Assembly: GCF_000315625.1 (NCBI RefSeq)
Contig: NW_005434580.1
Location: forward strand, 174,036 to 238,035
From: Guillardia theta CCMP2712
Lineage: Eukaryota; Protista; Cryptophyta
Direction: 5' to 3'
DNA length: 64,000 nucleotides
This document shows positions 1 to 64,000 of the stretch, piece after piece (position 1 is the first letter of the stretch; every line of letters starts with the position of its first letter). The notes below the pieces were generated by a model that ran no database searches, was not told where the DNA came from, and was given only the letters and a program-made list of their open reading frames with translations. A program made the position numbers and the translations under genes.

Positions 1-1699
1 GAATTACCTGAGTTCGTGTTAGCCTCGCGATGTTGCTGTTGGTTTTCATGATCGAACGCTTCACGTCATGCACAGATTCGATCACGGTTCCTGCGTGACA
101 ACATGAGGAGGGGGGGGGAAGAAGCAAGAACAGCAGCAGCAACCGACAGCATGCTTGAGGGAATGTTCCATCAGGTCCCTTTCCTTCTCATTCTCCTTCT
201 TCCTTGTAGCACACCTTCATCTCAAATGTCAAGCTTGTTGTCCTCTCTTCACACATCCTCGTACTTCTTCTGGCTGGCTGAGAGCCTTGCAATGTTCTTA
301 TCGATTTCGATGATCTCCTTCTCATCACTCTCGATTTGGTTGCCACACCTATGTCTACCATGACGTCTCAGCTCCATGCACCATCACCAGGCAGCTGCCT
401 CCACCTCATTGCCCTCAAGTTTGCGATCATCGAGTCCAAACCAGAGATACTTCCCTTGGATGCATCCATAAGACATGCCTGACGGCATTTCAGCACACTG
501 GAGAGTTTCACACAGCAAACGATCTCATCAAAACAATGCATGTACAATGGAGCGCGCTGTTTCATGTAAGGACTTACGAGTTCCATTCTTCCTCGCTTCG
601 TCAGTCGCTTCAGAGCATCGGTCATTCCCTCTCTCATCGCTCTCTCCATCTCCTGCTGCCTCCCCTCCTCCTTGCCTTCTCCCGACATGTTCGTCTCCAA
701 CGCTGGTCGCTGGCCCACCCACCACAACCAAGACCACCCACCCTAGAAGATTAATTGATGTAACAGAACCCTACCTCCATAACTAAAAATGGTTCTTTTT
801 CAGTACCGCTCAAATTCCTAGATAAACTACCCCTACAATCATCTCACAGGTGGACTTGTGGTACCCTACCCTGTTGATTCAAAATGCCCAATTACCCCCA
901 CCCCTTCCAGCAACACGTTTCAACGGACGTCAAAACAATTTATGGGGGAATGGGTTGAGACAGGGCAGAGGAAGGGGAGGGGAAGGGGAGGGAGGGGGAG
1001 GGGAACAAGGAAGGAGCGAGAGGGTGAGAGAAAGAGGATGAGGAGGTTGAGAAACGAGATCACTGCAAACAGCCTTGAAATGAGGATTGAAAAGGGTCTT
1101 TGTGTTCTGCAATCTTCTGCTGATGATTTCAGCCCTAGGGAAACATGAAGCCTGCAAGGAGAATGGGAAATTTTGATGCCTGGGTGGATCCGGCAGGGGT
1201 TCAGATCATGCAGGATAAAGTAAGGCAGGAGAAAGAGAGCGTCCTGTTGAGCAGGTAAGTCACAATCATGACGTACCAAATCTGTTCATGTGCTCCAATA
1301 CGAAACTTTGTGTCCCATCATACCTGAGTCACCAATAGAGGATTTTTTTCTGTGATGTCAAGACATTTTGCCATCATGTGCATCACGATCTTTGCGATGT
1401 CAATCAGCTCTTGTGCTCCTGCTACACGTGAACAGGTCCTTTGCTAAGACTGAAGTGTCGGCGTCGTTCAGGGCACGGCCAGCAAGCGCGTTCTGGTATG
1501 ACAAGAACCAACGGTCTCGTCCTTCGACAGCTACGGCTTCAGAATTCGGGTTCTATGGGGGAATGCTGGGGAACATGAGGAGAAAGGATTCCTCTCCCCC
1601 TTCCAAGGAGTCCTGTCCGTCTTGCAGCGTAAGGAAACATCCGCATGTTAGTGACTTTCTCAAGCTGCTCGTGCCCTGACACCAGCGGCAGGAATGGTT

Positions 1700-4600
1700 G
1701 ATGGGAGCGAGGCAGAAGACAGCTGCAAAGTCCCCCGCCTCTCCCCCGCGTCACGCGGTCTACCTGGAAGACGGTCGGTCGATGCGGAGGCAGGTCAACC
1801 TTACGACCTCGGCGATGACATCAGGTGAGGACTCAGCTGGGAAGGCCGAGCTGAGAAGTCACTGCATGCTGCATGATACCCAGCTGTACTGTCCTTCCTC
1901 CCTTCATCGTCTCCGCCTCTGCCTGCGACTGCTTGACGCTTATGCCAGCGGCCATCGGCCAACCGACCAACAACGTGGAGCAGGTGAGGGTCAAGAGAAA
2001 CGCAACCAACGATAGTTCAGCTGTTTCTCAGCTGCTAAAGTCCCAGCACTGACAAGACACGATCGTGCACTAGCTGGCTCCTACCTCTTCATTAAAGTTC
2101 TCCTCCTCCTCCTCGCCCTCCTCCTCATTCGTAGCAAATTTAGAGGTACTCGTCGTCCTGGAACAGCTGGGCCTTGTCCTCTCTCCTCCTCCTCCCTGCC
2201 TCCAGAATCTCCTCCAGCCAACGGTGCCTGCGATGAGGGAGGAGGGGACGGAGAAGGTCAGCAACTGATGAGGGCACAAGAAGCCTCTCCTGACCTCTCA
2301 AGGATACGCAGGTTCCCGATCGAAGACCTCTCGTTCCACCTTCCTCTCGTCCTGACCTCCTTCCACTCCTCGTCCCCGGAGGGATTTCTCAGCTCGAGAC
2401 TCCCAGGTGGAGGGTCAGCAGAGGCCCTCCTCTCCTCAGCTCCGTGGAAGAAAGTGTCTAGGGATACTTCCGACAGCCTCTCCTCGTCATCCTCCTTCTT
2501 CTGCTTCCAGCCATGGCGCTGCCCAGCGACGTCTCCTGTAGAGAGATTTCCCTTCATGGTGGGCCAGAGGGGACTCTTGCGGTCGAGGAAGGAGACGTAG
2601 AACGTGACACTCTCGGTGACGTCGGCCATGATGCCCGCAGGCCTGATCGCTTCGGAGACTTGCAGGTGCACGTTGGTCCTGTGAGGACAGTGACGGCAGC
2701 AGAGCAGCAGGGGAGGGGAGAAACATGGAGAGCAGAGGAGAGACAGAGGAGAGCAGAGGAGGAGGCGAGCTGAGGAGGCGGGATAGGAGTAGAGAGTCGA
2801 GGTCAGGAGGGGAGAGGAGAGGAGAGGAGAGGAAGGAGTACCTTGTGTTCAAGATCAGCTCCTCCTCCACCCTTGGTGTCCTCGTTAGGACAAACGGAGT
2901 CGTCACATCCCACGTCTGGTGAGAGGGTTCAACCAAGCGCGGCAGATCAGGAGCAAGTTTGACTGACGTTGCCTGACTTCCTGACGGTAGTGAGGTAAGG
3001 GGAATGCTTCGGGTAGGCAGTCTGGAAGCGATCCTCCTCGTCGTGGATAACGATCTTCAGCATTGTCTCCATCAGCATGTTGCAAAGCTTTCTCATGGAG
3101 TCGGTGGACTTGAGGTTGTGCGAGGATCTTACTATCCTTCTGGCTCCGTCGAGCCAGTAGATGCGTATGAGAAGGTCTCTTGCTACATGCACAAGTGCGT
3201 CATGATGCTGCTGGTTTTGGTGATGTCTACATGTTCATCTCACCTTCATTCCAATTCTCGTCGTCAAGATTGTGTGTTTCCTTGGGTTTCTTCTCCTGTA
3301 ACGAGTGAGATGATAGCTCATTCGACGTGAGAGGAGCACCTTGACAGGAACAGATTGCGCAAGTTGGTGGATGATGATGACTTTGATCAGGGAGGAGACA
3401 ACTCCTGTTGAAGCACAAGTGCAAACGGATGTCAGATTTGACGTTTGCGCACAATCTTATCAACCCATCATAGAAGGACTTTTGTTCTGCTGCAGAATCT
3501 TCAACTTCTGCAACACAGCCGCCATGTCAGCCGAATCAGCAGGGCTCGTCAAAGTTGGCAACAACCATTAAACTCTCCTTGACCTTCTCCCTCCCTCGCC
3601 TGTCTCTGATCGTCAAGAGGAAACTCAGCTTGTTGCTGCCTCCAGCTGCAATAGAGCTGCTGTGGGCCACAAAGACCTGCCGGCCGTGTCATCCGCAGAC
3701 GTCAAAAGTCTCTCGAGTCACGTCGGCCGTTGGGACGTTCAAAGCGTTGGAGATGTCTTGGCTGAACTCCTCCTGAATGGCCCTGAGCTCCGATCCTGAG
3801 ATCTTGTGCGGCCTCTAATGGAGTAGAGGAGAGCAGTTAGGCAGCTGAGACCTTGATTCTCCCCTGCCGGTTTATTCGCAGCTGAGCGCAAGCAGCAGAG
3901 ACAACAGCACTGATCAATGTAGAGCTTGATACGTCAAGGTTTGATGATGGTGATGGTGATGGTGATGGTGGTGGTGATGATGATTGAGATGGAGATGATG
4001 ATGATGATGATGATGGAGATGATGATGATGATGATGATGTCGTCAAAAAGAACTCACCATGCCCGTTCGGGTTTGGATCATCTTGTGAGCCCGACAAGTC
4101 ATCCTCGTTCTCGTTCTCGTCCTCTTCCCCTTGCTCTCTCTCTTGCTCTTCCCGCTTAACTTCCTCTTCGCCGTCCTCGTCGACGTCTGCATCTCCTCTT
4201 GCATTCCTTTTCCAAACAAGATTCTCAACGTGCGTTGGAGCATCATCGGCGATCTGGTAGCTCTTCTCATCCCATGCTTCATGCACCTGGCCACGACAAT
4301 CAATCAACTTCGATCCTCCGCTCCTGCCCATCACCCTGAAGCTCCCCAGCCTCTTGAGAATCGCAAAGTTCTTTAGCGAGTCCCTTTTCGCATTCATCAC
4401 CCTCGCAAGCTCCTGCTTCAAACAAGAACGACGTCACATCAGCTCATCCTCGAGGAGACAAGACACACCTTGAGCGAACGTCTGTCGGGGCTCAACCTGT
4501 CTTGCGCAACGTTGACCTTGACGATGCAGCACTTCTCGTAGCCCTCAAGCTCAAGAATCCTCAGCCTGCCGTCCGTTCATCTTCTGAATTGAAAAGATTG

Positions 4601-5000
4601 AGCAATGCTTGCCTCGCTGCCTCCACTCCCAGCGCCGAAGAGAGCTCATCGACAATCTACAAGGACATACAAATCATCAACATACAAGGAGCACTCACAT
4701 TAGTATGCAAGCACGTACTTTGAGCTCGAATCGTTTCCTGCTGTCATCATTCTTCAGCAGCCACCTTCATGGTTCTTGTCATGAGCTACTCTCCATATCA
4801 CATAGTTGTTGCGTGTCTCACATGTACTTCTCGACCAGCTCGAATGTGATCCCCGCTGCAAGCTCTCCATACCTGTCAGACTTCCTTCGAGTCTGCTCTT
4901 TTGTGAATTCAATGTTCTTGATAGTAAGCCGGCTCATCTTGTCGCTGGTATGACTCGCACGTCACATCATCAGACCTGATGAGCCGCATCAGAGCATGAT
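1700..5000 (-). CDS. Probable multi-exon host gene of unknown function (approximate span)
   Basis: Series of protein-like minus-strand ORF segments separated by short introns. No recognisable domain. Confidence 0.35.
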
Positions 5001-5149
5001 CAGTCAGACGTCCTGCTCCCACTAGCTACACACATAAACGATGAAAGCAGTAGATGAGGGAAGCCAATGACTTTGAAGAGCGAGGAACGTGGCAAATGGG
5101 GGACTAGTTGAAGGAGGCACAGTAGGACCCAAGGAAGAGAAAGAGCAGG

Positions 5150-5540
5150 ATGAGGAAGAGGAGGAGGAGGAGGAGAAGCACGAGGAGGAGGAGGAGAAGC
5201 ACGAGGAGGAGGAGGAGGAGGAGGAGGAGGAGGAGGAGAAGTAGCTGCCAGGAGGAGGAGGGATGGGGAGGACAAGCAGCAGCAGCAGCAGCAGGAGAAG
5301 GAGAAGTAGAAGGAGAAGCAGCAGGAGTACCAGAAACAGGAGCAGCAGGAGGAGGAGATGCAGGAGGAGGAGAAGCAGAAGGAGGAGAAGTAGAAGGAGA
5401 AGGAGAAGCAGGAGTAGAACGAGGAGGAGGAGTAGAAGCAGCAGCAGCAGGAGGAGAAGCAGCAGCAGCAGCAGCAGCAGCAGGAGCAGGAGCAGGAGCA
5501 GGAGCAGCAGCAGGAGCAGGAGCAGCAGCAGCAGCAGCAT
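5150..5540. repeat. GAG/GCA/AGG trinucleotide low-complexity tract
   Basis: Directly visible. Confidence 0.9.
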
Positions 5541-6094
5541 GCACTTTTTTTGAAAACGAATTTCAGGTTTGACAGTCCGAGCCCGCGCAGGGCGACACAG
5601 ACAGGCTGAGAGGAGAGAGCGAGGAAGGGGGCGAGAAATCAAAGGCAGCGAGGTTGTTGGGCAAGGAGATGAAGCAAGGGGGGAGGTCTTACTTGACTGA
5701 GGGAGAGAAGTTCTACTAGTAACAAGGAAACGTCACTAGATCCATCTATTTTGCAGACTAACGATCCTGAGAGCTTCAGCGAGAAGCTGCCCCGTGCCCG
5801 GCTTCGTCATCGACTTGGTCGCCGCTTGTTGGCAAAGATTCTAACTTTTGCATACAGGCAATGTTATGCTGTACAACGGTAAGAGTAATGATCGAACGCC
5901 TGCTGAGGCATTTCAATCGTACCATGACATTCTGGTTCAGGTTTTCTTTCAGTTCCTGCATGATCTCTTCCTTGATCTTTTCAATCTGATTTGCCTGACC
6001 AGAGGATCGAATCAGCTGTGACGCATTTCCGTCTACAAGTCATCAGGGTCAATCGTACCGGCTGAGCATTCTCCATGAGCCTCTGAATATCCTT

Positions 6095-7025
6095 CAACGT
6101 GTTCTTCATGCACGGAGTCAATCGAGTCAGGTACTTGATCGTTTCTATTCCCATGTCGAGTACCTGGAGCTGGTCGAGCTTGTTTGAATGATATTCCATT
6201 GTGTTCTTCATGCATCAATCGAGTCAGGTCATACTTGATCGCAGTTTCTATTCTCATGTCGAGTACCTGGAGCTGGTCGAGCTTGGTGGAATGTTCCTAA
6301 CAAGCACCATCGAGTCAGGTCATACTTGATCGCAGTTTCTATTCTCATGTCGAGTACCTGGAGCTTGTTTGAATGGTCTTCCATTGTGTCCCTTGTTCTC
6401 TTGCCGAGTACCTGGAGCTGGTCGAGCTTGTCTGAATGATCTTCCATTGTGTTCTTCATGCATCAATCGAGTCAGGTCATACTTGATCGCAGTTTCTATT
6501 CTCATGTCGAGTACCTGGAGCTGGTCGAGCTTGTCTGAATGATCTTCCATTGTGTTCTTCATGCATCAATCGAGTCAGGTCATACTTGATCGCAGTTTCT
6601 ATTCTCATGTCGAGTACCTGGAGCTGGTCGAGCTTGGTGGAATGTTCCTAACAAGCACCATCGAGTCAGGTCATACTTGATCGCAGTTTCTATTCTCATG
6701 TCGAGTACCTGGAGCTTGTTTGAATGGTCTTGCAATATGTTGTTCACTTCCTAACAAGCACCATCGAGTCAGGTCATACTTGATCGCAGTTTCTATTCTC
6801 ATGTCGAGTACCTGGAGCTTGTTTGAATGGTCTTGCAATATGTTGTTCACTTCCTAACAAGCACCATCGAGTCAGGTCATACTTGATCGCAGTTTCTATT
6901 CTCATGTCGAGTACCTGGAGCTTGTTTGAATGGTCTTGCAATATGTTGTTCACTTCCTAACAAGCACCATCGAGTCAGGTCATACTTGATCACAGTTTCT
7001 ATTCTCATGTCGAGTACCTGGAGCT
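6095..7025. repeat. Mosaic tandem array, units mostly 91 or 103 bp, with a ~57-bp constant core
   Basis: Core ATCGAGTCAGGTCATACTTGATCGCAG... starts at 6218, 6309, 6466, 6569, 6660, 6763, 6866 and 6969, with a diverged copy at 6121. Confidence 0.92.
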
Positions 7026-7854
7026 GGTAAGACTGGTTCACCAGCTCCATCTTGGTGTCATGAGCGATGCTGTAGTAATCGCGATACTCGCTGAAACAGA
7101 GGAAGACTGGTATCCCGCAGTTTGCGAGCGAGATGTCCGAGTCAGCAGCCCCCTTCCATCTCCGTGCAATGCCTGTAGCATAGTCTACGAACGCCTCCTT
7201 GTTCTTAGAGCAAACGATCACTCCCATAGCAACCAGCTTTGCCTGCGGTTGAGACTCCTGCCACATTTGATTCTTGAGGCTCAACGCCACCTGCAGCTGC
7301 CACAGCTTCTTGACGATTGAGCACGGGCTCTGCGTGATCTCGATATGAACGAGGTCGTTTTGGTTGAGAACAAGATTCTGCAGCTCCTGCTTGGCGTCAG
7401 CTGACTGAGAACATGTGTCGGCGCTGCCGCATCGATGCAGGGCCAGGACCAACGGCTGCTCATCTTCCTTGTTGATGAGAACGTCCTTCAGAACATACCA
7501 CAGACTCACTGTTGTAGCTTCTGAAATATGTCTGAAGTAGAGATCATATTGAAACTTAACCATTCCATCATAGTTCTTTTTGCTTTCAGATATACCATCT
7601 AGTTTCCCATCATGTTTGCTGTCTATAAATTTGGCGTTGAACATCTCCCTGTATTTTTGCTCGTTGATACGTTTCAAGTGTTGGTCCATCTCTGGATAGT
7701 AAAACCTGACTATTTCCTCTTTCTCCCGCGCCAACCTGCTGTAGATGAAGGCTTCAGACGGGTCATTGGTCTGGATCCCGTGAAGAAACTCCACCATGCG
7801 CTCTGACTGCGACCAGACGTCTGTTGCGCGGCTCTTCTTGTCTTGTTTGCCCAT
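6877..7854 (-). CDS. Hypothetical host protein running into the tandem array
   Basis: 325-aa uninterrupted ORF with globular-protein composition. Confidence 0.55.
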   Translation of the reverse strand: MGKQDKKSRATDVWSQSERMVEFLHGIQTNDPSEAFIYSRLAREKEEIVRFYYPEMDQHLKRINEQKYREMFNAKFIDSKHDGKLDGISESKKNYDGMVKFQYDLYFRHISEATTVSLWYVLKDVLINKEDEQPLVLALHRCGSADTCSQSADAKQELQNLVLNQNDLVHIEITQSPCSIVKKLWQLQVALSLKNQMWQESQPQAKLVAMGVIVCSKNKEAFVDYATGIARRWKGAADSDISLANCGIPVFLCFSEYRDYYSIAHDTKMELVNQSYQLQVLDMRIETVIKYDLTRWCLLGSEQHIARPFKQAPGTRHENRNCDQV

Positions 7855-8720
7855 GAACTGAGCTTCTGGTTGGGGGGACGAGCTAGTAGGTCCTGCGTTA
7901 TATCCTCTGTGGTAGGATAGCCTCGGATAGGTCCGTACCTACGAGCACGTGCTCGATCTTGTCTTGTAAACTTTCCATAGCAGTCACCAATACAAGGAGC
8001 CAAGGAAGCGCCAGAGGTGACCACCATCTCTCTGTCCTCCCCCCCTCTTGCTTCGGGCCATTTGCTCACCACCCTTGACCACGTCTTTCAAGGGAGGGGA
8101 GGGGGGGAGAAGATGCGCGAGAGTTGTAGCTGCTTCGCTAGTGCGCCGGGTTGAAGGGACAGACGAGTGATGTGGTAGAAACTCCTCTGAGTCAATGGAG
8201 GCCTTGCTGAAGTGGGCATGCCAGAAGGATCGGACGGGAGAGGTCAGCAACATGACCGCTGCGGAGCAGATGGGAGGTCAGCAACATGACTCGGACGAGG
8301 CGTTGCTGCTGAGCGGATCAAGATCTGCCTTTCCCGTGTGGATCTCCCACGGTCCCATAGGCAGGTCGACTTAGAGCATCTGAATGCCAGCTACGCCTAC
8401 CATGAGCGTTGCTGGGTATACATGATACATATACGGGATTATGCAGGAGCATGACCAGCAGATTAAGAGTGCGCTTGGTTATGGCGCTTGTTGTCAAGTC
8501 TGTGGCCATCGGACATGCTCAACTGGATGCTCATGCTTTCTACAAAGGCACGGTGAATGCTGGAGCAGGCTCGTGAGCTTCATTGGTCCGTTGGACTTTC
8601 TGACCACGCTTTCGTCTGAGGAAGGATGCTATGAGCCATGTTTCTGGGTCGATTCCCGCCTGCTTTTTTTCATCATGCAGTAGAATCTCACTCGGAGCAT
8701 TCCATAGAGCGCTACATGGT

Positions 8721-9588
8721 ATTGAGTAGAAGGTGAGCACCCTCACGATTGAGTACAAGGTGAGCACCCTCACGATTGAGTACAAGGTGAGCACCCTCAC
8801 GATTGAGTACAAGGTGAGCACCCTCACGATTGAGTAGAAGGTGAGCACCCTCACGATTGAGTAGAAGGTGAGCACCCTCACGATTGAGTACAAGGTGAGC
8901 ACCCTCACGATTGAGTAGAAGGTGAGCACCCTCACGATTGAGTAGAAGGTGAGCACCCTCACGATTGAGTAGAAGGTGAGCACCCTCACGATTGAGTACA
9001 AGGTGAGCACCCTCACGATTGTGTAGAAGGTGAGCACCCTCACGATTGAGTAGAAGGTGAGCACCCTCACGATTGAGTACAAGGTGAGCACCCTCACGAT
9101 TGAGTACAAGGTGAGCACCCTCACGATTGAGTAGAAGGTGAGCACCCTCACGATTGAGTAGAAGGTGAGCACCCTCACGATTGAGTACAAGGTGAGCACC
9201 CTCACGATTGAGTAGAAGGTGAGCACCCTCACGATTGAGTAGAAGGTGAGCACTCTCACGATTGAGTAGAAGGTGAGCACCCTCACGATTGAGTAGAAGG
9301 TGAGCACCCTCACGATTGAGTACAAGGTGAGCACCCTCACGATTGAGTACAAGGTGAGCACCCTCACGATTGAGTAGAAGGTGAGCACCCTCACGATTGA
9401 GTACAAGGTGAGCACCCTCACGATTGAGTACAAGGTGAGCACCCTCACGATTGAGTAGAAGGTGAGCACCCTCACGATTGAGTAGAAGGTGAGCACCCTC
9501 ACGATTGAGTAGAAGGTGAGCACCCTCACGATTGAGTAGAAGGTGAGCACCCTCACGATTGAGTAGAAGGTGAGCACCCTCACGATTG
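8721..9588. repeat. 27-bp minisatellite, ~32 copies (ATTGAGTA[G/C]AAGGTGAGCACCCTCACG)
   Basis: Directly visible head-to-tail array. Confidence 0.97.
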
Positions 9589-9979
9589 TGGTCCGATCGC
9601 CTTCCAGCACAAGGCGCGCGAAAGCTCAAGATTGATGACGCGCTCTATGCAGAAACTTGACCCTTTAGTACTTCGCAAGGCTAACACTGATCCCCTGCTT
9701 GCCACGTGTAGCAGACATTCTTGTCTGTCCAGAGCTTGCGGTGTGATCATGGTGTGAGAGTCTGTGGCTGCAGACTCGGCGGCAACACCAACATGAAGTG
9801 GGGGGGGGAGGGGGGCACTGGGTGCAATGGCAGTGAAAGTTCATGACACTTGAAACGAGGAAATATTAAGGGCGGTTAGCAGCCTTCACTCCAAGCTGTT
9901 GGCTCCACCCTGCCCAGCTGGGGCCCCCTGTTACCCGAGCACGTCAGGGCCCAGCACAAGCCTAGCATTCCTAGCAGTC

Positions 9980-11476
9980 CAACTCACCGCTTCTCCCTCA
10001 GCTCCCGGAGCCCCGGCGGCTCCGCCGGCAGTCATCTTAGCGAACTGGAGCAGCAGCGTCAGCGATGACGGCAAGGACGACAGCATGCGGCAGTGCACGG
10101 CTCACCTGCTCGCTGGCCTTGGAGAAGTCGGCAGGGAGGCCGAGGAGTCCGGTGATCTTGCTGAAGATGGACATGGCATCGGGATCGGAGTAGTACTTGA
10201 GGATCTGTAGACAGCCACGTCACCTTCTACCTAGAGCCGCTAGCCTCGTGCTCACAGCCATCGGGCCGTTGGTGCGGATATCGTTGACGATCTCCTGCAT
10301 CTTGGGATCCTTCTGGATCTCCTTGATCTCAGGGCTGTCAAACAACCCCCTGTCAAAACTCCTCCATTCCCCCGCGAGCCCTTCCCACCTGTCCGCCAGC
10401 TGCTCCAGCTTCTCAGGCTTCAGGTAGTCCTTCATCATGTTCTGGGCTGCCTGGGCCATCTCTTGCCATCTACATACTTGTCAAACTTGGAAAACAACGC
10501 GACAGTTGACACGTTACCCTGCCATGTTCTGCATCTTGGACGGATCGAACGCTCCAGGGTTCATCCCAGCGGCTCCCATGCCTTCCCCAGCTCCAGCTCC
10601 TCCAGCTCCTGCTGCAGGCATGAGACTTTCACACAGGCTACACGCAAGACACACCTGCTCCGAATCCTCCCATTCCTCCAGTCAAACCTCCTGCAGTGAA
10701 TGGCGAGCTGCTGCTGCTGACACCGGTCATGTTTCTGCTCTGTCTCTTGACCCGCTTCATGTTCACCTCATATCTTGTTCTCCCGTCCCTGCCAGTTGCT
10801 TCAGAGATGGTCAACAAAGTCAAAGTCCGCACGCCTACCGAGAGGATTCTGCTTCTGTCCCCCCATCATGCCCATGATCTATGTAAGGCGAGCTCAGCAA
10901 AAGGTAGAGGAAGAGGAGGAGGCGGATGCCTGTTCTCCGATCTTGGCATATTCCTTCATCAGGGTCTCATTCTTCATCATGTCGTCCATCCTGCATCAAG
11001 TCATCAGACCTCCGGCAACCAACTGTCACAGTCCACGTCACCTCTGCTTGAACTCAGGGTTGTTCATCAAGTTCTGAGCCATCTGCAAGCATCCAGCTCA
11101 GTCGCACTGGAGCAAGGTTGCAGTTTGACCTGCTGGAACGCTGGGTTTGTGAACATGGAGTTCATCGCATCCATGTTGAGGCCTAGCAACCCAAAACTTC
11201 AGCTCATGCTTGCTAGATGTTCCCGACCAACACACCTGGGACGCCGGCATCCGCTCCTCCTCTCAGGTTCAAGCTCAGGCGAGTCTGTGCCAGCATGTCA
11301 AACAGTCTTCCCATCATGTAGATTGATAGGATCGGCATCAGCAACAACGTACAACCAAGATCGAGATATCCATCACTCAGAGCAATTACCGTGCAAAACC
11401 CTCCGTATGAGGCATTGGATTGATCGAAGAGAAAGAGACCAATGAGGAGAAGAGGGAAAACAAAATCTCGCTTCAT
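9980..11476 (-). CDS. STI1/HOP (DP-repeat) domain protein with N-terminal signal peptide, multi-exon (approximate)
   Basis: Exon translations EIQKDPKMQEIVNDIRTNGPMA, YYSDPDAMSIFSKI and QMMNNPEFKQ. Hydrophobic N-terminus MKRDFVFPLLLIGLFLF. Confidence 0.65.
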
Positions 11477-12528
11477 GGCTGCCAAACCAAGTGAGTTCCT
11501 GAGTCAGATCAAATTACAGCTTCGAGGGCTACAGACAATGGTCACAGCCGGCCCTGCACTGCAAACTATGGTCTACAGATATTCTTGTGGTAGGAACCTT
11601 GTTGTTAATGCGGTGGCTGGGATTCTAATTTCAAATTGCTTTCTTTCGATCCGACTGCTTTCCTCACCCCCAGCTACATCAAGTTTGGAATTGAAGGGCA
11701 AAAATTTGCTCGCCTAAGATGATCCTGTTCACCTTGCTGTGGTCAATATCTCTCTGCTGCTTCCAATACGCTTCTTCTTCAACGCTTCCTTTGTGAGGAT
11801 TTCATCCCCATCACAGCTCCTTGCACAGTCCCCCCTCAATTCCTCCTTTGGCTGAGCCCTCACAATCCCACTGTACAACTCCCACCGGCATCCTGCTCCG
11901 TAGTTCTCCCGACTCCAGCACATTCTTGTATCCATCTTCTATCTCCAGATTCACGCTTGTCGCTCTTCTTTCTCTCTACTTTCGCCTCCCTCTCCTTTCC
12001 TCTCCCTCCTCCTCTGCTCCTCTGCTCCTCTGCTCCTCTGCTCCTCTGCTCCTCTGCTCCTTTTCCTTCTCCTCTGATTCTCTGATCCTCTGATTCTCTG
12101 ATCCTCTGATCCTCTCCTCGCCATCCTCTCCGTCCTCCTCTCATCCTCTCCTCTCCTTCCCAACAACCTCCACGGAGGCCGTCATGGCCACGAGGACGCC
12201 CTAGCAAGTTTCAACAAATGTTTGATTGAGGGGGTAGGGGTAATCCAGCCAGGGGACTACCACAGGGCTACCGTGGGTCCAAACAACGTAAAGAAGGTGG
12301 TAGGGGTAGAAAAGGGGTTGGAGGGTCCGATTTGGAGATGGGGTGGGTAGGCCGTACTAGGATGTGGAGGAGCCCGGGCGGGCCTGAAAAAGGGCTCGGA
12401 GATAGTAACCACGGAAGTTGGTAGAACATTGCGCGGGAAAAACAAGCTGAAAAAAACTTCAAGAGAACTGAATGACAAGCACAGTGAACTCGAAGTCGTC
12501 ATGAGAGAACCGCATCATGCCCAACTTT

Positions 12529-12602
12529 GGGAACATGCACTGACTTCAATCAGGGAACATGCACTGACTTCAATCAGGGAACATGCACTGACTTCAATCA
12601 GG
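12529..12602. repeat. 3 x 24-bp tandem repeat GGGAACATGCACTGACTTCAATCA
   Basis: Directly visible, about 150 bp left of the PLV end. Confidence 0.9.
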
Positions 12603-12752
12603 CTGACTGTCGCTGTGCGGCGATGACCGTGGTAACGTCTGATTGTGATCCGATGATCATCCCTTTGAGCCTCCAACACTCCTCGTACGGTCCTGGCAGT
12701 GCGGCGGGGAGGGTAGTAGGGTCAGAACGCGGCAGGCGAAACAGGGGGTTGG

Positions 12753-13569
12753 CTAGCAAGTAAATACATTGGAAACGTGAGGAGACAAACTTTTATAAAT
12801 CAATTTAAAATTTCAATGATTTTTACGAACACCCAAAAAATTCATTTATTTCTCTTTATTTTCCTTACCAAATCCCTATTATATTTTATTCAATTGAAAT
12901 AATAGCTGCGCATTGGTGCGGATCATCACACAAAATAACCAAAAACAAACGAGCGCACACACGGAGTGTGCCAGAGCAAACATAATAACCAAACTAATTA
13001 TGAATCCTTCAAGGATCATATAAGTAATAAAAAAATCTATGTGGGGTGAGGGGGCTGTGCTCATGGGGTAAAATATATAACACGTTGTTTTTACAAACCC
13101 CCTAAGTAACAAAATAATCTATCCCCGCCGCCACCCTCCGCCCCCTCCGCCTCTACCCCCCCGCCTATTTCACATAACGGCTTAATTTTTCTTTTCTTTA
13201 TTTTTTCCGCTCTATTACATGATTAATTTATTTGGCGGGGGGGGCGGGGGGGGCGGGGGGGTATTTTCCATATTCTAATATATATATATATACCCATAAA
13301 GTAAACAAAATTTTATATTATCCTAAAATCACGATTTACCCCCCCGCCCCCCCCGCCTAACGTCTATTTACCCTACGTTTACCATTCTTTTCACACTCCA
13401 CCACAGCCAAAACATGGCGGAGGTACCCCCCGCCTTACCCCCCCGCCTACCCCCCGTCCCCCCCGCCTACCTCCTTTTTATTAAAACCCCTTTATCATTA
13501 TCATTATCATTACCATTATTATACTAAATTATATTCTTTATTTTTATCTATCTTTCTTTATTATAAATG
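12753..13569 (+). repeat. Terminal repeat copy 1 (left TIR, ~817 bp)
   Basis: Begins CTAGCAAGTAAATACATTGGAAACGTGAGG and ends CTTTATTATAAATG. Highly similar to 32008-32819. Confidence 0.95.
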
Positions 13570-14013
13570 AGTACTAGAAAAGGCAACACATGGATTCAAG
13601 CGCTGAAAGAGTTCAATAAAGGTCATTCTGGCACGTGGTGCATTGTCAAGAAAGGATCAAAAGAATATGATCATGTTAAGGGAATCATGCAAGATCTAAA
13701 AACATATGACGGTAATATTCCACATAAGCAATATGCAAAACCTGTCAAACCTAAGAAACTTATCACTGCAAATCAGCAATACAAGGATAAAGCGAGTGTT
13801 GGACCTAAACAAAAGAAAATGACAAACAAAGAAAGATATGATAAAGCAATTAAATTAAAAGTTGGAGATATCAAAAGCAATAATAAATGCCCCGTGTGTG
13901 ATCATCAATTTGATAAAACACCATTAAAGGATGAATTTAAGGCACATGTCAACAGCGATAAACATAAGAAAGTATTGTCGAATTTAAAATTTATGCTTGA
14001 ATTTGATAAATAA
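13567..14013 (+). CDS. Basic viral protein with C-terminal C2H2-like zinc finger
   Basis: 148-aa ORF whose ATG sits at the inner end of the terminal repeat. Contains CPVC...H...H (CPVCDHQF...AHVNSDKH). Confidence 0.75.
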   Translation: MSTRKGNTWIQALKEFNKGHSGTWCIVKKGSKEYDHVKGIMQDLKTYDGNIPHKQYAKPVKPKKLITANQQYKDKASVGPKQKKMTNKERYDKAIKLKVGDIKSNNKCPVCDHQFDKTPLKDEFKAHVNSDKHKKVLSNLKFMLEFDK

Positions 14014-14042
14014 AAAACTAAGAAATTAACATATTGCGCTTT

Positions 14043-14756
14043 TTATTCAAGCAATGACTCCATATATTTTTGATGTTTTTTTGATTTAAGATGCCTATTA
14101 TGATCGTACTTAGATACAAGAGATCCACATTCACACTGCTGTTTTTCTTTATTGCGTTCATAATATTGTCTATCTTTTTCATTGAGTTTTTCTTTATTTT
14201 GCTCTCTGTATTGCTTCTGTTTTTCTTTTAATTTCTCTTTGTTTTGATCTCTATAATGTTTTTTGTTTTGTGATATTTTCTCTTTATTGTTCTCTGAGTA
14301 TATTTTGACATTTGTTTTTATTTTATCCTTATGATCTTCATAATATTGTTTGTGTTTTTCCTTTAAAGAATCTATGTTAATTTTGTAATACTCCTTTTTG
14401 TTTTGTGCTAATTTCTCCTTGTTATCATAATTATATTGCTTTGCATCTCTTCCGGCAATCCTCAAATTAAGAGTTCCAATCTCCCTTATTACCTCACCTT
14501 CTCTTTTATGAAGTTCTTTCTTATCATTGCAAGGGAATTTCTCATATAATTCAATATACCAATTCTCAAGATCATTAGTCTCGCGGATCTTTTGATATAA
14601 CAACATATTAAATGATGAATGATTCTCATAAAAGCAACTTTTCTTATGATAATACCACCTTGCATTTAATGAACAAGCAGATGAACCGACGTAAATGAGG
14701 TTTTTATCCTTCCTATACCTGATAGTATAGATAACCGAATTTTGATAATTTACCAT
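14043..14756 (-). CDS. GIY-YIG family endonuclease with helical repeats and C-terminal zinc finger
   Basis: N-terminal VIYTI...IYVGSS...ARW..H and E.E.I...GTLN motifs, Y.E.NKEK repeats, C-terminal CECG...RHLKSKKH. Confidence 0.88.
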   Translation of the reverse strand: MVNYQNSVIYTIRYRKDKNLIYVGSSACSLNARWYYHKKSCFYENHSSFNMLLYQKIRETNDLENWYIELYEKFPCNDKKELHKREGEVIREIGTLNLRIAGRDAKQYNYDNKEKLAQNKKEYYKINIDSLKEKHKQYYEDHKDKIKTNVKIYSENNKEKISQNKKHYRDQNKEKLKEKQKQYREQNKEKLNEKDRQYYERNKEKQQCECGSLVSKYDHNRHLKSKKHQKYMESLLE

Positions 14757-14814
14757 GTTTAGACTTGATCAAAAATTTATGAATCAAATCATTTTTTATC
14801 AAAAATGAATAAAA

Positions 14815-16708
14815 ATGATCAAATCTAAATTTTCCTTATTACGTAGTGATACATCAAATAAAATCTACATTGATATTCTAAAGATGGAGAGAACCAAAAG
14901 AAACACAAAGAAGCCTGAAGCTTTTAAACCTGATAACTTTAAAACCCAAAAGGCACAAAAGCCCAAGAAGCAACCCAAGCAGAATCAACCAAAGCAAGCA
15001 CAGCCTAAGCCTACACAAGCGAAGAGCATTGCTGCACCAAATAAAGCACCTCGCTTTTTGGAATACTATAAAGAACTTAAAGTTATGAATGATGACATTT
15101 CAAATAATTATGAAAACAGTCTTAAGCTGCTTGACTTTAATCAATATACCGATCCAACAAAAAGCTTTACAATATGGCAAAAGATGGAAGCTTTGGTTGA
15201 TTCAATTGATCCTAAAATCAATGGGCCAAACTCATTTATAAATGGCATCTACAAGCTCGATTATTCACCCGAGCAATATAAAAACCTTAATTACAAAAAT
15301 ATACCAACCTTAGAAGATCTAAAAAATAATAAGTATGTTCATATAGGCAGATCAAATCAGACAAAATTTAACATCTACAATCCGATTTATAATCAAGAAT
15401 GTCCCATCTGTTCCGCAAGATTTACAAGATCTTAAATTTTTAATAGAGAACCACAGACAAATAATTAATCAATTATTGATTTTGAGATTCAATAAGGGTC
15501 AATCAATCGCAACATGCCGTAATGATTTGTACAATATTGGGCGGCTAATGCGCATCGCTTTTGGTGATCAAAATGAACTTAAAACAAAACTTATCGCTCT
15601 AGCGATGGACTTTGACAACATCATAAGACAAGAAGAAGGACAGAACAAGTTGAACAAGTATGAAGAGGGTTTCATACCATATGGAAGCCTTCTTGACCTT
15701 GTTGAAGAAATGAATAAACAATTTAGAGAATCACTAAAAAACAAAGGTAAAAATGACCCCTTAACTTTCAAACTGCACATGTATGCCTTAATTTTGCAAG
15801 CGTATTTATACACGCCACCTGTCAGGTTGGAGCTCTCAAATGCTAAATTTACAACAACCTTATCAAATTTAAATAACAATACAGATTATATTCACATTCC
15901 AAATGACAAATCGAAACTTGTTGAGTATGTTTTTAACAAAGACAAGAAAAAGCACGGAGCTATAAGGTACTTTGTCGGCTATATGATCAATACCAGAGCA
16001 AAGATAAGCGAGAATCTCTCACCATATGCTTTTAAATTAAGTGATTTCATTCGTGAGAGCTATTCGCTTTATCCTCGTGAATATTTCATAACACAAATCA
16101 AAGATAGAAATAAACCAGCGTTAGCCAACATGGCCGTTTATCTTAAAAATATGTTTGATAAATTGCCTCTTAATGTCAATATGTTTCGCAGTAGTTTCGT
16201 AACATATCTCCACCAAAACAACACACCAAACAAGATTTTGCAAGACGTCGCCCTAAAAATGAGAAACTCAGTTATGCAACAACAAGCAACATATAAAAAA
16301 TCATTATCCAAAAATGAGATGATTTCGATCAAACAAGAAAAAGGATTCACTGACCTACAATCTGCGGCCGCTGAAACAATCAGGATCAAACAAGAGCCAA
16401 CCGATGAGATCCAACCTATCGAATCAGTACAACATACGATAAGGCAACCAAATAAACCACATATAAAAGATCCTAGAATATCAGAGCGCGAAAGACAACG
16501 CAAATATTATAACAATAAGAAAGCCGATATATTAGATAAGAAAAAACAGCAATACGAAGATAATAAGGACAAAATAACAGCTCGAAAGATAATTAAACGA
16601 TTAAATGACATCATTTCAACCGGTGGAACTGCCAAGCCAACAGCTGCCAGCATGGCAACATATCAACTATACAAGGAGGGCAACACATGGAAGAGCCGGA
16701 TACTCTAA
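14815..16708 (+). pseudogene. Tyrosine recombinase/integrase split by an apparent +1 frameshift (ORFs 14815-15435 and 15476-16708)
   Basis: Downstream ORF has YR-type motifs: PPVRLE (R), NKDKK (K), NMFRSSFVT (xxxR) and MRNS......TY (Y). It has only a TTG start in the ORF track, but its frame is open back to 15347 and overlaps the upstream ORF. Confidence 0.78.
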
Positions 16709-16821
16709 TTATATAAAAATGATTTGATTATTTTTTAATATATCAAGTAAAATAAACTTTCTTACTTTATATTAAAGTAGGCGAAGCCAAGCGTAGCGTG
16801 AATTTGTTTCTTTCGAAAACA

Positions 16822-17016
16822 ATGCCAACCCCACAAGCACTGCACTATAAAAAGAAGATTGCAACTGATAAAGAATTTCACGATAAAGAATGCAAGAGAA
16901 TAAATGAATATATTAAACAAAAATACACAAATGACCCAGAATATCGAGAGCTAAGAAACAAAAGAATGCGCGAATATTATCATAAAAAAAAGCTCTTAAA
17001 TTCTGCAACTGAATAA
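16822..17016 (+). CDS. Small basic hypothetical viral protein (64 aa)
   Basis: ATG at 16822. KY.NDPEYRE...R.REYY motif and K/R-rich composition. Confidence 0.6.
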   Translation: MPTPQALHYKKKIATDKEFHDKECKRINEYIKQKYTNDPEYRELRNKRMREYYHKKKLLNSATE

Positions 17017-17152
17017 GTGCATAATCTCTTTTTTTACTTATATGTATAGGCCGTGTCTATATATATATATCAAAAACATAGAAAGATAAAAAATGATATA
17101 AAGTAAATTTGTTTTATTCAAGTAAATTAAAATCTCACCTATAAGTAAAAGG

Positions 17153-19810
17153 ATGCCAATTAAGATGCCTTCTGCTGAATATCTCCTTGAAAAGGCCATT
17201 GAAGACTTTGAACATGTCAGGGACGTGATGGGTTTCAAATGCATGCCCCTGTATCCCAAAGACCCAAAGGATAAAACAAATAAAAATTTCAAGTCAAAGA
17301 TGATCATCGAAAAAACTTATGCCTTTCCTCCTAAGTGGCAAAAGGATGAGACACACAATAAGGAGACATTCAGGATTTGGAATAATAAAATCGTGAAAAC
17401 TATCAATGAAGAGAAGGCAGTTAAATATGCTGTTCTTACTGGTAAGGTGAATGGTATCACTGTCATTGATCTTGACACTGGCAAGGGAAAGGCTACGAAA
17501 GAATCAAGAGGCATCGAATTGTTAATATTGAGCGCCGACACATTCCAAGTCGCAACGCCCAACGGCTCACATCATTATTTCAAATATTGCCCGTATATTA
17601 AGACAGATTCAGGCTTCCTCGATTATATAGACTTTCGCAATGATGGAGGTTGCGCTATTGGTGCGGGTGTTCTCCGTGACGATGGATATTATAGCATTAT
17701 GGAAAAGAATGACATTCAAGAGTTTCCAAAAGACTTATTTGATAAAATAAGTGATAAATATAAAATAATGGTTGATTCCAAACCTTCAAAATGTTTAACA
17801 TTAACTCAACAAGATGATTGTCCTTCGGATGATGAAAGCCCAGTCGCTAAAAATAAAAAGGTTACGGAACTACCCGATAAAAAACTAAGAAATATTAATA
17901 ATCTATCAACAAAAGACAATAAGAAATATTTAAAAGCAAGGGAGGAAATAAGGAAAACCGTTCCATTTGAAGATTTCAAGAAATTATGCGATCATCTCAT
18001 TATCGATTTGTTTGATAACTATGATTCTTGGATTAAAATCGGCTGGGCCATGAAGAATGTTTCTGATGATGGGGATTATGTTGATGAAGCCTTTAAGATC
18101 TATGATGAGCTTTCCCAGAAATTCCCCGAAAAGTATAACGTAAAGACAACGACATATGATGTCTTCAACAATGCAAGACTTGAAGGCGCACGGCTTGGCT
18201 GGACTTTCTTAAAGACTTGTGTCGATGATTCATATGATGAGTTTGAGTTTCTGCCTGATGAAAATATTGAAACCAATTATAAAGAGCTTTATGATAGAAT
18301 TGAAAAATTGATTTTTAAGGAAGTGACAATAAACTATATAGCGCAATGCGTTTCATTCTACTTTGACAAGTATAAGGGAGATAATATTAAATATCAACCT
18401 TCTGAAAGAGAAGGTAAAGGCAGATGGTATTGCTGCAATGATAAAAATATATGGTGCGAAGAATCCGAGGCTTTATCCATAGTCCGAGTCTTTAAAAAAA
18501 TTATTCTTCCTATTGTTGTCAATTTAAAAGATAAGCACAATAAAATTGCACATAAAGCACTTGAAGAACAGGACATAAACAAAGCTAAAAAATACTTTGG
18601 ATATGCTGAGAAAATGAAATCATATGAGGTCAAGCTTTGCACGCCTAGAGAGTACAAACAAATCATCGATGATCTTAAAGACAATCATAAGGTCAATAAT
18701 TTCAATGCTGAATATTTAGATAAAAATCCTTTCCTATTCGCTTTCAATGACAAATTATTTGATACCCGAACATTTGAAATTCGAGACATTAGACCGGATG
18801 ATTATATTAAGTTAAATACTGGCTACCCATACCCTGAACGTGTTGAAGAGGATATCAAAGAGGTTAGAAAGATCATCCTTGATATGTGTCTTAACGAGGA
18901 CTATTGCGATTGGTTGATTAAATATAAGTCTATATTCATTGTAGGCGATAATGAGGATGAAAAATTTTATGTTGAGACTGGCAGCGGTTGCAACGGCAAA
19001 TCTATATTGAACGAGCTTATAAAATCATGCTTCGGTAAGTATTTTCTCACAATCTCTCCTGAGACCTTAACCAAGCCAAAACGTGGGCAAAATGACACTT
19101 CTGAATTATACGCGGCTAAAGGAGTAAGGGGTCTTGTCATGACTGAGCCCGAGGCTGATGATGATAATAAATTGCAATGTGCAGCTATCAAGAGTATGAC
19201 TTCCGACGAGATCAAGACAAGGGGCTTGTTTCGTGATCCCATCGAATTTAAAGGACAGTTCAAGCTTCTCATTCTTGCAAATGATGTCCCCCAACTCTCT
19301 AAATTTGATAAAGGCATCGCTAGAAGAACCGTAATTATCACATTCCCAAATATTTTCACAGATAATGAAAAGCTTATCAAGGAAGACCCAACACATTTTA
19401 AAAAGATTGACACCAAATTGAGGGCAAAGATTAGACAAGATAATAAATATAGGAATGCAATGATTCATCTTCTCCTTGATGCTTTCAAGGAAACAAAAGG
19501 GAAACTCCCTCCTTTGCCTGATGAATTTCAAGAAGCAACAACTGAATATCTGCACGAAAATAATGAGGTTCTTCAATACATGGAAGAGAACACAATCAAA
19601 GAAAAAGGAAAGGATATTCCTTTAGAAGATATATTCAGTGATTTCAGGGCTGCAAACAGAAGATCAAAGATTAACACAAGGAATTTATTCAGTCGAAGAC
19701 TTCAAGAAAGCGGATATAAAACCGAAAGGATCCAAAGGGATGGAGATAAGAAAACATATATAATAAATGTCGCTAAAAAAATAATAGATTTCAAAGATGA
19801 TGATGAGTAA
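17153..19810 (+). CDS. Primase-polymerase (primpol) / PriCT-2 / D5-like superfamily 3 helicase fusion
   Basis: TG..NGITVIDLD and TPNGSHHYF (primpol), YDSWIKIGWAMK (PriCT-2), D5_N region F.F.D..FD, Walker A GSGCNGKS, Walker B MTEPE, motif C ILAND.P and RR. Confidence 0.93.
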   Translation: MPIKMPSAEYLLEKAIEDFEHVRDVMGFKCMPLYPKDPKDKTNKNFKSKMIIEKTYAFPPKWQKDETHNKETFRIWNNKIVKTINEEKAVKYAVLTGKVNGITVIDLDTGKGKATKESRGIELLILSADTFQVATPNGSHHYFKYCPYIKTDSGFLDYIDFRNDGGCAIGAGVLRDDGYYSIMEKNDIQEFPKDLFDKISDKYKIMVDSKPSKCLTLTQQDDCPSDDESPVAKNKKVTELPDKKLRNINNLSTKDNKKYLKAREEIRKTVPFEDFKKLCDHLIIDLFDNYDSWIKIGWAMKNVSDDGDYVDEAFKIYDELSQKFPEKYNVKTTTYDVFNNARLEGARLGWTFLKTCVDDSYDEFEFLPDENIETNYKELYDRIEKLIFKEVTINYIAQCVSFYFDKYKGDNIKYQPSEREGKGRWYCCNDKNIWCEESEALSIVRVFKKIILPIVVNLKDKHNKIAHKALEEQDINKAKKYFGYAEKMKSYEVKLCTPREYKQIIDDLKDNHKVNNFNAEYLDKNPFLFAFNDKLFDTRTFEIRDIRPDDYIKLNTGYPYPERVEEDIKEVRKIILDMCLNEDYCDWLIKYKSIFIVGDNEDEKFYVETGSGCNGKSILNELIKSCFGKYFLTISPETLTKPKRGQNDTSELYAAKGVRGLVMTEPEADDDNKLQCAAIKSMTSDEIKTRGLFRDPIEFKGQFKLLILANDVPQLSKFDKGIARRTVIITFPNIFTDNEKLIKEDPTHFKKIDTKLRAKIRQDNKYRNAMIHLLLDAFKETKGKLPPLPDEFQEATTEYLHENNEVLQYMEENTIKEKGKDIPLEDIFSDFRAANRRSKINTRNLFSRRLQESGYKTERIQRDGDKKTYIINVAKKIIDFKDDDE

Positions 19811-19880
19811 TGATTAATAATACACAGCATAACAATAACAATATTTATAATTTTTTTAAATTCCCTTATTCATAAGCGAA

Positions 19881-20015
19881 AGACAGATGAAGACAGATGA
19901 GACAGATGATTTTACATAATTTAAACGGAAATATAGACAGGCCACCACCTACCACCCATTTATATTGAGGTAAAAATATGTAAAATCATCTGTCTCATCT
20001 GTCTTTCATCTGTCT
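19881..20015. repeat. Inverted repeat of 3x AGACAGATG iterons per arm; putative replication origin
   Basis: Arm 19881-19918 is the reverse complement of 19977-20015 apart from one extra T. 58-bp spacer. Lies just downstream of the primase-helicase. Confidence 0.8.
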
Positions 20016-20089
20016 CTATTGACTTTTATTATTTTTATAAATATACCTTACTAATCTAATGTATAATATTATATATAATCTATATAAAT

Positions 20090-20395
20090 ATGGTTTATAG
20101 ACATGTTAAGCTATCTAGAAGCGATGTTAAAGGCAAGAAATACAAGATGGAATTTTATAACAAGGATAAGCAAAGAATAAAAACGATACATTTCGGCGCT
20201 ATTGGCTATTCCGATTATACCAAGCATAAAGATGATAATCGCAAGGCTAATTATATAAGCCGCCATCAATCAAGTGAAAATTGGAATGTACCAGACACAG
20301 CGGGCAGTTTGTCAAGGTGGATCTTATGGAATCATAAGAGCTTAAATGAATCATATAAATCATATCTCAATAAATTTAACCTTACTAAATTATAA
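20090..20395 (+). CDS. Tlr6F-like (DUF5754-like) conserved PLV/virophage/NCLDV protein
   Basis: KKY...KTIHFGAIGYSDYTKHKD..RK.NY..RH...W...SRWILW signature. Family assignment is from recall. Confidence 0.75.
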   Translation: MVYRHVKLSRSDVKGKKYKMEFYNKDKQRIKTIHFGAIGYSDYTKHKDDNRKANYISRHQSSENWNVPDTAGSLSRWILWNHKSLNESYKSYLNKFNLTKL

Positions 20396-20641
20396 ATGGA
20401 CAAGCTACCAGAACAAGGATATGCCATCATCACAAAAATAGGTTGTTCCTACTGTGATTGGCTTGAAGACTTCTTAATTGATAAAGGCATTGAATATGAG
20501 AAATTTGATATACTCGAATTCAATGATGAAGAAATGAAAGATTTGAAAAGCAAGCTTAATTTTAAGACATACCCCGCCTTTATTCGTGATAGATATTGCA
20601 TCGGTGGATACAAAGAAGCTTTGAACCTATTATCTAATTAA
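20396..20641 (+). CDS. Glutaredoxin
   Basis: CSYC active site, TYP cis-Pro motif, IGGY. Confidence 0.88.
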   Translation: MDKLPEQGYAIITKIGCSYCDWLEDFLIDKGIEYEKFDILEFNDEEMKDLKSKLNFKTYPAFIRDRYCIGGYKEALNLLSN

Positions 20642-21198
20642 ACATTGTTATTGTTATGGATCATAATGTTAGGAACAATAGAATTATATTGTTCCGATCC
20701 AGAATTCGGCGAGCTATTGCTCGGAGAATCACCGTTTAGAATGATAGGCAAAAAATAATCTCCATTATAAGCATTCTTTACCTTATTTTTAATATGATTG
20801 GGTATATTCTCAATATTCTCAGTCAATGAATCATATTGAACTACAAAGCTATTAAGTTTATCATTAGTTAAATCATTGATATTGATTGCTTGCTCGATGG
20901 CATGTTCTAATTTAGAGAACTTAATCGATAGCTGATGAAACATATTCGCCTTTTCTGTAAATTTCATTTGGTTGCTCAGTCCTATCAATATCGCAGTCAA
21001 TAGATTGCATATTATGTTCATATATCGCATTACTAAAGGATCTTCTACATTGCTATTTAATACACTCATAATAGCAGATATAAAAATTAATGGCACATTT
21101 AAAACCTGTTTCCACATGTGAAAATATGAGCTAGTTTTGGAACAGACAACAGCCATCACTTTCGACATGTCTTTGTATTTTCTAAATAGCAAGGCCAT
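20638..21198 (-). CDS. SLATT-like two-transmembrane protein
   Basis: Two hydrophobic helices (VPLIFISAIMSVL and IICNLLTAILIGL) followed by F.EKA..F......FSKL...IE. Confidence 0.65.
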   Translation of the reverse strand: MALLFRKYKDMSKVMAVVCSKTSSYFHMWKQVLNVPLIFISAIMSVLNSNVEDPLVMRYMNIICNLLTAILIGLSNQMKFTEKANMFHQLSIKFSKLEHAIEQAININDLTNDKLNSFVVQYDSLTENIENIPNHIKNKVKNAYNGDYFLPIILNGDSPSNSSPNSGSEQYNSIVPNIMIHNNNNV

Positions 21199-21201
21199 TT
21201 A

Positions 21202-21327
21202 TCAGAAATGCGATATAATTATATTTTTTACCTCCTTTATCTTAGCTTCAAGATATTTCGGATATTCTTTTTTGTTATATGTTGGTGGTCGATTGCATGA
21301 GCCATCAAATGAAACACCCCGCGGCAT
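21202..21327 (-). CDS. Putative 41-aa microprotein MPRGVSFDGSCNRPPTYNKKEYPKYLEAKIKEVKNIIISHF
   Basis: Manually translated. Fills the gap between two co-oriented genes with 3-bp spacers on each side. Confidence 0.45.
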   Translation of the reverse strand: MPRGVSFDGSCNRPPTYNKKEYPKYLEAKIKEVKNIIISHF

Positions 21328-21330
21328 CCT

Positions 21331-22227
21331 TTATTCATTGAATGAGATAAAAGAACCAGCAAGAACAAATAATCGGCTTAAATACATCTCAAGCCTATTG
21401 ATAGCCTTCAACAATGTTGTCTTATTGGTCAGGCTGTACGTCTTAAATTCTAGATTAATGACATAATTTGACAATCTCTTGAATTCTTGCCCATTCTCAT
21501 TTATGATTCTTATTCTGATATTATTTATTGCCTTATTTGATATCTTGTATTCATTGCAATTGCTGGCATCTATAAGACTATAAAATGGAATATCATTTAG
21601 ATTTATGATGCCTAACACCTGCGAGCTCTTGAAATCATTATATATGATATTATTGATTGAAGAGGCCTCAAAATTGACATCGCCGCTGATCTCAACAATT
21701 AGATTGCTATGACCTGATAGATTGACAAATGAGGGGAGTTCTTCGCCGCTTTCTGTTATCTCATATTGTACATTGTCATCACATCCGACCAATATGCCGC
21801 AATTTACAGATGTAAAATAATATTTGCCGAATTCATCAGATATATTCTTTTTGACAATGATTGAATTTCTTTTCTCATTATATGAAAATGTAATCTGTGC
21901 CTCTGCAATATAAATATTGTTTTGCACGATGTCATTTAAATCTTTAATAAGGTTGTCGATGCTATAGAATCCTTCTGATAGATAGAAATTATGATTTGTT
22001 GTCTGATCATCTGGATCAACAAATGTTATCTTAAATGCATTATTGACACTAGGAATAACAGCGAAAAACGATTTAATCATTGAAAAATTCTTCATTGCTA
22101 ATGTCAAATATTCATCTGATCGACACTTAATCAAACCACTTGTCAAAGCATAAAATACATTTGAAATCTCTTCATCTGATTGTCTATTCTTTGACGATAT
22201 TAAGACGTTAAGGCTTTGGTGAGCCAT
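21331..22227 (-). CDS. Minor capsid (penton) protein, single jelly roll
   Basis: Polinton/PLV mCP-like pattern: N-terminal VLISS..R, LSEGFYSI..L...LN, VLGII, INNIRIRIINENG and NYVINLEF. Adjacent to MCP genes. Confidence 0.8.
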   Translation of the reverse strand: MAHQSLNVLISSKNRQSDEEISNVFYALTSGLIKCRSDEYLTLAMKNFSMIKSFFAVIPSVNNAFKITFVDPDDQTTNHNFYLSEGFYSIDNLIKDLNDIVQNNIYIAEAQITFSYNEKRNSIIVKKNISDEFGKYYFTSVNCGILVGCDDNVQYEITESGEELPSFVNLSGHSNLIVEISGDVNFEASSINNIIYNDFKSSQVLGIINLNDIPFYSLIDASNCNEYKISNKAINNIRIRIINENGQEFKRLSNYVINLEFKTYSLTNKTTLLKAINRLEMYLSRLFVLAGSFISFNE

Positions 22228-22254
22228 TTTTTTATTATATTGATATATTAATAA

Positions 22255-23670
22255 ATGTCTCTACCGAGTGCTTTAAATGTAGATATAAATGAAATCAAAG
22301 ATTTCAGAAAGACCCTCGTTTCGTTCTATCCTGAGGAGATAAGCCGCACATACAAACCGAATGATAGAATCCGTCTTAATTTTCCTAAAGGACTATTAGA
22401 TTTATCATCATTTAATATATTCTATGACGCAAGAGGCAGCTTTTATAGATTGGTGTCAAATGGTGGCTTATTCTATTCATTAAATTACCATTTTCCAAAG
22501 CATACAAGCAGCTTAATACAATCATTAAGAGTCTTCATCAACGATCAAGAGGTTTCAAATATAGATGAGTTCAACACTATATATAACATATTGTTTGATA
22601 TCGAAAATGATAAGATAAATAATAATGGTTTAGATAATCACAACCCAGAATTTAAAACATTATCAATTGATGGCTATAATTATGACACATCTTTTAATGT
22701 TGCTTATAGCACGAAAATTACAGCCCCTATAATATCGAGTGGATGGTTTAGATATGCTGCACAGCCTACAGAGGCATTCACAGAGTCATTCGGAATCTCT
22801 GAATGGATAGGATTTTTTAGAGATATCAAATATATTAATACATTCAATATTGATTTATCGATTGAGATCGAGCTTGCTTCTCCTTACATATTGTTCTATC
22901 AAACAACATCAGCAGGCAACCAAAGAAGGAGCGCAAACGATACCCAAATAATAGATGGAGCAGATCCAGATTACACAATCTTTAATGTAAAGGCTAACAT
23001 ACATAAGTTAGACTTTGAGGGTGCCCCTAACATTTTGAATAACAATCTAACATTTACCGATTATGTCTCTAGGAAGGGCCCAAAATTGACAGTTGATAAG
23101 AACCAAAAATTAACAATGAATGTCAAAGCTGAATGTATTAAAAAATTGATTGCGACGTTTCTAAGCAATAGCAGGGATACAGTAGCAGAAAATTTTCAAT
23201 CAAACAACAGCGGTCTAAGTGTAGAGTATGAAAGACTAATCCAACAGGACGCTTCAACACGACTCGGCAACTCTGCATATTTTGCTAGGTTAGGGAAAGG
23301 AATAAATACAGTATCTTTTTATATTGATGATATACCAATAAATAATAATCCAATGACAATTATTGAAATCGAAAGAGAGACAAGACACGCATTCAATATC
23401 AAGAAAACACTATGGAATAATATTTATGAGTTCCAAAATGATTTTTTCAGCGCTGTGATGTCCCTTGAAGATCATATTAAGAAAAATGACGGTATTGTTA
23501 AATCTGGATATAATACAAATGGAAGGAATGCAAAAATAATGTTTGAATCTCAGGCATTCGGTGTTCCAGCTAACACATTGAATGAAGCTGATTTTATCGG
23601 CACACCGATCTTATTTATAGAAACAGAAAGGACAATAAACATAGATAACAATAATATATCGATATCTTAG
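22255..23670 (+). CDS. Major capsid protein paralog (double jelly roll, divergent copy)
   Basis: Aligns by eye with the next ORF, e.g. FPKHTSSLIQSLRVFIN..EVSNIDEFNTIYNI, ISEWIGF and YFARLGKGI. Confidence 0.82.
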   Translation: MSLPSALNVDINEIKDFRKTLVSFYPEEISRTYKPNDRIRLNFPKGLLDLSSFNIFYDARGSFYRLVSNGGLFYSLNYHFPKHTSSLIQSLRVFINDQEVSNIDEFNTIYNILFDIENDKINNNGLDNHNPEFKTLSIDGYNYDTSFNVAYSTKITAPIISSGWFRYAAQPTEAFTESFGISEWIGFFRDIKYINTFNIDLSIEIELASPYILFYQTTSAGNQRRSANDTQIIDGADPDYTIFNVKANIHKLDFEGAPNILNNNLTFTDYVSRKGPKLTVDKNQKLTMNVKAECIKKLIATFLSNSRDTVAENFQSNNSGLSVEYERLIQQDASTRLGNSAYFARLGKGINTVSFYIDDIPINNNPMTIIEIERETRHAFNIKKTLWNNIYEFQNDFFSAVMSLEDHIKKNDGIVKSGYNTNGRNAKIMFESQAFGVPANTLNEADFIGTPILFIETERTINIDNNNISIS

Positions 23671-23710
23671 GTGAAAAATTATTATCTTACAATAGATAAA
23701 AAGTATTATT

Positions 23711-25225
23711 ATGGAAGGCGAACAAGGAGAAGGCCACATGATCAAAGGTCAATTTTTTCCATCGAATTTCGATCATCAATTTGAAGTCTTACAAAATTAT
23801 TATACTCAGCCGGTGCGAATTGTACCAAGCACAGGACAACAAACCCTAGCAGCAGGCGATGAATTGATTATCACCTTGCCGCCTGCTTCTGTTGTTGATC
23901 TTAGAACCTTTCAGCTGTTTTTTAAGTCACAAGTGGCGGGAAACACTGTCGCAGCTACTGGCACAGTGCCATGCGGTTTTCCTAAGCACATCGCATCATT
24001 GATTCAAACTTTAGACATTTATGTAAATGGTGTGAATATCCAGCACATCGACAACTATAATATGCTTTATAACATCTATAAAGATATGTACGGAAGCGGT
24101 GAGCAAGAAGGCAAGCAGGCAGTATCAACAAATGCCGATCCATCTTCAAGGGTGATCGTTGGCAATGATGGAACACTTACCCGCCAAAGCTTTCACGTAA
24201 ATGCAGCAGTCACACAAGACAACGCCACCCTTAATCGCGCGATTGATACTTATTGCATCAAGGATTGGGTCGGATTCCTTGGATCATGCAGGCCTTCGAT
24301 CATTGATACAAATCTATTCGGAAGCTTTGAGATCAGAATGAGACTCGCCCCAAACAATGTTTTATGGAGGAATTCAGGCGCTGAAAATATCACATATTCA
24401 GTTTCTGACTTGTATGCGTACATCAACCGTATTGATTGGAAATCGCCAGATTATTATAGTCTTTATGATGCTATGCTTGCAAAATCAGGAAGTATGAATA
24501 TCCCATATAATAACTTTAGATGCCATATTGGCAATGCCTTGACTGATTCAAAGACAAACATCATGAGATTTACCGAGTCTTGCCAATCTTTAAATAAAGT
24601 CATTTGGACTTACAGAACATCGGCATATAATACAATCGCACCGCTGCAGCTTGCGAACGATGCCGCCGCTGCTTCTGGAGCTGCTGCGGCTGACATCGTC
24701 ACCGATCTGAACAATAACACATCGGTGCCGCGAAAGCTAGCCAATTATGAGACATTCTTATCTATGGATTATGCGCCATTATATAATTCATCCCAATATT
24801 TCCGTCGTAATGGGTTGGGCTTGGGCAGCAGTGATGGGAGCTATAACGGAGTGGCTCAACTTGAGGTAAATTCACAATTGATCCCATCATACCCTTTGAC
24901 CCTTCCGATGGTATATCAAGAGACCCTTAAAGCGTTCAACCTTCTATCAAATGACAAGGGAATTCATAGCGCAATGAAAAATATGGCTCATTATGAAAGG
25001 GACTTCTTTGTTGGCGCTTTCGCATTGTCGCACTTCAATAACAATGATTCGCAATATCTTATATCTGGCTTTGATAGTCAGGCGACATCTATTCAATTAG
25101 CGCTGCATGTTACAAACAATCGCACAACGACCAACGCGGCGGCTTCTGCTACTCCTGTGGTGTTCACCAGTATGGACAGTGTGCTAAAGGTGAGTGCGGG
25201 CAGACAGGTCCTTCCTATATTCTAG
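23711..25225 (+). CDS. Major capsid protein (PLV-type double jelly roll)
   Basis: 504 aa and beta-rich. ITLP..SVVDLRT, SLIQTLDIYVNG..IQHI.NYN.LYNI, and C-terminal SGFDS and DSVLKVSAGRQV. In a cluster with mCP and the ATPase. Confidence 0.88.
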   Translation: MEGEQGEGHMIKGQFFPSNFDHQFEVLQNYYTQPVRIVPSTGQQTLAAGDELIITLPPASVVDLRTFQLFFKSQVAGNTVAATGTVPCGFPKHIASLIQTLDIYVNGVNIQHIDNYNMLYNIYKDMYGSGEQEGKQAVSTNADPSSRVIVGNDGTLTRQSFHVNAAVTQDNATLNRAIDTYCIKDWVGFLGSCRPSIIDTNLFGSFEIRMRLAPNNVLWRNSGAENITYSVSDLYAYINRIDWKSPDYYSLYDAMLAKSGSMNIPYNNFRCHIGNALTDSKTNIMRFTESCQSLNKVIWTYRTSAYNTIAPLQLANDAAAASGAAAADIVTDLNNNTSVPRKLANYETFLSMDYAPLYNSSQYFRRNGLGLGSSDGSYNGVAQLEVNSQLIPSYPLTLPMVYQETLKAFNLLSNDKGIHSAMKNMAHYERDFFVGAFALSHFNNNDSQYLISGFDSQATSIQLALHVTNNRTTTNAAASATPVVFTSMDSVLKVSAGRQVLPIF

Positions 25226-25292
25226 AAAGAACTTTAAGGATTTATGCTACGCTTGGCAAAGCCAACTTTTTTTTATACATCAATTATTAAAG

Positions 25293-25631
25293 ATGATTGA
25301 TAGCGTATTTCAACCCAATGGATCTTATAGATATTTTGAAAGGCATATTGATATTAATGAAAAGAATGATAAGAGTTTTGATGTTGCGCGGAAGATGGAG
25401 AAACCGGCAAGGTTTAAAAAGGCGTTTCCAATGGAGATGACGAATTACAGTTCTAGAATAAAAAAATATTTTTGGCTCGATGTCTACCCTCCCGAGGTGT
25501 TAAGGGCTCCATATGATCCACATAATGATTTAAATTTTAGTCCTCTTAGATCAATTCAAGATAAACCGATTCAAGTCGGTAATAAATTAGTTTCTACTAG
25601 CCAAATTAAGCCACTTAGATTTGGCAGATAA
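25293..25631 (+). CDS. Hypothetical viral protein (112 aa)
   Basis: First ATG at 25293, within the compact morphogenesis cluster. Confidence 0.6.
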   Translation: MIDSVFQPNGSYRYFERHIDINEKNDKSFDVARKMEKPARFKKAFPMEMTNYSSRIKKYFWLDVYPPEVLRAPYDPHNDLNFSPLRSIQDKPIQVGNKLVSTSQIKPLRFGR

Positions 25632-25683
25632 TACAGATTTTTCATAGATAATACATAGATTTTTTTTCTGCAATTTCTATAAA

Positions 25684-26226
25684 ATGGGTAGAAATAGCAA
25701 GCAACCGCAAAATGTCGATATTGAAGCTTCATCTATTGATGAGGTTGAAGAACATATCGAGCAAGAACCACAAGAACCACAAGAACCACAAGAACCACCA
25801 AAACAAGCAAAAAAAAGAGTGATGACACAAGAGCAATTGCAGCATTTAGCCAAATGTAGAGAATTGGCAAAACAGAAAAAGCAACAATTAGCCGAGGCAA
25901 ACCCAAAATCAAGATTAAATAAACAATTGAAGCATAAGGAGGTATTAGAGCAAGCAAAAGAAATCGATCAATTAGTTGATCAAAAGATAGAACAGCAAAA
26001 AAAGGCATTGCCTCAAGACTTTATCATTAAAGATGCCAAATATTACAAAGAGAAATATAACAGATTGAAAGCAGATTATAGAAATCTACAGAGCACACCA
26101 CAACCCACGCCATCAATCCGATCACAGATAAAAACAGAGAGCGACAACAATCTAAGGCAACAGCTAGAGCGTGAGCGCCTGAAGCTGTCAGCTATAAATT
26201 TATTTGGCCATTCAAATTTTTTGTAA
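25684..26226 (+). CDS. Charged coiled-coil viral protein
   Basis: 180 aa, QEP repeats, KKRVMT.EQL..LAK.RE.A..KK motif, directly upstream of the ATPase. Confidence 0.7.
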   Translation: MGRNSKQPQNVDIEASSIDEVEEHIEQEPQEPQEPQEPPKQAKKRVMTQEQLQHLAKCRELAKQKKQQLAEANPKSRLNKQLKHKEVLEQAKEIDQLVDQKIEQQKKALPQDFIIKDAKYYKEKYNRLKADYRNLQSTPQPTPSIRSQIKTESDNNLRQQLERERLKLSAINLFGHSNFL

Positions 26227-26237
26227 TGATCTAATAA

Positions 26238-27203
26238 ATGACTGATATCGAGACAATACAAATAAAATATTTGGACAATAAACCGAAACCCTTCAAAAAG
26301 CTTATCTATCCCCAGACTGACCCAAATCTACCGAGGCCTTATTGTGTATGCCTTGCTGTGGGCATGAGGGGCTCAGGGAAGACTTACGCAGTGACCAAGA
26401 TGATAAGCAACTTTGAAAAATTCGGATATATTGACCCAGAAACAGGCGATAAGGTAGCAATACGCACAATATTATTTAGTCCGACATATGACGCAAACCC
26501 TGTTTTTACTGTCTTAAATAGCTTAGACGATGATGATATAATAAATGAATTTACAGAAGAAAAGTTAGATGAGGTATTAGAGGATATTAAAAAAGAAGCA
26601 GAAGAGACAGAGAAATATTTAAAATATAAGAAGGCTTATCTGAAATTCCAGAAAACGCCTTTATCAAAGATTGAATCAATGGATCCCGAAGATTTACAGA
26701 TGTTATTTATCAATGATTTCAAGAATCCCAAGGATTTACCAAACAAGCCAAGATATCCCAACGGGGTTGTCAATAATGTAATTCTAGATGATTGTCTAGG
26801 ATCTAACGCATTTAAGAACAGCCGCAAAAATTCACTTGTTAAGGCAATATTGAACTCTCGTCACATGCGGTGCCAGTTCTTCATTTGTGCCCAGAATCTC
26901 AAAGCAATCAATAAATCAATAAGAGTCAATACATCGGTTTATGTTCTGTTTAAATTTGCATCAAAAAAAATCGTCATGGAAGACATTTATGAGAACATAT
27001 CAGGCTTGATAACAATTGAAAATTTTGAAAGATTATATGAATTTGCAACATCAGATAACCCACACGATGCCTTAGTTGTAGATACAACACAGAAAAAAGA
27101 GAATGTCTTTAAGCTTAATTTTGATAAGATCCTGAGAATTAAAAAATCTAATGATAATAATAAAGATGATGGAGGAAACAATACCACAAACGGCAGCAAT
27201 TGA
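26238..27203 (+). CDS. Genome packaging ATPase (FtsK-HerA / poxvirus A32-like)
   Basis: Walker A GMRGSGKT, Walker B VILDD, SRH and AQ motifs, IRVN. Confidence 0.93.
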   Translation: MTDIETIQIKYLDNKPKPFKKLIYPQTDPNLPRPYCVCLAVGMRGSGKTYAVTKMISNFEKFGYIDPETGDKVAIRTILFSPTYDANPVFTVLNSLDDDDIINEFTEEKLDEVLEDIKKEAEETEKYLKYKKAYLKFQKTPLSKIESMDPEDLQMLFINDFKNPKDLPNKPRYPNGVVNNVILDDCLGSNAFKNSRKNSLVKAILNSRHMRCQFFICAQNLKAINKSIRVNTSVYVLFKFASKKIVMEDIYENISGLITIENFERLYEFATSDNPHDALVVDTTQKKENVFKLNFDKILRIKKSNDNNKDDGGNNTTNGSN

Positions 27204-27432
27204 GGCCATTGAACATGAAGAATTGCCATATGATAAAGAATTGTATAAGAAATATTTTGACGAGGCAAAAAAAAGATTTCCTAATTTGGATGATTACCTA
27301 ATTCATTTAGGTTGTGTCAATCTATTGATGAATAATGAAATAAATGATGACAAAGGGGATCAATTGCAAAAATCATATTTCAAGGACGACACATATGAGG
27401 GCATTCAATTATGCCCATCAGAAGATGCATAG
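27166..27432 (+). CDS. Small acidic hypothetical viral protein
   Basis: ORF overlaps the ATPase end and is followed by a hairpin. Start codon uncertain (27151 or 27166). Confidence 0.6.
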   Translation: MMEETIPQTAAIEAIEHEELPYDKELYKKYFDEAKKRFPNLDDYLIHLGCVNLLMNNEINDDKGDQLQKSYFKDDTYEGIQLCPSEDA

Positions 27433-27470
27433 CTTAGCAAAGCTAAATAATATATATCATATATAAATAA

Positions 27471-28157
27471 ATGTCTGGGCAATATTTCAAATTGAAGAAT
27501 AGTTATATCATAGATATTGATAGCTCAAATATTCAAAGCTATGAAACTTTGCAGTATTCCAACAATGCAACCCCTCCGCAAGTATCAGATTTTATCAATG
27601 ATTATAGAATTCATCTAAATATTCCTGTTGAGTTCTCAAGAAATTGCAAAATTGCAATAGATGAATTTGATTTAAAAATACTCTTAGCACATAATCAGAA
27701 TGAATTTATTGTCGAAACTGTCAATCTATTCACTCCGAGCATATCAGTAAAAAATCAATATCTATCTAGCAATAAAGCACATTTAAAATTATTTAGCAAA
27801 TACTTTGATAATCAGGATCAGGTTATTACTGTGGGAGATGGAACAGGCGGTTTTTCATCTCAAAACAATCAAAGCTTGATATACCACTATAAAAATAATG
27901 ATTTGCAATTGAATTCGTTTGAATTACGATCAAGCGATTTCGCTAAAAATGAGTTAGTCTTAACATTTCAAAACAAATATACTATCGTCGGATCTGCCGA
28001 TATTTTACTAAATCATGGCTTAGTCAAGGGTTCAGAATTTAATTTAAGACTGATCATATATGACTATGATGAAGACCAAGTCAATTATACACCGCCAGAG
28101 GCAACAATCAAAAATTTATTGCCTATGAGCAATACTGGAATAAATAAGATTGCTTAA
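27471..28157 (+). CDS. Beta-rich protein, possible second minor capsid (single jelly-roll) protein
   Basis: N-terminal IIDIDSS, YRIHLNIP, KIAIDEF and C-terminal FNLRLII resemble mCP strand order. Inference only. Confidence 0.5.
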   Translation: MSGQYFKLKNSYIIDIDSSNIQSYETLQYSNNATPPQVSDFINDYRIHLNIPVEFSRNCKIAIDEFDLKILLAHNQNEFIVETVNLFTPSISVKNQYLSSNKAHLKLFSKYFDNQDQVITVGDGTGGFSSQNNQSLIYHYKNNDLQLNSFELRSSDFAKNELVLTFQNKYTIVGSADILLNHGLVKGSEFNLRLIIYDYDEDQVNYTPPEATIKNLLPMSNTGINKIA

Positions 28158-29044
28158 GGCGCACCCGCTGCCATTGATTGCGAATTTAGATAATCATTTA
28201 ATAGAGATGTATAATATAGCTTTGTTTCTTGATTTGTGATAAGATTTTGATCAAGCGCAATCTCTAGCAATTTATACATTTGATCACCGAAACGATCCAA
28301 TGTTCTTTTTTGTGTTGCATTTCTACGATCTGCATTGAATGATCTTATGAATCTATCATAAGCGCCTCTATCATTTGGATTTGTCAAAGCGCTATAGAAT
28401 TGATTAAAATTTTGTGGCAACTGCTGAGTTAATAAATATGTTGCCCTTGGTGATGCTGGGGGTGGTGAAGCTGGCGGCGGTTGTGGTTGTGTTGTTGCTG
28501 CCGTTGGCGCAGGTGTTGGGGGTGGAAATGGTTGATATTGTTGAGTTGCCGCTGAACTCTGCGACGCTCCGCTTGGCAAAGCCGAGCCTCCAAATTGTAA
28601 CGTTTGCGGTGTTGGCAATGTTCCAGCTGCTGGAACTGCTGCCGGTTGTTGCGGTGTTGCTGGCATTCCTTGAATGGCTTGCATTGATGGCATAGCCGGT
28701 TGATTGATTAGATTATTAAGCATCTGGTTAAAATTAGTCTGTTGTCTTTGCACATCTTGATAATAATTTTGCATGTCTCTGCTTAATGTCTGATACATTG
28801 ATTGCCCTTGATCATTGATTCTTCTTATCTCATTAAAATTAATTGACCCGAAAGGGTCAGATATAACCCTCATGCCATGGCCATAAGATAATTGATTTTT
28901 ATTAGGTGGTAATCTAAGACCAGCCGTTTTTTTTCTTTCTTGCGATTGCTCATCGCAACACTCATCATTTTTAGAATTTAAATTGTTCTCTATCTTCACA
29001 TTTACAATAAGCGGCTTTGAGGATGTTTTATTTTGTGTTACCAT
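28154..29044 (-). CDS. Q/P/A-rich hypothetical viral protein
   Basis: 296-aa ORF with TAAATG start context and a low-complexity core. Confidence 0.7.
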   Translation of the reverse strand: MVTQNKTSSKPLIVNVKIENNLNSKNDECCDEQSQERKKTAGLRLPPNKNQLSYGHGMRVISDPFGSINFNEIRRINDQGQSMYQTLSRDMQNYYQDVQRQQTNFNQMLNNLINQPAMPSMQAIQGMPATPQQPAAVPAAGTLPTPQTLQFGGSALPSGASQSSAATQQYQPFPPPTPAPTAATTQPQPPPASPPPASPRATYLLTQQLPQNFNQFYSALTNPNDRGAYDRFIRSFNADRRNATQKRTLDRFGDQMYKLLEIALDQNLITNQETKLYYTSLLNDYLNSQSMAAGAP

Positions 29045-29051
29045 TTACATA

Positions 29052-32010
29052 TTATACGCTATTTATTTTATTTTCTAATTCTTGTATTCTATTCAATGCG
29101 CTTGTCAATTGCCTTGATAATTCTTGTATAGCTGATATGCCATAACTATAAATGATATCCTTTCTCAACATATGAAAATCACTCACCTTTTTACCCATAA
29201 CGATTAATGTTTTTGTGTCTGCCGGAAATGTCTTATTAACTCTGTAATTATAAGAATCAATAACTTCTAATATTTCAAGCTCTTCATTTTGAACATCTAA
29301 AATATCGCCCACTTCATATGGTGCTTCTAGTGATAATTTTAATATGTCGCCGTTTATTGTTGCTTTATCATCCTTAATAGGCAATGTATCGCTTATAACC
29401 TGAACCGCTTCAGGTATGACCTCCTTAACCTCTTGAGCAATAAAACCAACTACTTTATCTTTATTTCTATTGTCTCTGTAGTCATATTTTTTTGGTTTCA
29501 ATTTATTTATTACATCCAAACAATATGAGTCATTTAAATCTTCTATATTCTTTTTAATCCTTATGTCTGAATTATTAAATAGTCCATTGTAATAATATGT
29601 CGCAGAGTATAGATGTATCGTTCCCTCTATACCATCGACTTTAATCCTCCAATCATAGGTTTGAACCTCTCTGTTATTATCGCCGGTATTATCCAAACAA
29701 ATCATAAAATCATGTCTTGACCAACTTCCGCGAGCTTGTAAATATATCATAGATTTATAAGGATTTGTTACATTAAATGGAGTTCCAAAATAAATAGCTC
29801 TAGATGTGTGTTCATCACCAGAGCGCATATACCAATTATTCGTTGAAAAAATATAACCATTGACTGTAAAATTAGTAGATGAACCTCCGCAATTTGCTGC
29901 ATAATCAGCATGTGCGCAGCTCAACTTATTCCATTCTGTAAAGTTTCCACCCTCTCTATATCTAACACATAAATAAGGAGATGGCTTATTTCTCGCTATA
30001 GCAAACTGAGCACCATAAGAGGTCCAAGGATAATCAGCACCTAATCCAATATTCCAAGTATAATATTGAGTGGCGCTATCGACATTGGGTCCGTTTGTTG
30101 TATTCTGTATAAACCACGAACCGAAATTAGGTATATCGTTAAAATCTGTATAGGTTCCGTGGTTGTTCCCCATATTGTTAAACAATCTATGCGCGCCTGT
30201 CCCTGTTATGCTCCCTGTAACATCTAGATTTGCGGTGACCGTGAATGTTCCAGAAGGAATAGATATCCCGCCCGCTGTTGTGGCATGATTTGCGGTTCCT
30301 GATGTTGTAGCATAATTTGCGCTTCCTGCTGTATCAGCATATGATGCTGAAAACCTCTTCCAAGACTGCCATGAGTTATTCCATTTATACCTAAAATTTA
30401 TGTATGTGTTATCAAAAGTCCCGCCATTGCTTATTCCCGCACCAATTGCTATTTGTAAAGCATATGATAAGTCACCATTATAATTATAACCGCTGCCTAT
30501 GTTCAAAGCATAAAATTCTGTTTGGCCTGTATTATTAGGGGGCACATTCACAGGTTGATTACCAGAGCCACCAATTAAATAATAACAACCGAAATTAGGC
30601 AATCCGTTAAAATCTCTATAGTCGGTTATTGAAGCTCTCACACCGCTATTATTGAATAAATAAAAGTTTGGATTAGACACCAGAGCCGGCTTATTTGTTA
30701 AATCATTGTAAGAACCACTAAAAGGGGTAAACATGACATTATTGATATATATCGTTCCCGTAAATTTGATATTATTAGCATCTAAATATACTCTGCTTGT
30801 TGCTGTTGGTGATATCAAAAGATTATTTTCATATTGTGTGCCTGTATCTTGCTTTCTACCAATGGCAAAATCACCCGTTGCGTTGATTGCTATCAAATGC
30901 TGCCACCCGAAAGCTGTCCCGTTGATATTCTTATTTAAAAATATATATCCTTGTGTCGTGCTTCCGCCTTGTGTAACATCGCCAAGTATAAGATAAGGAT
31001 GTTTTAGGATTGTGAAATTATCCGTGCCGTCATTGTAAATTGAAAAATAAGCATCTGGAACAAATGACAATTCGCCAGCAGCTGAAACGCTAAAATCTGA
31101 TGATACACTTGATATATAATTAGTATTGTTTCCAAAAGTTTGAACCTTTTGATATCTTATTATCACAACTCCAGACCCTCCAGCTCCTCCGGCTATTGAC
31201 CCATTACTACTGTATGACCCGCCACCTCCTCCACCTGTTCCGCTTTGTCCTGCCTGAGCTGTGCCACTATTGAGAGTTGTGCCACTCGCATTTCCTCCTC
31301 CTCCAAGACCTCCATTATTGCTGCTATTTCCTCCACCACCTCCACCACCATAATATACTAGCGTTCCTGTTATATCAACTTGACGACCATTTCCACCCTG
31401 TCCATTTGAAGCATTTGCTCCAGCACCACCACCAGCACCTCCTCGATTGAGGCCACCACTTACATAAAAACCAACGCCATTATTACCACCGGCAACATAT
31501 GATGAACCATTCCAAAAAGTATTGCCTTGAGTAGCTGTGCCGCCTGATGTGCTATTAAAAGCAGCACCTCCTCCAGAGCCTCCAGACCCACCACTTGAAC
31601 CATTGGAACCACCGCCACCAAATCCTCCTCCTTTGCCCACTAAGCTTATAGAATCAAAAGAAAGAGCGGAGTTATTTATATCTGTTATTTTACTGTCATT
31701 GCCATTTCTATTCGCTGCTCCTCCATTTCCTACATAAATATAATAGGTACCAGCTGATATTGTCTTATTGACCATATACAGCACACCACCAGCACCGCCA
31801 CCGCCTGCCTCATATCCAGCTCCTCCAGTTGCTGCTGTTCCACCACCGCCACCCCCACCAACGATGAGGATATCGCAGGTTGTGGAATACTGAACATCTA
31901 GGCTATAGGTTGTATTGTCACCTGAACCTCCATAAGTAAAAAGTAAGTATCCTGTTGTTTCATCTATATCGATATTGGCAATTGTGCTAGTCATCGGGTT
32001 AATATATCTA
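29052..32010 (-). CDS. C-terminal part of giant fibre protein: glycine-rich domain, two tail-fibre knob-like modules, peptidase S74 intramolecular chaperone
   Basis: LIVGGGGGGG...GGSGVVIIRY glycine-rich domain, FSGSYNDLTNKP, and SDIRIKKNI...GFIAQEV..VIPEAV...AIQEL. The nominal ATG (32024) lies inside the terminal repeat, so the 5' end is truncated. Confidence 0.88.
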
Positions 32011-32819
32011 GCAAGTAAATACATTGGAAACGTGAGGAGACAAACTTTTATAAATCAATTTAAAATTTCAATGATTTTTACGAACACCCAAAAAATTCAT
32101 TTATTTCTCTTTATTTTCCCTACCGAATCCCTATTATATTTTATTCAATTGAAATAATAGCTGCGCATTGGTGCGGATTATCACACAAAATAACCAAAAA
32201 CAAACGAGCGCACACACGGAGTGTGCCAGAGCAAACATAATATCAATGAAAATTATGAATCCTTCAAGGATCATATAAGTAATAAAAAAATCTATGTGGG
32301 GTGATGGGGTAAAATATTAAACACGTTGTTTTGCAAACCCCCCTAAGTAACAAAATAATCTATCCCCGCCGCCACCCTCCGCCCCCTCCGCCTCTACCCC
32401 CCGCCTATTTCACATAACGGCTTAATTTTTCTTTTCTTTATTTTTTCCGCTCTATTACATGCGTAGTTTATTTGGCGGGGGGGACGGGGGGGAAAACTCC
32501 ATTTTTCCATGGGAGTATATATATATTGCCACATGCCGGATGGTCTAAATATATTTATCCTCAAAATCACGATTTTACCCCCCGCCCCCCCCGCCTTACG
32601 TCTATTTAACCTACGTTTACCATTCTTTTCACACTCCACCACAGCCAAAACATGGCGGAGGGACCCACCCGCCTACCTCCCCGCCTACCCCCCGCCCCCC
32701 CCCGCCTACCTCCGCCTACCTCCGCTCCTCCTTTTATTAAAACCCCTTTATCATTATCATTACCATTATTATACTAAATTATATTCTTTATTTTTATCTA
32801 TCTTTCTTTATTATAAATG
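32008..32819 (+). repeat. Terminal repeat copy 2 (inferred right TIR, now internal and in direct orientation)
   Basis: Same start and end as copy 1, with small indels and a diverged central spacer. Confidence 0.95.
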
Positions 32820-35800
32820 TCATGTCGGAACAATGACCGGCAGCCCTATCAATTTATTGGCAGCACAAACAGGACAACTTTACAACCTGAAATCAATCAA
32901 ATTAATGCCGATATCAATGCCCTTTATTCTAATGTCGATGTGCTCAATGATGAGACAAATTTATTATTTAATCGATATGAGACGATCGAAGCGCTTGCAA
33001 TTGATACATCCAATAACCTAATATCAACATCTAATCAATTATATGAAGGTATCGAAGACAATTCAAATGAGATCAATTTTATTCTCCGCCGCATTAATGA
33101 CCTTTCACAGACCGAAGAAACAGTCATCATGAACCAAATGAGAATGTTGATCTATTTGAAATATGATCTTGATCTTGAAAAATCAACAATTAAATTCGCT
33201 TTGGAAAATGGAAGCTTGATATCTATTCAATACATCAAAAATAAATTAGATGAATTAGCAGGAGCTGACCAAGCCGAGGATGCAGAGGATGCAGCAACAG
33301 ACGCAGCACAGGCAGGGGCCGATGCTGTCAATGCAGGCGGCGGATTTGCTGGCTCTGTTGTTTCGGCCGTTGCTGGTGGTATTTTTGGAGCACTTGGGGG
33401 CTCTGCCCTCGCTATTCCGTCCATGATAGAGGCGGCAGCTACTAGGGAAGCAGTTATTGCTTTGATGCGATATCTTCAAGATATAGATGATCAATTGAAA
33501 GTTCAAGATGATGTCATTAAGGTTTATTCAAGAGACCTTATAGATGGTGAAAATTTAGGCTTTGGATCTAATCTGAATTTTATATATGATTTAGAAATTG
33601 TGACATTGCCTAATGGCTGCAATGTCAATAAATGGACAACTCGACTTTTAGGCGAACAGATCTTAACATTAGGCGAAGAATTGACAGAAGCCGAATTAAA
33701 TCAATATGTATTTGGTAGCAATTATGAACTACAAACATTAAAAGAACATAAAAATGTTTTCAAAGGCAAGACATTATTTATTGATGATATTATTGCGCCT
33801 AATATCTATACCAAAAGCGAGACAGATAATGAGATATCAAACACTTCAAACATATTATTTGATGTCATAAGAACAGAATCAAACATATTATTTGACGCTT
33901 TGCTTGACTGCGTCAACTTAATAAAAACAGAGTCAAACATATTATTTGAATATATACAAGATGATGTCAAAAACACTTATGATAAAATTGTTTCTAGTCC
34001 ATGGACAAGCAATATATCTTCAATATCTATTAATTACAATGGCAAGGTTGGCATTGGAAACGCCGAGCCTATGGGCCCGCTTCACATTGGAAATCCAAAT
34101 GTGTTTAGCGATGGTCATCTTATCCTAAGCTATGGAACCGGAGGATATGGAACAAATTTCCGGATTGGCTATAACTTTTTAGATAATTATTTAATGATGG
34201 GAGATTTTACAAGTGATTCTTGGAAAGGTCAAATAAAGATAAACCCTGATGCCTATGATGGCGCTTTTGTCATTGAAAACGACGGTTCAATTCTGCTCGG
34301 TTACAAAACGGCAATACTACCCACAGGAAGAAAACTTAAATTAAATTCTGCTGGAAATTTTGACGATGGGGTTGAGATTGTCGGAAATCTCACGGTAACA
34401 GGTGAGATTGTGGGGTTGCAAGATATCATAAATAATACATCCAATATTCTATATGAAATCATACGCGATGAATCAAACATATTAAATAATACAATATATT
34501 CAGAGTCAAATATATTATATCATTATCAAAAAACAGATTTTAATCTGTTATATGATACGATATATTCAGAATCTAATATATTATATAATTATCTGAAAGA
34601 AGATTATGATATATTACATGATAAGATATATTCAGAATCTAATATATTATATAATCATTTGAAAACTGATTCAAACCTATTAAACAATCATATATATACA
34701 GAGTCAAACATTCTTTATCATGTGATCAACAATGAAATAAAAAACTCAGTGAATACAAATAATTTAACAGTCAATAATTCTTTAACGTTCTCGGATAAGT
34801 TAGCTTTGAACAACAATAATTTAAACATAACATATCCCCTTTCATTATCACCAGTCAAAGGAGATGTGTATATTGGGCCTAGCAGTTTGACAATAAGAAA
34901 CTTATTGAATACATCTTATAATAACATTGAATTTACCGGAACGGTCGAAGATACATATAAACTTAACATATCAACATACAGACTTAATTTTCAAAGCAAT
35001 CAAAATTTAATAGTCAATGACCTTTTATTTTCTCAATATATAAACCTTTCTTTTTGGTGGAGATTTGACAACACGAACGAGGCAAGAAACAACGGAACAC
35101 AAGAATATAGACTTTTTCAAATCAAATATGAAAATAAGAATGGCAACGATGATTTTTATGATGGGACTGAATTTTACTGGATTATTTCAGATGATGATTC
35201 TTTACCTGATAAATTTTTGGGGCTGCGGGTCAAGATTGTATATATAAATAATTTACAACAAAGGGTTGAGAATTTGAGGTCCGTCATCATTAACAATAAT
35301 TTTGCGAATGATAAAACATTGTTTTACGATTGGAATCATTACGCTTTCAGCATATCCAAAGATATATTTAAGGTTTATCTAAATGGTGCTTTGGTGGCAA
35401 TGGATATCACGCCACCGACTGCGAACTGGTATCAACTACATCCAATTCAAATTTATAATTATAACATTAGAAACTACATCCTAAAAGATGGGAGATATTC
35501 AGCTAATAGGGGAATATGTAATATTGTTATGAATGCCACAAATGGCATATGGTCTGATGATGATGTTTATAAATTATATAATGGTGATGTCAATAACATG
35601 AAAACAAAGATAACGGGAGGGCTACAATTAGATCATTTGATATGTAATAATATATTATATGGTGGTGCCTCCCTAAATTTGAATAATCAAACAGTCAGCA
35701 CAGAACAAAGCCTATCAACAAATAATAATATACGACGGAGCTTAACCATTAACAATGAACCAGCCAAGACAGACATCAAAGATTTATTTGATTCAGCAGA

Positions 35801-38800
35801 TAGACAAGGAATACTAAAGATATATTTTGATGAAGCACAACAAAGATATGTTTCTACAATTGAAACGTTTCAGCTAAATTTTAAGAACACAAAAGACGGG
35901 GATGTTACCATAACTCTAAATAATTATAATAGTCAAGATATAACACTAAAAGATGGAATTCAAGGCCCTCAAGGCCCGCAAGGCCCGCAAGGAAGCACCG
36001 GACCACAGGGAAGCACCGGACCACAGGGAAGCACCGGACCACAGGGAAGCACCGGACCAAAGGGTGATAGGGGCACGAACGCCGGTCAAATCATATTTAA
36101 AAATTATGATGGAACGGTTGAATTAGCAAAAATCGGCGATTCTAATGTTTCAAGTGCCTCAATCAATATTCCAAAAGGAACAAATGCCGGAGAGTTGAAA
36201 TTTTATAATGCTGATGGGACTGAATTAATAGGAAAAATTGGAGATGCCAATGTTTCGAGTGCTTCAATTAATCTGCCAGCAGTTGGCCCAAGGGGTTACG
36301 CCGGTGTGAATGCTGGACAGCTTAAATTTTATAATTCAGATGGCTCGACATTATTAGGTCAAATCGGAGATTCTAATGTATCATCTCAATCAATAAATTT
36401 ATATAGTGCCGGTGTGAATGCTGGAGAGCTCAAATTTTATAATTCAGATGGCAGTTTATTATTAGGTAAAATCGGAGACCCTAACGTTTCAACTGCTAAT
36501 ATAAATATACCAGCAGGAGAACAAGGCCCTCAAGGCATTCAAGGCATTCAAGGCGTTCAAGGAATTCAAGGAATTCAAGGCGCAACAGGACCAGCCGGCA
36601 CAAACTGCCCCGAGATTGTTTTATTAGACAGTCAAAATCATGAGCTTGTGAGATTTGGTGATTCAAGCGTTTCAACTCAAACTGTCATACTTCCAAAGCT
36701 ATATGACGATACAGACACAAGCAATTATCTATACACAAATGAATATATACAACGTCATGAGCTAGAAGATACAAGCAATCTATTATATGAAGATATAGAG
36801 CTATATAAATTTAAACCTATTGATTATCTTGTCAATGATGGAGGAGATATCTTCTTGTTCGATGAATACACAAACAAAACTTACAATACAACAAATTCAG
36901 AACTTCAATTGACTAATTCAAATAAGTCTGTATCTCTAATATTTGAGGATAAGCAATATGATAATGTCTTGATTACTCCTGAACTTTATAACTTTCAGTA
37001 CTCGGCCGCAGGCACAAGTACACTAACACCTACAATATCATATACAGGGCCTACGCCTGAGATAGCTTGGTATAAATTTAACGATGATTTAATAAATGAT
37101 ATAGATTCAATAACAACCATAACAATAACAAATGGGGCTTATTCGTTCTCATCAATTACTAATAAACAAGGTAAGAGCTTATCACTAGATAGTAAAAATA
37201 TAGATGGTTTATCTTGGACACGGTGGAACAACGGATATGCTGTATATTCTGGCACTGTTAATTCAACTGGAACAGACACAAATATATCAAATGATTTCAA
37301 TGTTACAGCTGAAGAAAATTTTGCAGTTGAATATGTAGGATATTTTTATACAAATTCCTACTCGGGAACTTTCACATTTTACACATCAAGTGATGATGAA
37401 AGCTACCTATGGATTACATCCGGAGGTACAGAGACAATGGTAGTAAATAATAGTGGAAAGCATGCGACACAAGAAAGAAGCGGCACAATTACTCTAAATT
37501 CTTATACATATTATCCTATACGTGTTCGTTTCAGTGAGGCAACAGGCGGCAATTCAATTACCGTCAATTTTGCCGCTTCTGGATTGACAAAGACAACAAA
37601 CGGAAGCGGATTTTATTATAACAGAATAAACACAAATGTTTCAATACCAGACATCATATATAATGGGTTTCTTACTTTCGCTTTTTGGTTGTATGCTAGG
37701 AGTTCTAACAATGAAACAATAATTAATTTAAGCGATGGTATAAATAACATAAAATTATATATAATTTCTGGTGTAGTATCTATAAGCATAAATGGCGTTA
37801 ATGATACAGCAACAGGTCAATCGATTGATTTAAATACATGGACACATTATAGCTTGACAATTGGAAATTCAATAAATCTATACAAAAATGGGAATAAATA
37901 CACGTCTTCACTCACTAAACCGACCAACACAACATTTAACAAAAATAAATTAGGGTTAAATTCTGATGATTCAGGTTATACATTATTAGCAAATTATCAA
38001 GATTTAAGATTTTACAATAGAGAGCTTTTAGAAATCGATGTTAATTTGATAATTGGATATTCAGGACAAAGAGCCTTAACAGTTCAGAACTTTGCTAAGC
38101 CTTACACCAACGCGCAAATCGATGATAAGATTGATAATATTGTTATCCCAGCTGGCTATAGTGATACAGATGTACAAGCATATCTAACAGCCAATGATTA
38201 TGTCACATTATCAGACATACCAGCTGGATATTCTGACACTGACACACAAGCATATTTAACTACAAATAATTATTTAACAAGTGGAACACAATTTATAAGA
38301 AGCGTTACAGGCAATCAATTAGCTTTATCTTTTACACCTTTTACATCAGCAAGTCAATATATACAATCGGTTAATTCATCTTACTTTAGCGTTACAGGCA
38401 ATCAATTAAGTCTAAGCTTCACACCTTTAATATCATCAAGTCAATATATACAGTCGGTCAATTCCTCATTTACTGTTACAGGCAATCAATTGAGCTTATC
38501 ATTTACACCATTTACATCAGCAAATCAATTTATCCAATCTGTCAATTCTTCTTTTACTGTTACAGGTAACCAATTAGCTTTATCATTTACACCATTTACA
38601 AGCTCAGACCAATTTATAAAATCTGTCAATACAAATAATTTATCGGTAAACGCTAGCGGTCAGCTGGATATAATAGCTGTTCCATCAAATTTTATAAGTT
38701 CAGTGTCAAACGATTTCAATGTATCTTCTGGATTATTAAGCCTAGCTAATAGCTATGTCCTTCAAAGCACTTTTAATGAACTTTTTGGTAGATTGACATG

Positions 38801-38801
38801 A
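32817..38801 (+). CDS. N-terminal part of giant fibre protein: SNIL coiled-coil repeats, LamG-like domains, collagen repeats, PA14 domain, shaft repeats
   Basis: 1994 aa with GPQGST/GIQ collagen, PA14 motif [12 protein letters not shown]...NNSGKH and WNHY/WTHY LamG motifs. The stop codon falls just past the element boundary in host-like sequence. Confidence 0.9.
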
Positions 38802-38881
38802 CAGGAATGACGGAGGTAATCAGTCATTCTCTTCATTCATTCTCAGATGCTCACGAGCTTCTTAATCCGATCATCATGACT

Positions 38882-41800
38882 TCAGAACTTGGTGCCATCC
38901 ACACTCGGAACGTTCCTCTCAACTCCTCGCGTGTCCGGCCCGCTGTAAGTCAGAAGCTGGTACACCCCACCATTGCCCTGGTACCCGGTAAGCAGGACCT
39001 TGTGATCCCCAGCTGAAAGGGTGATGGAGCCGCAAACTTTCCTAGGGGGATGCTCGTAGTCGTTTTCTAAGATCGTCCTGCCGTCCACGTAGACGTAGGA
39101 GCCGTCGTCAGAGGTGGAGCAGAAGGAGTAGGAGCCCTCCTCCGTAACCCGCACCTTGCCGTACACCGCCCATGCGTAGTTGCCTTCAGGGCATGAGGGG
39201 ATGATCCTGCGGAGGTCATTTAGGTCGCCGAAGTAGACGGTGGAGATGGTAGCCTTGTCAACAAATTGCAACGAGCTCATGTCGGGCACGCGAGAAAGAT
39301 AGCTGGAGGCCTTGTACAGGTACATCGTCCACTTTGATGGGGGAGGGATGGCTGGGAGCGACTCTACGGGTGTGCTGACCATGCGCTGATCCAAGTTCCT
39401 TGTGTCTGGACCCGAGTAGGTGGCGACTTGGTAGGCTTCTCCGCTGCGAAGGAAGCCCTCGATGCGGATGGCAAAGCTGCCGACGGCAAGGCTGATGCTT
39501 CCGCACTTTCTCTGCACGTTGTGCGTGCCGTCATTGCTGGCGACGAGCTGGTTGTCGACGTAGAGGAAGGAGCCGTCCTCGGAGGTGGAGCAGAAGGTGT
39601 AGGAACCAGGCCCTTTGATATCCACCATCCCATAGAAGACCCACGCGAACTGCGAGGAAGGCGTGTCACCGACGATCTGCTTGAAGTCTTGTGTCCTGGT
39701 GAAGTACAGGTCTTGCACGCTGCCCTGCCCTACATAGGTGAGGTAACGCCAGTACGCGTCTGCCATGTTGTAGAGGTCTGCGCCTTTGAACACCCGCAGA
39801 GTCCACGAGGAGGCCGCTGGCTTTTGTGGAGCCCAGGCGGAGGAGCAAGTGAGGTAGCGCAAGACGTTGCCAGTGTCAGGCCCGGCGTACTGAGCGATGA
39901 GGGAGGCGTCGCCCTCGTACTTGAAGCCTGTCAGGAAGACCGTGTGCGATCCCTTGCTCAGCTCCAGCTCGCCGCACTCCTGCCGGGCCCCATGCGACCC
40001 GTCGTTGTCAACCACCAGAACCTCCTTGACGTACAGGAGTGACCCCTCGTTGGACGTCACGCACATCCTGTATGTTCCTGCCGCCCCCACGCTGAGCTTA
40101 CCATACACGGCCCACACGTAGTTGTACTCGGGCGTTGAGGGTACGATACTCTGAAATTCACTCCTGTCGTAGAAGTTGATGTACTCGCTGTTTCCTTGCC
40201 CCACAAACTGCAGCAGGCCCAATGCTGGCGTGTAGTCGAGCTTAGACACGTGGCTCTGGTAGATGCGGACGAGGAACGAGGAGGATGGCTTGTTAGGAAG
40301 GTTCGGCAAGTTGCCAGCAGAGGATCCCAGACTTTTGACGAGCAGCTCAGCTCCTCCTGTGTCAGGCCCACTGTATCTCAGCTCAGCATGCAGGCGGCCA
40401 GAGCCCACGAAGCCCTCGAGCGTCAGCTCGTGCGAGCCAGCGTCCAGCTGGGTAACAGCGCACTCGCGATGCTCCGTGTGCTCCCCGTTGTTCTCGACGA
40501 GCAGGCGGCCTGCCAGCAGGACGCGCGAGCCGTCGGAGGAGGTGGTACAGATCTGGTAGTCCCCAGCCTTCACCACCAGCAGTGAACCATAGAAGATCCA
40601 GAGGACGTTGTTTGTGGGCGTGTTGGGGATAAGGGATTGAAGCTCGCTCATGTCCTCCATGTCCACCTCTTCCAGTCCTGTCTGCTCACCTATCATCTTG
40701 ACCATCGGGACATCAGGGATTTGCTGCCAACAGCCGTCAGAAGTAGCGCCCCTCCCTCCTCCTTCCCTCTCTTTGTCCTGGAACCCCGCCCCCCCCCCAT
40801 CCCCTTCCTCTCTTCGCCCTCTCTCTCTCCATCCTGTCCTCCCTGTCCTCCCTCTCACATGAAGAGCCTTGGGGGAGCTAAAGGTTCGAACTCCCCAGTC
40901 TGATTCCATCGGTTCTTTGGGCAGGTTTCCTGTCGCGTCTTCACTTCTCAAGAGCATGAAGTTCTCGCCAGTGTCATGACCCCTGCATCATCGATCAGCA
41001 GCTCGCACCAGCACAAGGGCTGCCTCACTTCCAGAACGCATGCAGCACGAAGTTCCCTGTGCTCAAGAAGCCGCGGACCTCCACTGGCACCAGACCGTTC
41101 GAGACTTCGTAAGTACCGCACACGTGCTTTTCCTCGTGCCTCCCGTCGTTGTCCACCACCAAGTTACCGTCGATCCACAGCTGGGAGCTGACAGGCAAGT
41201 CAGCGAGGATCGTGAGGTTCGCAAGCACCTACCCGTCCGAAGAGGTTGTGCACCACTGGTACTCGCCTCCCCTCTGCACCAGGACGTTGCCGTAGAAGAT
41301 GGCCATGAAGTTGGAGGAGGGAAGATGTTCGAAGTACTTGAGCTGATGTCAGCATCGCAGCAAGCATGTCAAGGATTCTAAGGACCTTGCGAAGTTCGCT
41401 GGTGCCCTGGAAGTTGATGTAGGGGATGGTAGTACTTCCAATATGGTATAGAGCCAGCAGGGAAGGCATGTATTGTAAGGTGTCGTCGGCTTCGTAGAAG
41501 CGGACAGTCCAGCTCGAGCGAGGCCTCTTGACAGCGCTGGTGATCTTAGAGAAGACAAGTCAGGCCGTTGGAGAACAGAGAGGGCGAGACGAACCAGCAT
41601 CGACTTTGCGCGATCCTTCCAGCCTTCCCAAGACAAGCAGTTGATGTCTCTAGGGCCTACGTAGGTGATCTTGTTGCCTTGGAAGTACTTGTCAGAGAAC
41701 AGAGTGACCTGCAGGTGTGTTAGGCGAGAAGGTGGATGACAGCGGCGACCGAAAATTTCTCAGGGATGGAGAGGGAGGCAATTTCGTTGGGGTTCAGCTT

Positions 41801-43470
41801 GCACTCGTGCAAGCAGCACATCTCCTGATTGTCATCGCATTCCCCGTTGTCAAATCTCTCCCACTCCCCTTGACGCATGCTCTGAGACCAGGAAGGCTCT
41901 TCTTCGGGATCCAACGGATCCAAGCAGCTTCCTCTGACAACAACCTTGTCCTCCTTGTAGCTGCAGCAATGATTATCACCCTTTCCCTTGTTCTTGTCCC
42001 TCACCTCTCGACGCATTTGTCGGGGATGTAGCATTCCTCTCGCAAGTGCCGGACAGTCTTGAAGATCGGCCTCACGTTCTTGCGCTCTCCCTGTACGAGT
42101 GTCAGCCCTGTGTCAAGCAGGTCATCGTTACCAGTTGGTCGTTATTCAGTCCCCAGCAGCACACGCCGACATCGTCTGAATGCGTACACTCCTCGCCTCC
42201 ACATGACTTTGGACAGTCGCCGATGTCCAGCTCTGATCCGGCGCCTGCAAGAACGTGAGCAGCAGAGACAACCTTGCTAGGCGATACAAGCAACGTGGGA
42301 GAGCCATATGGGTCCTTGTCCTCCTCCCTTCTTGATGGCCTTTCCTCCTTCCTCAAACCCAAGGCTACGACACACCACTTGGGCCGACAGCTGCGTGAAG
42401 CCGTACAGGCAGACGGTTCCCCAAACCTGGGCAGGAGAGCGTCAGACGCTAGCGGGAACGAGGGGTCAACTCACTCCGTTGTAGTGCGTCTCGAGTCGAC
42501 AAGAGCTGAAGTCACAGTCCACCAGCCTCGTCCATGCGTCGCCCCCCCCCGGGCAGAAGTACCGCCCGGGGGTCCAGCCGTCATCTGCCGGGGCTTCGCC
42601 AGCGAGTGAGTGCGGGCGCGAGGCAAGGACGGGTTGCTCACCAGAGCCCTGCAGCCCGTCAGCCCCAGAGGGGCCCGAGATGCCGTTCGGGCCGATCAAG
42701 CCCTCTTGTCCTCGGTCACCTTGGCCATGGTCAGGGGGAGCTGGGAGTCTTGCCGTCTTGTTACCGTCAAGACCCATCGGCCCTTGCTCTCCGGGCCCTC
42801 CCATGACCCCCGGAGGTCCCTGGATGCCCCGCGGTCCTTGCGGACCGCTTGCTCCGTCAAGTCCGTTCAGGCCAGGGTTACCATTCATTCCTGGTAGAGA
42901 TTAGCTGGGGTTAGACCAGCGGTGGTACGGCCTCCTTACCTGGTAGGCCGGGTGGTCCACTAGGAAGTGAAGTCATTCAACAAGAAGAGGCCGCGCAGGG
43001 TGACTTACGGGAGCCCTTGGATCTCGTGATATTGTGCCTTGATGTCATCAGATTCCTTGGTGTTGAACTCTACAACCTCCCTCTTGACATCTGAGACCGT
43101 GGAGGCGACGTACTCTTTCAGCCCTTTCTCCGCAGCGTCGAGATTCTCCGACATCTTCAGCGACTTTGTCAAGGCTGACTTCAACCTGACAGACGCGCCT
43201 GAGCTCATCGAAACATTCTGCTCTTTCATTCTCTCACCTCTTCATCCTGCGTTTCGATTGACTCTCCTCTTGCATGAACGCCTTCGGAATCACAGGCGAC
43301 TGGTCAGCGTCGGAGATTCCTGCGAACGTGTTCTGCATGTCCCCTGACATCCCGTTGCTGATCCCCAGCAACTCGAATGCCTTCTTCGAACCAGTCGCCG
43401 CCATGAGCACCAGCCCGGCGAGGACGAGCATCCCGATGGCTGCGACGGCTCGCTGCCGTCCAAACGCCAT
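38882..43470 (-). CDS. Host membrane/secreted protein: TM - coiled coil - collagen - SRCR - multiple PA14 domains (multi-exon)
   Basis: N-terminal hydrophobic helix, GXY repeats at ~42640-42960, SRCR motif CRLE..YNG/WGTVC..GF....AQVVCRSLG at ~42360-42500, and repeated C.TS.DGS..Y....VV.NDG.H PA14 motifs in 38882-41300. Confidence 0.8.
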
Positions 43471-44720
43471 GAAAGCGATGGCCTGCTCCAAGAGGCGTCA
43501 TGACCCCAATTGACACGGTCCCACCACCCGCACCCAGAGTTTTCTCCTACTACCCACCTTAAAATCCTTAAATGAACCCCTATTTACTCACCCCCTGTAC
43601 ACCACCACCCCACTGTTTTTTCACCCCCCACCCACTCTTCTCCTCTCAACCATTCGCCTAAAAAAAAAAGCCTAGACTGGGTATCAATGAATCCATTTCC
43701 AACCCCCCATTTCCCCTTGGAGTACCCCCACTTGGGAGGCCTTGTCGTCTAGAGGGGCACAAAGAGTCATATCAAGCAGTCATAAGCACCCCTGCTCCTC
43801 ACCTCCCACTATGAGATTTCAAATAGGCGTGTAAAAAGATTTGTGAGAGTTCTAGAGTACCCACCTCTCATCTAACCCTCTGGCAATGGTACAATGAGGG
43901 GTCACGCATGCCATCCTCATATTCGCAGTTCCACCCCGGGCCTGGGTGACCGCAGTACGGTAGCCCGTGGTTGCCACCGCGCGGCATATTCACCGGGCCA
44001 GTGCTGGAGCCGGGAGTCCCTTGACAGTGCCAGGCTATATGAGAATGCAACATGCACGCCGAGTACGGTAGATGAGGCCGGGCTGAGGGAAAGGACGGAG
44101 GCGACAGCGGCTTCGCTTCCTGACGGACTGTTCGGGCCTTCGCTCTCCTCCTCCCCCCGGGCCCGACTTGACATCCCGGCCGATGGCCCGGCCCGTTTGA
44201 CCGACCGAGACCGAAGGGTAAAGGTGTAGAGGGAGGAGGAAGGTGGGGTACAAAACGAGGGGAAATTAGGGGGTGGATGCAGGTATCTAAAAAGTTTTAA
44301 ATTTCCACAAGTTTATTTTGGCATGTTGACTAATATTTCGTTATTCAATTTGAAATCTTTGGAATCTTACAAGAAAGTTTCATCCCTTTCGCCGAAATCG
44401 GGACCGCAGAACTAGAACTAACTCCTCATGGCTGCGGGAGCTGTAGCCTGGGAGAGGGAGGAGGGAGGCAGGACAGGCAGCCAGAAGCCAGGAACGAAGG
44501 GCCGAAATGGATGGAGGGATAGAAGTATGGAGGGAGTATGGGAATAAGGAGGAGGAAGAAGCAGAAGACAAGTTGATGCCAGAAGAGAAGAGAAGAGGGG
44601 AGAACAAGGGAAAGAAAGGATCCGTTTTTCTGGATTGATAATAAGGTCTTGCTTACTGATTGCAATCGTAGGAAGGCCTATACGTCAGTACGGATAGCAG
44701 GGTTTTGAGAAGGTCCCATC

Positions 44721-46037
44721 ATGAGATTATTTGGCAAGAAGAAAGATACGCAATCAAAGGTGAGCTTGGAATGACGTGAACGGTAAAAGCGCTGACTTCC
44801 TCCCTTCAGGGCGGTGTCTCTCCAGAGGATGCGATCAAGAGACTGAACGAGACAGCTGAGGTGATAGACACCATTGAGTAGAGGGTGATAGAACACTGAT
44901 GCAAATGTTCGGGCAGATGTTGCGCAAACGACAAGCGTTCTTGCAACACCAAATCGACGGCGAAACGGAGCAGATTAAGAAGCTCTTGAAGGTGAAAGCG
45001 AGAGGATAAGGGATGTTGAGATGTTTCTCAAGCATGGAATCATTATCAGGAGAAGAAGGATCCAAACAATCGGAAAAAGGCTCAAACTGTCTTGAAGAAG
45101 AGAAAGTTGAAAGAGGTTTATCGTTAAACCGCGTCCTGCTTCTGCGGTAAACTCCTATGCAGAAATCGGTGGATACTCTTGAACGGCAAATTATGAACCT
45201 GGAAACTCAAGTTCTAAGTAAGACATGAAAGATTTTGTCTCAGACTTGAACCATTGACTTCAACATACTTTCAGCTCTACAAGAAGCGGTCGTTGGTGTA
45301 GACGGATATAAGGCACAGAGAGTGTTTACGGACGCCATGAAGAAAATCCACGAGGGCATGTACGAACCTCAAGGAGGAGGGGCGGATCGAGTCGTGATCC
45401 TTTGCCTGACAGGAGCATTGATGATGTTGAGGAGCAAAACATGGATGTTCAGGAGCAGGTAAAGATTGCCTTGCCATGACGGTCTTGGTTGGGTTACTTT
45501 GAGGCTACCAGCTGCAAATTGCAAGCGAAATATCGGAAGCACTAGCAAATCCGGTTGGGGGACAAGAGTTTGACGAGGTTGTCGACTTGACTCAGAGAAG
45601 AGGGAAGGAGGAGATGATTCGATTTGCAGGATGAGCTCAACGCGGAGCTAGAGGAGTTGGAGCAGGAAGAGATGGACAAGGAGGTGATAGTAGCAACCTT
45701 TGCGTCCCCTGTTGCTGTGTCTTCCAGAACCCACGCATCCTTGCCATGTTTGCCCTGTTTGGTATCCAGATTCCTCACCTTGTTTTCGCAGCTCACTGAA
45801 GTCTCTGTGGGGGATCTCGAGCTGGACGAGACGGCGATGCCTGCTGCGCCGAAAGGTCTTTGCCGTTGTCTCGTTCCTTCTCTAACTCATGTGGATGTAG
45901 GAAAACCCATCCTCATGCCTGCACCTGCACAAGGTAAAGTCGTGCTCTCCGAGCCCTGTGTGCCCCTGACAAGAGCATGTGCAGCCGAAGACGAGGAGGA
46001 CCGCCAGCTGCAAGAGCTCATGGAGAGCATGCAGTAG
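44721..46037 (+). CDS. ESCRT-III Snf7/Vps32 (CHMP4-like), multi-exon
   Basis: Exons give MRLFGKKK, LERQIMNLETQ, AMKKIH, IASEISEALANPVG, DELNAELEELEQEEMDK and EDRQLQEL. Confidence 0.85.
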
Positions 46038-47705
46038 TCGAGGGCGAGAGCTTTATGTCCTTTTTGATGGAATTGGTGTACAATCTTACAATCAACCGTT
46101 GTTCCTTCGCGCACTCCCTTACGGACAGAGCGTCTCAAGGCACTCTCAAGGCGCCAGCGAGGTCGTTGGGGGTCAGACGGAGTCAGCTCTGCAGTCTTGA
46201 GAGAAACGTCACGTAGGGCCTCTTTGGGCGTCCTCCTCCTCCTTGTCAAGTTCTGTTGGGGAAAGCATCGTACTTGCATCCTGCAACTTTCTTGCTGCTC
46301 CTGCTCCTGCTTCCTCCCTTGGCCTCTCCAGTTCAAGATGTGATCATGGCGGCGCCTACTGTTATGAACATCACTCCAGCCATCATCCGCAGTACACTCC
46401 CGAAGGGCATCTTGGCCCTGCGAGCATGTAAGGGAGGAAGTGTACAGGGTAGGCCATAGTCACCGCTTCGAAGCCTTGAACAGCCTTCCATGAGCCCAGG
46501 TAAGGAGGGCAAGCATCGAGCAATCTGTACATTTCAAGAGCGTCAGGATGTGGTGGGGTGTTACAATCCTTGCTCACAAGTTGTCAACTTGACCCCCTGC
46601 CATGTCGTCACTCCGGGAGACGAGGCACAGGGACTTACCGTTGCAGATCTGTCAATGGTGGGGAAGCGATTGTATGATATGCTCAGAAGCACGCCTGTAG
46701 GGATGGAAAAATGAGGCTGTACATAGGGGAGGGAGGGAGAGGGAGAGGGAGAGGGAGAGGGAGAGAGGAGAGGGGAGAGGGGAGAGGGGAGAGGGGAGAG
46801 GGGAGAGGGGAGAGGGGAGAGGGGAGAGGGGAGAGCGGGAGGAAGGGAGGAAGGGAGGAGGGAGGAGTGACGGAGAAGGTAAGAGAAAATACAACGAGCA
46901 AGAAGATCCGAGTAAGAGAGTAAGGGAGGGGGGGGGGAGGAAGGAGACCCAACAACCTTGGCTTGCAAACGCCGTGATCACAGGCTCTGTCGACAGGTCG
47001 CCCCAGTTCGGATGCGAGCTGGTCCCGATGCACAACAACCCCAGGGACCCAAGAAGGAAGGAGCGGGAGAAAGGGTAGAGGTCCTGGTAGTCCAGGCTTG
47101 TTATCAAGGAGAGCAGCTCCGACCCTCCACTCCTGGCTAGCTCCATGAGGTCAAGGCAGCGGCGCCTCAAGTATTCCGAGGAAGCAGAAAGAACTCCAGC
47201 ACAATACTGCCCTGTGCGCCAGACGTAGGACTGAATGACATTGTGGGCAGAGTCCTTGGAAAAGTCCTCCCTCACTTGCAACACAAGATGGTTCAGACCC
47301 GTCCAAGAAGATCGTAGGAACGTGGCGAACTGCAGGAGACGGGGCAGCACGCAGCATGGCGGCACAGCAGGAGAAACTTCGTCAGCAAGGGGGGGCGGGG
47401 CGGTATCAGTGGTAAGTTTACCCGGGTGAAGTGCAGGTGAAGCTCGGATATCCTCCTCTCCATCATCCATCCTAGCAAGAATTCAGCCGCCATGGTGCGA
47501 ATAAACGCGAACATGTCTTACCATATGCGCGGGAAAGGTGCTCGTAAACCTTGCCATGGAACGAGGCCGTCAAGCTTCACGAAGCGGCAGCTTATCGCAA
47601 CTCACCCATGTGGAAGCTAGCGTCGCTTGTCTTAGGATCGGAGCCACAGCTTCTGCGAATCCTGCTCCTTCTCCTGCTCCCGCTCCTGCTCCCGCTCCTG
47701 CTCCC

Positions 47706-47736
<31 letters not shown>

Positions 47737-48248
47737 ATGCACCTGCTGTGCCTGCACCTGAACTTGCTTCTGCTGCTGCTGCTGCTGCTGCTCCTTCTCC
47801 CCGCCCCCCGCCCCAAGCACCCCAAGCCTTCTCCCCGATTCCCGCCATGGCAAACCAGGGCAGCGCTCAATTCGATAGGCTAGTTTGATGCTGCCTTTAG
47901 GACACCCCAGGGATGCCGCAAAAACAATGCGACTATCCTCCCTTCCTGCCTGCCTGCCTGCCTGCCTGCCTCCCTCCCTGCCTGCCTGCCTGCCTGCCTC
48001 CCTGCCTGCCTCCCTCCCTCCCTCCCTCCCTGCCTCCCTGCCTCCCTCCCTCCCATCCTTCCATGCTCATTTCGCACCCTTCCGTGTTTCCTTCATCTCA
48101 GAGGCAGAACAAAGAAATGGCAGGAAGCGGAGACGGAGGACGGGGGCAGGGGCAGAAGGAGCAAGGGAGGAGCAGAAGCAGGAGAAGGAGGAGGAGGAAG
48201 GGCAGGAGCAGGAGCAGGAGCAGGAGGATTGACGGGGTGGAACACAGG

Positions 48249-49975
48249 ATGCGTCATGTCCAGCTCGTGATGGGGCCTGCTGGATGCGGCAAGAGCACCT
48301 ACTGTCACACTATGTATGAGGTAGGCGAGTTTCCCGCACAGCCATCGTTGCCTTACCCTCCCCATGTCAGCATGGATTAGCAAGCAAGCGGTCCTTTCAG
48401 ATTGTCAACCTCGACCCGGCGGCGGAACATTTCAAGTACCCGGTCACTGTAGGTAAAGATGCTCCTATCTCCATGCTGTGGGCCCGGAAGGTTCACTGGT
48501 ATGAACGAACGTGACAGATGTAAGGGAGTTGATCTCGCTAGATGATGTCATGGAGGAGCTGGACTATGGGTGAGTAGGAGGGTCTGACATGAGAGCTGAC
48601 GACACATGTTACATACGTTGAACACAGCAAGACAGTATCTGAACTCACACAGGGTTTCTCTCTAGAGCAGCTTGCATGTTTGCTGCTTTTCTCGCTAGAA
48701 CCCTTGGCTCCCCTTGTTCTAACTCTTGACCTGTTCAGCCCCAACGGAGGCCTTGTGTACGCCTTTGAGTACCTTGACGAAAACCTCGAGTGGCTGCGGG
48801 AGCAGTGAGTGTTTTGAGCATAAAAAAATGTTGTTCCTGATGATCTGAAGGCTGGGGGATTCCGATGACGATTATTTCATCATGGACTGTCCGGGTCAGA
48901 TTGAGTTGTACTCTCATGGTATGACTTCATTACTATATATCTTGCTTTGATGAACAGTATCTGCAGTGCCAGTCATGAAGAATCTTGTTCAGGCTCTTCA
49001 ACGATGGGGGTTTCTTGACTTGTTGTGTTGCTGGCTGTCTTATTTCTTGCCCATCGATGGCAGGTTCATGGTTTGCGGGGTGTATGTGATAGATTCACAA
49101 TTCATAGCTGATCCTGGTCAACATCGAGATTGTTCACTCGGCAGTCTCTCTGATTCTTCTGATCAGGAAAGTTCATCTCTGGCTGTCTTGCTTGTCTCTC
49201 AGGTGCTTCACAACATTGCTCGTAGCTGTTCCCTTCAATGATTGATGTGATCAGCGATGGTGCAACTTGAAATCCCGCATGTCAACGTCCTCACTAAGAT
49301 GGACCTCGTACGGAAGAAGAGAAGTTTCATGGTTTCCGTCCTCTCCTCTCCTCCCCGATCAGAACATCACTGCACGTTGCAGGAGAAGTTCTACCAGCCA
49401 GACATCGACGAGCTCATAGCTGATCTCAACGCAGACTCAAATCCTGCGATGTACAAGTGAGCCGCTAATGACAAGATGCCATTCCCCTGTCTCTGACATG
49501 CTGGCAGGTTGAACCAAGCCATGGGCTCTCTACTCGACGACTACAGGTGGACTGAGGTTGAGCATGCCTAGGGCTCACTATGTGATGCCGTGCAGCCTTG
49601 TTGGGTTCCTGCCGTTGAACATCTACGACCCTGACAGCGTCATCTTTGTGAGCCCCTCCTTTCCCTCCTTTCCCTCCTTTCCCTCCTTTCCCCCCTGCCC
49701 CTCCTGCCCCTCCGTTCCCTCCTTTCCCTCCATTCCCCCCTGCCCCTCCTGCCCCTCCTTTCCCTCCTTTCCCTCCTTTCCACCCTGCCCCTCCTGCCCC
49801 TCCTGCCCCTTCTGCTATGCCGCCTGACGAGCCGCCAGGTCCTGTCGCACATCGACAACGCGATACAGTATGGGTAACTCCTCCTCCCCTCCTCTCCTCC
49901 CTCTTGCTGACGTCCACGTGCAGGGAGGACCGGGAGCCGGCGGAGCCCGAGGAGTACGAGGTCCCCGATGAGTGA
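48249..49975 (+). CDS. GPN3: GPN-loop GTPase 3, multi-exon
   Basis: QLVMGPAGCGKSTYC, VNLDPAAEHF.YP, PNGGLVY, DCPGQIELYSH, EIPHVNVLTKMDL and HIDNAIQYGED.EP. Confidence 0.9.
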
Positions 49976-50689
49976 GGCAGGAGAGTTTTCAGCTCCGATC
50001 CGAGAGCTTGCTGAGATTCATTAGACCCTAAGTCGCTCTCTGCGAGCCTAAGCTTGTCTGGGCTGGTTGGCCCGCCGTCTGATCGTGACAAGAAAAGAGT
50101 AGAAGGGTTAAGAGGGTCGAGGAGGAGGAGGAAGAGGGGGAGGAGGAGGAGGAGGAGGAGGAAGAGGAGGAGGAGCGCTAGAAGAGAGGAGGGGGGCTAG
50201 AACGGAGGAGGAAGGGGGGCACCCGAAAGGAGGGGAAAAGAAAGGCTTGTAGTCAAGATGGTCACTCCGACCAGTCCAGCTGAGGTTTGTGGGGACTGAA
50301 TGAGTTCAAGTGGTCGAATGTTGAGTTTGGGATTCACTCGCTACTACATTTTCTGTAGCCATGGATCAAATACCATCCTGCCTCCTTCCCACTCCTCCCA
50401 TCCTCTTTCCTCACTCTCCCTATTTTTCTCTCCTCTTCTCTCCTCTTCCCTACCGTCCTCCCACCCTCCTCCCTCCTCTTCTACACTTCTACTTCCCTTG
50501 ATCTCTGCCGATGCCTCTCTCACTCTGCCGCCATAAAAGGAGCAGGCTCACGTACGAGGTTCGAAGCTCAAAGCGAGCAGGAGATCAGGAGGAGAAGAGC
50601 GCTGTGATGCGACATGAGGGCACAAGTCACAAACTACACGATGATCAGTCTACCTCTACCCTCCTTGGGACCTCAAAGGATCGCAAACC

Positions 50690-50756
<67 letters not shown>

Positions 50757-50917
50757 TAGTAGTGATCGTCGTCGTTGTCGTCGTCGTCGTCATCATCATC
50801 TCATTGTTCATAGCGCAGTAACATTGCTGTTATCGCTGTTATCTGCTATCTGTGGGTGTGATTGTATAAGTGCTTGTAACATCATCCTCCTCCTCCTCCT
50901 CCTCCTCCTCCTCCTCC

Positions 50918-50965
<48 letters not shown>

Positions 50966-51083
50966 NNNNNNNNNNNNNNNNNNNNNNNNNNNNNNNNNNN
51001 NNNNNNNNNNNNNNNNNNNNNNNNNNNNNNNNNNNNNNNNNNNNNNNNNNNNNNNNNNNNNNNNNNNNNNNNNNNNNNNNNNN
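50966..51083. other. Assembly gap (N run) inside a (CAT)n microsatellite
   Basis: Run of N flanked by CAT repeats. Confidence 0.98.
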
Positions 51084-51101
51084 CATCATCATCATCATAT
51101 A

Positions 51102-51136
<35 letters not shown>

Positions 51137-51137
51137 A

Positions 51138-51210
<73 letters not shown>

Positions 51211-52084
51211 TTTATCTTCTTACTGCTGCTGTCGCTGCTGCTGTTCTTGTTATTTGTTGTGTTGGACATGTTGTTTTATTGTTGATTGTTTTTCACTTGA
51301 CGTACATTCGAATCTCACCGTACCCGGTAGGTTCAGGATTGCACGCTTGGACGGGTACTTTAAGCATTAAATTCAAGGGTGGTCTGCAATATGGGGGGTT
51401 GGAGAAAGGGGTGGGCATTTGGCGCGCGTTTCGGGCCTTTCACAAGGAATGAACGAGGGGAATGAGACAACGAAGAGGGTATCATGGAGGAGAGGAGGAG
51501 AGGTTGTGCGAGAGAGAGCGAGTAGAAGGAGGAGGAAGAGGAGGAGGAAGAGGAGAAGGAAGAGGACACAGTGGTGAGTAAAGATGAAGCGGGAGTGAGG
51601 GGAGAAGGGAAGGATGAGGTGTTTATCATCGAATTGAGATTTTCTGATGATGCAAGTTGAAGCATCATGTGTGATCGAAGACGAAAGTGTGATGAGAAGA
51701 AAGCTGGAGATGGGATAGAAGGAAGAAAGCACAGACTTGCATGACGCTGGTCGGACACGATGGTAGGGAGTCTGCTCTTGTCCTCATAGCCATGAAAGCG
51801 ATCGGAATGAGTGTAGATGTAGGAGATATTGAGACGAGGAAGACAAAGAGAAGGAGAGAATGAGGGAAGTGGCAGGAAAGGGGACAGGACAAGGGAAGAT
51901 CGACGTCGTGAGACGTGTTGATTTCGTTGGACAACAGCAACTTATGGAGACTGTTTGGAAGAGTTGTTCAATATTTTTGTGGTGTTTGTAGAGCAGATGA
52001 CACGTGGAGGAGGTGAATTCTGACAAGATATTATTCATCGGAGATGATCTGACTTCTGCTATGATAGTTGATGTGCATTGCAGG

Positions 52085-55000
52085 GGTGAATCATTGAGCT
52101 TGACCTACCTCGGGATGTTTGTTCTTGCTCGCATACGGTGAGCTGGGATCTGTTCTACTACACTCGTTTGAGTCATGGATTGCTTTGAGGGACGCCAAGC
52201 AGGTATGTTTCCTCTCATTGCAAGGACGAGCGCGGGCTCCACCTGATGATACTCCAAGTCCTTTAGTGATCGAAGACGCAGGCCAGTCACAGACGGAGGG
52301 GCTGAACAAAGACTTCGAAGATTTGCCCTCTTCCAGCAAGAAGAGCCAAACTAAATCAAATGAATCCTCTAGCTCTCGGCCTGAATTTTCCCCTGGTGAT
52401 ATTGTGGAAGCTCGGTGGACTGAACCGGCTGCAGATGGTACTAGATTCTCTGATGTCAAATTTCCCTCCCAGTAATGAGTTGTAGGATTGTATCACTACT
52501 ACAGAGCAAAGATCTTGTCGTTCAGTAACGGGTGCTATGAAGTAAGATGAATTGTTTCAGACTTTATGGTTTGCTTATTACCATGTCTCAGATTCGATGG
52601 GAAGACCCGGATGGCTTCGACCCCGTGATTACATTGAGAGCGGCTCGTGTCAGGAGTATAGGATCTGGGAAGCCACAGAAACCACGTAGAAGAAGAACGA
52701 CGTTCGAGTCCAATCGGTGACGTGTCTCAGTTTTGTTCTGCAAGGATGATTTTCCTTTTACAGATCGGAATCTCGAGTTCAGAACGCCATCTTCCTTCCC
52801 ACGAAAAGCTCTTCCGGCAGAAAGGTCAACCGGATTCAGAAGTTTTCTTTCTCCGAAGCATACCAGAGCTCGTCGCTGCCACCAGTGATGAAGAAACCGA
52901 AGCCTATCGAGGAGGAGATAGCTGGCAAGTGGGTGGGCGAATCTCTTGGGTTCAACGGGTACAGGAAGTACTACCGATCAGTCGAGCTCGCTTCGAACGG
53001 GGAAATCATTGAATGCGGAAAATGTGTTGCGATGCGACCTCCTCAGTCGAGTCGAAGCAAGTGGGACGCCAGCAAGTACATGCGCCTGATGTTTCTTTCC
53101 CATCGAGTCATTTCGCTCTTGCAGGCCATGGATAGCTGCTGTCAAGGACCTCTTCGAAGACACATATGGGAACATGATGATGAATTGCGTATATACCTGC
53201 GTCTCACTTTCGATGTAGGATTGACCATTCTTAGGTCTGGTTTTATCGCCCTTACGACTGCAAAGGAGTTCAGTTGCCTGAGGATACATTAAGCACAGAA
53301 ATATTCTTGAGTAAGTGGAATGGCACAACACAGCTAATTCTGCTGTTGTTCGAGTGCTGTTGATAACGTTGCAGGTGGTGTAGCGGATGAAAACAGCATT
53401 TTCTCCATCCAGGGCTCTTGTGAGGTTCGAGGCCCACAAGATTTTGAGCTTTATAAACAGAAGCAAGCTCTCAAGGTTTCAGAATCCGAAGGTGAATGGT
53501 CGACTTCTTGGAAACTTTGTCTTGATGCAGCTCTTGTTCAGAAATCGTTTCCGATAAAGAGCCTCTCGTGCTCCTGTGTCGACGGCGGTGAGTCAATGTG
53601 TAGAGTTGACGCCCAGCCACAGTCCTGATAATTTTCTTAACAGATTTGAAGAGGATTCCTTCGAAATTGTGGACATCAAAGATACGCAACGAGAGATTGA
53701 GAGGGCTGTGAATGGAGTTCATTACTTGCAGAAGTCAGTCATGCAGCACATCCGGAATTTCCAGCAGGAGTGGATTGAGATCTTGATGAAGAACCAGATC
53801 AACTCAAAGATTTCGCCAGAGATCCTTCAATTTTTGAAATCAAGGAATCCGGGGTTTGAGGCAACGTTGAATTTGGCATTTCACGAGCAAGTTCGCAAAT
53901 CTCAAACTCGCAGTTTCTATGCGGAGGAGATTGTGTTCGAGGAGAGCGATGTTCATTTCCATGACAGGAACTATGCCGATGGTTTCGTTGGGTTCCCGAA
54001 CCGCGAATTCTTCAATTCCAAGTTTCAAAAACTCCCGTCGCAAAGTCACAGAAAGGAGAATTATGACCGCTGCCAGAATGACTCAAGTTTCCAGAATGCA
54101 AAGAAGCGATCTTCAGACCAGATAATCGACACGACCCGCCTATCACACAAACTTAAGAAGGCCAGGCCATCAGAAGCAGAAGTTCTAGAGAACAAGCACG
54201 TCAGGACATTTCAAAGCGAAGGAGGTCACTCGGATGATACAACGGCTTCGCAGCAATCAACTCCGTTGATCGAATCTCGTCAAGATGGAAATACTCCAGA
54301 CCAATTCCCGAGATGTGCGGACAGGAGTTTCGAGAACAACCACAACGAAGAGGTGAGGCATGCAAGTCGATACCACTGTTGAGCCCCGTGCAGGAGTTCG
54401 ATGAAGCGAGCCAGAACGGGAGCTCGGACATGGATGCCGACTCTTCTTCAGATTCCGATGGGTGGTCGTCGAGCGACTGCTTGGAGACTGACAGGCGAGT
54501 GTTCCTGTCGGACATCAACCCTCACCTCTACACTCGTCCCAAGACTGTCAAGGGGGGAACGGAATGGTATCCCAAGTTGACGCCTGAGGAGGCCAAGACC
54601 AGGGCAGGATACCCTTGTTTGTGGGTCTGCGCCTACCCGATGTGCGGGCAAGCGTTTGCCAGTAGGCATTTCTGTAAAGCTCATCAGCTATCGGCGAAAC
54701 ACGGCAAGTGGGAGGGAGAAAATCCTGTGAGCGACTAGCGATGGTGGTTGCGTGTGTCTGAGATGCTCGACTGCAGATGATATCCAAGAGCGGCAAGCAG
54801 ACAGCTATCGTAGTCGATTGCACCAGGAGCGGTGAGGTAACATTCGCTTCTCCCACCATAGAGAAGAAGATGAGGAAGGTAGACGAGCTCGATGCCCTTC
54901 GAGGCTCTCGAGATTGACACGTCATTGCCGTGCAGCTAGTCAAACAGATGTCCGGCAGCGAAGAGCCGCAGATTGACATGAACTTGCCGGTCCCTGGGAA

Positions 55001-55800
55001 AGTTTTGCACACGGGAGATCGTAAGTTCCTCTAAAGCTTCCGGTCGAGCTCTGACATGCGAGAAGGCTGCAAGGGATGGGGCTTGTTTGCTTGCAAGCAC
55101 GTGCAGAAGGGAGAGTTCATAGGACACTACTCGGGAGTCGTGACAGACATCGGTTACGCCAAGCGCTACACGGGTCACTACACCTTCGGAGTGATCCATG
55201 GGCTGGCCATCGACGGGACGGCGGTAGGAGTGAGGACGAGGACGAGGAGAAAGAGGGGGGGGGGGTGTTGTGGGAGGGAGGATGTGTAGCTGGTCGGGTG
55301 ACTTGAGGCACAGGGTGGCGCCTTGAGGTTCATCAATCACTGCATGGAGAATGAGGAGCCGACAGCTCGAGCTCTGATAGTGAATCACCACGGTAGGAAG
55401 TTGAAATGACCTTGTCCGGCCCCTTCTTTCCTTGGTTGATCCCTATCCCCCTCCATTCCTCCTTCCCTTCCATTCTCCCTCCCTCCCTCCCTCCCTCCCT
55501 TCCCTCTGCCCCTTCCCTCCCTCTGCCCTTCTCTACCCCTCTTTTCTTTTCTTCTATTTAGCATAGTAGATGCTTGACCTGACCTTGTGTGATCCTGCAG
55601 GTGTATGCCATGTAGCAGTGTATGCGGCACAAGAGATCCAGGTTGGAGAAGAGATAACGCTGCGGTATTTGGATGTCTCGGTAGGCAAAGAACGATCAAA
55701 TCGTTGGCACCAACTCACTTCTTTGAGCAGGATGCTGAATTCTTTGCATCTCCTTGCGGATTGGACTAATTCGCTTGTTCCTCTTTCAGTTTTAATGTAA
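52085..55800 (+). CDS. Chromatin protein: Tudor/Agenet-like + BAH + C2H2 finger + SET domain (multi-exon, approximate; may be more than one gene)
   Basis: FSPGDIVEARW (Tudor). PWIAAVKDLFED...WFYRP (BAH). CAYPMC...H....H (finger). KGWGLFA....KGEFIGHYSG, RFINH and A.QEIQVGEEITLRY (SET). Confidence 0.75.
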
Positions 55801-58800
55801 AGTAGCAGGTGAGCTAGTCCTTCACTGGTCCCTCGTCTTCGTTCCCTCCTCTTCCCCCTTCTTCATCTTCTCCTTCATCTTCTCTTTCATTTCCTCCTTC
55901 AACTTCGAGTATACTTCTACCACCTCCGCCACCTGGCCTCGTCACGTCACATGTCACAGCCCTCTCAGCAGACAGCTCGCTTACCGTTGCGATATCTCCG
56001 TCAAAGTGACAAGTTACATCGATCGTATCCAGGGCAAAGATGAACGACTGGCAAATCAGGAAGAAGTTGTCAACAAGGTTGGACCAGGGGAAGGGGAAGG
56101 GAAATAGGCAGGGGTAGAGAGAAAGGGGCAGTTGTAGGGGAAGGGATAGAGAGAAAGGTGTAGCGGCAGGGGCAGGGGCAGGGACAGGGGAGACTGACGT
56201 TGTCCGATCTTGAGCTCAAGTCTCCCTTCTTCCTCAAGTGAACTGGGTCGCCCTCAGCTCCGAACCTCCGAGTCTCTCCCCTCACCACTCCGAGGGTCAT
56301 GCACGAGCACGTCCGAGATGGCCTGCTTGACCTGACCAGCATCGAGTCAGCTGGTCAGCAGCTGGTGATGCAGGGAGGAGCTGGACCTCTTCCTTGGTCT
56401 TGAAGAAGGTGAAAGATGGAAGAAACTTGTCTGTACGTCATAGGGTAAGTGGCAGCTGGGGGTCATGGTGAAGGAAGCAACCGATCTGACTCTCCGCCTC
56501 CTGCGAGAACTGAACGTTGAGCCTCGCGACCGGAGGCCTCTTGATCCACTGGCAGAGCAGGAGAGTCAAGACAGAGGAGGAGGAAGAAGTAGTGGAGCAG
56601 GAGCAGCAAGGAAGGTATGTAGAGATTGACAAAGAGGAGGGTCAAGGAAGCGCTAGAGGAGTTCAAGATCGAGAAACTGGATAAGAAAAGGGGAAGGGGG
56701 GAAGAAGAGGAGAAAGGGAAGGGAGAGATGGAAAAGAGGAGGAGAAAGAGGAGGGAGAAAGAGGAAGGAGGACGACGACGAGGACGACGTCGAGGAGGAG
56801 GAGGAGGAGGAGGAGGAGGAGGACGAGGACGAGGAGGACGAGGAAGATACCTCAGGAATCTTCACTTCCTCATCAGTCTCGTTGTCATAGTCGGGTATAT
56901 ACGGCTTGATGTCAAGGATGGGAGTTCCCTTGTAGACGTCAGCTGGATTATACCCCCACCCGTCCCTACCTGTATGATGTCAACCCCACTGAGGTGAAGC
57001 GTTCGCCCCTCCACCCGCTCCAGCTGCCTGCGGCCTCAGCAGCAGCCTAGCTGAAAGATGGGAGGCGGACCTTGCACAGAGACAGCCCAATGGGGTTGGG
57101 CCGATGGGGGGTGCGGGTGGCAAACAAGCCCTTCCTAGTGCCGTCGAGGCGAGGAGGATGAACGAGTGCCTTGATGGACTGGAGGTGCTTGTCATGTGCA
57201 TGGCGAAGATGGAGGAGGCGGCAGCGAGGGGAGGGAAGCAGAGAGACAGACGAGCAGGGGAGGGGCAGGGTCAACAAAGTAGGGAGGAAGAGTCTAGAAG
57301 GTGAGCAGAGGATGGAGAGAAGGATGGGAGAGAGGAGAAAATCGCGAGAAACCTTGTTGCCATTGTCGTGAAAGAGAAAAAGTACCCACACCTGCAGGCA
57401 ACTGATGAGAGACGTGCGGGGGAGGTGGAAGTCGAGGAAAAGGAGCAGCAAGAGAAGAGCGAGGAGCAGGAGAAGAGCGAGGAGCAGCAGCAGGAGGAGC
57501 ATGAGACATGAGAAAACTCGGTCAGTCCAATGAGCGTGTGCTCCGGATTAGTTCCGAACAAAATCGTGATAGAGCTGCCAACATGTCAAGAAACCCCAAC
57601 GACGGGAGGGCTCTGCGAACCCCTTGGACGTCTTAGCGACGTTCCCCTGCCGAGGAGTCCCGTTCTGCAGCAGAATCAACAACTCCTCTCCCCTCTCCCG
57701 TACCCTACTTCCCGTCTCCTCCCCATCCTTTCCCCCCCCACCCCCCCTTTCTCCTCCATTCTTCTCCTTCACTGTCCCCTCTCCTCTCCCCTCCCCTCCT
57801 ATCCCCTCCTCTCCTCTACTCTCCTCTCCTCTCCAGTCTTCCCTCACCTTCTCAAGGAAGCACGACGACATATACCCGATTGGACGCAGACCGACGATTG
57901 GCTGACCTTCCCAGACGACTCCTCCTCCCTGGCACGAGAACAACTCAGTCCCCGCAAGGGCCCAACAGTCTACTCGCCTCCATGTCCGATGGGATCGAGA
58001 CTGGTTTCGCTCTTGTGCCGAGGACCTGACAGGAATCAGAGGAGGAGGAGGGGAGGGAGGGAGCGGACTTCGGCGACAGCCAGGTCCTTGGGTCTTGCCT
58101 CTTTGCCGGCAAACCCGTAGCCTGGTGCTCGCATGTCAGGTGGGCAGCAGACGGGTCGGGGTGCTAACCGCTTGCCGTCAGGAGCTCCTTCCTGCTGCTG
58201 GAATTCTTCTCTCGCAATGACCTGGAAGGAAAGGAGGTGAAGGAAGGAGAGGAGATGAAGGAAGGAGAGGAGATGAAGGAGAGAGAGGAGGTGGTGGTGG
58301 AAGAGGAGATGAAGGAGCGGAGGTGAAAGAGGGAGAGGAGGTGAGGAGGGAGGGAGAGGAGATGAAGGTGGGAGAGGAGATGAAGGTGGGAGAGGAGAAA
58401 GAGGAGGAGGAGGAGGTGAAGAAGAGAGGAGGTGAGGAGGAAGAGGAGGTGAAGGAGCAGAGATGAAGGAGGGAGAAGAGAAAGAGGAGGAGGTGGTGGT
58501 GGAGGAGGTGGTGGAGGGAGAGGAGGTGGGGGAGGTGCAGGAGGAGGAAAACGAGGACCCTTACTTGTTCTCTGCTTTGAGGATCTCACACCAAGACGCG
58601 AGCTCCTTGACCTTCAACTTCGTCCTCAAATTAGCCCGGAGATCACTGATAAGCAGGGAAGCTACGTCACACCTCAAGGGCATCTATCCTCCTTTGTTCG
58701 CTAGACTTCGCTTCGTTCTTAACCTTGTAAACATCCCCGTCAATCAACTGCCCCCTACCACACAACTCACCTCCTCTTCATTGCTGTACAATTCATTCAG

Positions 58801-60355
58801 ATCTCGTTTCCTGCATGATTTGCCCTCTACGCTCTGCAAACCGTTAGAGACGTTCCCAATCTCATTCATCCAACGGAGACTTCTACCATAAACAGCGAAG
58901 AGACTATCTTGTAGCATTTCCCTTCCGCTGCTGCCTCTACCATTGACCCTACGACATCATCAGGGCTCTATCAAGCCGATGTCGTTTGGCATAGACCGTC
59001 TTCGCGCAGCTCGACCACGTTGTCGTCTTCGTCAACCAGCAAAGCATGCGATCCTAACATGTTTCAGTTCCAATCACTTGGCTCTGACATCTTCGTGCTC
59101 ATGCTCTCCTCCACTCCTGCTCGCATGCTCTCCTCTTTCTCTCTTCTCCTCCTCTCCTCCTCTCACCCAGCATCTCCTTCAGCTTCTTGTCGTCCTTCAT
59201 CTTCACCACCGCATCTCCAATCTGAACCAGCATTGCGGCCACTCACTCAATTCATCCCCCTCTTCACCCCCCTCATGCCCGGGCCCCGCAGCTCCGGGAC
59301 CCCGGCCCGGCCCCGGCCCAGGTCAGACAGGGCCCGGGCCGGCCGGGCCCGGCGGCCCGGTACTCCTTTACCATCTATTACTACAGCCACTGACGGATTT
59401 AGGCCACCAAGATGGGAGGGCTCACTTGTGGCTGACTGAGAGGCCACGGGTCATCATGTGGGGGGGTGATTTTTGCACAAGATGATAGGTAGGGGTTATT
59501 ACCCCTACCCTCAAAAGGTAGAATTCTGGTTGCTCCACCCCACCTTTGCATCATAAGAAGGGGTACTATAGATCAGTGAACTCTTAAGTGAGAGCATAGG
59601 AAAATTGACGATAGGGTGGACCATGCAAACAGCGAGCGGAGTACCATGCGATCCTCCCGCCATGCCATGTTCCTGATGAAACGATTTACATCTCCTTACC
59701 CCTTCCACTCTCCTGCTTCCTCTGTCTCTGTCTCTGTCTCTGTCTCTGTCTCTGTCTCTGTCTCTGCCTACCTCCCCCTTTCTCCCTCCACATCCTCGAC
59801 CTCCGTCTTACTCATGGCTCTCCTTACCTGCGGCAGTGCCCTCCTTCTCAATCACGGGTCGAACTTCATCCCTTTCCCGCTCCGGTCTCATGGTGCTGCT
59901 TCAACCTCTACACTTCCCTTAACATATTGTCATATTTGTTTCGCATCATGCTCCCCATTCCCGTCTCCCATCCTCTTCAGATAATGCTCCTGCTCCATAG
60001 CTCTCATCCTCCCGCTTCTTGCCTCTTACGAGTCTGTTTCGCCGTTCTGTTGTTGACATCTGGATGTTTTTTTCTTCAACCCCCCCCGCCTCGATGATTA
60101 CTTCAACAATTTCACACACTTTAATTGAGCCTTTTCTCATACTAGCATTTTCAATGGCTCAAACTTGTGCGGTGATCGTGACTTCCTGACATGTTGTTCC
60201 TGTACAGATCTCATACTCGTACTTTCTGAAGTCATACAGATCAAACCTGATCTCATCTTGATCTCGATGCCGATGGTCACCCTTCACTCGAAACGTCTCC
60301 ATGGGTCAACATAGAAAGCTGACGCGCATTTCTTCACCTGCGATCGGATGGCGCG

Positions 60356-61582
60356 ATGGAGGTTATGAACTCGCCTTGCAAGGCTTCAACAGGGTTGAGG
60401 CCCCGTGCAGCTTGCGTACCTGGTGACTCGTATTCAAGTTCAGCTAGCACTGTCTGTGCGGCCCATAAGGAGATCTTCTATTCGAGCAATCCCACTGGAA
60501 CGCTTCACTCAGGGGAGAGGTCTGATTACCCTCTAGATGTACATCTTCAAGGCGCCAGTGCTGCGGAACAAAACTTCTGCGTAAGACCAGAATGCAGGAA
60601 AGATCCCTTGGAATCATGCAACCCTGGCGTGATGGAAGACGGCGCCTCCAACAAGTGCAAAAGTCTCATTCATGACACATCGGGCATGCTGCCTCCTTGC
60701 ACTAGGAGTGAGATTTATGATGCGTTCAGGAAGCACCAGGGGTTGGACGGAAAGGTCAGCCCTTGCCGACTTCTCAAGATCTCGGCCGAGGTTGGCCTGG
60801 ATCAGCGGAGAGTTCTCCGTCTGCTATGCAAGGAATGGTCAATGGACTTGGAGACCTTCATGATGGTGCTTCAAGATGGAGAGGAGCAGGGAGAAATGAA
60901 CGGGAGCAGGTTGAAGGATACTGCAAGCGATGAGCTTCAAGGGATACTGTACTCGCCGATTGACAGAAAGCAGCTCCGAAAGACCTTGCAGCACTGCAGA
61001 GTGGAATACCAGGAAGCTCTCGCCAACATGAAGGAGAGTGATGCACATCTCATTGCCATGCGCATGCTCCCGAGCATCGTCGATGATATCATGCTGCTGC
61101 GAGAGGAGGTTGGAGTCTATCCGGGTGTGAAGAAGGGCTTTGAACAAGCTTGCACACGCAGCGATGTTGTTGGAAATAGCACAGAATCTCCTCGGGGTAA
61201 CAATCTGCAGGAGCATGAAGAGCCAGGAAGGGGAAGCATGGATGAGTTTCAAAGCGAGGGTCAGGTATCAAGGCACAACGGGCTGCCCACGACTCCGACC
61301 AGCCCCGGCGATGCGGATGAGTCGATGGAGCACGGCTCGTCGTCCAGCGATGACAGTGAGGCGGACATGTCAGGGATCGACTTCTCCCGGAGAGAATCGT
61401 CCTTCAGTCATGGCTTCACTGACTACGACCAGGAGGAGGTGGGTTGTAGCTCCGACGGCAAGCAGGTCGGCAGACTGACCGTGGCTCTGCTCTGCGTCGC
61501 TGATACAGTAAGGACTTACAGGGCCCAGAGGCGTCGGATGAGACGAGGATGCTTCTTGGTGAGTTTCTCAGGCTTCCAGTGA
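60356..61582 (+). CDS. Hypothetical host protein (first exon, 408-aa ORF)
   Basis: Long uninterrupted ORF, partly duplicated downstream. Confidence 0.55.
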   Translation: MEVMNSPCKASTGLRPRAACVPGDSYSSSASTVCAAHKEIFYSSNPTGTLHSGERSDYPLDVHLQGASAAEQNFCVRPECRKDPLESCNPGVMEDGASNKCKSLIHDTSGMLPPCTRSEIYDAFRKHQGLDGKVSPCRLLKISAEVGLDQRRVLRLLCKEWSMDLETFMMVLQDGEEQGEMNGSRLKDTASDELQGILYSPIDRKQLRKTLQHCRVEYQEALANMKESDAHLIAMRMLPSIVDDIMLLREEVGVYPGVKKGFEQACTRSDVVGNSTESPRGNNLQEHEEPGRGSMDEFQSEGQVSRHNGLPTTPTSPGDADESMEHGSSSSDDSEADMSGIDFSRRESSFSHGFTDYDQEEVGCSSDGKQVGRLTVALLCVADTVRTYRAQRRRMRRGCFLVSFSGFQ

Positions 61583-64000
61583 CTGGAGAACTGAGCTTCC
61601 CTTTGCGCAGATCAAATCAAGAGAGAGGCGGAAGAAAGTCTGCGAGCCTACAGGGCAGCCATCGCACGGACATCACAAGGAATCTGACATGAGTCAAGTT
61701 GGAATGGATCGGCCGACCAGCGCACCCGTGCCAGCAGCGCATTGTGATCCTTTGGGCCGCCGAGGCTCCAACTCACTCTGACCGACCCGGCGTCCGACCC
61801 GGCGCTCGCGGCAGTCGGAGGGCTGATGAAGTATGCGTTCTGAGGGTGGCTGGTATAAAGCGGTAGTTCCATATCCTCCGAAAGTACTTCGAAATCATCT
61901 TACTACTTTCAAATGGTAACAATGGAGTTTTGTATAAACAAATCGGACTCCGAGGCGGACGGTAAACGGGACTGGCGGGCTCGCCTCAGAGCGTTGGACA
62001 AAAATACTGATTCCCGCGGCCCGTCACCTCAGGATGGAGGAGCTAGAGGAGGGTCCATGATCACTCTGGTATCTATTTAGACCCCCTCCCTCTCGCTGAT
62101 GTTTCATCCGTTGATATCACTCGAGCTCACCCACTGTAGAGGAAAGTGGTTAAGAAGCTCCGTACTCATGTCTTTGAAAACCTGAAGATACCCTACTTTT
62201 CTTCCTCGTGAAACCTTTAGAAATCTGAGCATGTAGGGATTGGCCATGGTTTCATCTGGGTCATTACAGATGCAGGTTCGTTGAGTCGATGGACTGCAAA
62301 CTGAGAGGGGACAGGATGGTCCATTGAGCGATTGGGTCGAATGGCTTACAATGACGAAGAAACATGTGAGTTGATCATGTGGAAGAAGAGAATGGGACGT
62401 TTGCAGGGGATTTTCTCGCCAGGTGGACATCTCAGTCTTGAGCGAGGGATGTTCGGAGAACCAAGCCGCGAGGAAAGGAAGCCATCACCGCATCGTGACT
62501 TGCTGATATGTTATTCCTGTGTCTCATTCATGACACATCGGGCATGCTGTTTGAGGGAAAGGTCAGCCCTTGCCGACTTCTCAAGATCTCGGCCGAGGTT
62601 GGCCTGGATCAGCGGAGAGTTCTCCGTCTGCTATGCAAGGAATGGTCAATGGACTTGGAGACCTTCATGGTGGTGCTTCAAGATGGAGAGGAGCAGGGAG
62701 AAATGAACGGGAGCAGGTTGAAGGATACTGCAAGCGATGAGCTTCAAGGGATACTGTACTCGCCGATTGACAGAAAGCAGCTCCGAAAGACCTTGCAGCA
62801 CTGCAGAGTGTCATACCAGGAAGCTCTCGCCAACATGAAGGAGAGTGATGCACATCTCATTGCCATGCGCATGCTCCCGAGCATCGTCGATGATATCATG
62901 CTGCTGCGAGAGGAGGTTGGAGTCTATCCGGGTGTGAAGAAGGGCTTTCAACAAGCTTGCACACGCAGCGATGTTGTTGGAAATAGCACAGAATCTCCTC
63001 GGGGTAACAATCTGCAGGAGCATGAAGAGCCAGGAAGGGGAAGCATGGATGAGTTTCAAAGCGAGGGTCAGGTATCAAGGCACAACGGGCTGCCCACGAC
63101 TCCGACCAGCCCCGGCGATGCGGATGAGTCGATGGAGCACGGCTCGTCGTCCAGCGATGACAGTGAGGCGGACATGTCAGGGATCGACTTCTCCCGGAGA
63201 GAATCGTCCTTCAGTCATGGCTTCACTGACTACGACCAGGAGGAGGTGGGTTGTAGCTCCGACGGCAAGCAGGTCGGCAGACTGACCGTGGCTCTGCTCT
63301 GCGTCGCTGATACAGTAAGGACTTACAGGGCCCAGAGGCGTCGGATGAGACGAGGATGCTTCTTGGTGAGTTTCTCAGGCTTCCAGTGACTGGAGAACTG
63401 AGCTTCCCTTTGCGCAGATCAAATCAAGAGAGAGGCGGAAGAAAGTCTGCGAGCCTACAGGGCAGCCATCGCACGGACATCACAAGGAATCTGACATGAG
63501 TCAAGTTGGAATGGATCGGGCCGACCAGCGCACCCGTGCCAGCAGCGCATTGTGATCCTTTGGGCCGCCGAGGCTCCAACTCACTCTGACCGACCCGGCG
63601 TCCGACCCGGCGCTCGCGGCAGTCGGAGGGCTGATGAAGTATGCGTTCTGAGGGTGGCTGGTATAAAGCGGTAGTTCCATATCCTCCGAAAGTACTTCGA
63701 AATCATCTTACTACTTTCAAATGGTAACAATGGAGTTTTGTATAAACAAATCGGACTCCGAGGCGGACGGTAAACGGGACTGGCGGGCTCGCCTCAGAGC
63801 GTTGGACAAAAATACTGATTCCCGCGGCCCGTCACCTCAGGATGGAGGAGCTAGAGGAGGGTCCATGATCACTCTGGTATCTATTTAGACCCCCTCCCTC
63901 TCGCTGATGTTTCATCCGTTGATATCACTCGAGCTCACCCACTGTAGAGGAAAGTGGTTAAGAAGCTCCGTACTCATGTCTTTGAAAACCTGAAGATACC
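60663..64000 (+). repeat. Near-identical tandem duplication, period ~1807 bp (second copy 5'-truncated, runs off the window)
   Basis: 62522-64000 matches ~60663-62193. ORF stops at 61582 and 63389. A short deletion lies near the start of copy 2. Confidence 0.95.

Follow-up and report, generated by a model that had tools for sequence, protein, structure and literature searches.

A low-GC Polinton-like virus (PLV) of 26 kb is integrated at positions 12753-38791 of the window analysed here (the whole 64-kb stretch of Guillardia theta DNA), and its right end is inverted, splitting one fibre gene of about 2,975 codons into two open reading frames on opposite strands. This inversion, proposed in a preliminary description of the sequence, is backed by a freshwater metagenome contig that joins both fibre halves and by a contig from a public sequencing run that crosses the right junction. 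We give slightly better than an even chance to a one-off event: the integration enzyme of this virus family cut the element at its right end and attached that end at a site within the fibre gene that resembles the target, leaving a dead provirus and not a switch.

In 1-kb windows, GC content was 28-45% within the element and 45-61% in the flanks, with a change at the left boundary from 0.53 on the host side (left) to 0.32 on the element side (right). The size falls within the 15-40 kb range used for PLVs. Host TTGG, the left half of the inferred target, lies directly left of the element (12749..12752, + strand). The left terminal repeat (12753..13569, +) begins with CTAG and ends at the ATG of the first gene; the displaced right terminal repeat (32008..32819, +) is now internal, with its outer CTAG end abutting the broken fibre gene, and also ends at an ATG. 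The repeats (about 820 bp; 738 of 839 columns identical, 88%) are direct as assembled, and become terminal and inverted, as in PLVs generally, after reversal of the segment. Depth in public run X1 reached 785 in the repeat region against 66-83 in unique parts, so related PLV copies exist. A second copy of the host flanks was sought within the window and none was found; thus no empty site is readable there. The repeat-end pattern had no match in viral contigs, and its sole match, metagenome contig L001, had only the 21 pattern bases in common and was dropped as chance.

The replication gene is a primase-helicase (17153..19810, +) with Prim-Pol, PriCT_2, D5_N, and DUF5906 domains, all four above the curated cut-off. 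A likely double jelly-roll major capsid protein (23711..25225, +) matched Preplasmiviricota clusters with Capsid_N on 14-24% of members (Atlas 0.98; recognition value 1854, below 2300); it had no HMM match, and its structure model was unusable. A likely packaging ATPase (26238..27203, +) has a Walker A motif read by eye, with weak profile matches only (phrog_2666, E = 2e-4; AAA_14, E = 0.057), and a SLATT-like membrane protein (20638..21198, −) scored E = 1e-4, under the curated cut-off. Minor capsid candidates at 21331-23670 and 27471-28157 had no informative match in profile or sequence searches. From a motif read by eye, we take the product of 14043..14756 (−) to be a putative GIY-YIG-like endonuclease; profile search gave no Pfam support. 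A putative tyrosine-recombinase-like gene (14815..16708, +) lies in two frames of 208 and 453 codons (counted between stops) that overlap at 15347-15435 and, judged from these frames, is likely frameshifted. Atlas scores of 0.91-0.92, a weak resemblance in which 5 of 30 matches fall in a set where 17% of members carry PF00589, and motifs read by eye tentatively suggest a tyrosine recombinase; the protein had no Pfam, PHROG, PDB, or fold match. Single-sequence structure models were poor (pLDDT 49 and 29), and Foldseek found no match. Outside the element, a host gene with four PA14 domains (38882..40957, −) has its best named eukaryotic homolog in Hanusia phi (29% identity). Exact protein look-up found none of seven window proteins, and no relatives of the capsid protein, the ATPase, the recombinase-like protein, the start of the 3' fibre part, or the end of the 5' fibre part were confirmed among viral, metagenome, and prokaryote contigs. 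No RNA data set was listed as containing the sequence; in RNA run X18 (about 6% sampled), 68 reads were placed, 48 of them only 90-95% alike, which is no gauge of expression.

The 5' two-thirds of the fibre gene (32817..38788, +) encodes collagen, PA14/GLEYA, and laminin G3 domains and shaft repeats. Its open reading frame (32817-38801, 1,994 amino acids) continues past the break and ends in LFGRLT at a stop at 38801, two codons into host DNA. The 3' third (29052..32007, −) retains the original orientation and encodes a Gly-rich domain, one shaft motif, and a C-terminal S74 chaperone; its open reading frame (32024-29052, 990 amino acids) starts with MYLLARYIN within the terminal repeat. Both ends agree with the preliminary description. 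The left repeat carries the same outward ATG as the right one, so the start of the 3' part is incidental, and the idea of a repeat-borne ATG designed for it was dropped. A shaft repeat had also been reported in both halves: the motif does occur six times in the 5' part (residues 1826-1959) and once in the 3' part (residue 303), but BLASTP between the halves gave nothing significant (best E = 0.75). Among 120 listed long homologs of the 3' part, the alignment enters its first 40 residues in 24, and all 24 begin at subject residue 393 or later; S74 lay at the end in all three homologs checked. The end of the 5' part had no match among proteins of 1,096-3,490 amino acids. Its first 500 residues had 48 protein matches, the close ones being fragments of 67-255 amino acids, and S74 was present in 0 of 11 long matches. 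No full-length protein spanning both halves was found in protein databases, which is weak evidence either way.

The sequence TAGAT lies at 38789-38793 and ATCTA at 32006-32010, and the two junctions are complementary at 8 of 9 positions, as first described. Reversal of 32006-38793 in silico gave a single open frame of 2,976 codons, inverted terminal repeats, and CTAG at both ends. The fusion by itself is weak evidence and was not accepted as proof, because 545 of 2,116 breakpoint pairs in the vicinity likewise give an open, in-frame fusion. One break falls exactly at the first base of the repeat, the element end. The right host flank (38792..38881, +), downstream of the host gene and covered by the X1 contig at depth 66, starts with AT, the right half of the inferred target. 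If the TAG is set aside, as this comparison (chosen after the data were seen) requires, TTGG^AT stands at the fibre break and also at the point of host insertion: 4+2 contiguous bases match the host flanks, and at least six are reached at 102 of 51,992 element positions (0.2%). A tandem second element was rejected, as it would need a second break at exactly the complementary base.

In X1, which may be the source sample, an 8,003-nt contig starts at 38752 and extends through the right junction into the host flank with 0 differences at depth 66, the host depth, and carries at least 37 viral letters. The internal junction (32007) had no bridging piece among the pieces listed from public runs. Freshwater metagenome X6 contains an opposite-strand joint 32007/38788 (one contig, depth 13, 60 letters on the short side), from which we infer that the unsplit fibre gene exists in nature. 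X6 also contains a related host; its depth was 8.6 in the bin 38824-39274 against 15-275 in the viral bins covered. This joint decodes as an in-frame unsplit fibre gene of 2,975 codons and contradicts two native fibre genes with an internal repeat. It is 3 bp shorter than the reconstruction in the preliminary description; only this geometry yields the reported one shared letter, whereas the earlier fusion would yield five. The 3-bp point rests on this one contig of a different lineage, and other 3-bp indels separate that relative from the element, so a codon indel right at the break is possible. The TAG at 38789..38791 (+), absent from the X6 joint, is likely either a footprint left by the end of the element or part of the host target.

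For the favoured one-off event, we infer an ancestral fibre site of TTGG^AT, like the host target once the element and TAG are set aside. The right end would have been cut by the integration enzyme and joined to this site, producing the inversion; the end would have moved with its full CTAG, leaving TAG behind on the host side. The TAG could derive from a filled-in 3-nt staggered cut or, in a Tn916-like exchange that needs no homology, from bases of the target. Gaining 3 bp net would be non-standard chemistry for a tyrosine recombinase unless the TAG came from the host target. A hairpin-telomere route to the three extra bases was also considered; a literature search found no paper on it. We take the tyrosine-recombinase-like protein as the candidate enzyme, supplied either by this copy while its gene was still intact or by one of the several related copies. 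The predicted result is a copy with no full-length fibre bearing the S74 chaperone and with a right boundary lacking a viral end, which would be unable to excise whole. An event driven by the element, as previously suggested, is plausible, since one break coincides with its end and the sequence at the other resembles the host target site; the enzyme is tentatively identified from the weak Atlas match and motifs read by eye.

In the mechanism first proposed, the tyrosine recombinase of the element recombined its right attachment site once, and conservatively, with a TAGAT look-alike already present inside the element. This accounts for the five common bases, the 8 of 9 complementary positions, and a clean reversal with CTAG at both ends, and agrees with the textbook requirement that overlap regions be homologous (as presented in PMC5871717). 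We nevertheless consider it unlikely, and the shared site is not supported in the form described: the sole natural unsplit joint among those listed lacks three of the five bases, which would demand a codon indel exactly at the break, and TTG[C/G]TAG occurs eight times in the element (both strands, termini and junctions counted). With 3 bp fewer at the X6 joint, part of the shared TAGAT probably arose in the event and was not a recombination site beforehand. The arrangement might instead have formed during integration, with the right end of the free linear virus joining its own fibre gene and the freed fibre end joining the host where a viral end would otherwise have been. An empty site of TTGG followed by TAG would give all three junctions with no base gained or lost, and a related recombinase-encoding PLV is described as linear with terminal repeats as a free virus (10.1101/2022.07.28.501842), but three joins would be required in one event, and the host TAG would equal the viral terminal TAG by chance or for no given reason; the chance of this course is small.

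We hold about equally little for host double-strand-break repair that flipped the segment with no viral recombinase. The recombinase-like gene is likely frameshifted, the element encodes a putative endonuclease, and a small duplication at the break is typical of end joining; against this, one break coincides precisely with the end of the element, the other resembles the host target, and neither junction lost bases relative to the X6 joint. An assembly artefact among many near-identical PLV copies appears very improbable. Related copies are indeed many, a scaffold gap lies inside the window (50966-51083), the internal junction goes unbridged, and such loci are known to misassemble (according to PMC10120064), but the fibre-host junction is crossed at host depth without a difference, and the junctions are reciprocal to within 3 bases, with too little common sequence to mislead an assembler. 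The preliminary description had also raised a reversible switch that detaches the tip and chaperone; in a programmed form, the provirus would stay locked up to the reverse flip. TAGAT is now common to both junctions, and a flip there keeps the frame open; the 5' part retains the promoter-side repeat, and the 3' part has an ATG. This switch finds no support and is unlikely, strongly so in our estimate, since there is no alternative C-terminal fibre half, the X1 contig is unbranched through the right junction with no second orientation in this best-matching run (contigs drop rare variants), and the recombinase-like gene is likely frameshifted. In addition, the 5' part stops soon after entering host DNA, and one of the two sites, being the junction of host and virus, is specific to this locus. 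A flip that is both reversible and used, in which an intact recombinase of a sister copy re-inverts at TAGAT and restores the full fibre frame and both terminal repeats, has a correspondingly faint prospect.

Inversions with one break inside a fibre gene are familiar from the phage Mu G segment with Gin and related tail-fibre switches. Those systems carry two alternative C-terminal halves on the invertible segment, long inverted sites, and an intact, dedicated invertase, whereas here there is one 3' part only, a junction complementarity of eight of nine bases, a candidate enzyme in two frames, and one break at a host junction. The element does not operate as Mu does. In intramolecular transposition or autointegration of transposons and retroviruses, an end attacks an internal target, and opposite target orientation gives an inversion; Tc1/mariner elements leave 3-bp end footprints, with terminal bases remaining behind. 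These are systems of DDE enzymes, but no rve integrase or any DDE enzyme was detected in this element by profile searches. The Y-transposases of Tn916/Tn1549, in which a tyrosine enzyme joins ends to targets almost without homology, offer a possible working model, although the elements they move are bacterial and conjugative, with crossover regions of 5-7 nt and targets in T/A tracts (as outlined in PMC5871717), and the present element has CTAG ends and junctions 3 bp off the relative's joint.

Among viruses, the cryptophyte tyrosine-recombinase (YREC) PLVs resemble this element in size, low GC relative to the host, terminal repeats, primase-helicase, SLATT gene, and lack of a 6-bp target duplication; each of their fibres is one long protein that carries collagen or laminin G3 and has S74 at its C terminus, whereas here the repeats are direct and the fibre is split (PMC12220804, as far as its main text details). 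Because inverted repeats were a selection criterion of that survey, it would not have counted such a copy, and the word "inversion" is absent from its main text. Like this element, Gezel-14T (PgVV-14T) and the Tetraselmis TsV-S2x PLVs have terminal repeats, and the fibre gene is their longest; they encode a tyrosine recombinase to which integration and excision are ascribed by presumption, and in TsV-S2x a D5 primase-helicase adjoins it. The available text of these reports describes no junction chemistry or internal inversion (10.1101/2022.07.28.501842; 10.1101/2025.10.09.676808). A literature search found no published PLV case of such an inversion.

In the PLV literature consulted, the joining of recombinase-encoding PLV ends to host DNA is presumed and not demonstrated. 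This locus combines three junctions of one element with a natural unsplit reference, a rare base-level trace of PLV joining. It predicts, in a form open to testing, that termini are CTAG, that the target is TTGG^AT, and that junctions are offset by 3 bases. Were the flip reversible and used, which we doubt very much, it would amount to a lock on provirus reactivation that works by DNA inversion, the first such in a eukaryotic virus. As a single dead copy the element has modest biological weight, and it points to a self-disabling route for endogenous PLVs that leaves nearly all frames open; such copies would escape surveys that demand inverted repeats, and their fibre would enter gene counts as two genes.

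The insert (12753 to ~38791) is 26 kb long with 28–45% GC and lies in flanks of 45–61% GC with many simple repeats; host tandem arrays of a 27-bp unit (>30 copies) and a 103-bp unit occupy 8586–9700 and 6100–7037, and a scaffold gap (118 N, 50966–51083) falls within a CAT microsatellite. Encoded in the insert are a Prim-Pol/D5 primase-helicase, a SLATT-like protein, two large open reading frames (ORFs) with fibre domains, a likely capsid protein (similarity of 0.98 to Preplasmiviricota capsid clusters in the Atlas protein-cluster resource; no profile match), and a likely packaging ATPase (weak profile matches); we infer that it is a Polinton-like virus (PLV). Other genes of the element (20090–20641) encode a DUF5754 protein and a small thioredoxin/glutaredoxin-like protein. 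Metagenomes with matches were mostly freshwater, and the host is probably a cryptophyte-like protist of fresh water. The element inserted ~90 bp beyond the stop codon of a host gene (38882–40957, minus strand) that looks intronless and encodes four PA14 domains; its best named eukaryotic homolog is from the cryptophyte Hanusia phi (29%). Residues 1497–1585 of the viral fibre also form a PA14/GLEYA domain, and the shared domain is probably a coincidence.

The fibre gene is split into a plus-strand ORF (N-part, 32817–38801) and a minus-strand ORF (C-part, 32024–29052). The preliminary description attributed this to an inversion whose two breakpoints share TAGAT; its sequence statements were all verified directly on the window, and reversal of 32006–38793 in silico gave a single 2976-codon frame and inverted termini. 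In-frame fusion alone proves little, as 545 of 2116 nearby breakpoint pairs were equally open. The repeats (12753–13569 and 32008–32819) are in direct orientation and 88% identical; both start with CTAG and close with a start codon, the layout to be expected if each terminal repeat drives the first gene on its side from its inner end. They diverge unevenly, with identity of 197/200 over the initial 200 columns and of 65/100 in one block, which suggests mosaic or partly homogenised repeats, and GC-rich CCCCGCC-type runs occur inside them, amid AT-rich DNA. The ATG of the minus-strand ORF does lie inside a repeat but is not special, since the left repeat has the same outward ATG; likewise, the shaft motif common to both halves is real but below BLASTP significance between them.

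According to PMC12220804, a cryptophyte PLV fibre is one protein that carries collagen or laminin G3 domains and has S74 at its C-terminus. Alignments reached residues 1–40 of the C-part in 24 of 120 listed long homologs, and these residues were internal in all 24; protein searches with N-part and C-part queries found no database protein covering both halves. A 71-aa Hanusia phi fragment was 70% identical to the N-part. Tandem repeats within the gene (34413–34721, 36072–36516, and 38301–38633; 33-nt, ~105-nt, and ~85-nt units) vary in unit number among relatives, e.g., a 33-nt skip at 33845–33879 in three runs.

Four of 24 listed public runs were compared over 28000–41500. In X1, which may be the source sample, an 8003-nt contig without differences started at 38752 and crossed the right junction (38788–38792) into host DNA at depth 66, that of the host flank, so the fibre-host junction exists in X1. 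The contig was unbroken there; an uninverted end or empty allele is therefore no major branch, within the limit that contigs drop rare variants. Depth in X1 rose to 785 over the repeat region, against 66–83 in unique sequence, suggesting that several related copies exist. X2, from another study, held pieces of the same copy without base substitutions (29430–31063 and 36620–38126), none of those listed crossing either junction. Among pieces listed in the compared runs, none bridged the internal junction (32007/32008) as assembled. In X6, a freshwater metagenome, a single contig at depth 13, with 60 letters to the shorter side of the joint, linked 32007 to 38788 on opposite strands; this joint comes from a relative whose fibre gene is unsplit. 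X6 also matched the host flank at 39371–40483 (~97.6% identity, 27 differences in 1113), with viral parts at several times host-flank depth; it represents a relative of the host living in the wild, with the virus either free or in many copies.

The X6 joint was reported with one letter fitting both sides, which arises only from the plus strand to 32007 followed by the minus strand from 38788; the fusion originally proposed would give five. The natural gene thus stays in frame with one codon fewer (2975 codons), missing the Arg, and has no TAG at 38789–38791. This one contig, lacking three of the bases, argues against a pre-existing TAGAT as the recombination site. Either a codon indel occurred exactly at the break in the X6 lineage, or TAG arrived with the event. 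Indels of 3 bp elsewhere also distinguish the relatives; by rough estimate, not computed, an indel at that exact codon would be a coincidence of about one in a few hundred. If TAG is disregarded, the sequence at the fibre break is TTGG^AT, identical to the host flanks of the element, a match of at least 6 contiguous bases found at 102 of 51992 element positions in a comparison devised after the data were seen.

Of the two breaks, one coincides with the first base of the right repeat and the other falls within the fibre gene; the junctions are reciprocal with an offset of no more than three bases. Probably, the right end was severed from host DNA and then linked to a target-like site inside the element, whose opposite orientation would yield inversion instead of deletion, in the same way as intramolecular transposition. 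The moved end would have retained the whole CTAG, leaving TAG on the host side, possibly through a filled-in 3-nt staggered cut. Tc1/mariner elements leave comparable end footprints. Alternatively, a homology-independent exchange of the kind described for Tn916/Tn1549 in PMC5871717 could apply, provided that TAG was already present in the host target; the empty site is absent from the window. The inversion in this endogenous PLV is real and was probably a one-off event initiated at the element's end.

The preliminary description also raised a reversible switch. The frame would stay open after a flip at the shared TAGAT, and reversal is compatible with the sequence. However, the element has no second version of the C-terminal half, one of the sites is a host junction found only at this locus, X1 contigs showed a single orientation, and the candidate enzyme gene (14815–16708) is probably broken; we consider a switch very improbable. 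A Mu-type switch was rejected, as it would need such a second half. Expression data were uninformative. The candidate gene comprises two frames overlapping at 15347–15435, unlike the other viral ORFs, which look open, and is probably frameshifted, or misassembled. Catalytic-looking motifs seen by eye and an Atlas match to one cluster set, 17% of whose members carry PF00589, make it a candidate tyrosine recombinase and the putative enzyme for the inversion; profile, structure, and fold searches with its product gave no match.

Recombinase-encoding PLVs are common in cryptophytes, mostly without target duplications, and integration through a circle has been suggested; complete elements in that survey were defined by inverted repeats, and CTAG occurs in two rows of its supplement, both unrelated 6-bp duplications (PMC12220804). 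The accessible text of 10.64898/2026.07.28.741278 mentions rearrangements, never "inversion." No published PLV inversion or CTAG-junction case was found in a search of mostly open-access papers and of preprint main texts; terminal sequences or similar cases may be reported elsewhere. The PLV literature covered included PMC10120064, 10.1101/2025.10.09.676808, 10.1101/2022.07.28.501842, and 10.64898/2026.06.19.733378. The inverted copy is predicted to make a 1994-aa fibre lacking both the tip and the S74 chaperone and to leave the C-part promoterless, and the right boundary has no viral end, which would therefore prevent excision of the whole element. The value of the locus is that it makes the junction chemistry testable.
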